Below, piece by piece: positions 1-63,037 of a stretch of DNA of 63,037 nucleotides (position 1 is the first letter of the stretch; the number at the start of each line of letters is the position of its first letter). This DNA comes from Mizuhopecten yessoensis. Its lineage: Eukaryota. Where the stretch lies: NCBI RefSeq assembly GCF_002113885.1, contig NW_018404492.1, positions 2,650,506 to 2,713,542 of the forward strand, read 5' to 3'. The translations under genes were made by a program, and so were the position numbers. The notes beneath the pieces are model-generated. The model did no database searches and was not told where the DNA came from. It was given only the letters and a program-made list of their open reading frames with translations.

Positions 1-370
1 TTTGAGTGTCAACTCATATTTTTGCGCAGTTTGTGTGCCTTTTACCCATCTGCNNNNNNNNNNNNNNNNNNNNNNNNNNNNNNNNNNNNNNNNNNNNNNN
101 NNNNNNNNNNNNNNNNNNNNNNNNNNNNNNNNNNNNNNNNNNNNNNNNNNNNNNNNNNNNNNNNNNNNNNNNNNNNNNNNNNNNNNNNNNNNNNNNNNNN
201 NNNNNNNNNNNNNNNNNNNNNNNNNNNNNNNNNNNNNNNNNNNNNNNNNNNNNNNNNNNNNNNNNNNNNNNNNNNNNNNNNNNNNNNNNNNNNNNNNNNN
301 NNNNNNNNNNNNNNNNNNNNNNNNNNNNNNNNNNNNNNNNNNNNNNNNNNNNNNNNNNNNNNNNNNNNNN

Positions 371-568
371 CATGAGATCAGGGCCCTTGCTGCGTCATGG
401 GCCCTCCTCAATGGGTCCCCCTTTCAGGAGGTCATGTCCGCAGCTTTCTGGCGCGGACAGACTACCTTCACGGATTTTTATCTCCGGTCCTTGGCCTCTC
501 ATTCTGATGGATTGTATTCCCTTGGACCGGTGGTGGTTGCACAGTCTGTGGCTGTTCCTCCACAGTAA
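371..568 (+). CDS. DIRS-type tyrosine recombinase, C-terminal fragment (5' part lost in N gap)
   Basis: HEIRALAASWAL...AAFWRGQTTFTDFYLR matches the H-x-x-R...W...F-Y(L/R) catalytic C-terminus of DIRS1 recombinases. Confidence 0.85.
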   Translation, partial: HEIRALAASWALLNGSPFQEVMSAAFWRGQTTFTDFYLRSLASHSDGLYSLGPVVVAQSVAVPPQ

Positions 569-1124
569 TTCAGTGATTTTAAATAGTATGCTATCAGGCA
601 CCACGGTGGTACACCTGCTCGTTTCACGGGGAGGTTTTCCATTTTTTAATTACTTTCGGGGCTTTATTAGGGGGGTTCCTTGAACCTTTTCCCTACCTTG
701 AGCATGTCTCGAGTTTGTTCCGTCAGCCTGGTCTGCCTGGATTCGAAGCCTCCACTACGGTAAGACGAATTCGCATACTAAAGTTATGGTAATTATTACT
801 GAAATGAAATTGAGGTTTTTGAAGTAAAACCAATTTTCATGATGTAATACTTACCATAACTTTATGGAGTCCCACCCTGTATTCCTCCCCTTGCCTCCTC
901 ATCCTGGCTGCCTTTAGGCTCCATAAAAGGGGGTTTGAGGAAGGGAGATCACTCCGTGGCTCTGTCATCGAGATAGAGGTTACGTCACGGTAGGGAGGTA
1001 GGGATATTTGAATCTTTTGTTTTTCCGGCTACAAAGATGGGTGTAGGTATTGTATATGCATACTAAAGTTATGGTAAGTATTACATCATGAAAATTGGTT
1101 TTACTTCAAAAACCTCAAATTTTT
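371..1124 (+). mobile_element. 3' end of a DIRS-like retrotransposon with internal complementary region
   Basis: Recombinase ORF end; 810-864 is the exact reverse complement of 1064-1118; direct repeat gcatactaaagttatggtaa at 773 and 1058; ends in a T run. Confidence 0.8.
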
Positions 1125-1750
1125 CACAGCGCGGAAATGCTGGTGTTTCTTGCATTAGGTTAATTAGTGCAAAAAAATCAACATGCAAATATCTCTATAT
1201 GAATTATATCAATAAAGATATTTGATAGATGCAAAAAAAATCCTTACTGTGATCAGTTTAAAATGTCAAAATGTGAACATTTCCATTTGCTAAAGCCTCC
1301 ACATTTACTTTAGTTAGTACGTTATTAGGATAATGTGATCTGGTAGGGTGTGCTGATACCATATCCAGGCTATGACATTTCAGTGAGATGACACTATAAA
1401 GTGGATCTGGACTTGCCCCTTGACATCTATCGACACTGTCTTTATGTGACCAAAGCTGTTGTGAGGATGCAAAATCATAAACAAACTTCCATTGATTTTG
1501 ATGTTAATCTTTTCACCATTAATGGCAACGTTGCTCCCCCCAAACACAACTCACAGCCAATCTGTCAATTCTGTGTGAATGGTAACAGGCTTGTTTGATT
1601 ACCTATTCTGAACATCTATAAATCAAGGCGCTGTTAATGAATCAGAAAGATTGTATCGGCAGTAATTATTTGAAAAGGTTGATGTGGACTTGAGTAATAC
1701 TCATTGGTATGAACATTTGGTCATCAGTCTTACAACAGACATCATATCTC

Positions 1751-2990
1751 TATCAGCTCACCGAGTCCGAAGGACCAAGGTGAGCTTATGCCATACCGTG
1801 GCATCTGTCGTCCGTCTGTCAACAATTTCTTTAAGCGACTTTTTCTTAACCACTGATTGGAATTTAACTAAATTTGACTGGAAGCATCCTTAGGTGGTGG
1901 AGATTCAAAATTGTACAAATGGTTGGGCTGACCCACCAGAGGGCTGAGGGGCGGGGGCAATTTGGCTATATTGCTTTAAGGGACTTCTCTGGAACTAAGA
2001 GATGGATATCAACCATATTTGACTGGAAGCATCCCTAGGTGGTGGAGATTCAAAATTGTACAAATGGTTGGGCTGACCCACCAGGGGGCTGAGGGGCGGG
2101 GCCAAAAGGGAGCATTTTGGCTATATTGCTATAAACAACTTTTTTTGTAGAACTATGCCATGAATATTGATCATATTTGGTCGGAAGCATTCATGGGAGG
2201 CAGGGATTCAAAATTGTACAAATGGTGGGGCTGACCCCCCGGGCTAAGGGGTGGGGCCAAAAAAAGATCTCCACCATATAACCATATATACAATTGCTGA
2301 GTATAAAGAGAAGAATGCACATTTACTTCCAGGATGGCCCTAGGGTCTGGCCCCACCTTTGGATACATAGTCCCTTGGCCATAACTTTTAAAAACGGTTG
2401 AGATCCCCACCCCAAAACTATATATATAAATGCTTGGCATAAAGAGACGAATGCAGTCATGATATTAGAATAGACCTTGGGGTCTGACCGAACCCCTAGG
2501 GACCTTGTTTCTTAGTCACAGCTTGGAAACAGTTGAGATACCCATCCTATAACCATATATAAAAATTGCTGAGTATAAAGAGATGAATGCACATATGCTT
2601 CCAGGATGGCCTTGGGGACCGCCCCTACCTTGGAGACTTAACCCCTGGGTCATAACTTTGAAACAGTTGAGATCCCCACCCCAAAAATATATATATACAA
2701 ATGCTGGGCAAACAGACACAAATGCAGTTAGCTAGTCATGATATTATAATTGATCCTGGGGTCTGGCTACAACCCTAGGGACCTAGTTTCTGAGTTACAG
2801 CTTGGAAACAGTTGAGATCCCCACCCCATGACCATACATAAAATTGCTTGGCATGAAAAATCTAATACAGATATGCTACAAGGATTGGCCTTGGGGTCTG
2901 GCATATTCTCTTGGATCTCATTTGGAGAATATTTTGCCATGATTGCTTAGATATCCAGGTGAGCGATACAGGTCCTCTGGGCCTCTTGTT
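1751..2990 (+). mobile_element. Non-autonomous Helentron-type element (HINE/pearl-like) with internal tandem repeats
   Basis: 5' gctcacc...ggtgagc inverted repeat followed by gtccgtctgtc; internal degenerate ~160-180-bp repeats; 3' caggtgagcgatacaggtcctctgggcctcttgtt hairpin end. Confidence 0.7.
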
Positions 2991-3114
2991 TATATTTCTT
3001 TTGTGGTGAACTATCTTTAAATCTTAGTCTGCTTTTAGAAGTTAAGTAGCAAAACTTATTGGATTGCTTTGTTTTTTCATGTCTTGCAGCTTTTTAATGT
3101 TTGATGATTTTCAG

Positions 3115-3240
3115 GTAACTGTATCGGAGGAGTCTGGCATTGTGAGTTTAATGGTTGTAAGGGCACAGGGTGCCATGGGTCTGGTGTCGGTGGAGTGGAG
3201 AGCAACTGATGGAACAGCCCTCAACAACAAGGACTACTCT
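3115..3240 (+). CDS. ADGRV1: ADGRV1 exon (Calx-beta)
   Basis: ttcag|VTVSEESGIVSLMVVRAQGAMGLVSVEWRATDGTA...DYS|gtaagt. Confidence 0.85.
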
Positions 3241-3314
3241 GTAAGTACAGGTGGTTGGGGGATTAATTGAACACCCCTTGTTGCTAGGGAAGAACACTTC
3301 CAGTATATGTCTAG

Positions 3315-4120
3315 TTTTTATACCGCCAGCAACGAAGTTAGGGGGGAGGGGGGTATACTGGAATCAGATTGTCTGTCCGTCTGTGACGGAATGTAGTACC
3401 TTGTACTCCACCTAAACTGCTGGATGGATTTCAATTGAATTTGCTGATAACAATCCTTGCAGCTTGGAGATGTGCTTAAAGTACTTTTCATTGGGTTATC
3501 TCACCTTTTCACAAAGTTATGGCCCTTGGTTCATAAACCTCATTTTATATTCAATTCCTTTCAAATTTGGTATGGTAATACTAGAAAGCAATAATGTTTA
3601 GCATATGTAACGGGATTTTTGTCAGATTTCAACTTAATTACCGTAGGTATTTTGTATACACATATACCATGGAATATTGTAGGGATTAATGAAAGCTACT
3701 CCACTGACAAACTTCAGAGGTCTTAGGGTCAAAGGTCACGAATGAATTGTGTTAATGAAATGGCTAAATATCTCGGAAACGGAAGGTATTTTGTATATAC
3801 ATATACGTTAAAATATTGAAGGCTGTAATGCAATCTACTCTACTGACAGCTTCAGAGGTCGTGGGGTCAGAGATCAAAGGTCTTAAATGAATTATGTTAC
3901 CGAAACGGCTAATTATTTTGGAAACAGTAGATATTTTGTATACACATATGCAGGCTATATTGTGACAAACCAAGGTCATAAGGTTAAAGGTCAAAGGTCA
4001 CAGATGCATTATGTTACTGAAATGGCTAATTATGGCAGAAATGGTAGGTACTTAGTATACACATACCTTGGTACAAGCTAAATTGTGACCAAATTCCGAG
4101 GTCAAAGGTCACAGTAGTGG
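3315..4120 (+). mobile_element. Degenerate HINE/DINE-1-like element
   Basis: ttttatacc...ggtatactggaatc start, ctgtccgtctgt microsatellite and repeated ggtcaaaggtcac units; boundaries approximate. Confidence 0.5.
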
Positions 4121-4755
4121 TGTTTGTCTTTTCCATCGGTCTGTCGATACAGCATCTGAGGTTAGACTTTTTCATGACCCTTTATCTTTCTATATATTTT
4201 TTCCCTTGTTTATTTAGCCCCTACAGGGGCAACAAGTAGCCGAAATGGGGGTGGGTGGGTGTTATTAATTAGCGACAGTTCTAGTTGAGAGAGGTGAGGT
4301 GTGGTGGTTGGCCCAAGAGAAGGAAAGAGAGTAAGTGAAAATCTTAATATGGGAGAGACAAATGAAATTGATGCAGACTGTCTGTAAAATATCTTTACTT
4401 TTGTTGCAGTGTTACTACATTCATCGTACATCATAATGTCATGAAAAATCACATGGTTTCTATATTCTGTTCATGTTTATATAAACATTAGAAAGGACTG
4501 TTAAACAAAGCAGTGCCAGGAATGTGTTTTACTTCCTGGCTCCGGGGTCATGAATGTTTGTTAAGGAAAATCTTTCAGTATCTTGAGATTTTCCATTTTG
4601 ATAGGAAAGCATTGTTGAAATTGAAGGAAAATCTCTTTAAATTTAGTTTGTCCTTGCCTCAAATATGGAAAAGTTGAAGTAAGGAATTTCTAAAATTTAA
4701 GGAATGTTCATGAAACTTGGTCCAGGAGTAGTATCCCTCCCTATTGAAATGTTTC

Positions 4756-4997
4756 CTAAGGTTTACGTCTAGGGATCTCACACATGAAGTTTTTGGATTC
4801 TGTACACATGGCATCATGCCACAGATGATTGGAATCGCGTGCCATAAAAACACACTGCAGGGACTCCTCGTTAGGCTCGTCTGGTGCCCATTTTATAAAC
4901 GCAAAAGGCTGCATCAGAATCTCCGATTTCCACATCCACTGACGTGTGGTGTCGTGGAACGTTCCGCTCATCCACCATCCGTTCACCTTTTGGTACA
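4756..4997 (-). CDS. Nested C-type lectin gene, last exon (C-terminal half of CTLD)
   Basis: ttacag acceptor, phase 1; WWMSG...WAPDEPN...QCV...WHDAMC...FMCE motifs, then TAG stop. Confidence 0.9.
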
Positions 4998-6030
4998 CTG
5001 TAATACAATAGTACTGTGGACATTAGGGAGGTCGAGGAAAATGAATTTAAGGTAAAGATATTCAGCAACTGTGTAGGTTTGGCAACCTGTGGAATTGCAT
5101 ACTAAAAAAATGTTGTACTTTTGACATTTTTAAGATAATTTTCTTATATTGTAAACCACTGAGATCATTGGATGATTTTTCAGCTGCAATTAATGCTTAT
5201 ACTGATAAAGAGGTGTAATTCTATCTACTTCCAAATTAGTACATAAATGTTCTTTCTACCATGAAGCTTTATAGTTATGGTAAAGTGGTTGTTGTTGATT
5301 AAAGATTCATATCATCCTGTTTCAGTAAAATAAAAATAAACATATTTTGTACCTAAATTCCTCTTTTGAATATGTCAAATAATATATTGATGTAGTGTAA
5401 CAGATTTAGTATTACTATAACTTTAATCATGTGTGTTTCTCATGTAACAAGTACAGATTGTCTGTCCCCAAATATTCTCATTTATCAAGTGTGCCATTTC
5501 CTTCTTGGTTTTGAATTAATATAATGAATGCATCTGTACCATTAGATAAACAGATAATTTCACTTCAATGTTTGTTATTGTACAAGAGGGAAAATCCATG
5601 GCAGTGCAATAACTAATATATAGTGGTAAGCATAAGGACACAAATTAAACACAGAGAAAATTGGTGTTTAAGGCCTAGGGCCAGAGAACAAGAACGTTTG
5701 AGTGGTCAGTTGGCACAGTGGAAAACGCACTGGCCTTTCACCAAGGTGGCAGGGGTTGGACATGAAAAGGTATTGGGTTACTTGCCTGACCATGTGATTT
5801 TCATAGGGTAATCTGGTTTCTTCCAACATTAAGACCCCCTTTGCACTAAAATCTTGCCCAACAAGAGTGACTAATTTAACTTTTAAAAACTTATTTAAAA
5901 ATTGTTGTTAAATGAATCAAGTGGATATCTATTAAAATTGTGGGGATTAAAAGATACAACTTGCAGAGATGTTTTATGATAAGTGAGAGTTGCTGACAAT
6001 AAATGTGAGACCTACAATAGTAAGACCTAC

Positions 6031-6622
6031 CTGGTGAGTTTTTGATGATAAAAGCCAGCAGATTGTGTTCCTTCTCATTTTTGAGGCTGACGAGTTCACT
6101 CTCCAGGGCGGCACAGTAGTCGCGAGCCTCGTACCAGGTCGCGTTAAAGTTGGACAGCATGTAACAGGAGTCCCAGCTCTTAACAAACTCAAATCCATGC
6201 GGACATCTGAGTCCACCATCGCGACCCTCGGCATCTAGCTTAGACTGATCTTGACCGTCAAGATTATCAAGTTTGTCCTCAAGTCTGCGCAACCCTCTGT
6301 GGAGACGTTTGGACAAATCTCCCATAGATTTCACCAGGTTGCTTTGAACTCTTATTAAGCGCCGTCTGATTTTGTGAAGTTCAACGGAAACATTGTGTGT
6401 TTCTATGCTAGCTGTAGACCTTTTTTTTCGACTTCCAATCCTGTCATTTTCTGATTTCTTGAAGTAGTTTTCTTGACTGTTTTCTTTGCATCCTTCGCCA
6501 AAGCTCTCAGTCAGTGTAAATTTGTACTGACAACTGTCTATTTGAAGTTGACAAGACGGCAAAGGATTGTTTACCTGCTGTGAAACTTGTATCAAAGCGA
6601 AGAAGAAGAAGAGCATCCACAT
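6031..6622 (-). CDS. Nested C-type lectin gene, first coding exon (signal peptide, coiled coil, N-terminal half of CTLD)
   Basis: ATG at 6622, hydrophobic MWMLFFFFALIQVS, RKKR site, heptad-rich helix, CPHGF..SCY..TWYEARDYC; phase-1 gtaggt donor; joined protein 277 aa. Confidence 0.9.
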
Positions 6623-7793
6623 TTTAACAGCGTATGATTTTCTCAAGGTTTACCTGATGAACTATGTATGCCTCCCAGGGTGTGTAGATAGAGACTGTTG
6701 CTTCGATTGCATATTTAGCGTTATTGCGTCAATGACTCAAAGAATGTAACTAAAAATGTTAAAACCAACAAGGGTATTCATGATAAGGTTTTCACTTTTA
6801 TACTGTCAACAAATCTCTCGGTTAAGGACATCTGTTAAAATGTTATGAGGCTTCACATCTTTGTGTTTGGATTCATACTGTGATGCACCTATACACACAA
6901 AATGAAATTGAATTGCTTCCGGTGAGAACTTTATAAAACCAGATCTAATTCACTGTTGACTTTAATTCCATATTTCGCAGGGCTCAGTAAGGGGAATGGC
7001 ATTTATCTTCAATTTTCTTTTGTGATTTTTGGCACTTGAATAAAATGACAAATGCTTAAAAATGTGGGAGTGATCATTTAAACACATAGCCAAAAGATGA
7101 TAAATTCGGAACTATGTGCAGTAGCTGGTTACAAGAATAAGAGGGTCCTATTATTTCCTCATTGGAATGAAATTAGTAGGGTCTCACTAATCCCTGGACA
7201 AGACTAGTGTCCAATACAGAGGGGGTTGTATAGGGTTGTGTGTTATAGGGGGTGACAACTGTTGGATGTTAGTCTATACAGTGTACAGTATCAGTGTTCG
7301 ATATGGTGTACCTGTAAATACAGGTGATATGGTCACAGAGCAGGATTCCCCACCCACAAAGTTAAATGTAGCGTAATTCTATAATCCCTCCTAGGCCAGC
7401 TGTCCATGCATAGAGGTGTAGCATTGATTGTATCATTGAACATAATTGTTGAAGTAAGTTCTGTATAGCAAGGTGTAAAGCAAAATGGGTATGGAGAAAA
7501 TACATTCCTTGGGTTAACTCTTTCACCCCTGTGGAACTTCAAATGACTCTACTGTGCATTGATCAGGAGGAGTCCATAATGGTCTGCAGGGGTGAAAGGG
7601 TTCAGATTTCGCCATCACTTAAAGGAACTGTTATTAGATATAATCTTTGTATGTATTATCTGTTGTTCAAGGTTGCTTATGTTATTACATTAAAGTAGAA
7701 ATTCCTAGCACTCTGTGTTGTGTCTCCAACAAAAGAGAGTTCCAATATGTATTTTTCTGAGTTGGAGTTTACCATTTACTATAATATGTAAAG

Positions 7794-8705
7794 GTTATTG
7801 CATGGTTTTCGAGTAACAAGGGATTTATTACACCCGAGTGAAGCGAGGGTGTAATAAGTCCCAAGTGACGAGAAATCATGCAATAACTGGCTTACTGCAT
7901 GCTTCCCAACTCGAACCAAAACAGAAAAATTGAGTAAAAAATGTTCACCTGGACAATCTTTTTACCTACCCTACACTGCAGATAATTTACATGTGTGAGT
8001 GAGTACTAATCAGAACCAGGTAAGTTTGTCTTTATTCTCAATAGCCAAGTCTGAGTGTATCCTTCATAATGGATACAAGTGTTTTTGGATTACTATCCAG
8101 CTCCAGTGTCAGGGAAGGTAAGGAGTGTCTTGTTCAACAATTAGAACAAAATACAGGAAATAATGTTGAATTTCTGACTACATTTTCAGTTTAATTTTCA
8201 AGATGTGGCAAAGGTACAGGATATTGAAACCATTTTCATACATACAATGTAAGGGTTTATCAATCCCTAAGGAATTCCATTTCTTTCAATGAATGGTATA
8301 TTTGAATGGTCAATTTTGTATAAATAAACAGCTCCTAAAGATTATAAACTTTTCCAGGAAATGCTTATCCTCTCAAGTGATAACGAAATCAATATCGCTG
8401 CCAACTTAGTAATTTTGTTTGTTTGTTTTTCAATCATGAAATTAACAAAAAAAATCCTTTTTTTTTCCTGATTTTAAATGTGTCAATTAAGTTTATCCTT
8501 TCCACTGTATTGACTTCATCGTTACTCACTGATTGATTATCTCCCCTTTCTTACTGTATTTGTGACCACAGTCCACTGGGCACACCCCCTTTCATGGTCA
8601 TGTAATCATGATTGGCCATGGATTATGTGTGCGGTGGACTGTGGTAGCAAGTGATTTATTGCCCACACTTTTCCATTGTGAGAGGTGGGAAGTATGCAGT
8701 AAAGA
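7794..8705. mobile_element. Palindrome-headed non-autonomous repeat (possibly Crypton-like)
   Basis: Imperfect ~42-bp-arm hairpin at 7794-7887; ttactgcatgcttc (~7892) pairs with gaagtatgcagtaa (~8690). Confidence 0.4.
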
Positions 8706-9931
8706 GTTTTATAGGAAAGCTAGTTCACAGAACATCTCTACCACAGGGATTTAATCTCCAGACCGCTTGGATTTTAAAATAGGGAACATAACTGCTTCAA
8801 AAGATGTCATAGCATTGCTTGGGTTATTTCCAAAGAGCTCTAACTCCTTAAAAGACCCACAGCATATAATTGTACTTGAATACATAGGAAATAACATGAA
8901 TGAAACAAGAAAATAACTCCCTACCATAATTAATGTTAATTAGTCGGCATTGGGACTATTTCTGTCTAGGACATAAATTATACAACATAATTGTATGTTG
9001 TACATTGTAGTACATGTTTTATTATGTCCATGTTAATGTTATGTTAATAAGCCCATTTAATAACTGTTAGAATGTGTTTACTTTGACCCTCGAGTGAATT
9101 CCCATGTTAAACAGCTGCATTGAAGGTCACATAAGGTCACTCTAACTACTTGTTTTATATATATCTTCGATCAAATATCCATTTCATAATCGTATTTAAG
9201 GTATGACAATACCTCAAATGAATGAACAAACAAGGGAATTGTTATCATATAAGATACCTTATTAGGTTTTTACCATGTGTTTTCTCTCCATGAAAAAAGT
9301 TATAATGGACTTGTATTATTTCCTGCTCAAATATCTATTAATTATATGTGAGATATTTCAATTAAGAATGTTTACATGAATAAATATGAAAAACATTGTA
9401 TAAGTAAGTTATTCAGAATAATATGTATGCAATATTCTAACACAAATACTGAACTGCTTCCTGCTGGCTAGTAAATGAAATAGTGAATGCTATCAAGCTT
9501 GACTGGTACGTTTAATTTTCTTCATCGTTCAAATCTATTTTCCAATTTCCCACATTATGATACAGAGGTAAATAATACAATCACAAAAACAGGGGTGATC
9601 CATTCACTGTTTCAAATTTTGTTAACAGATTACAGACTAAAGGGAGACAACTCTCCATTACATCAGTGCAAGGCTGGGGTGCAATTCGTTTAATACTTTC
9701 GAAATTTCATGTATTATTTTAGGCAAATAATTTCAGTCCAAGAAACTAACATTGGTCGAAGGTAAAATATGATGAAAATTAATAAGTATCATATCATCTG
9801 ACCTAATTTTTACTCATGTGTTATAGTTACTTGTGTAACATGGTTCTGGTTTATGACGTGTACTCATTGGGCCATCCTGATGGTCAGTATTCAAGCTCTT
9901 CTTAATGATAAATTTGATTTAAAAATTCCAG

Positions 9932-10204
9932 GCAGGAGTTGGGCGTCTGACATTTCAGGCCAGCCAATTGTATGACTTCATCAACATTGCCATCGTGGAC
10001 AACAATCTCCCAGAGGACCAGAAGTATTTCAGTGTTGACCTGCTGAACCCTACAGGTGGGGCAGCTATAGGGGTGGCATCCTCCATCACCGTCACCATCG
10101 ACCACTCAGATGGAGCCTTTGGTGTGTTTGAATTTGAAACGTCTTCTCTTAATGTAGAGACGGAGGAGGTTGGAGATTCCGGATTCAGCACAGTCATAAT
10201 ACAG
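9932..10204 (+). CDS. ADGRV1: ADGRV1 exon (Calx-beta)
   Basis: ccag|AGVGRLTF...DNNLPEDQKYF...SDGAFGVFEF...IIQ|gt. Confidence 0.88.
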
Positions 10205-10680
10205 GTCAGAACTGTTTAGTACTCCTTTATTTATACACATGCATTATAATGTATTTGTTATCAGGTGCTGGTCGCAGGTTGATGGATGTTTCCACCAGTC
10301 ACTCTCGTTTTCCACCACCGCAAAAACCTAGTCGACCTTAAATAACCATAGCTGTTAATTGGATGTAAAGGACAAACAAACTAAACCCTGTACATTTCTT
10401 GCTGTTGAAATTAAATTATTTAACAGTATACATCTTCTATAAATGGAATATAAACATTTGCATGAGATTTGCCTGCACAAATTTATTATCTGCGCATTTC
10501 ACATTCGGTGGGGGACTATAATTCGCCAAATTGTTTTGTTCATTTATGTTCCCCCTTAAAGCTTATGTAAACATTTGCTGATTGCCCAAAACATTAAAAG
10601 TTGTTTCATACTTCAGAAGAAAAGCTTGTGGATTTTTTGTCAGGCATTTCATCATACACTGGTCTTTATTTTTTGGTTAG

Positions 10681-10884
10681 ATTATACGTAAGCAGGGCAG
10701 CTTGGGAGCATCCAATGTGACCTGGCAGATTTTAGGTCAACCTGACAATGATGTCTTAGAAACCACAGGAAATGTGACCTTTAACCATGATGTTACCATG
10801 GCAACATTTGAGGTGAAAATCCGTGGGGACACCGTACCAGAACTAGACGAACTCTTCCAAATACAGCTGTCAGCAGTTAGCAGG
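10681..10884 (+). CDS. ADGRV1: ADGRV1 exon (Calx-beta)
   Basis: ttag|IIRKQGSLG...GDTVPELDELF...VSR|gt. Confidence 0.88.
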
Positions 10885-11252
10885 GTGTGTTGTCATAGTT
10901 GCTGTGTAAAATCTCACAGAATTCTTAACGTTCTAATTGTTTTTGTGACTGAGCTGTATGTTTACTTTGAAAGTTCAATATCTGGAATTCCTGATCAGAA
11001 AACTGTCTAGTTTCACTGTAACAATATGAATTTAATCTATTACTTTTAGCTCCATGCTGAGTATAACTCATTGTTAAAATTTCAGCAATTGTCAAGTACC
11101 CATTCATCAATCCCAATAAAGAGATGTTCCATGCTTCTAAGATAGAATCTATTATCAAGTTCGATTTATGGGACACATTATGTTATAAATGAGTTTGGTT
11201 AACTTGGTTGTACATGTTACATGACTTGTATAAACTGTTATTTTTGTTACAG

Positions 11253-11376
11253 GGAGGTCTGGCTGGGCCAGATTTGATTACAGCTAAGCTGATCATCAAG
11301 GCCAATGATAATCCCTATGGAATGTTTGTCGTTGCCGATGACCAACGCCCTGTCATTGTTACAGAAGCACTCAAAA
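11253..11376 (+). CDS. ADGRV1: ADGRV1 exon (Calx-beta)
   Basis: acag|GGLAGPDLITAKLIIKANDNPYGMF...|gtaaga; not in the ORF track. Confidence 0.85.
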
Positions 11377-11709
11377 GTAAGATTTGAGACAAAATAAGGA
11401 TGGTACATTTTTGACACCTGCATTAGGTTACGCTAGTGACCTAACGCAAGTGTATAGGGGATTGCGCATACTACGGAATTTGCTTAACGTGGAACTGCAC
11501 TATCGATACATACACCATCTATGACTATATATAGTCTTTCTGTCCTTATATGGCAGCTGATATCTCCTTATATGGATGTCATTCATTCACATTTCATTCA
11601 TATGCAAATGTTTTTGGCGGTGACCCCTAGCATTTTCATTATAATCAGACATGATGTTTTAATAAAATCTTTTTTTACATGAATCAAAAATCTGAATGAT
11701 CTCTTACAG

Positions 11710-11994
11710 ATATAACCATCACCATAGAGAGGAAGCAAGGACAATTTGGTGTTGTGGATGTCGGCTATAAAACATTGACGCCACTGGAGTCGCCTCCCTT
11801 TATTTCTAGCACAGTTGTTAGGGCAAGTGACAAGGACTTCCGTGCAGCCGAGGGAACAGTCAGGTTTGCTGCTGATCAATCAGAGGGAACCTTTGTGGTT
11901 CTGATTCTGGAAGACGAGGAACCAGAAAGTGACGAGTCTGTCTTTGTGCAACTGACACAAGTCAGCATTGTTACTGCTGCTCAAGCAAACCCAG
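11710..11994 (+). CDS. ADGRV1: ADGRV1 exon (Calx-beta)
   Basis: acag|ITITIERKQGQFG...EDEEPESDESVF...|gtaaga. Confidence 0.88.
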
Positions 11995-12256
11995 GTAAGA
12001 TCACCAGATAGGCAAACTTAGGTTAGAAAAGCTGTACAACATAGGTAACGTTCCAAAATCTTTAATAACCAGTAATATAATAACAAACATACATTTGTAG
12101 GTCCCTTTAAGGTTTGGTTGTAAAAGACTCGAACAGAGAGTGGACAAAATTTCAGAAAATTGTATAGTTTCCATAGATGATACATTTATTGTGGTGAAAG
12201 AATGAGCAGGAAAGTGGGATTCTTGTGGAATAATGAGTGTTTTCTTATGGTTGCAG

Positions 12257-12429
12257 TGCCCAACTCCCCCATGCTTGGTATCGCGGCTGAGAGATATGGT
12301 CAGATAATCATAGACCACAACGACAACGCTCATGGTATCCTGGAGATCACACCACTGTCAGTGAATACAGAGGAGTCCAAACTAAACCCAGATGTAAACG
12401 TCACTAGGAAGGGTGGAACCTTTGGGGAG
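12257..12429 (+). CDS. ADGRV1: ADGRV1 exon (Calx-beta)
   Basis: gcag|PNSPMLG...NDNAHGIL...RKGGTFGE|gtaaga. Confidence 0.88.
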
Positions 12430-15400
12430 GTAAGAACCCAGATAACAACGTCACTAGGAAGGGGGGAACCTTCAGGGAGGTAAGAACCCAGATAACAACG
12501 TCACTAGGAAGGGTGGAACCTTCGGGGAGGTAAGAACCCAGATGTCAACGTCACTAGGAAGGGGGGAACCTTTGGGGAGGTAAGAACCCAGATAACAACG
12601 TCACTAGGAAGGGGGGAACCTTCGGGGAGGTAAGAACCCAGATAACAACGTCACTAGGAAGGGGGGAACCTTCGGGGAGGTAAGAACCCAGATAACAACG
12701 TCACTAGGAAGGGGGGAACCTTCGGGGAGGTAAGAACCCAGATAACAACGTCACTAGGAAGGGGGGAACCTTCGGGGAGGTAAGAACCCAGATAACAACG
12801 TCACTAGGAAGGGGGGAACCTTCGGGGAGGTAAGAACCCAGATAACAACGTCACTAGGAAGGGGGGAACCTTCGGGGAGGTAAGAACCCAGATAACAACG
12901 TCACTAGGAAGGGGGGAACCTTCGGGGAGGTAAGAACCCAGATAACAACGTCACTAGGAAGGGGGGAACCTTCGGGGAGGTAAGAACCCAGATAACAACG
13001 TCACTAGGAAGGGGGGAACCTTCGGGGAGGTAAGAACCCAGATAACAACGTCACTAGGAAGGGGGGAACCTTCGGGGAGGTAAGAACCCAGATAACAACG
13101 TCACTAGGAAGGGGGGAACCTTCGGGGAGGTAAGAACCCAGATAACAACGTCACTAGGAAGGGGGGAACCTTCGGGGAGGTAAGAACCCAGATAACAACG
13201 TCACTAGGAAGGGGGGAACCTTCGGGGAGGTAAGAACCCAGATAACAACGTCACTAGGAAGGGTGGAACCTTCGGGGAGGTAAGAACCCAGATAACAACG
13301 TCACTAGGAAGGGGGGAACCTTCGGGGAGGTAAGAACCCAGATAACAACGTCACTAGGAAGGGTGGAACCTTCGGGGAGGTAAGAACCCAGATAACAACG
13401 TCACTAGGAAGGGGGGAACCTTCGGGGAGGTAAGAACCCAGATAACAACGTCACTAGGAAGGGTGGAACCTTCGGGGAGGTAAGAACCCAGATAACAACG
13501 TCACTAGGAAGGGGGGAACCTTCGGGGAGGTAAGAACCCAGATAACAACGTCACTAGGAAGGGGGGAACCTTCGGGGAGGTAAGAACCCAGATAACAACG
13601 TCACTAGGAAGGGGGGAACCTTCGGGGAGGTAAGAACCCAGATAACAACGTCACTAGGAAGGGGGGAACCTTCGGGGAGGTAAGAACCCAGATAACAACG
13701 TCACTAGGAAGGGGGGAACCTTCGGGGAGGTAAGAACCCAGATAACAACGTCACTAGGAAGGGGGGAACCTTCGGGGAGGTAAGAACCCAGATAACAACG
13801 TCACTAGGAAGGGGGGAACCTTCGGGGAGGTAAGAACCCAGATAACAACGTCACTAGGAAGGGGGGAACCTTCGGGGAGGTAAGAACCCAGATAACAACG
13901 TCACTAGGAAGGGTGGAACCTTCGGGGAGGTAAGAACCCAGATAACAACGTCACTAGGAAGGGGGGAACCTTCGGGGAGGTAAGAACCCAGATAACAACG
14001 TCACTAGGAAGGGTGGAACCTTCGGGGAGGTAAGAACCCAGATAACAACGTCACTAGGAAGGGGGGAACCTTCGGGGAGGTAAGAACCCAGATAACAACG
14101 TCACTAGGAAGGGTGGAACCTTCGGGGAGGTAAGAACCCAGATAACAACGTCACTAGGAAGGGGGGAACCTTCGGGGAGGTAAGAACCCAGATAACAACG
14201 TCACTAGGAAGGGTGGAACCTTCGGGGAGGTAAGAACCCAGATAACAACGTCACTAGGAAGGGGGGAACCTTCGGGGAGGTAAGAACCCAGATAACAACG
14301 TCACTAGGAAGGGTGGAACCTTCGGGGAGGTAAGAACCCAGATAACAACGTCACTAGGAAGGGGGGAACCTTCGGGGAGGTAAGAACCCAGATAACAACG
14401 TCACTAGGAAGGGTGGAACCTTCGGGGAGGTAAGAACCCAGATAACAACGTCACTAGGAAGGGGGGAACCTTCGGGGAGGTAAGAACCCAGATAACAACG
14501 TCACTAGGAAGGGTGGAACCTTCGGGGAGGTAAGAACCCAGATAACAACGTCACTAGGAAGGGGGGAACCTTCGGGGAGGTAAGAACCCAGATAACAACG
14601 TCACTAGGAAGGGTGGAACCTTCGGGGAGGTAAGAACCCAGATAACAACGTCACTAGGAAGGGGGGAACCTTCGGGGAGGTAAGAACCCAGATAACAACG
14701 TCACTAGGAAGGGTGGAACCTTCGGGGAGGTAAGAACCCAGATAACAACGTCACTAGGAAGGGGGGAACCTTCGGGGAGGTAAGAACCCAGATAACAACG
14801 TCACTAGGAAGGGTGGAACCTTCGGGGAGGTAAGAACCCAGATAACAACGTCACTAGGAAGGGGGGAACCTTCGGGGAGGTAAGAACCCAGATAACAACG
14901 TCACTAGGAAGGGTGGAACCTTCGGGGAGGTAAGAACCCAGATAACAACGTCACTAGGAAGGGGGGAACCTTCGGGGAGGTAAGAACCCAGATAACAACG
15001 TCACTAGGAAGGGTGGAACCTTCGGGGAGGTAAGAACCCAGATAACAACGTCACTAGGAAGGGGGGAACCTTCGGGGAGGTAAGAACCCAGATAACAACG
15101 TCACTAGGAAGGGTGGAACCTTCGGGGAGGTAAGAACCCAGATAACAACGTCACTAGGAAGGGGGGAACCTTCGGGGAGGTAAGAACCCAGATAACAACG
15201 TCACTAGGAAGGGTGGAACCTTCGGGGAGGTAAGAACCCAGATAACAACGTCACTAGGAAGGGGGGAACCTTCGGGGAGGTAAGAACCCAGATAACAACG
15301 TCACTAGGAAGGGTGGAACCTTCGGGGAGGTAAGAACCCAGATAACAACGTCACTAGGAAGGGGGGAACCTTCGGGGAGGTAAGAACCCAGATAACAACG

Positions 15401-17278
15401 TCACTAGGAAGGGTGGAACCTTCGGGGAGGTAAGAACCCAGATAACAACGTCACTAGGAAGGGGGGAACCTTCGGGGAGGTAAGAACCCAGATAACAACG
15501 TCACTAGGAAGGGTGGAACCTTCGGGGAGGTAAGAACCCAGATAACAACGTCACTAGGAAGGGGGGAACCTTCGGGGAGGTAAGAACCCAGATAACAACG
15601 TCACTAGGAAGGGTGGAACCTTCGGGGAGGTAAGAACCCAGATAACAACGTCACTAGGAAGGGGGGAACCTTCGGGGAGGTAAGAACCCAGATAACAACG
15701 TCACTAGGAAGGGTGGAACCTTCGGGGAGGTAAGAACCCAGATAACAACGTCACTAGGAAGGGGGGAACCTTCGGGGAGGTAAGAACCCAGATAACAACG
15801 TCACTAGGAAGGGTGGAACCTTCGGGGAGGTAAGAACCCAGATAACAACGTCACTAGGAAGGGGGGAACCTTCGGGGAGGTAAGAACCCAGATAACAACG
15901 TCACTAGGAAGGGTGGAACCTTCGGGGAGGTAAGAACCCAGATAACAACGTCACTAGGAAGGGGGGAACCTTCGGGGAGGTAAGAACCCAGATAACAACG
16001 TCACTAGGAAGGGTGGAACCTTCGGGGAGGTAAGAACCCAGATAACAACGTCACTAGGAAGGGGGGAACCTTCGGGGAGGTAAGAACCCAGATAACAACG
16101 TCACTAGGAAGGGTGGAACCTTCGGGGAGGTAAGAACCCAGATAACAACGTCACTAGGAAGGGGGGAACCTTCGGGGAGGTAAGAACCCAGATAACAACG
16201 TCACTAGGAAGGGTGGAACCTTCGGGGAGGTAAGAACCCAGATAACAACGTCACTAGGAAGGGGGGAACCTTCGGGGAGGTAAGAACCCAGATAACAACG
16301 TCACTAGGAAGGGTGGAACCTTCGGGGAGGTAAGAACCCAGATAACAACGTCACTAGGAAGGGGGGAACCTTCGGGGAGGTAAGAACCCAGATAACAACG
16401 TCACTAGGAAGGGTGGAACCTTCGGGGAGGTAAGAACCCAGATAACAACGTCACTAGGAAGGGGGGAACCTTCGGGGAGGTAAGAACCCAGATAACAACG
16501 TCACTAGGAAGGGTGGAACCTTCGGGGAGGTAAGAACCCAGATAACAACGTCACTAGGAAGGGGGGAACCTTCGGGGAGGTAAGAACCCAGATAACAACG
16601 TCACTAGGAAGGGGGGAACCTTTGGGGAGGTAAGAACCCAGATGTCAACGTCACTAGGAAGGGTGGAACCTTCGGGGAGGTAAGAACCCAGATAACAACA
16701 TCACTAGGAAGGGGGGAACCTTCGGGGAGGTAAGAACCCAGATAACAACGTCACTAGGAAGGGGGGAACCTTTGGGGAGGTAAGAACCCAGATGTCAACG
16801 TCACTAGGAAGGGGGGAACCTTTGGGGAGGTAAGAACCCAGATGTCAACGTCACTAGGAAGGGGGGAACCTTTGGGGAGGTAAGAACCCAGATGTCAACG
16901 TCACTAGGAAGGGGGGAACCTTTGGGGAGGTAAGAACCCAGATGTCAACGTCACTAGGAAGGGGGGAACCTTTGGGGAGGTAAGAACCCAGATGTCAACG
17001 TCACTAGGAAGGGGGGAACCTTCGGGGAGGTAAGAACCCAGATAACAACGTCACTAGGAAGGGGGGAACCTTCGGGGAGGTAAGAACCCAGATAACAACG
17101 TCACTAGGAAGGGGGGAACCTTTGGGGAGGTAAGAACCCAGATGTCAATGTCACTAGGAAGGGGTGAACCTTTGGGGAGGTAAGAACCCAGATGTCAACG
17201 TCAGTAGGAAGGGGGGAACCTTCGGGGAGGTAAGAACCCAGATGTCAACATCAGTAGGAAGGAGGACCTTTGAGAAGG
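12385..17278 (+). repeat. 50-bp minisatellite (~97 copies) derived from the exon end plus 5' splice site
   Basis: Unit aacccagataacaacgtcactaggaaggggggaaccttcggggaggtaag; GAG|GTAAGA every 50 nt from 12430 to 17230. Confidence 0.95.
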
Positions 17279-17307
17279 TCTCACATTCTGTATTATTGTT
17301 CTTTAAG

Positions 17308-17566
17308 GTATCTGTTAAGTTCCGTGTGGTGAATGGTACAGCTTTAGAACATCTAGACTTTGAGATGTTGTCGGACACTGTTGTTCTCCTGGATGGAATG
17401 AGAAGTAAGGCCCTGCCAATTATTATTCGGGAGGATCAGGTACCGGAGCAGAGGGAGACTTTCTATGTGGAGATTCTGGACCAGATCACAGGAGATGCAG
17501 TCCTTGGCACTAACACCTACAGTGTTGTGAATATCCTGCCCTCTGATGATCCCACAGGTGCATTTG
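17308..17566 (+). CDS. ADGRV1: ADGRV1 exon (Calx-beta)
   Basis: taag|VSVKFRVVNGTA...EDQVPEQRETF...SDDPTGAF|gtaagt. Confidence 0.88.
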
Positions 17567-17996
17567 GTAAGTGGAGTTTACTTCTGTTGATTGAAGTATG
17601 TAACCTTGTTTCATGCATATTCCAATATGAAGAATGCTTGTTTAAGTATCATGAGATTGCAAAAGATTCAAACATTTAACTTGATGGTTTTGAGCCCAGT
17701 TTGCTGGTTGCTGATCTTGAAGTATGTGTAATTGACTGAAGAGTTCCTTGACAACCATGTTAGTAAATAATGTGTCTATAGTTGAAGGCTTTGTGTAGTT
17801 TAGATTTGGTAGCATGACTAGTTAAGGTCAATCACTGATAACTGCAGAAGATTGAATGCCAATCTAGAATTGGCAAAATAATTCTTAGATAATTGCATTT
17901 CTGACTGTTAGTCTAAGCTATTACTCATTTTGTATTAACCTTTTGGGCTCTTAAAACCATTTTTTTAAGTTTTACTAAATTCAATTTGTTCTGCAG

Positions 17997-18311
17997 AATT
18001 TGCTGTTAATGAGATATCAGTAGAGGAACCAGAGAATGGAAGCCCGTTTGTGGTCAATATCACAGTGATCAGGACAGGGGGCAGCACGGGAGTGGTCAGT
18101 NTTTGCGTCCGCTTCACTACCGAGTAGTTCGGTCAATCACTGGTAAGATGTACAGGTGTGAAAACCACGTGATTATGTGGATATCCAATGCAATAACCTG
18201 AATTGAATTAATAATGTTTAATAAGATACAATGTATCATAAACAAAATTATAGCGGATACGTACGTATATACTGGGGCTATTCGTCTTTGATTAGAATTA
18301 TGATAGNAAAG
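17997..18311 (+). CDS. ADGRV1: ADGRV1 exon, interrupted by an N-bounded assembly patch (18101-18307)
   Basis: gcag|FAVNEISVEEPE...RTGGSTGVVS then N; likely end aaag|gtaggt at 18311. Confidence 0.7.
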
Positions 18312-18517
18312 GTAGGTAACTCTGTCACCAGGGTAAGTTGAGGATCAGTGTGGACTGACAGGCCAGATACAAAGGTAGGTAACTCTGTCACCAGGGTAAG
18401 TTGAGGATCAGTGTGGACTGACAGGCCAGATACAAAGGTAGGTAACTCTGTCACCAGGGTAAGTTGAGGATCAGTGTGGACTGGCAGGCCAGATACAAAG
18501 GTAGGTAACTCTGTCAC
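18308..18517 (+). repeat. 63-bp tandem repeat (~3.3 copies) containing exon end and donor site
   Basis: Unit aaaggtaggtaactctgtcaccagggtaagttgaggatcagtgtggactg(a/g)caggccagatac. Confidence 0.85.
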
Positions 18518-18657
18518 TGGGATAAGGATTTAAGGAGAATGGGAATAGTCAATGTTGACTGGTAGGCCAGATACAGTGTCTTAAGATACAATTTGAAATT
18601 ACTTGTCATAAGTCAGTATTGATAGTAAAGTTATGTTATTTTACGCTTGACTTACAG

Positions 18658-18776
18658 ATCAGCCACCTGATGCTGACATGGTGCCCACAGCCGGATCCAT
18701 ACACTTTGTCAGTAATGAGGCCAGCAGAAATATCAGAGTGTCTGTCCTACCTGATGATGTCCCTGAGGGACCTGAG
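18658..18776 (+). CDS. ADGRV1: ADGRV1 exon (Calx-beta)
   Basis: acag|QPPDADMVPTAGSIHF...PDDVPEGPE|gtaggt. Confidence 0.85.
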
Positions 18777-19481
18777 GTAGGTATTGACCAGATGTCCCTG
18801 AGGGACCTGAGGTAGGCACTGACCTCATCGTTCTAGCGACTTTATACAAAGGTCAGGTATGAGAGTATGTTGAATTGATTTGAATGATGGGCCCAGAGTT
18901 GTTCATGTAAGAAACAAGGATGGACTATGTGGTCTGATCAAGCCTGGATATCGAGGCCTGTATTAATGTAAAGATAGAAATGTCCTCCTGTGGAAATGTT
19001 TATGTTTGGCAATGGTTTTGAAATTATATGTTCTATGTGATCGATAATCTGCATAATCTACAAGTAAGTATTCACATGGGAATATTTGCACATTAAATTA
19101 CTCAACAATAAAAACATGAGCATTTCCACAGCATGAAAATTTCCACTTTTAAAATAACATTAACCTGCCTGGCTAAATTAGCTAAATACTGTTACTTTTA
19201 GAAATCGACTAAACTGAATGGTATCACAACACAGGAAAAGCATATACTAAAATATATTTACTGTTACATGTAAATGAAAGTGTGAAATAGAATTTCGTTC
19301 TGGCCTGATACATTTTATCCAGCCTGATCATCAGAGGACAGCCAGAATGAGCTGTATGACAAGGACCTCTGCCTTCAAGAGTGGTTATCGATCAAATGAG
19401 GCATCAAGTGTGTATCACTTGAATGCTAACCATCACTGCCATACTAAAACGCTATAGAGTACCTATTTATTATGATTTCAG

Positions 19482-19660
19482 GGTATAGTGTTCACACTTG
19501 TAAATGCTAACAATGATGGACGTATTGGGGATCGCAGTTCCTTAATTTTCACGATAGCGGCCAACGATAACCCCCATGGATCAGTACAGTTTGCCACCGG
19601 TAACTACAGCGTGGAGGAGAGAGAGACGAGTAGTGTCCAGTACATCAAACTGGCCAGGCT
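19482..19660 (+). CDS. ADGRV1: ADGRV1 exon (Calx-beta)
   Basis: tcag|GIVFTLVNA...AANDNPHGSVQF...|gtaagt. Confidence 0.87.
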
Positions 19661-19806
19661 GTAAGTTGTGTAAATTCAGTAGAATACCATTGTTCACTAT
19701 ACCAGGAAACTTTCATTCAGTCGAATATTCACCCTTCAGTGGTAAAACTCGTGTTTGCCTTATTTTGTCCTTTACATGTAATGTATTGCTGTGTATTGAT
19801 AGACAC

Positions 19807-20670
19807 TAATGATAATTTTGCCGTTGCTTTGGAGGGAGAAAAAGATGAATGTTAATGATAATTTTGCCGTTGCTTTGGAGGGAGAAAAAGACGAATGTTA
19901 ATGATAATTTTGCCGTTGCTTTGGAGGGAGAAAAAGACGAATGTTAATGATAATTTTGCCGTTGCTTTGGAGGGAGAAAAAGACGAATGTTAATGATAAT
20001 TTTGCCGTTGCTTTGGAGGGAGATATAGGCGTATGTTAATGATAATTTTGCTGTGGCTTTGGAGGGAGAAAAAGATGAATGTTAATGATAGTTTTGCCGT
20101 TGCTTTGGAGGGAGAAAAAGACGAATGTTAATGATAATTTTACCGTTGCTTTGGAGGGAGAAAAAGACGAATGTTAATGATAATTTTTCTGTTGCTTTGG
20201 AGGGAGAAAAAGACGTATGTTTATGATAATTTTGCTGTTGCTTTGGATGGAGAAAAAGATGTATGTTAATGATAATTTTGCTGTTGCTTTGGAGGGAGAA
20301 AAAGACGTATGTTTATGATTNCAAAGTAAACCTACTTTCTCATAATAAAATTGTATGCATGGGATGCATGCACCAATTAAAAAAGAATTCAGAACGAATG
20401 TCATNCGTTGCTTTGGAGGGAGAAAAAGACGAATGTTAATGATAATTTTGCTGTTGCTTTGGAGGGAGAAAAAGACGTATGTTTATGATAATTTTGCTGT
20501 TGCTTTGGAGGGAGAAAAAGATGTATGTTAATGATAATTTTGCTGTTGCTTTGGAGGGAGAAAAAGATGTATGTTTATGATAATTTTGCTGTTGCTTTGG
20601 AGGGAGAAAAAGACGTAAGTTTATGATTATTTTGCTGTTGCTTTGGAGGGAGAAAAAGATGTATGTTAAT
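19807..20670. repeat. 46-bp minisatellite (~17 copies) with an N-bounded patch at 20321-20405
   Basis: Unit taatgataattttgccgttgctttggagggagaaaaagacgaatgt. Confidence 0.9.
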
Positions 20671-21120
20671 GGTGAAAACTTCCTTGAGTACAGTGTATGC
20701 TTCATGCTGAAACTTTTAAGTTTTATGCATGTGACACACAGAATAGATATAGAAATTTCCTCAGATCTAGATAAAAAATAACAAAAATCTTTACAGCAGA
20801 TTAATGTATAATGTCAACTTATATGTAGAACAGTTATTTTTGCTTTGATTAGTGTGAAGTATTTATACAAGATGTTCACTATGAAATTTGAAGTCCTAGT
20901 GATTAAAACTGGAAAAGTCAGCTCATGAAAGTAAGAATTTGCAAAACTTGTTTACTGTTATTAAGTTGTCGATGAAGTACCTAAGAGTGCTGTATTCCTT
21001 ATATGAAATCCATTACACACACATACTGTGCACAGGTAGAGGATGAACAGCTGATAAACCAAAGCAATATATAACATACCGTACAAGAACCTTTCTAGGT
21101 TTTATGTTTCCTGTCCACAG

Positions 21121-21295
21121 GGGTGGTACATTCGGACTTCTGCGTGTTTACTACACCACAGAACAAATAAATGTTGTCGAGGAGGCCATGCTAGATGGGA
21201 GCTCCCTGCTGATGTACTTTGACTCCCCACAAGATGGGGGTCGGATAACCCCCGGGGGTAACATAGAAGTGGCGGACAAGAATGACCCACTGATG
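21121..21295 (+). CDS. ADGRV1: ADGRV1 exon
   Basis: acag|GGTFGLLRVYYTT...LLMYFDSPQDG...PLM|gtatga. Confidence 0.85.
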
Positions 21296-21383
21296 GTATG
21301 ACACAGACCATTCATATGCCTAGCTTTCTCAAGAATACATAATAAAAAATAGAAAACATAGCTGGATAGATGAGCCTTTTGAT

Positions 21384-22850
21384 CAACAGCTGCATCCTTG
21401 ATATTCCAGGAGTAACGCTCACTTTCGCTCTCTGCACCCNATACAGTGGTTCGTTTATGAACATTTACACAATCGGTTCATCATTTGCACGAGTTAATCA
21501 ATACATACTGGACAACTAGTACCTCGGACCGAACGGAGCCGGGGGATATAGTTTACGTAATTGAAGTTGTATATNTTCGCTCTCTGCACCCCTGGAATAT
21601 GTCATAGCAAAATCGAAGACTTGGTGTTTGCCTCCATGTGGATAAGACTAGAAGACTGGTTTGATCCTTTGATGTACATCAAAAGAATTATGAAGTTAGA
21701 TGTTGCTCCTCTGTAACCTTCAAAGGACTGGTATAAGCCTAGCAATTGGTCAGGATTTTTTTCCTGAGACCAATCAAATGTCTAGCTGCCTGCCTTAAAT
21801 TTTGCTATGACAAATTCCAGGGTTGCAGAAAGTGTAATTGAGTATAACCCCTGAAGTACCGAGGATGATTCCAGGGTTGCAGAAAGTGTAAGTGAGTATA
21901 ACCCTGGAGTACCGAGGATGATTCCAGGGTTGCAGTGTGTTNAAATAAGCATTATTTCCTTGGTCTTTATTTATTTCATTCGAAGTAAATATAAGTGTAC
22001 TATCGACCTGTGTTATTATATCGTTTTGATTACGGAATTAGAGCAACAGTCGTTGCATAGCTATACCGACAACACGGCCAGCAACGACTTAATTTTCGGG
22101 GGCCAACAACCAGTTTTCGGGAACAAAGGCACAATCTTATTGAATTGTTATGTTCCTGAAAATTGGTTGTTGTTCCTGAAAACTGGTCCATGTCCCGATA
22201 ACTTGGATATGGTTTTTAAATTTAAATGGTGCTCCGCTAATTTGGAGAGTGTTTCCGTAATTTGGGCCATGCAAATATGATTTAGATTGTACATCATTAA
22301 GTTAGCCACGCATAGATTATTTAGCTGGTACATCATTAAGTTGGGTCATGAATTTATGATTTAGACTGTGTTTTGTAAAATTCAATTCTAATTGAAGTTT
22401 ACTGGTATAATAAGGTAGATTAAGTCGGAGAATTGATTTTTTCGTCCATAAGTGTTTCTCAGTGGTTCCGAGGATGATTCCAGGGTTGCAGTGTGTAAGG
22501 GAGTATAACCCCCGGAGTACCGAGGATGATTCCAGAGTTGCAATGTGTAAGTGAGTATAACCCCCGGAGAACCGAGGATGATTCCAGGGTTGCAGTGTGT
22601 AAGTGAGTATAACCCTGGAGTACCGAGGATGATTCCAGGGTTGCAATGTGTAAGTGAGTATAACCCCCGGAGTACCGAGGATGATTCCAGGGTTGCAATG
22701 TGTAAGTGAGTATAACCCCCTGGAGTACCGAGGATGATTCCAGGGTTGCAGTGTGTAAGTGAGTATAACCCCCGGAGTACTGAGGATGATTCCAGGGTTG
22801 CAGTGTGTAAGTGAGTATAACCCCCAGAGTACCGAGGATGCAACAGCTGT
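21384..22850. mobile_element. MITE-like element whose right inverted repeat is tandemly amplified (~52-bp unit)
   Basis: ctctgcacccctggaatatgtcatagcaaaat (~21582-21613) is inverted at attttgctatgacaaattccagggttgcag (~21799); unit gattccagggttgcagtgtgtaagtgagtataacccccggagtaccgaggat repeats at 21814-21940 and 22467-22840. Confidence 0.55.
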
Positions 22851-22939
22851 TTTATTGTTCTATTTGTCAAGGGAAGAGATTCAACAAAAATTCATTAGTA
22901 TGAACAGGGTATATTAAGTAAGATATCCTCTTGTTTTAG

Positions 22940-23095
22940 GAATGTTTGTCCAGCTGCCTTAAGGTGGATGCTTGTCTCGCATTTGAGGTTAGGGTGGACG
23001 GCAACCAGAGTACCTGTGTGTGGTACATCACCCGCGCCGACCAGCCGCTTATAGCAAAGACAGGAGTCAAGTACTACAACAAAAACCAAGTCAAG
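22940..23095 (+). CDS. ADGRV1: ADGRV1 exon (Cys-rich PAN/Apple-like segment)
   Basis: ttag|ECLSSCLKVDACLAFE...TCVWY...KYYNKNQVK|gtcagt. Confidence 0.82.
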
Positions 23096-23364
23096 GTCAG
23101 TCATAGCTTCTTAGTCGAGTGGACCACAAGTACTTTATTGATGTTACATTTCTATCTGAAGATAATTTAATACAGAACCACGTTACATATGAAAATCTCA
23201 TGATTCCATACCAAAACTTTATACTTAGTTGACTCAGGATAGCTGTTGTCAATAGCAAACCTCTTCCATTGATTTTAATAGTTGAGGTCATGTCATATTA
23301 TTAATTTGTTTTGGATAGCTTCTGTTGAGTGAGGTTATAAAAGAATTATTTGATTATAATGTAG

Positions 23365-23740
23365 ATGCAGGAACTGCTGATGATGAGGGCTACTCCCGGT
23401 CAAGACTTTGGAGTTGTGACCAATGGTTATGTCCTTATCAATGACCAAGTAAACGAAGGAGCGATCCCATTGACCATTCTAGCAGACACCCTACCTGAAC
23501 TTGGAGAAAAGTTCAGGGTCGTATTGACTCGTGTAGAGGTCATATCGGCAGGAGGGTCGGCCAAGTATCCCCCTTCTCTGGGGTCCCTAAACAAGGCAAC
23601 TGTAAAGATCCTGAAGAATGACAATGCCTATGGAATATTTACAGTGTTCAGTGACAGTCCTGCTGGGTCAAACAGCGGTCACTATCTTCCGGTAGAGGAG
23701 AAACCTCAGTATGCTGTGGACCTCATTGTAGAGAGACAGG
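23365..23740 (+). CDS. ADGRV1: ADGRV1 exon (Calx-beta)
   Basis: RATPGQDF...ADTLPELGEKF...KNDNAYGIF...VERQ|gtaata. Confidence 0.88.
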
Positions 23741-24400
23741 GTAATACTCTAGGGATGTAGAATAGTATATAAGCTTCCTAAACCAAAGGGCCAAGTGAGG
23801 TATTGTGAAAAAGTTTTTCTATGAAAAAATTCTCCTCATGAACCACTGGACAGAATTCTACCAAATTTGGTAGGAAATATTCTTAATAGGTAATTGAGAT
23901 TTGAGATTCAGAACTAGGAAGGAAAAGTGGCTGGCCTCTGTTTGGGGACAAAAGGGGGGAAAGAGGGGTAAAATTTTGGGCATATACACCTCTTAGACAA
24001 CAGCAAATGTGCAGCACCCTTAATACATGTTCTCCAAAGTTTGTAAAAGGAAAACAAAATCTGTAATAAACCTGGCCACAAGATTGCTTTGCTTTGCACC
24101 ATATTGCACATTATTTGCATTTTAAAGCACCCCATTACACTCTGAAGAATGGAATGGCCTATCAGGATGGGTATTTTAATCATATTTGAAGTGGTTTCTA
24201 TCAAATATTTAAAATAACTGATTGTCTGGATTAAAACACTGTATCAAAAACGATTATATTGAATTACTAAAGACCAACAATTTATTAATTGCATACTACC
24301 TGAGCTGGGACATGGAGGTTCATGGTAAAAAGTGAAAATATTTGAAACTGTTATGGATAATATCACCCAATAATTCTGAACTTGAATTTTCATCTTGTAG

Positions 24401-24526
24401 GAGGAAATGTTGGTGATGTGACTGTGGATTGGTTTATCAACATGACCGCTACCAATGCCCAGTATGGCGTGGATTACAGGGCAGACGGGGCCACCCTACA
24501 GTTTGCTGCGGGACAGACTAGGATAT
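24401..24526 (+). CDS. ADGRV1: ADGRV1 exon (Calx-beta)
   Basis: gtag|GNVGDVTVDW...GVDYRADGATLQFAAGQ|gtgagt. Confidence 0.87.
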
Positions 24527-24870
24527 GTGAGTTTACATTAAATATTTCCTGTTATGTTAAACATACCACTAAGGCTGGCGTTTGTGCCTACTGCTGGTCA
24601 TAAATTTAAGGTATCAAAAAACATCTCTAGATGTCGATGAAGAAATATGTTTGTTTACCTTACCCAGAAAACATGTTTGTTAAATAGAAGAAAAAAACCA
24701 CTGGAAAAATATGTTCTATGCTTACAGTGATAAGTGGCACTTTGTTATATCCAAAAGTATAAACTGACAGACAGACTTAGTGGTTTAATTAAAACCTTGC
24801 AAAATTAGTGAAACGAAGAGATAAGAAAGAAAAGAAAAAGAAATATGATGACTAAAACTTCCTATTCCAG

Positions 24871-25108
24871 TAATTACTCTGACAGTACTTGAGGACACGG
24901 CACCAGAACTAAACGAGACATTGACAGTCCAGCTCCGTAATCCACAAGGTGGCGCCGATGTCAGTCCAGANACACATTTGATATTATTCAATACAGTACT
25001 TATTGATGTGTAATGCCACGGACTTAGATATAATTAAACATCTTTGTTCAATAATGAAAAGCATTTNTGTCCTTGGATTTGATACAACATCTGTTCTAGC
25101 CAAGGAAG
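24871..25108 (+). CDS. ADGRV1: ADGRV1 exon, middle replaced by an N-bounded assembly patch (24971-25067)
   Basis: ccag|ITLTVLEDTAPELNETL...GGADVSP-N...N-VLGFDTTSVLAKE|gtagt. Confidence 0.72.
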
Positions 25109-25934
25109 GTAGTAGCTTTTATTGGTTGTTATATATGTTTTTGCTCTTGAGACTAAGATTATGCTGTGGTGCATGATCTGTTTTCTGTCTGTCATCTTTC
25201 AAATTACTTCTAGAGTACAACAAGACCTATGGTCATTTAATGTGCCTGCTGGTTTTTAGGTTGAAGAATATTCAAATGTTTTCAAATAAATGTCCATGTC
25301 ATATGTTCATGCTCAGAGGGTTCAGAATTCAAACAACTTCTACGAGGTATAAGGCCATTATATTTGAGCGGTAGCTAATACTCCAGGAAAGAGCTATCAG
25401 GTAGGTTTGAGTACATGGACTTGACCGACTTCCAAGGTTACAGATGAAATATCAGACCTTATACATCAATAAAATGAACAAACTAGAAGACAGAGTTGCT
25501 AGCACCCTGCACCCCTTTAGGGGTTTATCAGGCAACTTAGAGTGAGTGTATATATATATAGAAAAATCTGATCTAACGACTGACTAGACGGACTAGAAAA
25601 CAAGCTGCTTTCACCCTTAAAACAGCTAGTTTTGTAGTCGGTCGTTAGATCTTATTCCTATACTTACCGACTTCACATGCACATTAAATCTTCTTTATTA
25701 AATGTACACTAGACATTCTCAAACCAGGTGAGAGATACAGACCCTATGAACCTTTAACTTTTGTTCCACCAAGATAAATTTTGTAAATTTCAAAACTCTC
25801 CATGTTCACTGATTTCCTCGTAACGCTGTAGTTTTGCAACAATGTTGTCCTAAATGGAAACTTTTCTAATAAAGCAAATTGATAACAAGCTTCACATTTA
25901 TGATTTAGTGTAAAAAAGGCCTTTTACATTTTAG

Positions 25935-26074
25935 GTGATTCTATCCCCATCAACGTGACCCGGTCTGTCTCCAGCTACGGTATTGTCCATGTTGACTGGC
26001 ACATACAGGGTAAAGATGGACTGGACCCAGGCAAGGGGTTCACCGTCCACCAAGGCACATTTACATACCAACAG
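25935..26074 (+). CDS. ADGRV1: ADGRV1 exon (Calx-beta)
   Basis: ttag|DSIPINVTRSVSSYGIVHVDW...TYQQ|gtaaac. Confidence 0.85.
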
Positions 26075-26393
26075 GTAAACGTTTGATGATCAGTTTAAAC
26101 ACTTCACTGAACTATGATGAGAACTATGATGAGTTGTGTAAATGTTTCCGAGGCTTGTGCCTGCTGTCCCATGCAGGCATGAGCACCATTTAGGTTGAAT
26201 TGCGTTTAATTCTAATAAGAAAACCTATGCAGCTTTGTTATAACAAATTATATCAGTATATCAATTGTAGACAGATAAAGTCAAAGTTTACTGACATGTA
26301 TGAAATTTCCTAGGATTTTTTGTGGCCGTTTAAGGCAAGTTCATTTTCTGATTTGACACTTCATTGGGTAAATATTTTATTTGTAACTAACAG

Positions 26394-26493
26394 GGGGATG
26401 TATCTAGAACCATCAACTTAGATGTGATGGCCGACGAGAAGCCAGAAACTAATGAAGAGTACCAGATCTTCCTCACCAATGTCAGGACTGAAG
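26394..26493 (+). CDS. ADGRV1: ADGRV1 exon (Calx-beta)
   Basis: acag|GDVSRTINLDVMADEKPETNEEY...|gtatcc. Confidence 0.85.
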
Positions 26494-26890
26494 GTATCCT
26501 CTTTCTCTGATGTATTTTGAAATTTGAATTATGCTAAATATTTAAACCTTTACCTTTTATTATCAATAAAAATAAAAATAAATCTCATACAGGTATGTTT
26601 GTTTAATTAGGGCATATGTAATATTAATCCATCATTAACTGTCAGACGGTTAGTAGGAGAACATCAGGTACATCAGATAGCACTATAAAGTTCGCATCAG
26701 ATAAGTGCAATCACAAGGAGGCAACTACACCAACATACCCTGTCTCCGGCCAAATGCCATAGAGGCACGCCCTTAAATGACCTTAGCTTTTAATAGGACG
26801 TTTAACAAAATAAAACCAAACCAAACCTCTATCAGATGTAATCAGGCAGGGCTAATAACTTACTAAAGTGTAATGTTATTTGTGTGTCAG

Positions 26891-27070
26891 GTGTTGGGCC
26901 GACTGGAGCGGCTAAGATTGACTCCCAGTTTAACGAGGCAGCCATCACTATACAGGGCAGTAACGAGCCCCACGGCGTCATCCAGTTTGCATCCACGTCC
27001 CTTAACGTCCGTGTTCAGGAGACCAACCACACCTTGAGTCTGCAGATTGACAGGAAATTTGGAGCAATAG
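26891..27070 (+). CDS. ADGRV1: ADGRV1 exon (Calx-beta)
   Basis: tcag|VGPTGAAKID...SNEPHGVIQF...FGAI|gtatga. Confidence 0.87.
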
Positions 27071-27590
27071 GTATGATTAGTAAAACGTTTACATCATATG
27101 ACAAAACTTCCATGCTTGGTCTTAATATTTGACTTGTGTGACAGAAAATTTAACATCGATGAACTGAAATCGCATTTAATCCATAATGTGATCATCCTTT
27201 AAACAAAGATTAATTCTAATCAATTGTTATCACATTATTAATTCAAGTGCTGCATACCATCAGGACGGGCACACTGTTTTAGAACTTATTGAAAAATGTT
27301 AATTTGAACTGTCAATATCTAATGGCATAGGCTGTTTTCAAAATGAAAACATTTGCATTGATAACTTATGACTTGCATTTTAAAATGTCAAATGAGGATT
27401 TGTGGTATTTGTAACCAAAGTCTAACTTAAATTGTGATGAAAAATTGCAAAAAAATGTTGCCGAGCAATTGTTCATTTGTGGGAGAAGGGAGGTAACCCA
27501 ATTTTAGAAACATATTTTTTGACCAATTTTGTTGTGGGCTGATAATAATCAGATCTTTAACAAATATTTGCTTTTATTTCAAACCAACAG

Positions 27591-27845
27591 GAATTGTACG
27601 AGTGTCATACGAGATTACGGAAGGATCGGTGAGCCCCACCACTGCAGAGCTAGTCGAAGCCACCGTCAACGAGGACTTCGTTCCCATCAAGGGATATGTA
27701 GATATCGCCGATGGGGCTTCAGATGCAGCAATAAAAGTGCAGATCAAGGATGATGATATACCTGAGGTTGACGAGGTTTTCAAGGTGTCCCTGACAGGTG
27801 TAGCTCTTATGGACACGGATAACATCGCCATCCGTCCCAAGCTCG
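27591..27845 (+). CDS. ADGRV1: ADGRV1 exon (Calx-beta)
   Basis: acag|IVRVSYE...DDDIPEVDEVF...PKL|gtaata. Confidence 0.88.
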
Positions 27846-28403
27846 GTAATAAACTTATAGCAAATGGTATTTCTTTATGATTTAACTTATATTTTGTCTG
27901 TTCAGAACAAAGAGTTCAGGTCATTTTGAATTGGGGGGAAAGGAAGTTGTCCATTGTGTTGTAAATTCAAATCAATTTTTATTTAATATTGTTATTATGT
28001 GAAATGTTTTGATACTGTTTGTTTCATTTATTTTGCCAACAATTAACTACTTGCCAGATTTGTCAAAGTATTTTAGGTTAAACTCCCTTGTTAAAGCTTA
28101 AAATATTCCAGCCAGTATTTTTCATGATGAACACAACTTGATTTTCATTTTTAATGCACAACCAACCAGACGTAGGAAAAATTGATTAATCCCAACATTG
28201 ATTTAATCTGCAAATCTAGTATTTCAGAAACTATTATTTGAAATAGTATGTTTCTTTTTGCTGCATATTGCCACTGTGAAGACTCCTGTGCAAACTGTGG
28301 TATAACTATAGCCCAGACATTGGTTTATTTTGATAATGTGATAAGTACCAATGTGGCAACGCTTCAGGATATCAGGGCTAATTAAGATATTTTGTTTTTG
28401 AAG

Positions 28404-28488
28404 CTGGTCTTGGAACTGTGGCACAGGTGATCATTGATGCCAATGATGGCACCAAAGGCATCATCAAGTTCTCAGCGGACTCCCTAGA
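28404..28488 (+). CDS. ADGRV1: ADGRV1 exon (Calx-beta)
   Basis: gaag|GLGTVAQVIIDANDGTKGIIKF..|gtatgt. Confidence 0.83.
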
Positions 28489-28824
28489 GTATGTATAGTT
28501 TTCCTTGTGATAAAAACAGTGTTTCATTTGTAAAACTCCAACAGATAAGTAAGTGGGACATATTGCTGTATAGCCCAAAGTATCCTAGTGTTATTCTATC
28601 ACAATTTTATGTTTATAAACCATTTAGCTGATATAAACTTTGATGGTTTGGGTTAATTTCCTGGTTACCCAGAAGTGTGCATTTGATGGTTTAGTCAATA
28701 TATTAATTTCTTGTATTAAAAACGAACTTTGCATTGTAAAATACAAATTTTATATGACGATCATCGAATATCTTTGTCATATAAAGATTTAAATGATTTT
28801 GGTTTTGATTTGTTTTTGTTGTAG

Positions 28825-28969
28825 TGTAACTGTCGATGAAATAACGAAAAATATTTCGCTGACTGTGTTCCGAGACAAGGGGACATTTGGGGACGTGTCA
28901 GTGTTTTATTATGCTCAGAGTATTGTAGAGGGCACCACCCAGGGGACTGACTACAGAATCGTCCCAAAG
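28825..28969 (+). CDS. ADGRV1: ADGRV1 exon (Calx-beta)
   Basis: gtag|VTVDEITKNISLTVFRDKGTFGDV...GTDYRIVPK|gtaggc. Confidence 0.87.
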
Positions 28970-29654
28970 GTAGGCACTGATAATAAAGATGTGTTGGATG
29001 TATATTCTCTTATTCAGAAATATATTATGGCATCAGGGTAACCAAACCTAAATATTTTCACCAAACCTTTTTTGGAATGTGTTACTTTTGCATGTGGATG
29101 ATATATTTCATTGTGCTGGTAAATTCACTCATATCACAACAATTTGGTTTACGAAATTTTGGTCATTTATGTTCAAAAGAAAAGGTCAATTTCTAGAAAA
29201 GATTTGCTTGATACAACTTTGAACTCATAAACTGAACATTGTTATGTTGCCAAAGTTTATCTCAGTCTTGTTAATTCTATAAATCAAAAAAATAAAAATA
29301 TGGTGCAATTTTCAAATCAGTAACTTTTGAAGGATAATGAAATAGTGTACTGTAGAAATGCTTTAAATTCAGTCATTGATTTTGCAGTGATGGGAAATTC
29401 TGAAAATAACTGACAATACCATCAAGAAAAGTTTTATAATTCATATATAGTACAGTCGTTAAATTTACATTTGATTTTATAGCAGGCCTTTAAACACACT
29501 GTATGTTGTCCTGTTTCACCGTGTACTATTTTATACTCACATAGATTGTAACAGAAACGCCACATTTGGCCCAGGTAACCGTGATCCCTGTGGTAAAGGT
29601 GGTTACAACTCCTATAGTAACCTAAGCTAGTGGTATAGATGGCTATGACCCTTG

Positions 29655-30125
29655 AGTTACAGCCTCTGTAGTTACCTTGGGTCTGTAGTAACCTTGGTTA
29701 CAGCCTCTGTAGTAACCATAGTTGCGGCCTCTGTAGTTACCTTGGGTCTGTACTAACCTTGGTTACAGCCTCTGTGGTAACCATAATTGCGGCCTCTGTA
29801 CTTACCTTGGGTCTGTAGTAACCTTGGTTTCAGCCTCTGTAGTAACCATAGTTGCGGCCTCTGTAGTTACCTTGGGTCTGTAGTAACCTTAGTTACAGCC
29901 TCTGTAGTTACCTTGGGTCTGTAGTAACCTTGGTTACAGCCTCTGTGGTAACCATAGTTGCGGCCTCTGTACTTACCTTGGGTCTGTAGTAACCCTGGTT
30001 ACAGCCACTGTAGTTACCTTGGGTCTGTAGTAACCTTGGTTACAGCCTCTGTGGTAACCATAATTGCGGCCTCTGTATGTACTTACCTTGGGTCTGCAGT
30101 AACCTTGGTTACGACCTCTGTAGTA
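29655..30125. repeat. Compound minisatellite
   Basis: Interleaved subunits ggttacagcctctgtagtaacc / ttgggtctgtagtaacc / atagttgcggcctctgt. Confidence 0.85.
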
Positions 30126-31030
30126 ATGGTGGTTTGGGGTTGTAGATGCATGTTGGATCTTTTGTTGTTTCACAAACTTTATTTTTATTTGAATCCAGGA
30201 TATATGTATCGGTGAAGGAAACACTACTTCAGGTAGGACTTCATGGTGTGACATTTGTAGTCAGAAATATCATCAGTTGTAATTTTTCCGACTCATATTG
30301 AATTATTAAATTCAATATTTCAAGTTTATTGGAAAAGCCACATACAGCGAATGAAGATTAAAGCTATGAATGTGTTCGTTGATATAGTCAACCTCCTCTG
30401 AAGACCAAGAAAAATAATGAATTTAAAAAAAAGTTCTTTACTCAACATTTCGACACTATTATAATGTAAAGATAAATTGTTATGTGAAATCATTGACACA
30501 ATTGCTCTGGCGATACAGGGATGGTGGCAATTCTGACTATCTTTTTATTCTCATCTGAATGACTGTATTAAGTAGTAATTTCATCTCTGTTTCTTTTGCA
30601 ATTTCTTATTTTCATCAAAATGAAACTTCCTTTGCTGCTTTATTAAAAATATATTTCATTAATTTTTTTATATTTAAGAAGGTTTGTCTCGCTAAACAAA
30701 TATGATTTATTAAGATTGTACAGACAACATAAGACAATTTCAAAAATGTTTAGTTAAAAATGACCTTATCAAATATGTAATTTGTACCATTCAAAGTGCT
30801 ATTCTTGACTTTTGAAAACTGAGCTTCAGGTGCTAAGAAATCGATTATAGCTAACTTCATGCTTTAAAAAGGTAATTTGAGATATACTTATTTGATGTAA
30901 GTTTGTCGCAAGACTTTTGTAACTGATTCATCTTTTAATAAAAGTTAACCAGGATTCACAATAATAGTATCATATGGTTAGAGAAGAAAACATTACGGTA
31001 GATCTGACCGTCAGTGTGTGTTCTGTACAG

Positions 31031-31172
31031 GAGCTGTTCTTCGCCAACGGGGAGTCTAACAAGATGATCATCATAGAGATACTCAACGATGACATACCAG
31101 AACCTGACGAGGTGTTTGAGGTGATATTGTCTAACCCGACCAACGGTCTACAGATGGGCAACCAGAGTAGAG
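31031..31172 (+). CDS. ADGRV1: ADGRV1 exon (Calx-beta)
   Basis: acag|ELFFANGE...NDDIPEPDEVFEVILSNP...|gtaata. Confidence 0.88.
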
Positions 31173-31502
31173 GTAATATAATTAGCTGTAAAATGAAGTA
31201 TGAATTAATTTCTTTGAGATATGTACACAATGTCATATAATTAAGATGATGTCCTAATATTGTAGAAGGGCTATCATACAGTACTAGTTTCACTGCTAAT
31301 AATTATTGGATAAAAATAGGCAATATAAAATGTATATTTTGCATTTACCAAAAACTTACAAGAACCACAGATGTATTTATTGTTATGTCCTCGTAAAGTC
31401 TTACATTGACCGATGATGGGGAAATCAGTGAATGTATATACAAAGAATACCTTATGTCCCAAGGCAGTGATTTCTCAGTAAGAATTATTGTGTTGATANT
31501 TT

Positions 31503-31534
<32 letters not shown>

Positions 31535-31750
31535 TTTAGATTAAATAAATACATGTTTTGTTGTTCTTCCACTTTAAAAAACCATTTCATACCTAAATGC
31601 CTATTTTTTCAATCAATGTACTTGTTTCTGAATCTTGTAATTTTAACATTTTTAAATAAAATTAATGTATGCATTAACTATTTTTCATATCTCACCAGAT
31701 GATAAATTTGGGTAAAAGGTTCATTAAAAAATCTTAATTTGTCACTATAG

Positions 31751-31995
31751 CCACTGTGACGATCTTGGGCAATGACGGTTCCAGTGGAATCGTGTCGTTT
31801 GACACAGACGCCAGTATGACGATTGAAGAGGCAGGGGGAGTTAACCCTTCTGTCAGCGTCGCCAGACTCAAGGTTGTCAGAGGGCCGGGTGTGTATGGTG
31901 TGGTCAATGTGCCGTTTGAAATCATACCTGAGTTTTCTGATAACAGCAACGACTTATCTCCTGTGAAGGGGTATGCCACGTTTCAAGACAAACAG
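31751..31995 (+). CDS. ADGRV1: ADGRV1 exon (Calx-beta)
   Basis: atag|TVTILGNDGSSGIVSF...RGPGVYG...FQDKQ|gtacat. Confidence 0.88.
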
Positions 31996-32085
31996 GTACA
32001 TACACTTATTTCATATTTTTACTTTCTTGTGTAATTATCCGCTATAAATGGTTATTATACATTGTATGGTTTATATGTACAGTAT

Positions 32086-32299
32086 TGTCGTGGATTCGGT
32101 GTGTGTTATTCACACACCGTCACAACAAGTAGTTGTAAATGCTCTCGGCTCCTGAAATCAAAGACAAGGTGGAGGAAAATCACTCACGTGTTGTTCGTTC
32201 GGGTTCAAGATGTATAAGAGACCACGCCGAGATGTCACATCCAGGTTGTCGGCGCGGTTACCGGTCTAAGGGAGATAATTCTAACCAAAATTCACCACA
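32086..32299 (-). repeat. 3' LTR
   Basis: Direct repeat of 37839-38052, preceded on the - strand by the PPT. Confidence 0.95.
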
Positions 32300-32313
32300 C
32301 TCTTCCCCGTTTT
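32300..32313 (-). promoter_or_regulatory. Polypurine tract
   Basis: Minus strand aaaacggggaagag immediately before the 3' LTR. Confidence 0.8.
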
Positions 32314-33114
32314 ATGAAGGCCCCCTCTTGGGGTTGGAAGCTGCTGAGCAGGAATCATGAGGTGGTCTTTCTTGAAGTAGCAGATGCTGGAGATGATTGT
32401 TCTTTTGTGGATTTGGACAAGGTCGGGTCACCCCTTAAGCATAGGGGACCCTTAGCAGGAACACAGTTTCACCGTGCCCAGAAGGGGAAGTTCGGGCCCA
32501 TACTTCATAGATCTAATTCTGTTGATGGGCTTAACTTTAAAGTGCCCTCCTCCAAGGTACAGGACCATTAAAGATATAAACTTTGTGGTTGGCATAGGCA
32601 TACTGTGCCCTTGCCAGGTACTCAGACATGTAAACGTATTGGAATATGTCTGATGGTGTCAAAAGTGGAAGAATGCCCTCCACTTGTATACTGACTGTGA
32701 CAGAGAGCTGATAACACAATCCTACCCCTGAGCAGATAACCGCTAAAGGGGCCGATCCCTCACAGTTTCCGGAGACGGTTGAGCAGAAAACCACTTTGTC
32801 TCTAAAGGCCCGGAGGCTGCCTGAGAGGCAGAGAACCGTCTCTTTCTGAACCTCCGTATTGATAGCTGACTTAAATAAAGCTTTTGATTAAAAGCTGTCT
32901 CCCAGCTGAACGATGTGATCCCATTTACCTGGGTCACAAAAATACTAAGGGATTTTTACTGTCCTTGCTCTTATTACTAAACCTAAGAACACAGCAGTGC
33001 CGTGTAATTTATCAACTATGAAAGTATTGCCTAGTCACCCCCACACCAGTCTAGTCAACTTTTGGGGTGCTCTAGTATACCAAGCTGTGCCGGTGAGTAC
33101 CCCACTTGAGTGGG

Positions 33115-36100
33115 TTACAGCGCTATCGCTATCAGATTGCTCCGCGACAGTTGAGCGACCGTGGCCAGGCTTCTGTAATGGCAGCCCCGTCCTTGGTAGG
33201 GTTTCCCGCCATAGCCTCGAACAGTTCCCTGGCCCCTGCGAACGCGTTCTTTCGCATTTGATAAACAGTATTCAACTACCAGCGGCTCAGAAGATACAAC
33301 GATTTCGACATGTATTTTAAGTCTCTTTTTCCAGTTTGATTCCGGTAGACGGGATAAGAAACGGTCATAGTTACCGATTACACCATCATTGACGAAATGG
33401 ATCTGGAGGACACGCACTGTGTTTCCATACTTGTTCTGTTGTCCTCCCTGGGCTAACAAAACCACCGCATGTAACTCCTGGTCGTCCATTTCTCCCTTGA
33501 CATTATCTGATGACGTCACATTTGGTTTGAAACATTTGATGATGGAGGGAACACAAGTTTCCGTTACCTCTTCCCCGTCAAATGGAAATGAGGCAGATTT
33601 TGGTGTTACCGCCTCATCTCCTTCAATTTTGAGCCCCATTGTTTGTGGTACATGTATATGTTTATTTTGTTGAGGACCAGGAGTATGGGCCTTGTATGTC
33701 AGTGGTACCATACTGTCCACGTCCTCCTCAAACCGTTCACAGTTAGCTCCCGCGGGGTGACTGTTCAGTGGCTCTTCCGAGACCATCACTGGCCTCTGGT
33801 TCTCTCTGGGAACTTCATCAATCTCATTATAGACAGGAGCTTCCCTGGGAAGTTGAGGGATGGCCTCTATTGGCTCTGTAACCCTGTTGTCCCCGTAGGT
33901 ACTCTGGCCTTTCCCAGGAACCATGTCTGCTGTATAACAGCTCCGGGCTTCTCTGTGGAGATGGGATATCACTTCTATATGTTCTTTCTCTCCAAATTTC
34001 TGTCCTTCTGTCATTATGACGGACTTGGCAGTGTTATTCATCACTCTCATTATGGGTTGTTGGGTACCGGGAGGCACTACCGAACCGGCAATCATGACTC
34101 CCCCGGGATGTTGTATGGGTCGAATCGTGGCCGTACTCCCATAAGGTCGAGCCCAGTCCACCGGACAGTGTCCTGTAGTGTTTGGCGATATGGTTACATT
34201 TTGGGCCACCTTGACAGTGGACGATGTCCTCTGCTCCTCTAACCTCGGTGTAATAGGTATTGCCTGATTACCAATGAACAGGACGCCCGCATCTAGGTCG
34301 ATGACACAGTTGTTCCGAGACAGGAAATCCACCCCCAGCAACATGTCGTCCATAATGGGGGCCTCACATACGGTCCAGGGTACCTCAGTGTTCCCTATTC
34401 CGATATTTAGGTCTTTTATTTCCCACACTATCTCCACATTGCCAGTAAAACCCCGGAGCCTCACTCGTTTTCCAAGCACCAGTGGTCCCTCAAGCTTGTC
34501 TACCAGCTCCTGCTTAATCAGTGTCATATTTGCTGCTGTATCCACGACAGCTTGAATAGAAGTTCCATTCAAAGTGAGTGGTATGGTGATGCTACTGCCA
34601 TCTGAGACCGCCAGCTTCACCTCCCTCAAAGGTTGGACCTCCTTTCTAGGCGTGGGTGATGGAGACCTTGATCTCTCTGCCTGGTTATTCCGTCCTTTGT
34701 CGTTACCCCAACTTGCGGGACCGTTGCTCCCTCTATATGGTTCCGGGGACGCAGATGGAGATCTTTGACGGTACGCCTGGGTATTCCGTCCTCGGTCGTT
34801 ACCCCAACTGGCGGGGCTGTTGTTGCCTCTCCCTGGTTCCCATGGGCCCCTGCCTGGTTGATTTTGACCTCGGCCTTGTGACCCTGTGCCAGGTGAGTCC
34901 CCCTGATATCTGGGTGACCAGTTACGGTTCCGCGAAGGACCTTGTTCAGCGTATGGTGACCTGTCGCGGGGTCTACCGTCGTACCTATTACGTCCGTTGT
35001 CCTGGGGTGGACGAGGGTACTGGGGCCTATCGCGATAATCTGATGAGGGATAAGGGACCGGTGTCCTATCACGATAATCCGGAGATCGGTTTCCCCCATA
35101 GTTTTGAGGGAACCCTCGGTCGCGTTCCGGAGATCGGTAGTCACCCCAAGGTGGAGGAGAAGACGGACGGGCAGATACGCCGCCCGCACTAAGCCGGGCC
35201 AGGTATTTCTTTAGCTCCTGTAGCTCATCTTTTGAGAACTGTACAGGGGCTTCCTCTACTTTATCATCCCCCGACTTAGTGCCCTCCGCAAACTCTACCT
35301 GCCTACTAGGGTAGTGCGGCGCGCGAGAACCAAACAAAGCACGCTGATTGGCCACGGAGGCCTTTATGTATTTCAGAGCTTTGTGAACCGTCTTGGGATT
35401 CTTCTCCATGGCTCTCTGTGCTGCCATCTTCTCGCGACAGCCTTTGAGGAATGCCTCCGTAGCGATCTGGTTCCTGGTGGTGGTGTCTGCGTGAGCAAAG
35501 CCATCCCCCGTAATGGTTTGAATCCGCTGAGCAAATTCTGCCAAACTCTCACTCTCCTCTTGTCTAGTGAAGTTTAGCTCCCTGCGGGCCACTACTGGAA
35601 CGTCCTTGTCGCTAAACCGTTCCTTCATCTTTTTCTTGAGTTTTGCGAACCCAAGAGTTCGTGGGAGCTTATCTGCGTACTCCAACGCATCACCCACCAG
35701 ACAATCGAAAAACCGTTGTTTGGTCTTACGGTCCGACCATCTACTGTCTTCTATTATCCTGGTGAATTTAAGAGCGAATGGCTCCCAGCGCTCTTTACCC
35801 GAGTAAGTGGGCATCTTATGTCGCTGAGGACTCCTACTCCTTTGACGATGCCTCTGGTAGTCGTCGGAGGAGTCCCCTGAATCTGTATTGCTGTCCCCCT
35901 CTCCCTCACTGGAGAAATCGGGGTCCGATTCGTCGCTCTCTGACGAATCATCACGTCTGCGCCTTGTAGGCGCACGGCGCGTGCCTTGTGGTTGGCGCAC
36001 ATGTCGCTCACCGAGGACGCGATGCGTGCGCCTTGCAGGACGTTCGTTGTCCAACCTGTCGCGGGTCCGTCTATTTCTATTCTCCTCGCGGGTAGCACGC

Positions 36101-37221
36101 GCCGATGTGGTTACGCCACAATTTGTGCTGGTTATGGGCACCCTCGCGTAAGCACCGGCAACGGCCGAAGGCAGACCATGAGCAGGAATAGTATGTTGTT
36201 CTATCTTAACCTGATTTTGCCCTAACTGAGTGTCTATGTGCCCCAACAGGGGATAGTTACTTATCCCGCAATTGGTGTATGGCAGCCTATTGCCTGGGGG
36301 TATGTTACCCCCCCTATGCTGAAAAGCTGGCTGTGAAGGGTCATATCCCCCAGGATAATTCCCCCCTCCCTGCTTGCGAGGCGTCAAACTAGGCTTGACA
36401 TCTTCCAACAGGAAGTCAGCCCCCTTTTCATTGTCTGATGATAGGCATGACAAGGGCAGACTCATTTCCCCTTCAACTTTTGGGGCCGATTCCAGCTTAA
36501 ACCCCCACTTAGAAGCAATGGGTGCAATGGGTGCATTGGCACCTCCAGCTGTCCATGTTGATACATGGGCACCCTGATCTTGACCCCTTACATACCTTCC
36601 ATCCTTCGGGATAGCTTGTAAAATAGGGTCAAACTCTGACTCCTTCTGTTTAGGAATCATTGTCTGCGAGTTCGAGTATGGTGGCACGGAGGTTGAGGTA
36701 GCATGAGTGGTACCCCTATCCCCCCAGGGTGACCAGCTATTTATTTGTGGCCTCTGGCTGACATACTGACCACCACTAGGTGTAGTCAGTAGCATAGTGC
36801 CGGGAGTAGAGCTCTTTTTCGGAGGCGAGGCAGCACGAGCCGCCAGACTCTCTGATTTTCTAAGAGCCTCCGTCTCCAATGTTACCATTAACTCCCTGAA
36901 TTGGACCCGCAGTTCCTTAACTTCCTGCTTTATGTCCATAACCTCGTCCTCCTGTCTGTCTAGCCTATCTGCCCGTGATGAGGTCGACCGGGTTGGTGAT
37001 TGCGCCTCTACAGGGGCAGTGACCATTATGCCCGTGATGACCCCATCACTTAGCCATTTCTGCCACTTCTCAATGCCCACTCTGGAAACAGTCACCAGTT
37101 TCTGCAGAGTGAGCCCCTCATCATCTCTTATACTCAAGATTTTCTGTGCCGTCGCGGGGCCTAAACCCTCCAACGTGCACAGCTCATCTTCTGTAGCTGT
37201 CCGTATATTTATGACAGCCAT
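33115..37221 (-). CDS. HhH-Gag-aspartic protease polyprotein (1368 aa from first ATG), no RT/RNase H/integrase
   Basis: N-terminal INIRTATEDELCTLEGLGPATAQKIL (HhH); capsid region PTYSGKERWEPF...RQEESESLAEFAQRI; protease VVDTAANMTLI...MLLGVDFL; no YxDD or DDE motif seen. Confidence 0.88.
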   Translation of the reverse strand: MAVINIRTATEDELCTLEGLGPATAQKILSIRDDEGLTLQKLVTVSRVGIEKWQKWLSDGVITGIMVTAPVEAQSPTRSTSSRADRLDRQEDEVMDIKQEVKELRVQFRELMVTLETEALRKSESLAARAASPPKKSSTPGTMLLTTPSGGQYVSQRPQINSWSPWGDRGTTHATSTSVPPYSNSQTMIPKQKESEFDPILQAIPKDGRYVRGQDQGAHVSTWTAGGANAPIAPIASKWGFKLESAPKVEGEMSLPLSCLSSDNEKGADFLLEDVKPSLTPRKQGGGNYPGGYDPSQPAFQHRGGNIPPGNRLPYTNCGISNYPLLGHIDTQLGQNQVKIEQHTIPAHGLPSAVAGAYARVPITSTNCGVTTSARATREENRNRRTRDRLDNERPARRTHRVLGERHVRQPQGTRRAPTRRRRDDSSESDESDPDFSSEGEGDSNTDSGDSSDDYQRHRQRSRSPQRHKMPTYSGKERWEPFALKFTRIIEDSRWSDRKTKQRFFDCLVGDALEYADKLPRTLGFAKLKKKMKERFSDKDVPVVARRELNFTRQEESESLAEFAQRIQTITGDGFAHADTTTRNQIATEAFLKGCREKMAAQRAMEKNPKTVHKALKYIKASVANQRALFGSRAPHYPSRQVEFAEGTKSGDDKVEEAPVQFSKDELQELKKYLARLSAGGVSARPSSPPPWGDYRSPERDRGFPQNYGGNRSPDYRDRTPVPYPSSDYRDRPQYPRPPQDNGRNRYDGRPRDRSPYAEQGPSRNRNWSPRYQGDSPGTGSQGRGQNQPGRGPWEPGRGNNSPASWGNDRGRNTQAYRQRSPSASPEPYRGSNGPASWGNDKGRNNQAERSRSPSPTPRKEVQPLREVKLAVSDGSSITIPLTLNGTSIQAVVDTAANMTLIKQELVDKLEGPLVLGKRVRLRGFTGNVEIVWEIKDLNIGIGNTEVPWTVCEAPIMDDMLLGVDFLSRNNCVIDLDAGVLFIGNQAIPITPRLEEQRTSSTVKVAQNVTISPNTTGHCPVDWARPYGSTATIRPIQHPGGVMIAGSVVPPGTQQPIMRVMNNTAKSVIMTEGQKFGEKEHIEVISHLHREARSCYTADMVPGKGQSTYGDNRVTEPIEAIPQLPREAPVYNEIDEVPRENQRPVMVSEEPLNSHPAGANCERFEEDVDSMVPLTYKAHTPGPQQNKHIHVPQTMGLKIEGDEAVTPKSASFPFDGEEVTETCVPSIIKCFKPNVTSSDNVKGEMDDQELHAVVLLAQGGQQNKYGNTVRVLQIHFVNDGVIGNYDRFLSRLPESNWKKRLKIHVEIVVSSEPLVVEYCLSNAKERVRRGQGTVRGYGGKPYQGRGCHYRSLATVAQLSRSNLIAIAL

Positions 37222-37819
37222 GACAAAATATAAAGTTCCAAGAAAGAAATAAGTCAACACACTTAATTAAACAATTACACAATTATGTACAGGGACTTAT
37301 ATCAACAGTGCTATAGTAGACACGTGCCACCGTCCCGTACAAAATTCCAACGATTACAACTACGATTTACAGTTTACAAAATAATTTCTAATTCCTAAAA
37401 TAACTAATTTCTAACCTAATGTAATAATAACCTAACTAAACATATAATAATTTCCTTACAATATAAAAATAATATCCTATACTAACGATAACTCATGTCT
37501 CGCCTGTCATATGTATTCCGCCAATATGGGCGGCCCACTACACAGGCGAATGAAGTTCCGTGAAAACCTAACAAGTAAACTAAATTAAATTAAATATAAA
37601 TTTCAGAACGGCAGTGAAAACACCGCCGACTCTGAATTACCCCTAATAAATAATTAAATAAACAATAATAAACTGCTAGAACTGTCCCAAAATCTCTCAC
37701 TCGTAATTCGCGCACTGGTCAACAAAATGGCCAGCGCACGTGTGAGCGAGAGGGGACCAGCAAGGTAGAAAAAATATATGGAAAAAAATGTCAAAATAGT
37801 GCGAATAGCGTGAGTTCTT

Positions 37820-37836
37820 TCTCACTTATGACACCA
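37820..37836 (-). promoter_or_regulatory. Primer-binding site, tRNA-Leu type
   Basis: Minus strand TGGTGTCATAAGTGAGA, 2 nt after the 5' LTR; close to TGGTGTCAGAAGTGGGA, the complement of the metazoan tRNA-Leu 3' end (2 mismatches). Confidence 0.75.
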
Positions 37837-37838
37837 AT

Positions 37839-38052
37839 TGTCGTGAATTCGGTGTGTGCTATTCACACACCGTCACAACAAGTAGTTGTAAATGCTCTCG
37901 GCTCCTGAAATCAAAGACAAGGTGGAGGAAAATCACTCACGCGTTGTTCGTTCGGGTTCAAGATGTATAAGAGACCACGCCGAGATGTCACATCCAGGTT
38001 GTCGGCGCGGTTACCGGTCTAAGGGAGATAACTCTAACCAAAATTCACCACA
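37839..38052 (-). repeat. 5' LTR
   Basis: Direct repeat of 32086-32299, followed on the - strand by the PBS. Confidence 0.95.
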
Positions 38053-38360
38053 GTATCACAACCACATTGCAAGATTTAAATTGATATAATTTACATATTT
38101 TAATCCAAGAGAAATCAACTGTTTGAATTAATTGGTTTTTAAATATCTCCATTTTAATTACAAAACAGAGAACGTTCACCAACTGTAAGCTATAGATTTT
38201 TTTTCTTACCAGAATGAAATGAAGTGAAAGGATCCATAATTTAGCTATTTCATGATATGTGATTCATTTGATCGCTACTTAGACGATAGCCTGTGTATTT
38301 TTGTCCCCTCCCCTGTCGACTGCCATGTCTTTTTTACACTCGTACTGTTTGGTTACTTAG

Positions 38361-38545
38361 AGTGCTGTGTACATAGAGTTGATGGCCCTAGATGACAGTG
38401 AGCCAGAACAGGTGGAACGGTTTACAGTGAAGCTGAAGGAGGCGGACAATAACGCTGTACTGGGTCGGTATCAGGAGAGAATGGTCATCATCAACCCTAA
38501 TGACTCGCCCAATGGTCTACTGCAGCTGTATGTCAGAGGAACCAG
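38361..38545 (+). CDS. ADGRV1: ADGRV1 exon (Calx-beta)
   Basis: ttag|SAVYIELMALDDSEPEQVERF...PNDSPNGLL...|gtaatc. Confidence 0.88.
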
Positions 38546-38706
38546 GTAATCAAAAATGTTACCATTTTCAGTGTTCAAAACTATGGATTCTTATGATTTG
38601 ATAAAAAGGTAAACGAAAGAAATCATAAGATTTAATCTTTCTGATCTCGCATTTAAAAAAGGGAATATTTTTCTATCACAAAAAGGTTTCGTTTGTCTGG
38701 TTTCAG

Positions 38707-39064
38707 GAACAGCACTGTTTTTATGGATGAGAACATAGGTATTCTGTACATAGACGTGGAGAGGACCCAGGGGGCTGATGGTATTGTAATGGTGGACGTT
38801 ACCACCCGTCCTGACACAGCAGTCGTGATCTCCGACCTCGTCTCCGTAACACTTGCTCCCTACCAGGCACTGCCCACAACCCAGGTCAATTCCTGGTATA
38901 CTTACATGGTTAATGGAACACATTATGTGCTGATGTTGACCAACTTCCGGGTTGGGGAACTGACCACCACTATTGGCAGTAACGGGTCTGCAGTGCCTGT
39001 TAATGTTGACCGCCTCTATCAGACCACCCTGTTCAAGTGGAGGGGTCAGCTCATACCCATACAG
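38707..39064 (+). CDS. ADGRV1: ADGRV1 exon (Calx-beta to EAR transition)
   Basis: tcag|NSTVFMDE...YQALPT...LFKWRGQLIPIQ|gtaagg. Confidence 0.87.
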
Positions 39065-39110
39065 GTAAGGTGGTTTTAAAAGCTATGTTGAACAAGTAAA
39101 CTATTTAGTA

Positions 39111-40082
39111 CAGTCAAATCTCTATTAAAATACCACACAAGGAAATGTTTAGAAGTGGTCATAGAGAGATTTTGGTCTCTTAAAGGGACAATTTAGTGAA
39201 GTAAGTTTTTTTGATTACCTAAAAATCAAGTCAATACTGAAAATATATATCTCCTAACGAAAGTTTACGTATTTGATAATGACCTGACCTAAAGCCAATG
39301 TCCAGTGTGGTCAGTTTCATCTTTTGGGAAAGCCGGTGATAAAAATAGCTATGAGGAAAATAGCGCAATATCCTGGCCTTTCAGTGAGAAGTAAACATGT
39401 ACAGCACTACGCTGTCGACCGACAACAGTGTCAGTTGTGTCTGAGTTCACACATAACACATTCTTGAATTTACACAAAACATAGCAAGTAAGAATTATAG
39501 GTATCATAATATATACCTCTAATCTGATCTGTTCACATTTTGATTTGAGTAAGAACGAACAGGTTCAATTAAGAGAGGGTGCCGCAGGGAGAATTTCAAA
39601 CCGCAGAAACTACGATATCAATAGGTTTAGACGTAAAATAGGTCACTCATTTATAACGATGTTTGAGATGCTGTTGGAAGATGATTTTGATTCAAAATAG
39701 ATGCATTTACTTGTATGCAGAGAGGCTATGCAAAATAAGTGAGAAGTTACCTTCTCTCCTCGGCTGGAAAGACCTTTTTGTTAGGTAGAAATTCACCGAC
39801 AGCTGCCGCTAAAACGTACGGCTGTATAGTTAAGGATTTCTCCATTACTGATTAAAAATGCCAAGAAAACGTTGTCTCTTGTCAATCTCTCGACATGAAT
39901 TGTTTATAAGGAGTATCAAACTATATAATCATGAAGAGTTTTGTGACAAGGTTATAAGAAAAAACTTATTTCACTAAATTGTCCCTTTAATGTAGAGTAA
40001 GCTTTATGGTGATGATAAAATGATGGTCTCGTAAGAGAGAGGATTACTTAATAGTGGTGGTCTCTCAAGCAGGTTTAACTAC
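39111..40082. mobile_element. Degenerate Tc1/mariner-type MITE interrupted by a TTAA element
   Basis: ta-cagtcaaatct start, aggtttaact end, gtggtc subrepeats on both sides of the insert. Confidence 0.45.
39184..39986. mobile_element. Non-autonomous TIR DNA transposon with TTAA TSD (Kolobok-like)
   Basis: TTAA|agggacaatttagtgaagtaagtttttt...aaaaaacttatttcactaaattgtccct|TTAA; 28-bp TIR with 1 mismatch; no ORF. Confidence 0.85.
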
Positions 40083-40459
40083 TGAATATTGTATCCATCA
40101 GTATGTGGGGAATCATTGGTTTTGCTTTATAATTGATTTTATAAGCCTCCAAAAATATATCGGCCTACCTGGGTATAAATCTGATGGAAAATTGATGTAA
40201 CCTTTCTATTTTGGAGAATATTCTGACACAGAGTTTTGTAAATTAATTGATATGTAACCACTCAAATCATATATTTATATTTTTGCCTAAAAGGTTTGCT
40301 CAATAGCAAAGAAACTAATCGAGTTTAGGGGAAAAGTTGAAAATAAGGAATTACTTATGAGCTCATGATCAGTGGCAAGTAAAGAACAGTGCATGTGGAC
40401 TGTGGGTTATCTGACTTTGTGTTATTGGTTCCAACTCTCTGAACTCTTCACTTTTCTAG

Positions 40460-40606
40460 ACCTTAGAGACAGATGCTGCCACAGCTGCCACCGTCTTCTC
40501 TGTCAGTGGTGTGCATTACATGGTTGTGGCCAACCTTGGCAACATTCGGAGGCACCAGACCACTTCAAGAATCTACAAAATCAACGCTGACGGCAGCCTC
40601 TTTGTG
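40460..40606 (+). CDS. ADGRV1: ADGRV1 exon (EAR/EPTP)
   Basis: ctag|TLETDAATAATVFSVSGVHYMVVAN...SRIYKI..|gtaagt. Confidence 0.87.
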
Positions 40607-40732
40607 GTAAGTCTGAATTATGTGGTATGTTCACCGGTATCAATTCAACTGCAACATTAGCTTTTGTCTTCGTTGGTCCTTTTTGTATTCAATTTAGTTT
40701 CATATTTAATATATTATCTTATTTAATTTCAG

Positions 40733-41013
40733 TTACAAGATCTTGTGACCGAGGGAGCCATGGACGTCAAATTTTTCTCCTACAGTAACCAGCATTACTT
40801 GGTGTTCGCTAACTCGATAGACAACAACGGACTCACTATTGTAGATGTGGATGTGTTTAAGTGGGAGGAGAGCACCAAGATGTTTACGGCATCACCGTGG
40901 CAGTCCCTGAGTAACCTAGGCGCCCACGCTGTCGAGGTTTTTGAGATGGAGGGGGTCATGTACATGGCAGTGGCCAACAACTACGACTCGGAGCGTAAAA
41001 CCTACATTGTTGA
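40733..41013 (+). CDS. ADGRV1: ADGRV1 exon (EAR/EPTP)
   Basis: LQDLVTEGAMDVKFF...YLVFANS...VFKW...GAHAVEVF...YMAVAN. Confidence 0.88.
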
Positions 41014-41254
41014 GTAAGTCTGGGTTGGCTTAGTGGTTTTAATAACATGTTTCATAGTGATAATCTGATGTAGCAATCTGATGTAATATTATGTTTATGA
41101 AAAATGTTCATAAAACTATTTAAAATTGTATGTTCCAATAAAAGGTTTACTTTCATGAGAATATGTTTTGCCCTATAAAGAAATATTACACTCTAAATTG
41201 TATTTTTGAAAACTAAACCCAGGAAATACGGCATGTACATCCTTTGCTTTACAG

Positions 41255-41520
41255 TTCCATTGTGTACAAGTTTGGAACGGATGGGATGTTTGCGGAACAT
41301 CAGCGGATGAGGACCGAGGGGGCTGTGGATGTTGCGTACTTGGCTGTGCGATCACTACACCTGTTGGTGTTCGGTAACAACCGTGGTGACGCCATCAGCA
41401 GTCCGCAGACATCCACAGTGTATAGGTGGGACTCTACTGCCCAGAGGTTCTTCAGGGACGCAGACCTACAGACCTACAGGGTGGAGAGCCTCACCATGTT
41501 CCTCGGAGCCGATGATATGG
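41255..41520 (+). CDS. ADGRV1: ADGRV1 exon (EAR/EPTP)
   Basis: SIVYKF...HQRMRTEGAVDV...STVYRWD. Confidence 0.87.
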
Positions 41521-41838
41521 GTGGGTAGATATTAACACAATCTTATCATTGAAAAGAAAACAAGAGAAAAGAAAGCTCGGTTTAATAAAAAAACATAAGA
41601 AACAATGTATGCAAAGATAATAGAGCATGCTTTTTTTTAGCAAAGAAGTAATATTTATTTCTATGAATCAGATTTATTTAATGTTCTTGTGTTAAGTATT
41701 GCACTTGATTGAAAAAGGACTTATGAGAATGGTTACCATAGGTGTGATCTGAAGGAATTGTCTGATCACTGAAACAGTGAGATGGTTACCTGTCACACAT
41801 GGTTAAGGATGTTACTACTCATGTATTACTTGTTACAG

Positions 41839-42070
41839 GGTACCTACTAGTAGCCAATGGTATCGGTAACTCAGAGATGTTTTCATGGGATGTTCAAGAC
41901 CAGGAGTTTGTTTCCGTGTGGACAGGCCCACCGACCTTGAGTTTTCATCCCTGGATCATCCCCCAGACAACAGGGGCCCTCACTCTCATGATGGTCGCTG
42001 ATAAAGATCCCCAGGCTGCGTCCACGATCTACCAGTTCATCAAGGTTAAGGACAGTGACTTCGCTCCCAG
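41839..42070 (+). CDS. ADGRV1: ADGRV1 exon (EAR/EPTP end)
   Basis: YLLVANG...FSWD...SDFAPR|gtaact. Confidence 0.85.
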
Positions 42071-42560
42071 GTAACTCATAGCAACCAAGAAATTTGTCAA
42101 ACTATGTATGGAAGGGTAATTGTGATATTAGATTAGAGGTATCGAAGAGAAGTTTGAAAAAAGTTGTTTTCCCATAATATATATACACTTACAGAGAGAT
42201 CCAATTTCTAAATACAGCGAAACTCCACAAATTCCCCCGAAAACAGGATGGTATCCCGTAATAATAAAACCTGGAGCCCTGGAGACTGATAAATGTTTCA
42301 CCGGATAACCCGTACCTCTAAATACAGTTAAAATCAAAGTGTACAGTAAAATAAGTTTATGATGAACCTGATATAAGAACAATTCCTTATATGCATAATT
42401 TATATGTTGTTGTTTTAGAAAAAAAATCCATGCCAGAAAACTGTGTTTATCAGCTGGAATTCTCAATATTTGTAGTACATCATCAAGTTTACGAGAATCC
42501 CCTGAGCAGTTTCCAAAATGGAAAGGTTCCTTTTATGCAATGTCCTATTTGGTGTTGTAG

Positions 42561-42765
42561 AACGGTGACGATGACCTTTGAACCTGGACATCGCCTGTTA
42601 CAGACTTCTGTCGTCATCCTACAGGACACGATTCCGGAGGACACAGAAACATTCTTTGTCTCTCTTACCAACCCATCAGGGGGCGCTGACATTGGCCCAC
42701 AAAACACTATCACCATCAACATTCTCTCCAATGATAATGCTCACGGCATCATCGAGATAGCAGCG
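42561..42765 (+). CDS. ADGRV1: ADGRV1 exon (Calx-beta)
   Basis: TMTFEPG...QDTIPEDTETF...SNDNAHGII. Confidence 0.88.
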
Positions 42766-43149
42766 GTATAATTTTGATTGCTATTTGTTTTTTGAAGAAG
42801 AAATTTGCTATTTAGTTTTTTGAAGAAGAATTTATTTTCAAGTTTAAAAAAAAAAATGTTTATGTTGTAATGACAATATTAACATGTTTGAATCTTGGGG
42901 ATGATAAGAAATTGATATTTGTATTCCAATTTCCAACAATTTGATTTAAGAACACTTGAAGCCTGCAACATTTAAACTCAGGCAGATGCATATGAGTAGC
43001 ATTTATCTTTAAAATTATCAATTGTCCGCATCAAATTTAATGTAGTAGGTTGTATGTGGAAAAGGGGCATTTGGAGAAATATCTTTTGGAAATTCCCATT
43101 GTTAAAAAAAAAGAGGAAAAGACTAATATTGATTGTGTTATTTTCCTAG

Positions 43150-43308
43150 GACTCCTTAGAGGTTAGAGTGCAGGAGGAGGATGGGCGGGACAATGTCATC
43201 CCAGTCAACGTGATCAGGAAACACGGCTACTTCGGCCGTGTGGTGGTCAAGTGGGTGGCGTCTGGTGACCAGAACGGCCTGAGTGACATCACACCGCTAC
43301 AAGGACAG
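43150..43308 (+). CDS. ADGRV1: ADGRV1 exon (Calx-beta)
   Basis: ctag|DSLEVRVQEE...RKHGYFGRVVVKW...PLQGQ|gtaact. Confidence 0.87.
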
Positions 43309-43768
43309 GTAACTCCATGTTAAAATTAATACTTTCTTGGTAATTCTCGTTGCCTTTTTTTGTGAAGAAACGTATTGAGAGATAATTGAAAGAATCGTGT
43401 ATATCTTTGGCTTTATCTAGTTGAAGCAAAGGCATTAGTAGTGTTTCGTAAGTGACAGCACAGTTGTACATATCTTTTTCCTTGCCATTCCTTCCTAAGA
43501 TTAATGCAGCTGATTAAACCTACAGAATGCAGGAAAAGCAGTTTACCCATTATAAACAAAAATTACTCTTCCCCCCACCCCCCATAAACATTTACCTAAC
43601 AATGTGTCTGTACGTTTGCACATGGCCATATGTCTGTACATGCATACTTTCACATTTGGTTGCAAATGTGAAATCAGGAAAAAAAGAAAAAGGAAAAAAG
43701 AAAAATCTACAATATGAAAATTTGTGTATTGACTTGAACAATAGATAGTTACACTGAATGAATTGCAG

Positions 43769-43916
43769 GTCGAGTTTACTAATGGACAGTCTGTGGCTAC
43801 AATAAGTTTGACCATTCTCAATGACAACTTGGCCGAGTTGCCTGAGGTCACCTACATACGACTAACGGAAGTCACAGAGTCTGGAACAGATCTCCCGGGC
43901 AGGGGAGCCACTATAG
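43769..43916 (+). CDS. ADGRV1: ADGRV1 exon (Calx-beta)
   Basis: VEFTNGQS...NDNLAELPE...GATI|gttggt. Confidence 0.86.
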
Positions 43917-44703
43917 GTTGGTTACAATGTATAGCATATTGTTGGTATTAAGAAAGACATTGTAAATTCATTAACTGTCTAATGGGTAACTTTCCCAATA
44001 TTTCATGTTTGTGCTTTCACTCTAGACTTTGACATGAATACAACAATATGTGAATATTTACCAATGCACTGTATGGAATTTGCACAAAAAAGTTCATTGC
44101 CACCTCAGCAGTAGATTTGTAGTTTTATATTTAGCAATTATCATAATTGGCAATTTAGAATTTGAGAAAAGTCCATGATATTAATATAAGTACAGTGATC
44201 ATGTACATTTCCTTATGTTTGCAAAAGACTTTGATGTACTTTGCATTGCCGTTTGCCTTACTGGTCTTTGCATTTGTTTTTTTTACATTTTCAAGACATA
44301 CAAGACTATGCTGAAGGGCAAAGTCAAATCTATACTGTTCTCAGATTTTTGTATGAATGATAAATGAAAGGTAATAAAATAAAGGAGATATAAAAATTTA
44401 AAAAAACAACCTCAATGAATATTTCACAAGCTGTAATTTTTTCAGTAATTTTTTTTCTGTCATTTTACAACCTACATTTGTGGGGTAAGTTGAATGATTT
44501 CATGTAAATCTGAAAAACACTCCACCCAAAAAAATATTTCTTTAAATTTTCGTGAAACTGATCATGCTTTGAACATTTTGGCTTTGCAATCATTGCAATG
44601 CAGAAAACAACAATTCTAGCACCATTGGGTACAGCTGGTCAGTGACTTGCCCTCTGTTTTTGTCCTGTTTACATTGAACAATTTCTGATTTCTCCCTCTG
44701 CAG

Positions 44704-44875
44704 GAGACAATAATGTGGCCACTGTTGTGGTACAGGCCAATGACTCGCCCTATGGAGTGGTGCTGTGGGAAAAAGGAGTCATGTTTGTGGGAGAACCGAA
44801 TGGGACCGACCTTACCCTGGTCGCCTACATCCTCCGACAACAGGGCATGATGGGAATGCTACAAGTGGCGTACCA
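44704..44875 (+). CDS. ADGRV1: ADGRV1 exon (Calx-beta)
   Basis: VATVVVQANDSPYGVVLW...RQQGMMG...|gtatgt. Confidence 0.85.
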
Positions 44876-44977
44876 GTATGTATAATACCCTCGTGATATA
44901 TACTTAACAGACTGAGAGTATATCTATTTTATTTGGTGTACTTCTTGTTGAAAGTTTTCTGTTGGTATATGTTTGGA

Positions 44978-45720
44978 TTTTTAGCTCACATGGCCCTTTG
45001 GGCCATGTGAGCTTATGCTGGCGTCCGTCTGTCAACTTTTTCTTTTGAAGGACTTCTTCTGAAGAACTGTAGGACCTAGGGTCATGATATTTGGTCAGTA
45101 GATACCTGGGATGCAGTGCTATGAAGTTTCCTTATTAAAATGACCTTGACCTACTTTCAAGGTCACAGAGGTCAAATATGTAAAAAATAATAATCAAACA
45201 ACAATATCCAAAGAACCATTTTAACTAGAGTCATGATACTTGGGTATGTTATGTAGACCAGCAGTGCAAATATTTTTCTCAGTTACAGTTATGAGGTAAA
45301 AGGTCAACTTTAAATGCTAGTATGGGGTCAAATGTCAACTTTGGTTAAAAGATTTAACAATCTCCTTCTCAAGTTCCATAAGGCCCAGGGTCATGATATT
45401 TGGTCAGTAAGTACCTGGGATGTGGTGCTATAAAGTTTCCTCATTAAAAAGACCTAGACCTGCTTTGAAGGTCACGGGGGTCAAATATGTTTAAAATTTC
45501 AAACAACAATATCTTAAGAACCATTTGAACTGGAGTCATGATACACGGGTGTGTTATGTAGACCAGCAGTTCGAATATTTTTCTCAGTTACAGTTATGAG
45601 GTCAAAGGTCAACTTTAAGTGCAAATCAGGATTCAAAGGTCAATATGGGTTAAAAGCTTTAAAATTGAAATTTGAAGTTTCAAACAACAATATCTTCAAA
45701 ACCGTTTAAGAGATGTTAAA
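44978..45720 (+). mobile_element. HINE/pearl-like element, 5' part with ~310-bp internal repeats
   Basis: ttttagctcacatggccc...gggccatgtgagc hairpin, gtccgtctgtc, duplicated agggtcatgatatttggtcag blocks. Confidence 0.6.
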
Positions 45721-45932
45721 ATGTCTTGTGGTCTAGTTACCAAATTTGGTCTTAAGTTACCTATATGTCAGTTGCATGTAACAAAAGTGTAATTACCTGT
45801 ATTGGATCAGATTTTAAAAAAATCAGTTATTTTTAAAGAAAAAATCAATGGTAACAGACTTGTTGCTGGCCTGAATAGTTTTGTCATTCTTTGATCTAAT
45901 GATAGTGTTACACACTTGTTTTATGTTCGAAG

Positions 45933-46062
45933 GACGACTGCTAACACTGGGGTGGAGGTGGACAAACGGGCGGTGTCGGGCGACGATTTCGTGGCCAAGC
46001 AGAGTGTAGCAATCCTACAGGAGAATGCCACCAGGGTACCCATAGAGATTGTTGTCAAACAG
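45933..46062 (+). CDS. ADGRV1: ADGRV1 exon (Calx-beta)
   Basis: RAVSGDDF...VPIEIVVKQ|gtgagg. Confidence 0.84.
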
Positions 46063-46546
46063 GTGAGGCTGTCGGTTGCTAGAGATTACCTACATTGACT
46101 CAATTACAGTTGTTTTTCGCATTAACTGGAACTTCTGTGCAATATGTATCATATTTGTCACTTTTTGAGATGGCTGGACATTTATTAATGCATTTGGAAC
46201 TAACGTTTTCATAGAAAATCGAAATCATGTCGGGATTTAATGCTCAATTTAGATTTGGTGAAAAAGCATTAAGTGCATCCTATGGAATGGGGATCATGTG
46301 GTGGGTATTAGTTCACCCATGGATAACAGCTTTAGTTAAAGGTATTCTATGTAATGAATTACTGTATGCCAATTTTCATTGCAGTTAAGCTTTTGCGTTT
46401 TACCATAGCAGTGAAGAAAACTTCAAAATATTTGCATACCACATATAGCAGTTATACAAGGAGGGCAATTTTTTTTTGTCATTTTGAATAGTTCTGTTCT
46501 CAATGTTCGCGGCAATAAATTGGGACAACAATGTGTTTTTTTCCAG

Positions 46547-46723
46547 GATGCTCTTCCTGAAGGTGATGAATCTTTCCTTGTGAACATCACCGGTGTGACC
46601 TTAGCTGGCCCAGCCCCGCCTCCAGGGGCAGCACCAAGTGTACAAACCCCTGGCAACCTCCTGTCAATCACGATCCAAGAGAATGACAATGCTCGTGGAA
46701 TTGTACAGTTCAATGTTACTACA
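46547..46723 (+). CDS. ADGRV1: ADGRV1 exon (Calx-beta)
   Basis: DALPEGDESF...QENDNARGIVQF|gtaagt. Confidence 0.87.
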
Positions 46724-47129
46724 GTAAGTTCTATATACGGAGAGATTATTTTATTTCTTTATAAATAAGTCGAAAACTTTCATTAATATCTCCATTTAAG
46801 AAAAAAAAATTAAGGTGTTGATGAAATTGTTCCAAAGGAATAACCAAATGTAATTATTCATATATTCTTTTCAAAATTACCCTCTTAAACATCTGTTTGC
46901 ATGCAATTATTCATGATTATAAAATTTAAACTGTAATGAACTCAACTATCATTTCTGTCTTTATACATATATAGTCCAAGTCAAGAGGTTCTGAAACATA
47001 TTTATCAGAAACAAAAAGAAAGTTGACATTGATGATGTATCAGCTGATAATGATCTAATATCATTCTGCATACAATTGATGCGGAGAATTTAACCTAACA
47101 AACTTAACTCTGATTCCTACTTTCACCAG

Positions 47130-47369
47130 AACATTGAGGGTCGTATAGATACGTATGAGGAGTTTGGTAAGAATATGACAGTGAGGCTGAAGGTCAGTCG
47201 TTCAGTTGGTACCCTGGGCCCTATTACAATCACCTGGCAGGGAGATCCTAGGGAGGCAAACATACTGGACTTCTCACCATCCAGTGGCACACTACGACTG
47301 GAGGACGGGGAAATGGATGGCTACATCACTATCTACATACTGGACGACACCATCCCAGAGGCAATGGAG
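47130..47369 (+). CDS. ADGRV1: ADGRV1 exon (Calx-beta)
   Basis: NIEGRIDTYEE...RSVGTLG...DDTIPEAME|gt. Confidence 0.87.
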
Positions 47370-47705
47370 GTATACAGTTGGAACTCGGTTATCTAGAAAA
47401 TTTGATTTCCATAAAATATTCAAAATGCTTATTTTTTTCCAAGTATTTCCACTTTTTAGGTAGTACTGTACTGAAACATATGAAAGGTGAACTTCCAGAT
47501 TTTCATATTGAAGATACACCTGTGTTGTAACACAATAGGAAAAAGATGTATCGTGATGAGGGAGGTGTGTTACACCTGTAGTACTAGACTGCAGTTGTCT
47601 AGTGTTTAAAGTTTCTTGTGCAATTTTTAAATAATATATGTATCCACAACTTAAATGATTGGTAACGTCTACTATTTACATGACCTTGAGTTCCTTGATT
47701 TCCAG

Positions 47706-47828
47706 ACATTTGATGTGAAGCTCATCAGTAAAAGTGGTGGCTCTGAATTTGGACCAAACAGAAGTGTCCGAGTGGCCATCCTGAAGAATGACTCGCCCAA
47801 TGGTCTCTTCAGGTTTGTGCAGGCTGAG
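47706..47828 (+). CDS. ADGRV1: ADGRV1 exon (Calx-beta)
   Basis: TFDVKL...KNDSPNGLFRF..|gtaagt. Confidence 0.87.
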
Positions 47829-48224
47829 GTAAGTTAAGTGTTTGAGGAGGTTAAAATATTTCCTTTACCATGTTCCTGTTATTAACTGCAATGAAATTTT
47901 CATTGGAAATTCCCATATCTATAATATGAAGCTTGCAGAATATTTAATTTTTCTTCCTGTTTGCAGTGAAGTGAAACCACAAAATGTGTGTATCAGCTAT
48001 ATGAATGACATAAGACTCATGTTTGGACATGCATGCATAGTATGCTTCAAAATATTTATCAGAAGAAGAATTTTCACATGTAAAGCCACAAATCTTGGAA
48101 ATCATTTAGTTATTGTAAATCTGTCAAATAAATTGTAAATTATCCTCGCAAGAGTTATCTCCCTTATATCACTCTGGGTTCCACCTGATGCACATATTTG
48201 ATAATGCCATGTCCAATATTCCAG

Positions 48225-48392
48225 AGCACAGTGAAGGAGTCAAGGTCAGTTGATGACCCTGAGGGTGAGGTCACCTTACAGATAGAACGAGTACAGGGGT
48301 CAGAGGGCGTGGTCAACGTGCGCTGGAGACTGAGTGCGGAGGCAGCCTTTGACTTTGATGAACCTCAGTCTGGCACTCTCCAGTTTGCTCAG
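48225..48392 (+). CDS. ADGRV1: ADGRV1 exon (Calx-beta)
   Basis: STVKES...ERVQGSEGVVNVRW...GTLQFAQ|gt. Confidence 0.87.
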
Positions 48393-48399
48393 GTATAGC

Positions 48400-48717
48400 A
48401 TCTGTTTTTCTCTTACCCTGTACAGGTGTATCTGCACTTTTACCGGTGTGAGATTTCCTTGTCTCGCCCTAGGGTTGAGACGGGGGCATTCCTCTATTCA
48501 TAACAATGACATGACGTCACTTCAACAATACAATGATGTCACGTCAACAATCCATCAATGTCACATCAACCCTGAATTTAGCATGTAACGTTACCTTTTC
48601 ATTGTGTATATGATACACAATGGGAGAACAGGGTAAGAGAAAAAGAATCATTCACCCCCTTGTGGGCGAGATAGGGGAATCTCAACCCTCGGGGAAAGGG
48701 TGTGAAAGATTCTATTA
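48400..48717. mobile_element. Short palindromic non-autonomous repeat, related to 58003-58370
   Basis: tttctcttaccctg...cagggtaagagaaa inverted pair; end aagattctatta is the reverse complement of taatagaatctt at 58003. Confidence 0.45.
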
Positions 48718-49217
48718 GTCTCATGAATAGCTGAGTGATCTGATTTGATACCTTCCTGCATTCCTTAACAGCAGAATTGGAGAAGTGAGGGGTTGGGTTG
48801 TATTTTTCCTCTGTTAAGGAGACATAGAAGAGATTAAAAAATGATTTGCTTATTTGTTTCAGTGCAGTGAATTATTTCTCTTGTCTGTTGCTATATTTCC
48901 ATTGGTAGTTCTGTCCATAGCTGTCATCACATGGCATTGTGTTTCGATGACATAAAGGGAAAAAAATGCTCCATAAATCATCAGAGCATAACAAAATAAA
49001 GAAAAACGACAGTTAAAAAGCCAGTTTTGACCCAATAAACCAAGTAATATTTTATACAGCTTTTATTTTGGAAATGATGTGTTATTTATACAAAGTGGTC
49101 TAGCTAGCTAGCTGATCTAGTCTATAGGGAAGCCACATATAATGTAAAATGTTGTTACAAATAGCTTCAATGAAGAAGAGATACAAATATTCTGTTATAT
49201 TTGAAATTAATTTACAG

Positions 49218-49610
49218 GGACAAAAGACCAGATCGATTGTGCTGAGGACCAAAATGGATTCCGTATTGGAAGGTGAAGAACGGTTCCGCATCTCCCTGGT
49301 AACTGCTGACAACAATGCAGACATCTCGCACAGTGAAGGTGATGCCACTGTGATTATCTCCCCTGATCCTGGAGCTAGTGGTACCATAAGCATTCTACCA
49401 GAGTTTAGAAAAGTGTACATTGGGGAACCAGGGGAATCCAGTCCTAGCTATGATGGCCAGCTTCAGATTGTCATCACCAGAGGGCAGGGTATATTTGGGG
49501 CCATATCAGTCACATGGTCAGTAACACCGCGGGAGACTTCGACCTTTCTACAGTCAGAGGGCACCGTCCAGTTTGCAGACCTGCAGCAGAAAGCTACCAT
49601 TACTCTCCAG
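49218..49610 (+). CDS. ADGRV1: ADGRV1 exon (Calx-beta)
   Basis: GQKTRSIV...DSVLEGEERF...RGQGIFG...ITLQ|gtagga. Confidence 0.88.
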
Positions 49611-49913
49611 GTAGGATGTTCTTCAAATAATTGTAATGTCCATCCGTTCATGTTTTTACTATTAATAACATTTTTTTTTCATTTTGCTTCAATTATGAGA
49701 AAAAATCTCTTTACCATAACTAGAATTTTACAAGTTTGATGTTTTAGTATATATTCTGTAACACTTCATTTGATACTCTGTTGTTCAATGCATTTGCCCA
49801 TATTCTATTGGAGAAGTTGGTCTGTAAACTAGTGAAGGAAACAATGTACCAAAAAGAAGCGTCTCCATCACATAATAATGAAGGGCCTGTATTGTATTTC
49901 TTTACTACTATAG

Positions 49914-50108
49914 GCCCAAGACGACACCAGAGCTGAACTGCGTCGGGTGTACACCCTACAGATAAACTCAGCCACCAGCGGGGCTGTCATTAGTAAAGCT
50001 CCTGGGGAGTCCTCAGCTGACATTGTGTTTGTGGCCAGCGACTACCCCCATGGCCTGTTTGAATTCACCCTCCCAGAGACCATACTTGTCCAGGAGGATG
50101 TTTTCACG
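49914..50108 (+). CDS. ADGRV1: ADGRV1 exon (Calx-beta)
   Basis: AQDDTRAELRRVY...ASDYPHGLFEF...|gtacgg. Confidence 0.87.
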
Positions 50109-50838
50109 GTACGGAAGCAATCCTTTTTTTTGAAAGTGCAGGAAAATTAATACACCTGCTAATGGAAGACACAATTAGGTTTCTTTACCAAAAAGTACCC
50201 TTAAAATTATTAAATGAAATATTGATTGTCCTTTTAACGTTAAGGGGAAAAGTACTGCGCTGTTTTCGTTTATGGCAATCCAAACGGTTTAACTGGTTGG
50301 ACCAGAGTTGTTCGTTTATGAAATAAGGTCGGACCCAGTAATCTGATGTTGCTTTCAGGCGAGCCTTCACAAAGCCTTGCAAGGCCTGCATAAAAACTTT
50401 TGGAAGTCTGCCAGAGTTTATTCTAAAAAATGTTACATTTAAAAATGGACGTACCGGTTGTTCCAGATGAACGAACAGGTCCCAGTTGTGGTAAATGTAC
50501 AAACAGATTAACAATGTCTAGACAATTACTTTGTCAGTGTCAATGTTACCATGTAAGAACAAGGTATTATAGCAAGGCTGGATTGATTTTGACATTTGTT
50601 GGAGTAACAAGTAGGGCATTTATTTTACTTTTCTAAGAGGTGACACATGTACATAATCAAAAGGATGTTTTTCTTTAAAAAAAATCCCCAAAAAACACTC
50701 GTCTGTAAAGATAGAAATGTAACTACAAAAGCAAATGTACAAAGAAGCAATGCAATATCGTTTACCAGAAATGTACAAATAAATTAGTTATGACTAATCA
50801 AAGTTAACAATATTTTGAAATTCTTGTTGTCTTTCCAG

Positions 50839-51074
50839 TTCACGGTGATGGTGGTGAGACGTTCGGGCCTGGAAAGTCAGGTAATGGTGTCCTATACCAC
50901 CACACCAGGCACAGCCCAGAACATCCTGGACTTCTTCCCTGCGGCGGGCACCCTGGAGTTCCAGCACGAAGAGAAGCAGAAACTGATTTCTCTACGAATC
51001 CAACAGGATGATCTCCCAGAAGGCCCGGAGATGTTTTACGTAAATCTGACCTCCACCAGGTTACGCACTCCTAG
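50839..51074 (+). CDS. ADGRV1: ADGRV1 exon (Calx-beta)
   Basis: FTVMVVRRSG...QDDLPEGPEMF...|gtagaa. Confidence 0.88.
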
Positions 51075-51285
51075 GTAGAACTTTGTCAACATCATTTGAC
51101 ACCTAGCTTATTTTGCTTTGACAATTAATAACTCGATTATTACTACTAATGTTTTACTCCGACAGAGTTTCTTATGTCTATGGGATCTTTAAAACTAGGA
51201 TTTAAGTCTTAACTTTTTCGAATAATAGTCTATGATGTTTTGGTTTAATATATAATTAGAAACATTTGTCCCTTTGAACTTGCAG

Positions 51286-51431
51286 CAGTAACAATTACAC
51301 CAAGGTCGGCAACCTACAATTAGACATGGCCCCAGCCATTGGCTCCATCAACGTCAAAACCATCGTCATCAACAAGAATGACAATGCTGAGGGTACTATC
51401 CAGTTTGACTCCTCTGCTAAAGACATGTCCA
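51286..51431 (+). CDS. ADGRV1: ADGRV1 exon (Calx-beta); NAGNAG acceptor
   Basis: tgcag|cag..MAPAIG...KNDNAEGTIQF..|gtaagt. Confidence 0.85.
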
Positions 51432-51563
51432 GTAAGTTGCTAGGAAGCTGCATAGCTATGTTAAAAATGGAAACTTGTAAACATTTTATCTCTGTTATTA
51501 ACTACTTGGGATATCTAGGACTTATAGAGAGAATTGTTTGTTATTACTGAAGGTTTATTTATT

Positions 51564-51644
51564 GAACTAAGACTCATTCCTGAAGATTCTGAACTAAGAC
51601 TCATTCCTGAAGATTCTCAACTAAGACTCATTCCTGAAGATTCT
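51564..51644. repeat. 27-bp tandem repeat x3
   Basis: Unit gaactaagactcattcctgaagattct. Confidence 0.85.
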
Positions 51645-51876
51645 CTCGACAATGAATTGAAACGTGGATTATAAAGTATAAGATAATAAAAGTGATGTCC
51701 TTAGCAAATGTAGATGACGGAAACATGTTATTTTCGTATATATACATTGCCGATACCTTAGAGTTATATGCCAAAACACAAAATAAATGTCAATTAATGC
51801 TGCAGTACTGTTTGTTCTTTCTGATAGGACAAAATCTTTAGCATGAATTCTATTGAATCTGTTTTCCTTTGCACAG

Positions 51877-52119
51877 TTGTCGAAGAAATCGGCACGGCAA
51901 AGATCCCCCTGGTGAGACTGGGAGGGGACTATGGGAAGCAGACGGTTCTCTTCTCGACACAAAACACCACGGCCCTAGAAGGCATCGACTACAGTGTTCC
52001 GCGGCATGAGGTCATATTTGACCAGGGCCAGACTCGGGCCACCATCAACATTACTGTCCATGATGACTCCGAGATGGAGCATGCAGAGCGCTTCAATATC
52101 ATGCTCAACAGTATTGTGG
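51877..52119 (+). CDS. ADGRV1: ADGRV1 exon (Calx-beta)
   Basis: VEEIGTAKIPLVRLGGDYG...DDSEMEHAERF...|gtaagt. Confidence 0.88.
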
Positions 52120-52139
52120 GTAAGTATCTGCTATACATT

Positions 52140-52840
52140 GGCCTACTTTCAAGGACGCAGAGGTCATACTCGTTAAAAAATTCAAGCGACATTTTCTTAA
52201 GAACCAAACGTTTCAGAGCCATGTTATTTGGGTATGATCTGTAGACCAGCAGTGTAAACCTTTCTTATATATTATGAATAGGTCATAGGTCAAGTTTCAG
52301 TGCTGGCTTGGGTCAAAGGTCAGCATGGATTGTTGTGGGTAAACAGTTTTAAGAATCTTCTGATGAAGTTTAATAATGCTCAGGGTCCTATTATTGGGCC
52401 AGTAGGGACCTGTGATGGAATGGTTCTTCATATTAATGACCTTGACCAAGGTCAAGGTTACAGTTCAAATATATTAAAAAAAGTTATCATATGAATCATA
52501 AGTTCTACAGCCATAATACTCTGATACATTATGTCCTAGGGTTGTAACTTCAAATTGGTTGGGATCCCCATCACATTATCATTTGTATGCTTAGGATTAT
52601 CTCAATACTCCAGGCTTTCTATAGGGAAATGTACTTGGGTCATTACATGGATCGGGATCCCAACCCTATAACCATATAGATGTGTATGCAGATCTCAACC
52701 AGATTTGTTTGGCGCATAATTTGGACAGGAGAGATGGAGTCTGAAAATGTGGAAATATTTACAACACTTTTATTAATGAGGGCATTTTGCCATGATTGCT
52801 TAAATATGCAGGATTGATACAGGCCTTCCGGTCCTCTTGT
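52140..52840 (+). mobile_element. HINE/pearl-like element, 3' part
   Basis: Ends ttttgccatgattgctt...gatacaggccttccggtcctcttgt, like 2930-2990. Confidence 0.55.
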
Positions 52841-53367
52841 CTTATTGGGGACATACTACAATATATTGTTCCTTCTAATTTAACGGATCAATGTATAGCA
52901 ATCTTGGACAAACATCTGATGGTTGAATACCCTGTATTCCTCCAACTATTGATCTGAACCCCACAGGTTTTAGTTAGCAGTGTTTTCCTGTTCCTTAGTT
53001 GTAAGCAAGGTTACATTATTGGCCAATCTGATGTAAAAAAAAAGAAGAAAAAAGGGAATACTATTATTCTTGGGTGAACAGTCACTACTGATGATAATTG
53101 TTATGCAGTCACCTGTTAAACCACTCCGGACTTAACACCAGGGACTGGTTGTTCAAAACTATCGTTAGGCTAAATATATTCAAACTTTGAACAGTAGATA
53201 GTAGGAGTTATAAATGTTTCATTGTGGCTATGATTTGAAATTTATCAGAGAAGAAAGACACCAAACTAATCATCTGATTGCCGTATATGAGGAATGAAAT
53301 TGATTACATATATATGTCATAATACAGAACCAATTAGCTGCCTACTTGTTTTCTATAAATAAAACAC

Positions 53368-54200
53368 ATACTGTAAAAGTGTGACACTCTGTTATACTGT
53401 AACAGTGTGACACTTTGTTATACAGTAACAGTGTGACACTCTGTAATACTGTAACAGTGTGACACTCTGTGATACTGTAACAGTGTGACACTCTGTAATA
53501 CTGTTACAGTGTTACACTCTGTAATACTGTAACAGTGTGACACTCTGTAATACTGTTACAGTGTTACACTCTGTAATACTGTAACAGTGTGACACTCTGT
53601 GATACTGTAACAGTGTGACACTCTGTAATACTGTAAAAGTGTGACACTGTAATACTCTAACAGTGTGACACTTTGTAATACTGTAACAGTGTGACAATTT
53701 GTAATACTGTAACAGTGTGACACTCTGTAATACTGTAACAGTGTGATACTGTTATACTGTAACAGTGTGACACTTTGTAAAACTCTAACAGTGTGACACC
53801 CTGTAATACTGTAACAGTGTAACACTCTGTAATACTGTAACAGTGTGACACTCTGTAATACTGTAACAGTGTGACACTGTAATACTCTAACAGTGTGACA
53901 CTTTGTAATACTGTAACAGTGTGACACTCTGTAATACTGTAACAATGTAACACTTTGTAATACTGACAGTGTGACAATTTGTGTAATACTGTAACAGTGT
54001 GACACTCTGTAACAGTGTGATACTGTTATACTGTAACAGTGTGACACTTTGTAAAACTCTAACAGTGTGACACTCTGTAATACTGTAACAGTGTGACACT
54101 CTGTAACAGTGTGATACTGTTATACTGTAACAGTGTGACACTTTGTAATACTGTAACAGTGTGACACTGTAATACTGTAACAGTGTGACACTTTGTAATA
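53368..54200. repeat. ~26-bp minisatellite (~33 copies)
   Basis: Unit gtaatactgtaacagtgtgacactct. Confidence 0.92.
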
Positions 54201-55666
54201 GATTTACCCTTTGTGCATGTAATTAATGCTGATTAATGGTATATGCTGTTTCCCAGTGAGGCTTCTCCTAATTTTATTTTTTTTCTTCAGAACTGTCTGA
54301 TGAGATTTGTCATTAGGATTAACCAATAAGGAAATTATAAGTTTGTGATTGATATACCGTCATGAGAATATTTTGTTTACAAAACATGACAAAAATAAAT
54401 TTTGATGTTTTCACATGTTGGAATTGAAAATAAGCACATCATTTGACGTGTTAGAATGAAAAATAAACAAGTTGTTTTTCACTTAAAAATAGAGAATTAA
54501 CAAATTATTACATTGATCTAGTGTGTACCTCCGTAATGTTTACCACCTGGTGTCAACATACATAAGTTTCCAGATTGATTGATAAAGAATATCTAAAATT
54601 ATAAATAATCTGATATATGTACGTAAATGAAATTTCAAAAGTGGAGAATGCATTTGTTACTGGTAGCTTTGTTTGTGAATATAGAACTTCACACGTCAGT
54701 ATTTGTCACTTAAAAACAAAATTGACACAAATACAGTCTTTTCTTGTTGAAGTACCGATAAAAATAGACTTTGAAATCATGAATCGGGTCAATTGATGCT
54801 ATCAAGATGTTGTGAAAGTAGTAAATGTATCAGATCGAGAGGTTATTGCTACGTCATAACAAGGCAGGTGTAGATGTAAATAGGTAATGAAACGGCTTAT
54901 TGAAGTGTGGTTTCCTGTGTAGTTCCCTGTACAGGTAAATATAGGTACATACTGTGCCCTCAACATGATTTACCTGTAATCACCTTGGCGACTGTTTTGT
55001 TTGTAAAGTATCTACCCACTTATTGTTGCCAACTTCCTCGTACCTCAGAGTTTTTACCTGGGATTTACGTGACACTGATGGATGTAAATAAAATTTGTGT
55101 CGTGATTATACATTAATTAGCTGCAGTGTAAACTAGCTGTAACATGATGTTTGTCTAAATAGAACATGTTTTTATCGAGGTGGAGCTTCATCTTTCCACA
55201 TGCCTTATGGTAATGTAGAAAATTAGCATTTGTTTTGGTGTTTGTTAAATGATCAAATTTTTTAAGAAAACAATTTCCTCACCATATACATGTATTGTGA
55301 AGTGGAAATGGAATGAGTTGACCCATAACACAGACTGAATTTGGTTTACCTATGACAAATACACATCAGTGTAGTAGGTAGTTTTAATGTGAAGAGCACC
55401 TTCAATTTAGAATATATTATCATCGATGTCACTTTATGAGATATTTGTTTAAAGTCTTTTTCCATTTAAAAGTTTTATATCAGTGAAATCTTGCTTTTGA
55501 AAACAAAAATAACAATAAACAAAAAACAAAATTCTGATTTCTGGATTGGGGTGGGTTTAAGATATGCATGTCAAGTGATGAGGGGCAAATGTACTTCTGG
55601 TAAACAGTGATAATCTGACAGCAGTTAAAACGATATGCAAAAAAAATGGTGTGCAGTTTCTGACTG

Positions 55667-57121
55667 CTTCATTCCCAATAGATAATCCAGCCACCATCAT
55701 TCCCAGTAGATAATCCAGCCACCTTCATTCCCAGAAGATTATCCAGCCACCTTCATTTCCAATAGATAATACAGCCATCAGCATTCCCAGTAGATAATCA
55801 AGACACCTCCATTCCCAGTAGATAATCCAGTCACCTTCATTTCCAGTATATAATCCAGCCTCTTTCATTCTCAGTAGATAATCCAGCCACCTTCATTCCC
55901 AGTAGATAATGTATCCACCTTCATTCCCAGTAGATAATCCAGCCACCTTCATTCCCAGTAGATAATCCAGTCCCCCTCATTTCCAGTAGATAATCCAGTC
56001 ACCTTCATTTCAAGTATATAATCCAGCCTCTTTCATTCTCTGTAGATAATCCAGCCACCTTCAATCCCAGTAGATAATGTATCCACCTTCATCCCCAGTA
56101 GATAATCCAGCCACCTTCATTCCCAGAAGATTATCCAGCCACCTTCATTTCCAATAGATAATACAGCCATCAGCATTCCCAGTAGATAATCAAGACACCC
56201 CCATTCCCAGTAGATAATCCAGTCCCCCTCATTTCCAGTAGATAATCCAGTCACCTTCATTTCCAGTATATAATCAAGCCTCTTTCATTCTCACTAGATA
56301 ATCCAGCCACCTTCATTCCCAGAAGATAATCCAGCCACCTTCATTCCCAGAAGATTATCCAGCCACCTTCATTTACAATAGATAATACAGCCATCAGCAT
56401 TCCCAGTAGAAAATCAAGACACCTCCATTCCCAGTAGATAATCCAGTCACATTCATTCCCAGTAGATAATCCAGTCACATTCATTCCCAGTAGATAATCC
56501 AGCCACCTTCATGCCCAAAAGATTATTTTCAGTAGATAATCCAGACACCTTCATTCCCAGTAGATAATGTATCCACCTTCATTCCCAGTAGATAATGTAT
56601 CCACCTTCGTTCCCAGTAGATAATCCAGCCACCCTCATTCCCAGTAGATAATCCAGTCCCCCTCATTTCCAGTAGATAATCCAGTCACCTTCATTCCCAG
56701 TAGATAATCCAGTCACATTCATTCCCAGTAGATACTCCAGCCACCTTCATTCCCAGTAGATAATCCAGTCACCCTCATTTCCAGTAGATAATCCAGTCAC
56801 CTTCATTCCCAGTAGATAATCCAGCCACCTTCATTCCCAAAAGATTATTTTCAGTAGATAATCCAGCCACCTTCATTCCCAAAAGATTATTTTCAGTAGA
56901 TAATCCAGTCACCTTCATTCCCAGTAGATAATCCAGCCACCTTCATTCCCAAAAGATTATTTTCAGTAGATAATACAGCCACATTCATTCCCAGTAGACA
57001 ATCCAGACCCATTTATTATGCAGCCAGCTTCATTTCCTTTAGATAACCCAGCCTTCTTCATTCCCAGTAGATAATACATCCACCTTCATTCCCAGTAGAT
57101 AATCTAACCTCCTTCATTCCC
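55667..57121. repeat. ~28-bp minisatellite (~50 copies)
   Basis: Unit ttcattcccagtagataatccagccacc. Confidence 0.92.
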
Positions 57122-58002
57122 CGTATATGTGGCTGGATAAGACATTTGAGTTACTTTCAACAGTACAATGTAATACAATATGTACTGGCTTTATAGTGAG
57201 ACAACAAGCTGATTGGTGGCTGGGTGAATAAATCTAGACAACATCAAAATTGTTAATATTTTTTAGTTCCCTGGTATTTTCCTGTTAGTAATGTCTTAAC
57301 TTCAAAAGGAATTACTTTTTCTGACCATAATTTGTTTAATGAATCATTATCACAATGGTTAATTTCACTTCTTCAGTAATGTACATTTCATCCATCAACA
57401 TACATCGACAGGAAAATAAATTGTTTTTATAATTTCAATTCCTTTCAACTCCATTGTTTGGACCTACATTCTCAATAGTGAATACAGAAGGAAGTTTTCA
57501 TGTAAAACACAAGGAAGAGATACAGATGTGGAGCTTGGGTGTCTATCAAGCTTTGTTCAGCATTACACCTAATTCCTGATGTACTACAAGAAAAAGAAAA
57601 AAACTTGTGTCTTGGTATTTTAAGATATATATGTATACAAATTACACAGCATTATGTGTAAACTCCAATGTGGTAATGTCGACCAAACAATCATCATTAT
57701 ACTCATCATTATACCCATCATATATTCATTAACATGCTGGTATCTTTTTAACGATAATATACATTTAGATAGCTTTGCACTTTACCCAAACTTTCAAAGT
57801 ATATAATACATTAACTTTGTTTTGTAACAAAGAAGTCTCGGCATATGCAATCATAACATTGGCGTAATAACATCTAGAAAGTTTTTTGTAATGAGACTAA
57901 ATTAAACTTATTAATGGAAATTAACTTGTTTCCCCTGAAATTTCATAATGAGCTATTCCAACCTTTGAATCGTAGGAGTTCAATTGAGTCTTCAGGGGCG
58001 AA

Positions 58003-58370
58003 TAATAGAATCTTACCCTACTCCTAGAGGGTGTGACAGAGAAATCTCCAATCCGAGGGGTGATGTTTTTTGGTTGTCTAACCCGAGGCTCTGCCGAGGG
58101 TTATACAACCAAAATAATCACCCCATCCTATTATTTCAGTCACAGCTCCACCAGCAGTAGTCTGCCATGTTTGTAAACAAAAACACAAGTGGGGTATGTA
58201 TATCGTCATTCACTTTTGATGACGTCACACTTATCGGTGACACATTTTAATGACGTCACAATTGAACACAAGATAAACGGCACGAGGCTATCTCCCCCTA
58301 GGCGGTGACAAGCTGATCTTTCCCGGGTAAAACGGGAGACAAACATGTGAAGGGTGGGAGAATGAGTTAT
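58003..58370. mobile_element. Palindromic non-autonomous repeat (possibly Crypton-like)
   Basis: ggggtgat...ttggttgtctaacccgaggctctgccgagggttatacaaccaaaataatcacccc hairpin; shares a terminus with 48400-48717. Confidence 0.45.
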
Positions 58371-59898
58371 CTCCACAAGCTACTCCATGACCTCAGTATC
58401 CAATGACTTTTGTGATTTCCTATTTAAGAAGAAAATGATCTGATTGTAAAATACTGGCACTGTATTAGAACATCAGTGAAGATCCAGGTACCCAAAACCA
58501 CAAGGTACAGTTGTAGTTATATTTTAATCATCATTAATTTCTCTTTAACTAACAATAAACTACCAATGTATAAAAGCTTGTTGAGGTGAACTACATGTAT
58601 GAGCAAATTTCATCAATATAAATATAATTAAGGGACATTTGTTACAATGATCTTTGGATATGTCATCAAAGGGTTGGGGGGGGGGGGGAGGGGGGTATTG
58701 GTTATGACACCCTAAACCCATAGATATCATGTTTGAATTATACAGTATTAGAATGCCATTTTCAGCTGTAAGATTTATTTTAGAACTGTTTTCCTGCAAC
58801 TTTTAAAATATTCCAGGTAGCAGGGGGTTGGCAGCCCCATCATTGTTCTTGGTAAAATGTTTTACAAATTGTTGAGTGCCAGATAACCCTTTTGGCTTGA
58901 AGAAAGATACAACAGGCTGAATAATCAGAGATCAACAAATCCTTGATCGGCAGAAAATCTTTGATGTCAAATCCAGGTTTGATAATGATCAGTCCTGCTT
59001 GTTGTGAGAGATAAAATTAGTTATTCTCATGAAAGAAAAACAATTTAATCTGTTGTTACATATTTGGCCCTGTGTATTATGACATCCTGATTTAAGTGAC
59101 TATAAGTACACTGGATCCTCTGGGATGTCGGAGAACGCAGGTTCTACTTCTCCCAGTGACTGGTAGTTCTACCCCCGTTGAAGTAATGCCTGCCAATTTG
59201 TTGAAGGAGTTAAGGTTCGGAGTAATTGCCACTTTGTCGGTGTGTCTGCATCCGTGCACGGGCCGTAGTAGAAACTTTGTGGATAGGATTGATCTCAATG
59301 AACCCCTCAACAGATGAAATTTATTATATTGAGTTAATAAAAATTATAAAAGTCTTTATTTCCACTTGATAATAGTCAAAGACTCACATATGGTTAAGCA
59401 TAAATAAAAAATATACACTTCTTACAACAAAATGAGTACAAAAATATTGGGTAGGATAAGTATACAGTTGACATGTTCAGAATGTCACAGTCATTGCCTA
59501 TCTGTTCCTGTTATTATACATGAAACTGACCTAAAATTTAATGAGAGATTATGTAATAATAATCCCATAAACTAATGTATGGCACATTTCTTGAAAGTCT
59601 TTTGCAGTTTTGTACATGTGACTATACCTGATTAGATTTCAGGTATTTCATTCCATGGTTTTGTTGAAGTTACTTATTGCAGTAACACTGGAACCCATTC
59701 TACAAATGAATACTAACTCTGGTAGAAATGGCTGGACCACATCATACAGAAGGTTAATCAGCAATATTTATTATAGTTTACACTTCAGAGCAGTACGACA
59801 ACTCAAAATAGTGACCTGAGGTAAGGAAAGCGGGGACTCTGTCAATGGTTTATACTAATACGGTGAAATCAAAAATGTTTCAATTTTTGTCTTGTCAG

Positions 59899-60074
59899 GT
59901 GGTGCAAAGCTAGGAGATGCCACGGCAGCTACAATCACTATCCTCAAGTCAGACTATCCCAACGGTAACTTTGGCTTCAGTGGTCAGTTGGCTATCACCA
60001 TGCCTAACCCTGACCGCCAAGTGGACCTGACCTTGGCGATACAGAGGACAGGAGGGTTGACTGGACAACAGACG
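59899..60074 (+). CDS. ADGRV1: ADGRV1 exon (Calx-beta)
   Basis: GAKLGDATAATITILKSDYPNGNFGF...RTGGLTGQQT|gtaggt. Confidence 0.88.
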
Positions 60075-60337
60075 GTAGGTGTACATGTACTTTCTATTCA
60101 TTTGGTAGACTAAATGATTTTTCAAATCAAAAGTTCATTTCTTGCTTCTCACTAATTGTCCCTTAAGTCTAAATCACCTCATTTAATATGACTTGCGAAA
60201 ATAGCAACCCTCAATAATTTTCAAATCAATTTGTTTAAATTCTTCTAAAAAGTATTCATTTAAGTTTTTAAATACTTTAAAACATGCTTAAAACCTTTCT
60301 ATGCTTATTGATATTGCTATCTTGTTTGTTCTCCAAG

Positions 60338-60613
60338 GTTTTCTGGCGGATCTTAGGCCCAAATAATCCCGGAAATGTCTTGGTGGAAACCAACGACATA
60401 AGTCATAATGAGAATGGTCCGCAGACCACCCAGGGCTCCCTGATCTGGGCAGATGAGGAGTCTGGCGAGAAGACCTTTCAGCTCCGTGTAAAACCTTACA
60501 CCAGCTGGGAAATCCAGAAGATATTTATCGTTGAGCTGTACAAGGTGCAGGGCTTCCCTGTGGGGTCCGGGGACGGAGAGATTGGACCATCTACTGGCAA
60601 AGTTGTCTTAACG
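60338..60613 (+). CDS. ADGRV1: ADGRV1 exon (Calx-beta-like)
   Basis: caag|VFWRILGPN...GSLIWADEE...KVVLT|gtaagg. Confidence 0.86.
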
Positions 60614-60888
60614 GTAAGGGTGTGCTGTCATAAGTACCCACGGCTTAAATGATTCCTACACTCCAGATACAGACTGATTGGGGGGGGAACAAGGATGAAA
60701 CAGTGTTCCCTTATGCTTATTGTGTGACCTGTATATTGCTATATAAAATTATTCTGAAAATTTCTTAATCTTGTGAAATAACAAAAAATGACCTTGCAAC
60801 ATTCTGGCCTTATAACCTACATTGTTTAAATACTTATATTATGACCTCAATATTTATCAATTATGGACTTTTGTCGAAGTTATAAGAT

Positions 60889-61150
60889 TGTTAAATTGAC
60901 CTGATAGAGTGATATCGACCGAGGACGCATACTCTGTCAGGTCCATATAACAATGTTAAATTGACCTGATAGAGTGATATCTACCGAGGACACATACTCT
61001 GTCAGGTCCATATAACAATGTTAAATTGACCTGATAGAGTGATATCGACTGAGGACGCATACTCTGTCAGGTCCATATAACAATGTTAAATTGACCTGAT
61101 AGAGTGATATCTACCGAGGACGCATACTCTGTCAGGTCCATATAACAATG
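60889..61150. repeat. 65-bp tandem repeat x4
   Basis: Unit tgttaaattgacctgatagagtgatatcgaccgaggacgcatactctgtcaggtccatataacaa, with internal hairpin gacctgatagagt/actctgtcaggtc. Confidence 0.88.
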
Positions 61151-61353
61151 TATTGACTGAGACAAAAGTCTTTAATTTCTATATTACATACCATGTCTTT
61201 AGATAACATGAGGTATTAGATATCCTAATAAAGAGAATCTAGGGGTGGTTTTCGGAACAAAATATCCGGATCTAAAAATGAGGTTGATCATGCAGGTCAT
61301 GTGCAAGAAAGAAATTAAACATAAAGTTGATATGCTGTATATTGTCAAACCTG

Positions 61354-61534
61354 AAACCAAGGATTAGCCAATTATAGAGTCAAGGAAAACTAGACCATAA
61401 ACCAAGGATTAGCCAATTATAGAGCCAAGGAAAACTAGACCATAAACCAATTAAGGATTAGCCAATTATAGAGTCAAGAAAAACTAGACCATAAACCAAG
61501 GATTAGCCAATTATAGAGTCAAGGAAAACTAGAC
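61354..61534. repeat. 45-bp tandem repeat x4
   Basis: Unit aaaccaaggattagccaattatagagtcaaggaaaactagaccat. Confidence 0.88.
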
Positions 61535-61599
61535 GATATGGGATATTGTTTGATATTCTCAGATCTGTTTATTCATATGCTGAGATCTTATGACCGTAG

Positions 61600-61752
61600 A
61601 TTGAGAAGTTTGGTGATCCCAATGGAATCCTCCAGTTCGAGGGTGTGGCTAAATCTGAACAAATGGTGGATGAGCCAGAGGGGACGGGGATGTTAGACCT
61701 TCGCTTCCCCGTCAGTCGTCGCGCGGACACGGGCACTGTGGGCAGTGTACAG
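61600..61752 (+). CDS. ADGRV1: ADGRV1 exon (Calx-beta)
   Basis: gtag|IEKFGDPNGILQF...GTVGSVQ|gtaagg. Confidence 0.86.
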
Positions 61753-62029
61753 GTAAGGATTTCTGTTAGGCTTTCCGTGTTATCAATATCCTGTGTAGAT
61801 TAAAGTTGCCCTTTTATAGCTCATCATATATCTTTCCGGGATGATTTTCAGTTGAACGATGAAGAAAATTCAGACTATATTATAGATTCAATTAAAAATG
61901 TCCACATGTTTTGATATTAATTTGAGCAGTTAAAAAATAATATCTAATCTTGTTATTTAGGAATGATCAGTTTGAAGCAGTACATTGGCTTGACCTTGAA
62001 CATTTCATAATTCTTCGATCAAATTTTAT

Positions 62030-62315
62030 AACCGTTATTTGTTGCTTCTCTAGGTATTCTAGAATACAGTTGTACATCGTTATTTTATGTTTATCTTCTA
62101 GGTATTCTGGGATATAACTGTACAATCGTTACTTTGTGTTGATTCTCCAGGTATTCTGGAATATAACTGTACAATCTTTACTTTGTGTTGATTCTCCAGG
62201 TATTCTGGGATATAACTGTACAATCGTTACTTTGTGTTGATTCTCCAGCCATCTGGGATATGACTGTACAATCATTACTTTGTGTTGATTCTCCAGGTAT
62301 TCTGGGATATAACTG
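62030..62315 (+). repeat. ~49-bp tandem repeat (6 copies) of the 3' splice site plus exon start
   Basis: Unit gttactttgtgttgattctccag|gtattctgggatataactgtacaatc; AGs end at 62053, 62101, 62150, 62199, 62248 and 62296. Confidence 0.88.
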
Positions 62316-62517
62316 GGCCCATGGACGGTACAGCAGACTTTCAGCCACGGAATGGTTCCATCGTTATAGGGGAGGGACAAAGGGACTCCTCCATTGTCAT
62401 ACAGGTCCTTCCTGATGATGTCCCGGAACTTACTGAGCGATACAAACTCTCCCTGGAGTCAGTTGGAGGGGGAGCAGAGATAGCCAAAGTAGACAACACC
62501 TCCTTCTTCAGTATCAG
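62297..62517 (+). CDS. ADGRV1: ADGRV1 exon (Calx-beta)
   Basis: VFWDITGP...PDDVPELTERY...FFSI|gtaggt. Confidence 0.88.
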
Positions 62518-62575
62518 GTAGGTCTCCTGATGTAGTACACATGTTCAAATGTTCATACTGAGTTTAAAATTAATA

Positions 62576-62606
<31 letters not shown>

Positions 62607-62784
62607 AGCATTACAGTTTAAAAATTATACAAAATATTATGTAAAATTATGTAAAACAGAAACACTACTGTGGATGTGGTGAAAGCTATTACTTTGGGTA
62701 CAAAGTTATTTTAAACTTCTTCACTGTGAAGTTGTCAAGGGTTTGAATTTTGAAGTCCAACTTCAAGTATGAACCTCTTGATCT

Positions 62785-63037
62785 TGATAATGAAGTTGTT
62801 ATCTTGTTTGTTGAAGTTGGTGTCTTGATTGGTGAAGTTGGTGTCTTGGTTTGTGAAGTTGGTGTCTTGGTTGATGAAGTTAGTGTCTTGGTTGATGAAG
62901 TTGGTGTATTGGTTGATGAAGTTGGTGTCTTGGTTGATGAAGTTGGTGTCTTGGTTGATGAGGTTGGTGTCTTGGTTGATGAAGTTGGTGTCTTGGTTGA
63001 TGAAGTTGGTGTCTTGGTTGATGAAGTTGGTGTCTTG
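62785..63037. repeat. 21-bp minisatellite running off the window end
   Basis: Unit gatgaagttggtgtcttggtt. Confidence 0.9.

What the first reader, a model, noticed from the sequence alone, without database searches (positions are those of the whole stretch)
32086..38052. Young, complete LTR element with an intact 1,368-aa HhH-Gag-protease ORF but no RT, RNase H or integrase
Seen: 214-bp TG..CA LTRs differing by 4 transitions, GTAT TSD, tRNA-Leu-like PBS, PPT and one stop-free 4.1-kb ORF. No YxDD, RNase H or DDE motif is recognisable, and only ~815 nt lie between stop and PPT. Known: autonomous Ty3/Gypsy elements need Pol; gag-only non-autonomous families (TR-GAG) are described mainly in plants. 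Inference: the clean TSD and intact ORF suggest it transposed in this form, as a capsid-plus-protease satellite retroelement borrowing Pol from a helper. This may be an undescribed animal family.
Basis: partly seen in the sequence, partly recalled or inferred. Interest (0 to 1): 0.85.

Follow-up and report, generated by a model that had tools for sequence, protein, structure and literature searches.

The report
Pol-less scallop LTR retrotransposon family
This is a young, intact copy of a scallop "jumping gene" that encodes its own capsid protein and protease but no copying or pasting enzymes. Several older copies in another scallop genome have the same build, so it must spread by borrowing those enzymes from a relative, a lifestyle known from plants and mice but hardly described in molluscs.

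Summary
The element spans 32086-38052 on the minus strand. It has 214-bp TG..CA LTRs differing by 4 transitions, a 4-bp target-site duplication, a tRNA-Leu(CAA)-type primer binding site (PBS), a polypurine tract (PPT), and one 1368-aa ORF with HhH, Gag and aspartic protease. Pfam and tblastn find no RT, RNase H or integrase.

It is not a one-off deletion. Six loci of the same family (70-94% nt identity) were recovered from Mizuhopecten yessoensis. None has a pol domain. One fragment carries a short pre-integrase remnant. Two copies, with LTR-pair identities of 93% and 75%, share the contiguous protease-to-tail-to-3'UTR structure, and three copies have their own exact 4-bp duplications.

Gag and protease show purifying selection (dN/dS 0.1-0.35; third-position excess). 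The ~280-aa tail after the protease linker shows none that can be detected. It holds a 16-19-aa vestige of the RNase H-integrase junction, so it is decayed ex-pol sequence.

The parent lineage is autonomous Ty3/gypsy elements with the same N-terminal HhH, D-T-A protease motif, ~215-bp LTR and PBS, for example in Mytilus edulis. The helper was not found.

Verdict: a real, non-autonomous Gag-protease family. It is a new animal member of a known kind (plant TR-GAG and GAG/PROT families, mouse IAP 1-delta-1). Interest is moderate.

The parts
38053..38056 (.). Target-site duplication, 5' side of the element (GTAT on plus, ATAC in element sense)
   Evidence: Read directly; identical to 32082-32085.
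37839..38052 (-). 5' LTR, 214 bp, TGTGG...CGACA
   Evidence: 98.1% identical to the 3' LTR, 4 transitions, no gaps.
37820..37836 (-). Primer binding site, tRNA-Leu(CAA) type, 2 nt after the LTR
   Evidence: The L002 version equals 18 nt of the mouse tRNA-Leu(CAA) probe in PMC7997516. The window copy matches 15 of 17.
37222..37819 (-). 5' untranslated leader
   Evidence: Aligns to L001-L003 at 91-93% identity (p-distance 0.066-0.086).
33115..37221 (-). Single ORF, 1368 aa plus TAA stop: HhH, disordered region, Gag, low-complexity linker, protease, ex-pol tail
37069..37212 (-). N-terminal helix-hairpin-helix domain (ComEA-like), aa 4-51
   Evidence: Pfam HHH E 1.9e-7 and HHH_3 E 1.9e-6. The same domain sits at the N-terminus of 51 of 174 fetched relatives, including full polyproteins.
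35272..35901 (-). Gag capsid-like region, aa 441-650
   Evidence: BLASTP to the gag of polyprotein P0001, E 2e-21. It is the best-matched stretch of nearly all 2440 relatives. dN/dS 0.11-0.27. Third-position excess.
34672..35271 (-). Arg/Pro/Gly/Ser-rich, cysteine-free linker, aa 651-850, where relatives carry a CCHC zinc knuckle. Contains a 96-nt tandem duplication (34658-34840).
   Evidence: composition, 0 Cys, no CCHC; relatives have zf-CCHC.
34297..34587 (-). Retropepsin-type aspartic protease, aa 879-975, active-site motif D-T-A (aa 893-895)
   Evidence: Pfam gag-asp_proteas E 3.9e-11. dN/dS 0.09-0.36. D-T-A is shared with autonomous polyproteins.
33967..34296 (-). Post-protease linker, aa 976-1085. 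Homologous to the protease-RT linker of polyproteins; homology stops where RT should begin.
33118..33966 (-). Tail, aa 1086-1368. No recognisable domain; interpreted as decayed ex-pol sequence still in frame.
   Evidence: No Pfam hit at E<=10. No homologue among proteins of 156-497 aa. AF2 pLDDT 33. No codon periodicity in divergence.
33691..33738 (-). Vestige of the RNase H-integrase junction motif (ERFEEDVDSMVPLTYK, aa 1162-1177)
   Evidence: It is the best tail hit in nine of the eleven distinct relatives compared, always at their RNase H-integrase junction. hhalign E 9e-4 over 19 columns. Conserved in L001 and L008.
32314..33114 (-). 3' untranslated region, 801 nt
   Evidence: No domain in any stop-free piece. 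Aligns to L001 and L008.
32300..32313 (-). Polypurine tract AAAACGGGGAAGAG
   Evidence: conserved in L001, L002.
32086..32299 (-). 3' LTR, 214 bp
32082..32085 (.). Target-site duplication, 3' side of the element
   Evidence: Read directly.

Best explanation
The element is the youngest and only intact copy seen of a non-autonomous LTR retrotransposon family of scallops (Pectinidae).

Origin: the family descends from an autonomous Ty3/gypsy lineage of lophotrochozoans. In that lineage the polyprotein begins with a ComEA-like helix-hairpin-helix domain and the protease reads D-T-A. An ancestor lost RT, RNase H and integrase by internal deletion. What remains is one ORF of HhH, a disordered region, Gag, a basic low-complexity linker that replaces the zinc knuckle, the protease, the protease-RT linker, and about 280 residues of decayed ex-pol sequence.

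Proposed cycle:
- Shown: the LTRs, the tRNA-Leu(CAA) PBS, the PPT and the TG..CA termini are all retained. Several independent insertions of the pol-less form exist, each with a 4-bp duplication.
- Inferred: the LTR-driven genomic RNA is translated into the Gag-protease protein and packaged into particles made of its own Gag and/or the helper's Gag-Pol.
- Inferred: it is reverse-transcribed and integrated by RT/RNase H/integrase supplied in trans by a pol-bearing relative that recognises the same PBS, PPT and LTR ends.
- Shown: purifying selection on Gag and protease indicates these proteins mattered during the family's spread.
- Inferred: the tail is most likely a passenger.

The copy sits antisense in an intron of a multi-Calx-beta host gene.
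For: Anatomy.

No pol.

Family: phmmer found seven 73-92% identical fragments. All come from M. yessoensis, at six loci on different scaffolds. All six are copies of this family, and none has RT, RNase H or an integrase core.

Shared structure: the protease-to-tail-to-3'UTR stretch is contiguous in L001 (one 1741-bp HSP, 91% identity) and in L008 (1655 bp, 79%).

Independent insertions: duplications are ATAC (window), ATTG (L001), CGGC (L002) and GTAG/GTAA (L008). LTR-pair identities are 98, 93, 94, 90 and 75%, so insertions span a long period.

Selection: Gag dN/dS is 0.11-0.27. Protease dN/dS is 0.09-0.36, with bootstrap intervals below 1. Codon-position divergence for L008 Gag is .077/.092/.299 and for L008 protease .119/.111/.311.

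Parent lineage:
- The Mytilus edulis element L006 has 215-bp identical LTRs starting TGTAGTGAAT (here TGTGGTGAAT). Its PBS is TGGTGTCAGA..., and HhH-gag-CCHC-protease is followed by RT-RNase H-integrase.
- L007 has an HhH-gag ORF1 followed by a pol ORF2.
- HhH and D-T-A occur in full polyproteins.

Trace of a pol-bearing close relative: in L004, family sequence is followed in frame order by a pre-integrase remnant that matches 6 polyproteins.

Vestige of pol in the tail.
Against: - No helper was identified. No pol-bearing element with matching LTRs was seen in the window, and none from a pectinid was found among the named relatives.
- Whole scallop genomes could not be searched, so copy number and the existence of an autonomous twin are unknown.
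- All M. yessoensis copies seen are decayed (stops, frameshifts, further deletions). The family may be extinct there.
- The intact ORF of the window copy is compatible with youth alone.
- The window PBS has 2 mismatches to the tRNA-Leu(CAA) 3' end.
- Divergence is very uneven along the element. Against L001, third-position divergence is 0.36 in HhH, 0.13 in Gag, 0.22 in the protease and 0.04 in the tail. This implies recombination, so the selection seen on Gag-protease might have acted partly inside autonomous relatives.
- Constraint on the tail cannot be judged, because its divergence is about what post-insertion decay alone predicts.
Confidence: 0.8

Rival explanations
1. The pol-less 3' module (linker, tail, 3'UTR) is what defines the lineage. 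Its Gag-protease module is repeatedly replaced by recombination with co-packaged RNAs of autonomous relatives. The selection seen on Gag-protease was then exerted in the autonomous elements, and the non-autonomous element does not need its own proteins.
For: Divergence is strongly mosaic. Against L001 the third-position distance is 0.36 (HhH), 0.13 (Gag), 0.22 (protease), 0.04 (tail) and 0.066 (3'UTR). Against L008 it is 0.30 for Gag/protease third positions versus 0.126 for tail and 3'UTR. L004 shows that a pol-bearing relative with 83-88% identical LTR, leader and gag existed.
Against: No autonomous element with a closely related gag was found among 2440 relatives; everything at or above 73% identity is a fragment of the pol-less family. 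Gag first and second positions are barely more diverged than post-insertion decay predicts in every copy. This fits continuous constraint whichever element carried the module.
Confidence: 0.15
2. A single autonomous element that lost pol by a deletion after it inserted at this locus (a one-off dead derivative).
For: A vestige of pol lies in the tail, so a deletion did happen at some time.
Against: The same pol-less internal structure is present at other loci in another genome, in copies with 93% and 75% LTR-pair identity, with their own target-site duplications.
Confidence: 0.03
3. A domesticated host gene derived from gag-protease (in the manner of PEG10, PNMA or SASPase).
For: Long intact ORF. 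Weak Pfam PNMA and Retrotrans_gag matches. Purifying selection on Gag and protease.
Against: It still has near-identical LTRs, a PBS, a PPT and a target-site duplication. It lies antisense in an intron of another gene. Its relatives are multi-copy, non-syntenic and decayed. None of these fits a single-copy, orthologous host gene.
Confidence: 0.02

Closest known systems
Plant TR-GAG elements and the GAG/PROT-only non-autonomous LTR families (e.g. 28 families in sugar beet; PMC13570524); also BARE2 of barley (from my own knowledge)
   Same: Complete LTRs, PBS and PPT; an ORF for Gag (sometimes with protease); no RT, RNase H or integrase. They form families that are thought to be mobilised in trans ('semi-autonomous').
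   Different: The host is an animal (bivalve). At 5.97 kb it is larger than the size range first proposed for TR-GAG. The ORF carries an N-terminal HhH domain, lacks a zinc knuckle, and runs on through about 280 aa of decayed ex-pol sequence.
Mouse IAP 1-delta-1 subtype (PMC6466679)
   Same: An internally deleted LTR element whose deletion leaves one ORF fusing what remains of gag and pol. It is non-autonomous and needs proteins in trans from full-length relatives, yet it is responsible for most new insertions.
   Different: IAP is a class II ERV (betaretrovirus-like), not Ty3/gypsy. Its deletion removes parts of gag and pol but keeps other pol parts. Here Gag and protease are whole, and RT, RNase H and integrase are gone. 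Trans-mobilisation has been shown experimentally for IAP, not here.
Mouse ETn/MusD pair (PMC6466679)
   Same: A non-autonomous LTR family that shares LTR and flanking cis signals with a coding-competent partner, and outnumbers it among new insertions.
   Different: ETn has no coding capacity at all. This family keeps selected Gag and protease.
Autonomous HhH-Gag Ty3/gypsy elements of lophotrochozoans (e.g. Mytilus edulis locus L006, polyproteins P0163/P0165; Logan contig L007)
   Same: N-terminal HhH; Gag 30-52% identical; D-T-A protease; ~215-bp LTR with a similar 5' end; PBS beginning TGGTGTCAGA.
   Different: These carry a CCHC knuckle and a full RT-RNase H-integrase. The scallop family has neither.

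Membership tests
LTR retrotransposon (structural definition) | Two direct long terminal repeats ending TG...CA | tested here: met
   214-bp LTRs, 98.1% identical, TGTGG...CGACA.
LTR retrotransposon (structural definition) | Short target-site duplication flanking the LTRs | tested here: met
   4-bp GTAT at 32082-32085 and 38053-38056. Other copies have ATTG and CGGC.
LTR retrotransposon (structural definition) | tRNA-complementary PBS next to the 5' LTR and a PPT next to the 3' LTR | tested here: met
   PBS at 37820-37836. The L002 version matches 18 of 18 nt of the tRNA-Leu(CAA) probe in PMC7997516. PPT at 32300-32313. No scallop tRNA-Leu gene was available for comparison.
Ty3/gypsy (Metaviridae) autonomous element | Gag and retropepsin homologous to those of Ty3/gypsy polyproteins | tested here: met
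   The best long hits all carry RVT_1, RT_RNaseH and rve in the gypsy order.
Ty3/gypsy (Metaviridae) autonomous element | Pol with RT, RNase H and integrase (in that order) | tested here: not met
   No Pfam hit in the ORF or in downstream pieces. No tblastn hit with full polyproteins except a 16-19-aa junction vestige. The element is a derivative of the lineage, not an autonomous member.
TR-GAG / GAG-PROT non-autonomous LTR retrotransposons | LTR, PBS and PPT retained; ORF for Gag (with or without protease); no polymerase or integrase | tested here: met
TR-GAG / GAG-PROT non-autonomous LTR retrotransposons | Occurs as a family of copies with the same pol-less structure, not a single deletion | tested here: met
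   Window, L001 and L008 share the junction. Six M. yessoensis loci lack RT, RNase H and an integrase core.
TR-GAG / GAG-PROT non-autonomous LTR retrotransposons | Plant host and small size, as originally described | tested here: not met
   The host is a pectinid bivalve. The element is 5,967 bp. The name is therefore used for how it works, not as strict membership.
TR-GAG / GAG-PROT non-autonomous LTR retrotransposons | Mobilised in trans by an autonomous partner | not testable with these tools
   Scallop genomes could not be searched. The only evidence is a remnant of a pol-bearing close relative (L004) and distant autonomous relatives (L006, L007).
LARD / TRIM | No coding capacity | tested here: not met
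   1368-aa ORF with Gag and protease under selection.
Domesticated gag-derived host gene (PEG10/PNMA-like) | Single-copy, syntenic, without LTRs or target-site duplication | tested here: not met
   LTRs and duplication are present. Copies are multiple, non-syntenic and decayed.

The most novel reading that the evidence does not exclude
A long-lived 'satellite' retroelement of animals that has kept its own HhH-Gag and protease under selection while depending on the polymerase and integrase of a helper. It would exchange its protein module with helpers by recombination. It would belong to a so far undescribed Ty3/gypsy lineage whose capsid protein begins with a DNA-binding helix-hairpin-helix domain and whose protease uses D-T-A instead of D-T/S-G.
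Probability: 0.4. Interest if true: 0.5.

Novelty: new member of a known kind. Interest (0 to 1): 0.36.

Why it matters
Surveys of LTR retrotransposons in molluscs classify elements by RT/RNase H (e.g. PMC6238403), so pol-less families are invisible to them. I found no mention of one in the papers searched.

This family shows that the semi-autonomous Gag-retaining strategy, known from plants and from mouse ERVs, also exists in bivalves and lasted long enough there to leave insertions of very different ages. It offers a natural pair for asking two questions. Does a parasite-of-a-parasite need its own capsid? And how is the Gag:Pol balance set in a lineage whose autonomous members, at least in Mytilus, encode everything in one ORF?

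In practical terms, copies are currently annotated as 'uncharacterized' or 'hypothetical' host proteins in M. yessoensis, and the Mytilus relative is annotated as 'interaptin-like'. The HhH-on-Gag feature of the whole lineage may be the more interesting lead.

Tried and rejected
- Exact look-up of the ORF in public assemblies: not on record.
- Word-based search with the whole ORF: only five distant gypsy polyproteins.
- Search with the tail alone (aa 1085-1368): nothing.
- Pfam at E<=10 on the tail and on all stop-free pieces between the stop codon and the PPT: nothing credible.
- AlphaFold2 on aa 976-1368 without an alignment: pLDDT 33, unusable, so no fold search was run.
- Rfam on the window and tRNA scans of the window and all loci: nothing. 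The PBS was therefore compared with a published mouse probe instead.
- I first took ENA contig L005 (1360-aa HhH-Gag-protease ORF) for a second pol-less family. I rejected this: its tail aligns to the pre-RT part of polyproteins and the contig simply ends.
- I suspected that D-T-A instead of D-T-G meant a dead protease. I rejected this: 16 of 25 relatives with a protease, including full autonomous polyproteins, have an alanine at that position (D-T-A in 15, N-T-A in one).
- dN/dS near 1 for the tail looked like proof of no function. I downgraded it: the tail's divergence (5.5% to L001, 12.6% to L008) is about what post-insertion decay alone predicts from the LTR pairs, so the test has no power.
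- Helper hunt through source names of 30 relatives: none from a pectinid apart from the pol-less fragments.
- Species of the window: a lectin exon gave 80-81% identity to Argopecten irradians and Pecten maximus proteins and no M. yessoensis hit. Only one 66-bp shared repeat was found with about 80 kb of M. yessoensis flanks. The host is a pectinid, probably not M. yessoensis, but the species was not determined.
No N run was filled. No contig looked human.


Full report
OBSERVATION

The element is real and its borders are exactly those given, but it reads on the minus strand. The repeat finder gives a single long direct repeat pair, 32084-32299 and 37837-38052, at 98% identity. Aligned, the LTRs proper are 214 bp (TGTGG...CGACA) and differ at four positions, all transitions.

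Reading the junctions gives four features:
- A 4-bp duplication, ATAC in element sense (GTAT on the plus strand), at 38053-38056 and 32082-32085.
- A PBS, TGGTGTCATAAGTGAGA, two bases after the 5' LTR.
- A polypurine tract, AAAACGGGGAAGAG, abutting the 3' LTR.
- A 1368-aa ORF from the ATG at 37221 to the TAA at 33115-33117.

No other stop-free stretch in the window exceeds 252 codons.

The PBS of a sister copy (L002) is TGGTGTCAGAAGTGGGAT. These 18 nt are identical to the first 18 nt of a published antisense probe for mouse tRNA-Leu(CAA) (PMC7997516). The window copy has two mismatches to it.

CODING CONTENT

Pfam finds the following:
- An N-terminal helix-hairpin-helix domain at aa 4-51.
- A gag-type aspartic protease at aa 879-975 (E 4e-11).
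- Sub-threshold Retrotrans_gag and PNMA matches at aa 472-595.

Gag identity is secured by homology: aa 438-631 align to the gag region of a 1958-aa gypsy polyprotein (E 2e-21). A full phmmer search of aa 1-1200 finds 2440 relatives whose best stretch is nearly always aa ~400-650.

No RT, RNase H or integrase is found by three tests:
- Pfam in the ORF.
- Pfam at E<=10 in every stop-free piece between the stop and the PPT, or in aa 976-1368 taken alone.
- tblastn of five polyproteins against the whole window.

Homology to polyproteins runs through the protease and its downstream linker to aa ~1085, and stops exactly where RT begins in the relatives.

The one exception is a short in-frame motif, ERFEEDVDSMVPLTYK (aa 1162-1177, window 33691-33738). 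For nine of the eleven distinct relatives compared it is the best tail match, and it always maps to their conserved motif between RNase H and the integrase zinc-binding domain. A profile of that region gives hhalign E 9e-4 over 19 columns. I read it as a vestige: the tail is what is left of pol after deletion and decay.

Between Gag and protease, where relatives have a CCHC knuckle, this ORF has a cysteine-free Arg/Pro/Gly/Ser-rich stretch with an internal 96-nt duplication.

IS IT A FAMILY OR A ONE-OFF?

This was the crux, and the evidence favours a family.

The closest phmmer hits are seven short proteins, 73-92% identical. All are annotated as hypothetical or uncharacterized proteins of the Yesso scallop, Mizuhopecten yessoensis. 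Fetching their loci gave six places on six scaffolds of GCA_002113885.2. BLASTN and tblastn against the window element show that all six are copies of the same family at 70-94% nt identity. None contains RT, RNase H or an integrase core.

| Locus | Structure | LTR-pair identity | Duplication |
|---|---|---|---|
| L001 | Keeps protease, linker, vestige, tail and 3'UTR in one contiguous 1741-bp alignment (91%) | 93% | ATTG |
| L008 | Divergent copy; same contiguity over 1655 bp (79%) | 75% (13% substitutions) | GTAG/GTAA, 3 of 4 |
| L002 | Shorter; lacks everything from just after the protease to near the 3' LTR | 94% | CGGC |
| L003 | Shorter; same loss as L002 | 90% | not read (5' LTR end truncated) |
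| L004 | Fragment | none (no 3' LTR) | none |
| L009 | Fragment | none (no LTR) | none |

The pol-less architecture is therefore older than insertions whose LTRs have diverged by 7-13%. It has inserted repeatedly, and the window copy (1.9% LTR divergence) is its most recent known product. All M. yessoensis copies have stops, frameshifts or extra deletions. The window copy is the only intact one seen.

SELECTION

Pairwise Nei-Gojobori estimates between the window ORF and each copy give the following:
- dN/dS of 0.11-0.27 for Gag.
- dN/dS of 0.09-0.36 for the protease core.
- dN/dS of 0.4-0.6 for the disordered N-terminal region.

Bootstrap intervals for Gag and protease lie below 1.

A nucleotide-alignment version that avoids tblastn ascertainment shows the classic third-position excess in Gag and protease:
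- L008 Gag: .077/.092/.299.
- L008 protease: .119/.111/.311.
- L009 Gag: .105/.090/.306.

For the post-protease linker and the tail there is no periodicity (L001 tail .064/.057/.043; L008 .099/.170/.110). The distance equals that of the 3'UTR.

That does not prove the tail is functionless. Its total divergence (5.5% and 12.6%) is about what the LTR pairs predict for neutral decay since insertion, so the comparison has no power there. A single-sequence AlphaFold model of aa 976-1368 was unusable (pLDDT 33), and the tail has no homologue among proteins of comparable size.

My reading is that the tail is a passenger kept open mainly by youth and descent from a reading frame. A weak preference for not truncating the ORF cannot be excluded.

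MOSAICISM

Divergence is very uneven along the element. Against L001 the third-position distance is 0.36 in the HhH segment, 0.13 in Gag, 0.22 in protease and 0.04 in the tail. Against L002 and L003 the HhH segment differs by only 0.08.

This is the pattern expected from template switching between co-packaged RNAs of different subfamilies. It opens the main rival: that the Gag-protease module is periodically re-acquired from autonomous relatives, so part of the selection signal was earned there.

PARENT LINEAGE AND HELPER

The HhH-Gag architecture is not peculiar to this element.
- Pfam finds HHH_3 at the N-terminus of several relatives.
- BLASTP finds an HhH-like start within the first ~10 residues of 51 of 174 fetched relatives. 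These include 1943-aa Mytilus edulis and 2211-aa metagenomic polyproteins.
- Of the 25 relatives with a protease, 15 read D-T-A and one N-T-A at the active-site motif, again including full polyproteins. The motif is a lineage trait, not a defect.

Two autonomous elements of the lineage were recovered:
- The Mytilus edulis locus L006 is complete. It has 215-bp LTRs that are 100% identical and start TGTAGTGAAT (here TGTGGTGAAT). Its PBS begins TGGTGTCAGA. HhH-gag-CCHC-protease is followed by RT-RNase H-integrase.
- Logan contig L007 has HhH-gag as ORF1 and pol as ORF2.

These show what the helper should look like. A scallop helper was not found. Nothing pol-like lies in the window, and none of the 30 relatives whose source names I could read is from a pectinid, apart from the pol-less fragments.

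The nearest thing to a trace is L004. There, family sequence (LTR, leader and gag at 83-88% identity, then a bit of post-protease linker) is followed 15 nt later by a stretch matching the pre-integrase region of six polyproteins. The match is in the same orientation and order, at E 1e-4 to 1e-2. It has no nucleotide similarity to the window's tail, and Pfam sees nothing in it. It suggests that a pol-bearing close relative existed in M. yessoensis.

CONTEXT

The host is a pectinid.
- A lectin exon at 5894-6622 (minus) is 80-81% identical to Argopecten irradians and Pecten maximus proteins.
- The lack of any M. yessoensis hit, and of shared repeats with about 80 kb of M. yessoensis flanks, suggests a different species. 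This is not settled.
- Calx-beta exons lie on the plus strand at 17158-17676, 42355-42768 and 51828-52241, so the element sits antisense in an intron.

COMPARISON WITH WHAT IS KNOWN

By structure and inferred lifestyle this element works like two known kinds:
- Plant TR-GAG elements and the GAG/PROT-only non-autonomous families (28 such families in sugar beet; 'semi-autonomous'; PMC13570524).
- The mouse IAP 1-delta-1 subtype. There an internal deletion leaves a fused gag-pol ORF, retrotransposition needs proteins in trans, and the deleted form causes most new insertions (PMC6466679). ETn/MusD is a further animal precedent for the partner principle.

Strict TR-GAG membership fails on host and size.

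I found no paper describing such a family in molluscs or a gypsy lineage with HhH on Gag. The mollusc survey I looked at does not mention non-autonomous elements. Absence from the held library is not proof of novelty.

VERDICT

It is a new (animal, bivalve) member of a known kind rather than a new kind, so interest is moderate.

Shown:
- The anatomy.
- The absence of pol.
- Family membership, with a shared pol-less structure at independent, differently aged insertion sites.
- Selection on Gag and protease.
- Derivation from an HhH-Gag gypsy lineage.

Inferred:
- Trans-mobilisation by a helper.
- The role of its own Gag and protease in that process.
- Passenger status of the tail.
- Recombination with relatives.

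Noticed in passing
window 12385-17262: A 4.9-kb satellite of 97.6 copies of a 50-bp unit (97% matches). It is GC-rich with strong A-over-T and G-over-C skew, and it runs straight into a stop-free piece that contains a Calx-beta exon (17158-17676).
   Followed up: no
window 17158-17676, 42355-42768, 51828-52241 (plus strand); possibly 49143-49736: Exons with Calx-beta domains belonging to a large plus-strand host gene. The retroelement lies antisense in one of its introns.
   Followed up: partly
window 5894-6622 (minus strand): First exon of a secreted C-type lectin (signal peptide, coiled segment, start of the Lectin_C domain). It is 80-81% identical to 'snaclec 7-like' of Argopecten irradians and 'perlucin-like' of Pecten maximus, which places the window in Pectinidae.
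   Followed up: partly
L006 (Mytilus edulis OY782956.1) 6601-17021: A 10.4-kb autonomous HhH-Gag gypsy element with 100% identical 215-bp LTRs, so probably very recent. About 2.8 kb of uncharacterised sequence lies between the integrase and the 3' LTR. Its gag-protease part is annotated in RefSeq as 'interaptin-like'. The flanks read ATAG / ATAT, so they are not a clean 4-bp duplication.
   Followed up: partly
Relatives P0009, P0012, P0019, P0020, P0045, P0079, P0163 and others: A whole Ty3/gypsy lineage (Mytilus, plus many metagenome and Logan contigs of unnamed source) whose Gag starts with a ComEA-like helix-hairpin-helix domain and whose protease mostly reads D-T-A. One member is annotated by JGI as a 'competence ComEA-like helix-hairpin-helix protein'. 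I found no description of this lineage in the papers searched.
   Followed up: partly
window 34658-34840 (minus-strand ORF aa ~795-855): A 96-nt tandem duplication (78% identical) inside the Arg/Gly/Ser/Pro-rich linker, giving two 32-aa repeats (…SWGND(R/K)GRN…). L001 lacks this whole stretch (element-sense positions 2963-3432).
   Followed up: no
L001 8134-8993: The 5' LTR of this M. yessoensis copy is split by an insertion of about 860 bp of unrelated sequence, and its 3' LTR has an internal deletion of about 90 bp.
   Followed up: no
window 53368-54200, 55667-57125, 62790-63037 and others: The window is dense in minisatellites: 26-bp x 32 copies, 28-bp x 30 plus 11 copies, and a 21-bp array at the right edge that reads as a Thr/Ser/Pro-rich (mucin-like) repeat on the minus strand. 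About 40 TRF rows in all.
   Followed up: no

Follow-up and report, generated by a model that had tools for sequence, protein, structure and literature searches.

Sequence-independent recognition of double-stranded DNA by helix-hairpin-helix (HhH) domains is found in proteins with very different functions. The bacterial competence receptor ComEA (PDB 8dss, 8dfk, 2duy) is a membrane-anchored or periplasmic protein that binds dsDNA without sequence preference through a C-terminal HhH domain of the HHH_3 family (Pfam PF12836), while the metazoan protein EEPD1 (PDB 9yi2) combines two N-terminal HHH_3 modules with an endonuclease/exonuclease/phosphatase domain, and the C-terminal HhH domain of the chromokinesin KIF22/Kid (PDB 2edu) holds a cytoplasmic machine on chromosome arms. 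Some retroelements encode parts that attach the particle or pre-integration complex to host chromatin. MLV p12 and the foamy-virus Gag chromatin-binding sequence are short peptides that bind nucleosomes, chromovirus integrases carry a chromodomain, and the barrier-to-autointegration factor BAF is an HhH-containing, sequence-independent dsDNA bridge that is used by retroviral pre-integration complexes and supplied by the host rather than by Gag. Some LTR retrotransposons also encode an enzyme in a third ORF, such as the DEDDy exonuclease or GDSL esterase of bdelloid Juno/Vesta (PMC5408684).

Here we describe an LTR element in a 63,037-nucleotide stretch of Mizuhopecten yessoensis DNA (hereafter the window) whose Gag protein opens with a small module of predicted ComEA/EEPD1-type fold. 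Many marine-invertebrate Ty3/gypsy relatives share this start, and we found no description of it in the papers that could be searched. The "helix-hairpin-helix" of the Cer1 CERV paper is a coiled-coil hairpin and not an HhH DNA-binding motif, and matches to "ComEA" in retrotransposon papers were author names such as Comeau.

A non-autonomous LTR element with an N-terminal HhH module

The original prediction placed a ComEA-like HhH domain at the start of a Gag ORF at 37000-37221, and this observation is confirmed, although the peptide lies on the minus strand. Translation of 37000-37221 on the plus strand gives stops, whereas the reverse strand gives an open frame at 33115..37260 whose first ATG, at 37221, begins exactly the peptide that had been reported. 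Two further points require correction, as the ORF encodes Gag, a protease and a 286-residue unmatched tail rather than Gag alone, and the element that carries it has no RT or integrase. The layout of the element is given in the table.

Features of the element, in window coordinates (residue numbers refer to the product of the single ORF)
Feature	Position	Strand	Residues	Description
LTR element	32086-38052	-		5,967 bp
Target-site duplication, upstream copy	38053..38056	-		ATAC, read on the element's strand
5' LTR	37839..38052	-		214 bp, TG...CA termini; begins TGTGGTGAAT
Putative primer-binding site	37821..37836	-		Starts TGG two bases after the LTR; first 8 bases TGGTGTCA
ORF	33118-37221	-	1,368 codons	
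HhH module	37027..37221	-	1-65	First hairpin canonical (G-L-G); second partly retained (R-V-G)
Long predicted helix, probably a coiled coil	36829..36975	-	about 83-131	Inside a 56-residue run free of Pro and Gly
Capsid-like Gag core	35242..36009	-	405-660	
Arg/Ser/Gly/Pro-rich segment	34615..35241	-	661-869	Basic; usual nucleocapsid position; internal 87-nt repeat 96 nt apart (34658-34744 and 34754-34840)
Retropepsin-type aspartic protease	34297..34614	-	870-975	Active-site stretch D-T-A-A
Post-protease segment	33976..34296	-	976-1082	Still alignable to relatives' Pol
ORF tail	33118..33975	-	286 aa	No detectable relatives; takes the place of RT-RNase H-integrase
Polypurine tract	32300..32313	-		Directly upstream of the 3' LTR
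3' LTR	32086..32299	-		214 bp
Target-site duplication, downstream copy	32082..32085	-		ATAC

The two LTRs were found as a direct repeat and differ at 4 of 214 positions (98.1% identity), consistent with a young insertion. The start of the 5' LTR resembles that of the Mytilus relative, the first 8 bases of the putative primer-binding site are shared with the Mytilus edulis relative, and a purine run equivalent to the polypurine tract precedes the Mytilus 3' LTR. No other copy of the element lies in the window, and an Rfam scan of the window found nothing. The paired LTRs, short target-site duplication, putative primer-binding site and polypurine tract, together with the capsid-like Gag and retropepsin, are those of a Ty3/gypsy (Metaviridae) element. 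However, no RT, RNase H or integrase was found in any frame, and searches of the ORF tail and the 3' untranslated part by blastp, blastx, tblastx and Pfam revealed no remnant of RT, integrase or TatD. We therefore regard this copy as a non-autonomous derivative of the lineage and not as a complete member. Mizuhopecten yessoensis carries a copy with the same truncated layout.

The identity of the N-terminal module is supported by several approaches. The isolated 74-residue piece scores 36.3 bits against Pfam HHH (cut-off 24, E 4e-9) and 34.8 bits against HHH_3 (cut-off 27, E 1.9e-8), with 31 and 28.3 bits, respectively, within the full ORF. By sequence it hits ComEA (8dfk, E 2.5e-5) and EEPD1 (9yi2, E 1.1e-4) in the PDB, while a profile of 45 family N-termini hits EEPD1 at 5.7e-20, ComEA at 5.6e-15 and KIF22 at 8e-7, as well as the HhH regions of RadA/RAD51, uS13 and Tex. 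An AlphaFold model built with 45 homologues (pLDDT 85) predicts a compact fold with helices at residues 11-15, 22-35, 39-46 and 50-59. The best Foldseek hit is ComEA 8dss_B (probability 1.0, rmsd 2.6 Å over 63 columns), 2duy gives a TM of 0.60 on the target, and PolC, the Thermus ComEA-related protein and Tex are also among the best hits, although Foldseek E-values are weak (0.1) because the domain is small. A BFVD fold search found ComEA-like proteins of giant viruses but no retroviral or Metaviridae Gag. HHH_3 domains have two Gly-hydrophobic-Gly hairpins. The first is canonical here (G-L-G), and its second Gly is at least 90% conserved in the family, while the second hairpin reads R-V-G here and has lost both glycines in most relatives, which have a conserved Trp instead.

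Downstream of the module, a single-sequence AlphaFold model of residues 1-110 was poor overall (pLDDT 53) and was used only for the following helix, which is predicted at residues 83-109, with a mean pLDDT of 77 over its last two 10-residue blocks (91-110); the coiled-coil state is inferred. A disordered linker then leads to the capsid-like core, which matches Pfam Retrotrans_gag and PNMA only weakly here but scores above cut-off in relatives, many of which pass Retrotrans_gag. The core alone has no solved relative by sequence, and its profile weakly hits the PNMA2 capsid (E 0.017). Residues 660-880 contain no cysteine and no CCHC pattern, whereas 47 of 64 HhH-bearing relatives have a zinc knuckle. 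The protease scores 43.8 bits against gag-asp_proteas (cut-off 28.2). We considered its D-T-A-A motif as a lesion and rejected this, because eight relatives share it and six have D-T-G-A, making it a family variant. BLAST alignments of the post-protease segment to the Pol of three relatives (protein P0062 and loci L002 and L004) stop at about residue 1082, and no Pfam family matches it. The tail has no Pfam hit and no similarity to any relative's Pol or ORF3.

A Gag family with an ancestral HhH start

Three word-index protein searches, with the whole ORF, residues 1-75 and a 39-sequence alignment, found nothing beyond the query's own member, probably because candidate lists were swamped by low-complexity words. 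An exhaustive HMMER search, in contrast, returned 2,440 relatives at E<=1e-3, and for all but one of the 150 listed (P0076, matched on the protease) the best-scoring stretch falls on the Gag part of the query. Of these 150 best relatives, 64 carry the module, as do 63 of the 89 with at least 150 residues upstream of the Gag core, and 57 of the 64 modules start within residues 1-11. As an independent check, Pfam HHH_3 was found in 29 of 39 relatives. Parsimony on a Gag-core tree places HhH at the root, so the fusion is the ancestral state of a large Gag family. A Pro/Gly-free run of at least 40 residues follows the module in 47 of the 64. The module shows 31% mean column identity against 12% for whole proteins, and its dN/dS against the Mizuhopecten copy is 0.28, similar to the Gag core (0.25), with 0.10 for the protease and 0.85 for the tail, which is conserved in that copy but evolving almost neutrally.

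Full Gag-Pol examples are P0074 and Mytilus edulis P0173, and relatives P0074, P0062 and P0173 and loci L004-L008 have the gypsy order PR-RT-RNase H-IN. Complete relatives have three ORFs, namely HhH-Gag, PR-RT-RNase H-IN and, downstream of pol, a TatD-family DNase, and occur in mussels and in marine metagenome assemblies, although the host range of the family is documented only for bivalves. No LTR pairs were detected in L001-L003, where the contigs were too short or the flanks were cut. The TatD enzyme differs from the DEDDy exonuclease of Juno/Vesta, and the window copy has lost it; a literature search found no description of this feature either. A Macro domain is present in one Pol and in one Gag-containing protein. 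The relatives' integrases show only Integrase_H2C2, rve and Integrase_p58_C, with no chromodomain, and the window copy has no integrase, so that it does not qualify as a chromovirus. Steamer-like elements are described as having only a nucleocapsid-like Gag similarity (PMC11046912), which, judged from that description rather than from an RT tree, differs from this family.

A model for the HhH module of Gag

The interpretation given in the original prediction, of an HHH_3/ComEA-type domain fused to Gag, is supported, as both domain identity and architecture hold. The two outcomes that would have overturned it did not occur, since an HhH fold is predicted and full-text searches found no description of such a Gag. 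Its functional suggestions, a chromatin or cDNA tether with a BAF-like role, remain inference, and it could not have revealed that the fusion is ancestral to a large family or that this copy is non-autonomous. Our analysis establishes the element, the order of domains in its ORF, the ancestral position of the module and the three-ORF organization of complete relatives, and we are highly confident of the domain identity and the family-wide fusion. DNA binding, the placement of the module on the particle and its role are inferred.

In Ty3 and retroviral particles, the parts of Gag upstream of the capsid domain face outward and the nucleocapsid end faces the genome. By analogy, it is plausible that the module, on a long flexible arm, is displayed on the outside of the particle and made multivalent by the adjacent helix and by capsid assembly. 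In this model, it would bind dsDNA without sequence preference through the backbone contacts typical of HhH hairpins, docking the particle or pre-integration complex on host chromosomes, for example during open mitosis, before integration. The copy described here would borrow RT and integrase from an autonomous relative. We consider DNA binding somewhat more likely than not, chromatin docking as the main role only tentative, and the model as a whole, mechanism included, slightly favored. Several observations weigh against it in the absence of binding data. Only one canonical DNA-contacting hairpin is conserved in most family members, the module is not basic (net charge -2 here, family median -1), HhH domains can also bind RNA or proteins, and the outward-facing topology is borrowed from Ty3 and retroviruses.

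Comparison with the closest systems is instructive. The module has about 32% identity to ComEA and the same predicted four-helix fold, but it forms the first 65 residues of a eukaryotic Gag-protease ORF inside LTRs, without a membrane anchor or oligomerization domain of the ComEA type, so that only the domain is shared. EEPD1 is the best whole-protein profile hit and, as an animal protein with N-terminal HHH_3 modules, a conceivable source of the captured domain, although it has two modules fused to a nuclease rather than one fused to Gag, and the per-domain score is higher for bacterial ComEA (57 bits) than for EEPD1 (41 bits), leaving the origin unresolved. KIF22 is a weaker match with a different carrier protein and domain position, but performs the kind of job proposed here. 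MLV p12, the foamy-virus sequence and the chromodomain are the proposed functional analogues, with unrelated folds, while BAF was not among the sequence or fold hits.

An alternative, which we consider unlikely, is that the module binds the element's own newly made cDNA, inside or on leaving the particle, compacting or shielding it in a built-in BAF-like function that prevents autointegration or nuclease attack. The fold and sequence family are those of sequence-independent dsDNA binders, and the TatD ORF3 of complete relatives suggests that DNA handling matters in this lineage. Conversely, the module lies a family median of about 320 residues upstream of the Gag core, at an end that by analogy points away from the packaged genome, and most relatives (47 of 64) keep a separate zinc-knuckle nucleocapsid for nucleic-acid handling. 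Slightly less likely still is an assembly, trafficking or RNA-binding device with no DNA role, making protein or RNA contacts as some HhH domains do in Tex, uS13 or RAD51. The degenerate second hairpin with its conserved Trp, the slightly acidic charge and the profile hits to those proteins speak for this, but the best hits by far are the dsDNA binders ComEA, EEPD1 and KIF22, and the first hairpin and the residues after it are the most conserved positions. That the module is a functionless remnant of a captured host exon, or a chance or annotation artefact, is very unlikely, since although youth alone could explain the intact ORF of this non-autonomous copy, the Pfam match, the single uninterrupted ORF inside the LTRs, the dN/dS of 0.28 and retention of the module in 64 clusters sharing less than 50% identity contradict it.

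Implications for retroelements of marine invertebrates

Members of this Gag family are annotated in public proteomes under names such as "interaptin-like" or "hypothetical protein", and recognizing the architecture would improve transposon annotation in bivalve genomes. The other captured parts of the family, the TatD DNase as ORF3 and the Macro domain, show that LTR retrotransposons of marine invertebrates carry a wider accessory toolkit than the catalogued one. It is possible, although we think it less likely than not, that the window samples an undescribed lineage of marine-invertebrate Ty3/gypsy elements that handles DNA with its own proteins, combining an outward-facing dsDNA-binding HhH tether on Gag, with a built-in p12/BAF-like function, with a TatD DNase and in some members a Macro domain. 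If so, chromatin docking by a retroelement capsid could be tested directly with a simple, well-understood DNA-binding fold.

How retroelement particles find and hold on to chromosomes is known for only a few systems, namely MLV p12, foamy-virus Gag, chromodomain integrases and host BAF, and in each of these it relies on short peptides or host factors. A whole family of Gag proteins that begins with a classical, sequence-independent DNA-binding fold would be a new and easily testable answer to the same problem.

Architecture of the ORF and of the element that carries it

The plus strand translates into stops across 37000-37221, whereas the reverse strand carries an ORF whose product of 1,368 residues starts with exactly the peptide that the original prediction had reported. 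The observation therefore holds, with the coordinates right and the strand being minus. The 74-residue piece scores 36.3 bits against Pfam HHH (cut-off 24) and 34.8 bits against HHH_3 (cut-off 27), with the same families still passing in the full ORF, and by sequence alone it matches both ComEA (8dfk, 2.5e-5) and the animal protein EEPD1 (9yi2, 1.1e-4). Downstream of this helix-hairpin-helix (HhH) module the protein comprises a predicted long helix, a low-complexity linker, a capsid-like Gag core where Pfam Retrotrans_gag and PNMA are weak, an Arg/Ser/Gly/Pro-rich segment, a retropepsin (gag-asp_proteas, 43.8 bits), about 100 further residues that still align with the Pol of relatives, and a C-terminal tail. 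The Arg/Ser/Gly/Pro-rich segment is free of cysteine and lies where most relatives have a zinc knuckle, and it may stand in for the nucleocapsid as a basic, disordered nucleic-acid binder. The protease motif reads D-T-A-A, a form shared by eight relatives, and is thus a family variant rather than damage. Neither the tail nor the untranslated stretch before the polypurine tract matches anything in relatives or in Pfam.

The ORF lies between two direct repeats that differ at four positions, begin with TG and end with CA, and are flanked by the 4-bp duplication ATAC. A putative TGG-initiated primer-binding site follows the 5' LTR after two bases, and a purine run abuts the 3' LTR. The element is 5,967 bp long and has no RT, RNase H or integrase in any frame, and is therefore non-autonomous. 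A second copy, at a locus of Mizuhopecten yessoensis (L009), is 87-91% identical at the DNA level and has the same truncated layout, tail included, although it is broken by frameshifts, has about 860 bp inserted in its 5' LTR and lacks element positions 2963-3432. The truncated form has therefore spread as a family of its own. The two best partial protein relatives, 82% and 88% identical, are also from M. yessoensis, and the window thus comes from a scallop or a close relative.

The window is unusually rich in short tandem-repeat arrays, together with a very regular satellite of strong purine skew. Two ORF pieces with Calx-beta domains lie on the plus strand on either side of the element, and the retrotransposon probably sits antisense in an intron of a large Calx-beta-repeat gene.

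Coordinates of the features in the window and in related loci
Feature	Sequence	Coordinates	Strand	Residues	Details
5' LTR	window	38052-37839	-		214 bp; read on the element's strand
3' LTR	window	32299-32086	-		214 bp; read on the element's strand
ORF, open frame	window	33115..37260	-		first ATG at 37221
ORF, coding part	window	33118-37221	-	1,368 residues
HhH module	window			1-65
Predicted long helix	window				56-residue Pro/Gly-free stretch
Capsid-like Gag core	window			about 405-660
Arg/Ser/Gly/Pro-rich segment	window	34615-35241	-		no zinc knuckle
Internal 87-nt repeat of that segment	window	34658-34744 and 34754-34840			96-nt spacing
Retropepsin	window			870-975
ORF tail	window	33118-33975	-	286 residues
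Untranslated stretch before the polypurine tract	window	32314-33117	-		roughly 800 bp
50-bp satellite	window	12385-17262	+		97.6 copies, 97% matches, G+C about 0.5
ORF overlapping the last 99 bases of the satellite	window	17164-17679			Calx-beta domain hit
ORF piece with Calx-beta domain	window	17164-17676	+		E 4e-7
ORF piece with Calx-beta domain	window	51843-52241	+		E 3e-17
Short tandem-repeat arrays	window	2265-2896, 19807-20671, 22468-22840, 29650-30124, 53368-54200, 55667-57125, 60881-61538, 62040-63037			periods of 21-305 bp
ORF with weak, sub-threshold C-type lectin match	window	5894-6646	-	251 residues	19.6 bits (cut-off 22.6)
Non-autonomous copy	L009, Mizuhopecten yessoensis NEDP02005166.1	7723-11346			compared with window 33118-37221
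TatD-family ORF3	L004, Mytilus edulis CAJPWZ010003190.1	9616-11127			E 1.7e-43
TatD-family ORF3	L003	17705-18385
TatD-family ORF3	L005	9427-12018
TatD-family ORF3	L007	8870-10138
TatD-family ORF3	L008	8987-9526
Pol with N-terminal Macro domain	L002, ENA ERZ23486758 metagenome scaffold	4755-6600			E 7e-42

The HhH-Gag fusion among relatives

An exhaustive search with residues 1-1200 gave 2,440 relatives, and among the best 150 listed every best-scoring stretch but one falls on the Gag part of the protein. These 150 representatives, each standing for a cluster at 50% identity, were searched with the N-terminus of the window ORF and then with a profile. The same module occurs in 64 of them, and in 63 of the 89 that have at least 150 residues ahead of the Gag core, with 57 of the 64 modules starting within residues 1-11. 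As an independent check, Pfam itself finds HHH_3 in 29 of 39 relatives, alongside Retrotrans_gag in 25 and a zinc knuckle in 30. On a tree of the Gag cores the HhH-bearing proteins are spread throughout, and parsimony puts HhH at the midpoint root with 19 changes, although many of these may be truncated gene models. Full polyproteins with the order HhH, Gag, zinc knuckle, PR, RT, RNase H, IN exist, one being the protein P0074 from a metagenome assembly and another the Mytilus edulis protein P0173, which has cluster mates in Mytilus galloprovincialis and Mytilus coruscus. P0173 is the only spliced gene model used, and its locus was read as separate ORFs.

The Mytilus edulis relative at locus L004 has 215-bp LTRs 10.1 kb apart, whose first bases, together with the first eight bases of the primer-binding site, resemble those of the window element. 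Between pol and the 3' LTR, and hence inside the LTR pair, it carries a third ORF with a TatD-family DNase domain. The same gene order of HhH-Gag, Pol and then TatD recurs at four further loci of relatives, L003, L005, L007 and L008, with Pfam E-values across the five loci of 1.7e-43 to 2e-23. L006, a locus from a Tara Oceans marine metagenome, has an unassigned ORF3. In L002 the Pol of an HhH-Gag relative starts with a Macro domain ahead of the protease, and one Gag-containing protein in one of our alignments of relatives (A2) also has a Macro hit. The window copy has none of these additional domains.

Predicted fold and sequence constraint of the module

With 45 family N-termini as the alignment, AlphaFold gives a model with pLDDT 85 and four helices. 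The best Foldseek hit in the PDB is ComEA (8dss_B, probability 1.0, rmsd 2.6 A over 63 columns, 32% identity), followed by the HhH regions of PolC, the Thermus ComEA-related protein and Tex, albeit with weak E-values, as expected for a 60-residue domain. The family profile hits EEPD1 (5.7e-20, two modules), ComEA (5.6e-15, with the best single-domain score of 57 bits) and the chromosome-binding HhH of KIF22 (8e-7). The alignment shows a strongly conserved first hairpin, whereas in most members the second hairpin has lost its glycines and is followed by a nearly invariant Trp; the window copy still reads R-V-G at this position. We therefore call it a ComEA-type (HhH)2-like module with one canonical hairpin.

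Mean column identity is 31% in the module and 36% in the Gag core, compared with 12% over whole proteins. Between the window copy and the Mizuhopecten copy L009, dN/dS is 0.28 for the HhH module (74 codons), 0.25 for the Gag core, 0.10 for the protease, 0.71 for the post-protease segment and 0.85 for the tail. The module has thus evolved like the functional parts of the protein, while the tail, although conserved in the Mizuhopecten copy, has evolved nearly neutrally, like non-functional sequence. Divergence between the two copies is a mosaic, with the 5' part (HhH and linker) being 75-78% identical and the 3' part 93-94% identical, and synonymous divergence is very uneven, at 0.76 in the module against 0.07 in the tail. 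This suggests that the two copies are recombinants of different lineages, with recombination taking place during reverse transcription.

Novelty and proposed role of the HhH module

The interpretation put forward in the original prediction, that a ComEA-like HhH domain is fused to the N-terminus of Gag, is supported, although the roles in tethering or packaging suggested for it remain inference. It had been set out beforehand that this reading would fail if no HhH fold were predicted or if the fusion were already a catalogued feature of a named Gypsy clade. An HhH fold is predicted, and full-text literature searches, in a collection without most subscription journals or Repbase Reports, found no paper describing either an HhH DNA-binding domain on a retrotransposon Gag or a TatD ORF in an LTR element. 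The nearest published parallel for the ORF3 is the DEDDy exonuclease of the bdelloid Juno/Vesta elements (PMC5408684), while Steamer-like elements of mussels are described with only a nucleocapsid-like Gag similarity (PMC11046912). The Mytilus proteins are nonetheless public, so that automatic domain tables already hold the architecture.

Our data show the identity of the module, its position and its conservation, while DNA binding, the exposure of the module on the particle and any docking on chromosomes are inferred. Two points speak against DNA binding, namely the degenerate second hairpin and the slightly acidic net charge of the module, although the ComEA stretch aligned by sequence is not basic either. 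The main alternative to the model that we favor is that the module binds the element's own cDNA, and a lesser one is that it makes an RNA or protein contact.

In Ty3 and retroviral particles, the parts of Gag upstream of the capsid domain lie on the outside and the nucleocapsid end lies inside with the genome. By analogy, a module at residue 1, held on an arm of about 320 residues (family median), should be exposed, and the adjacent predicted helix and the capsid lattice should make it multivalent. The HhH hairpins of ComEA, KIF22 and BAF bind the DNA backbone without reading bases. We therefore favor a model in which the module would act as an external dsDNA tether, docking particles or pre-integration complexes on host chromosomes.
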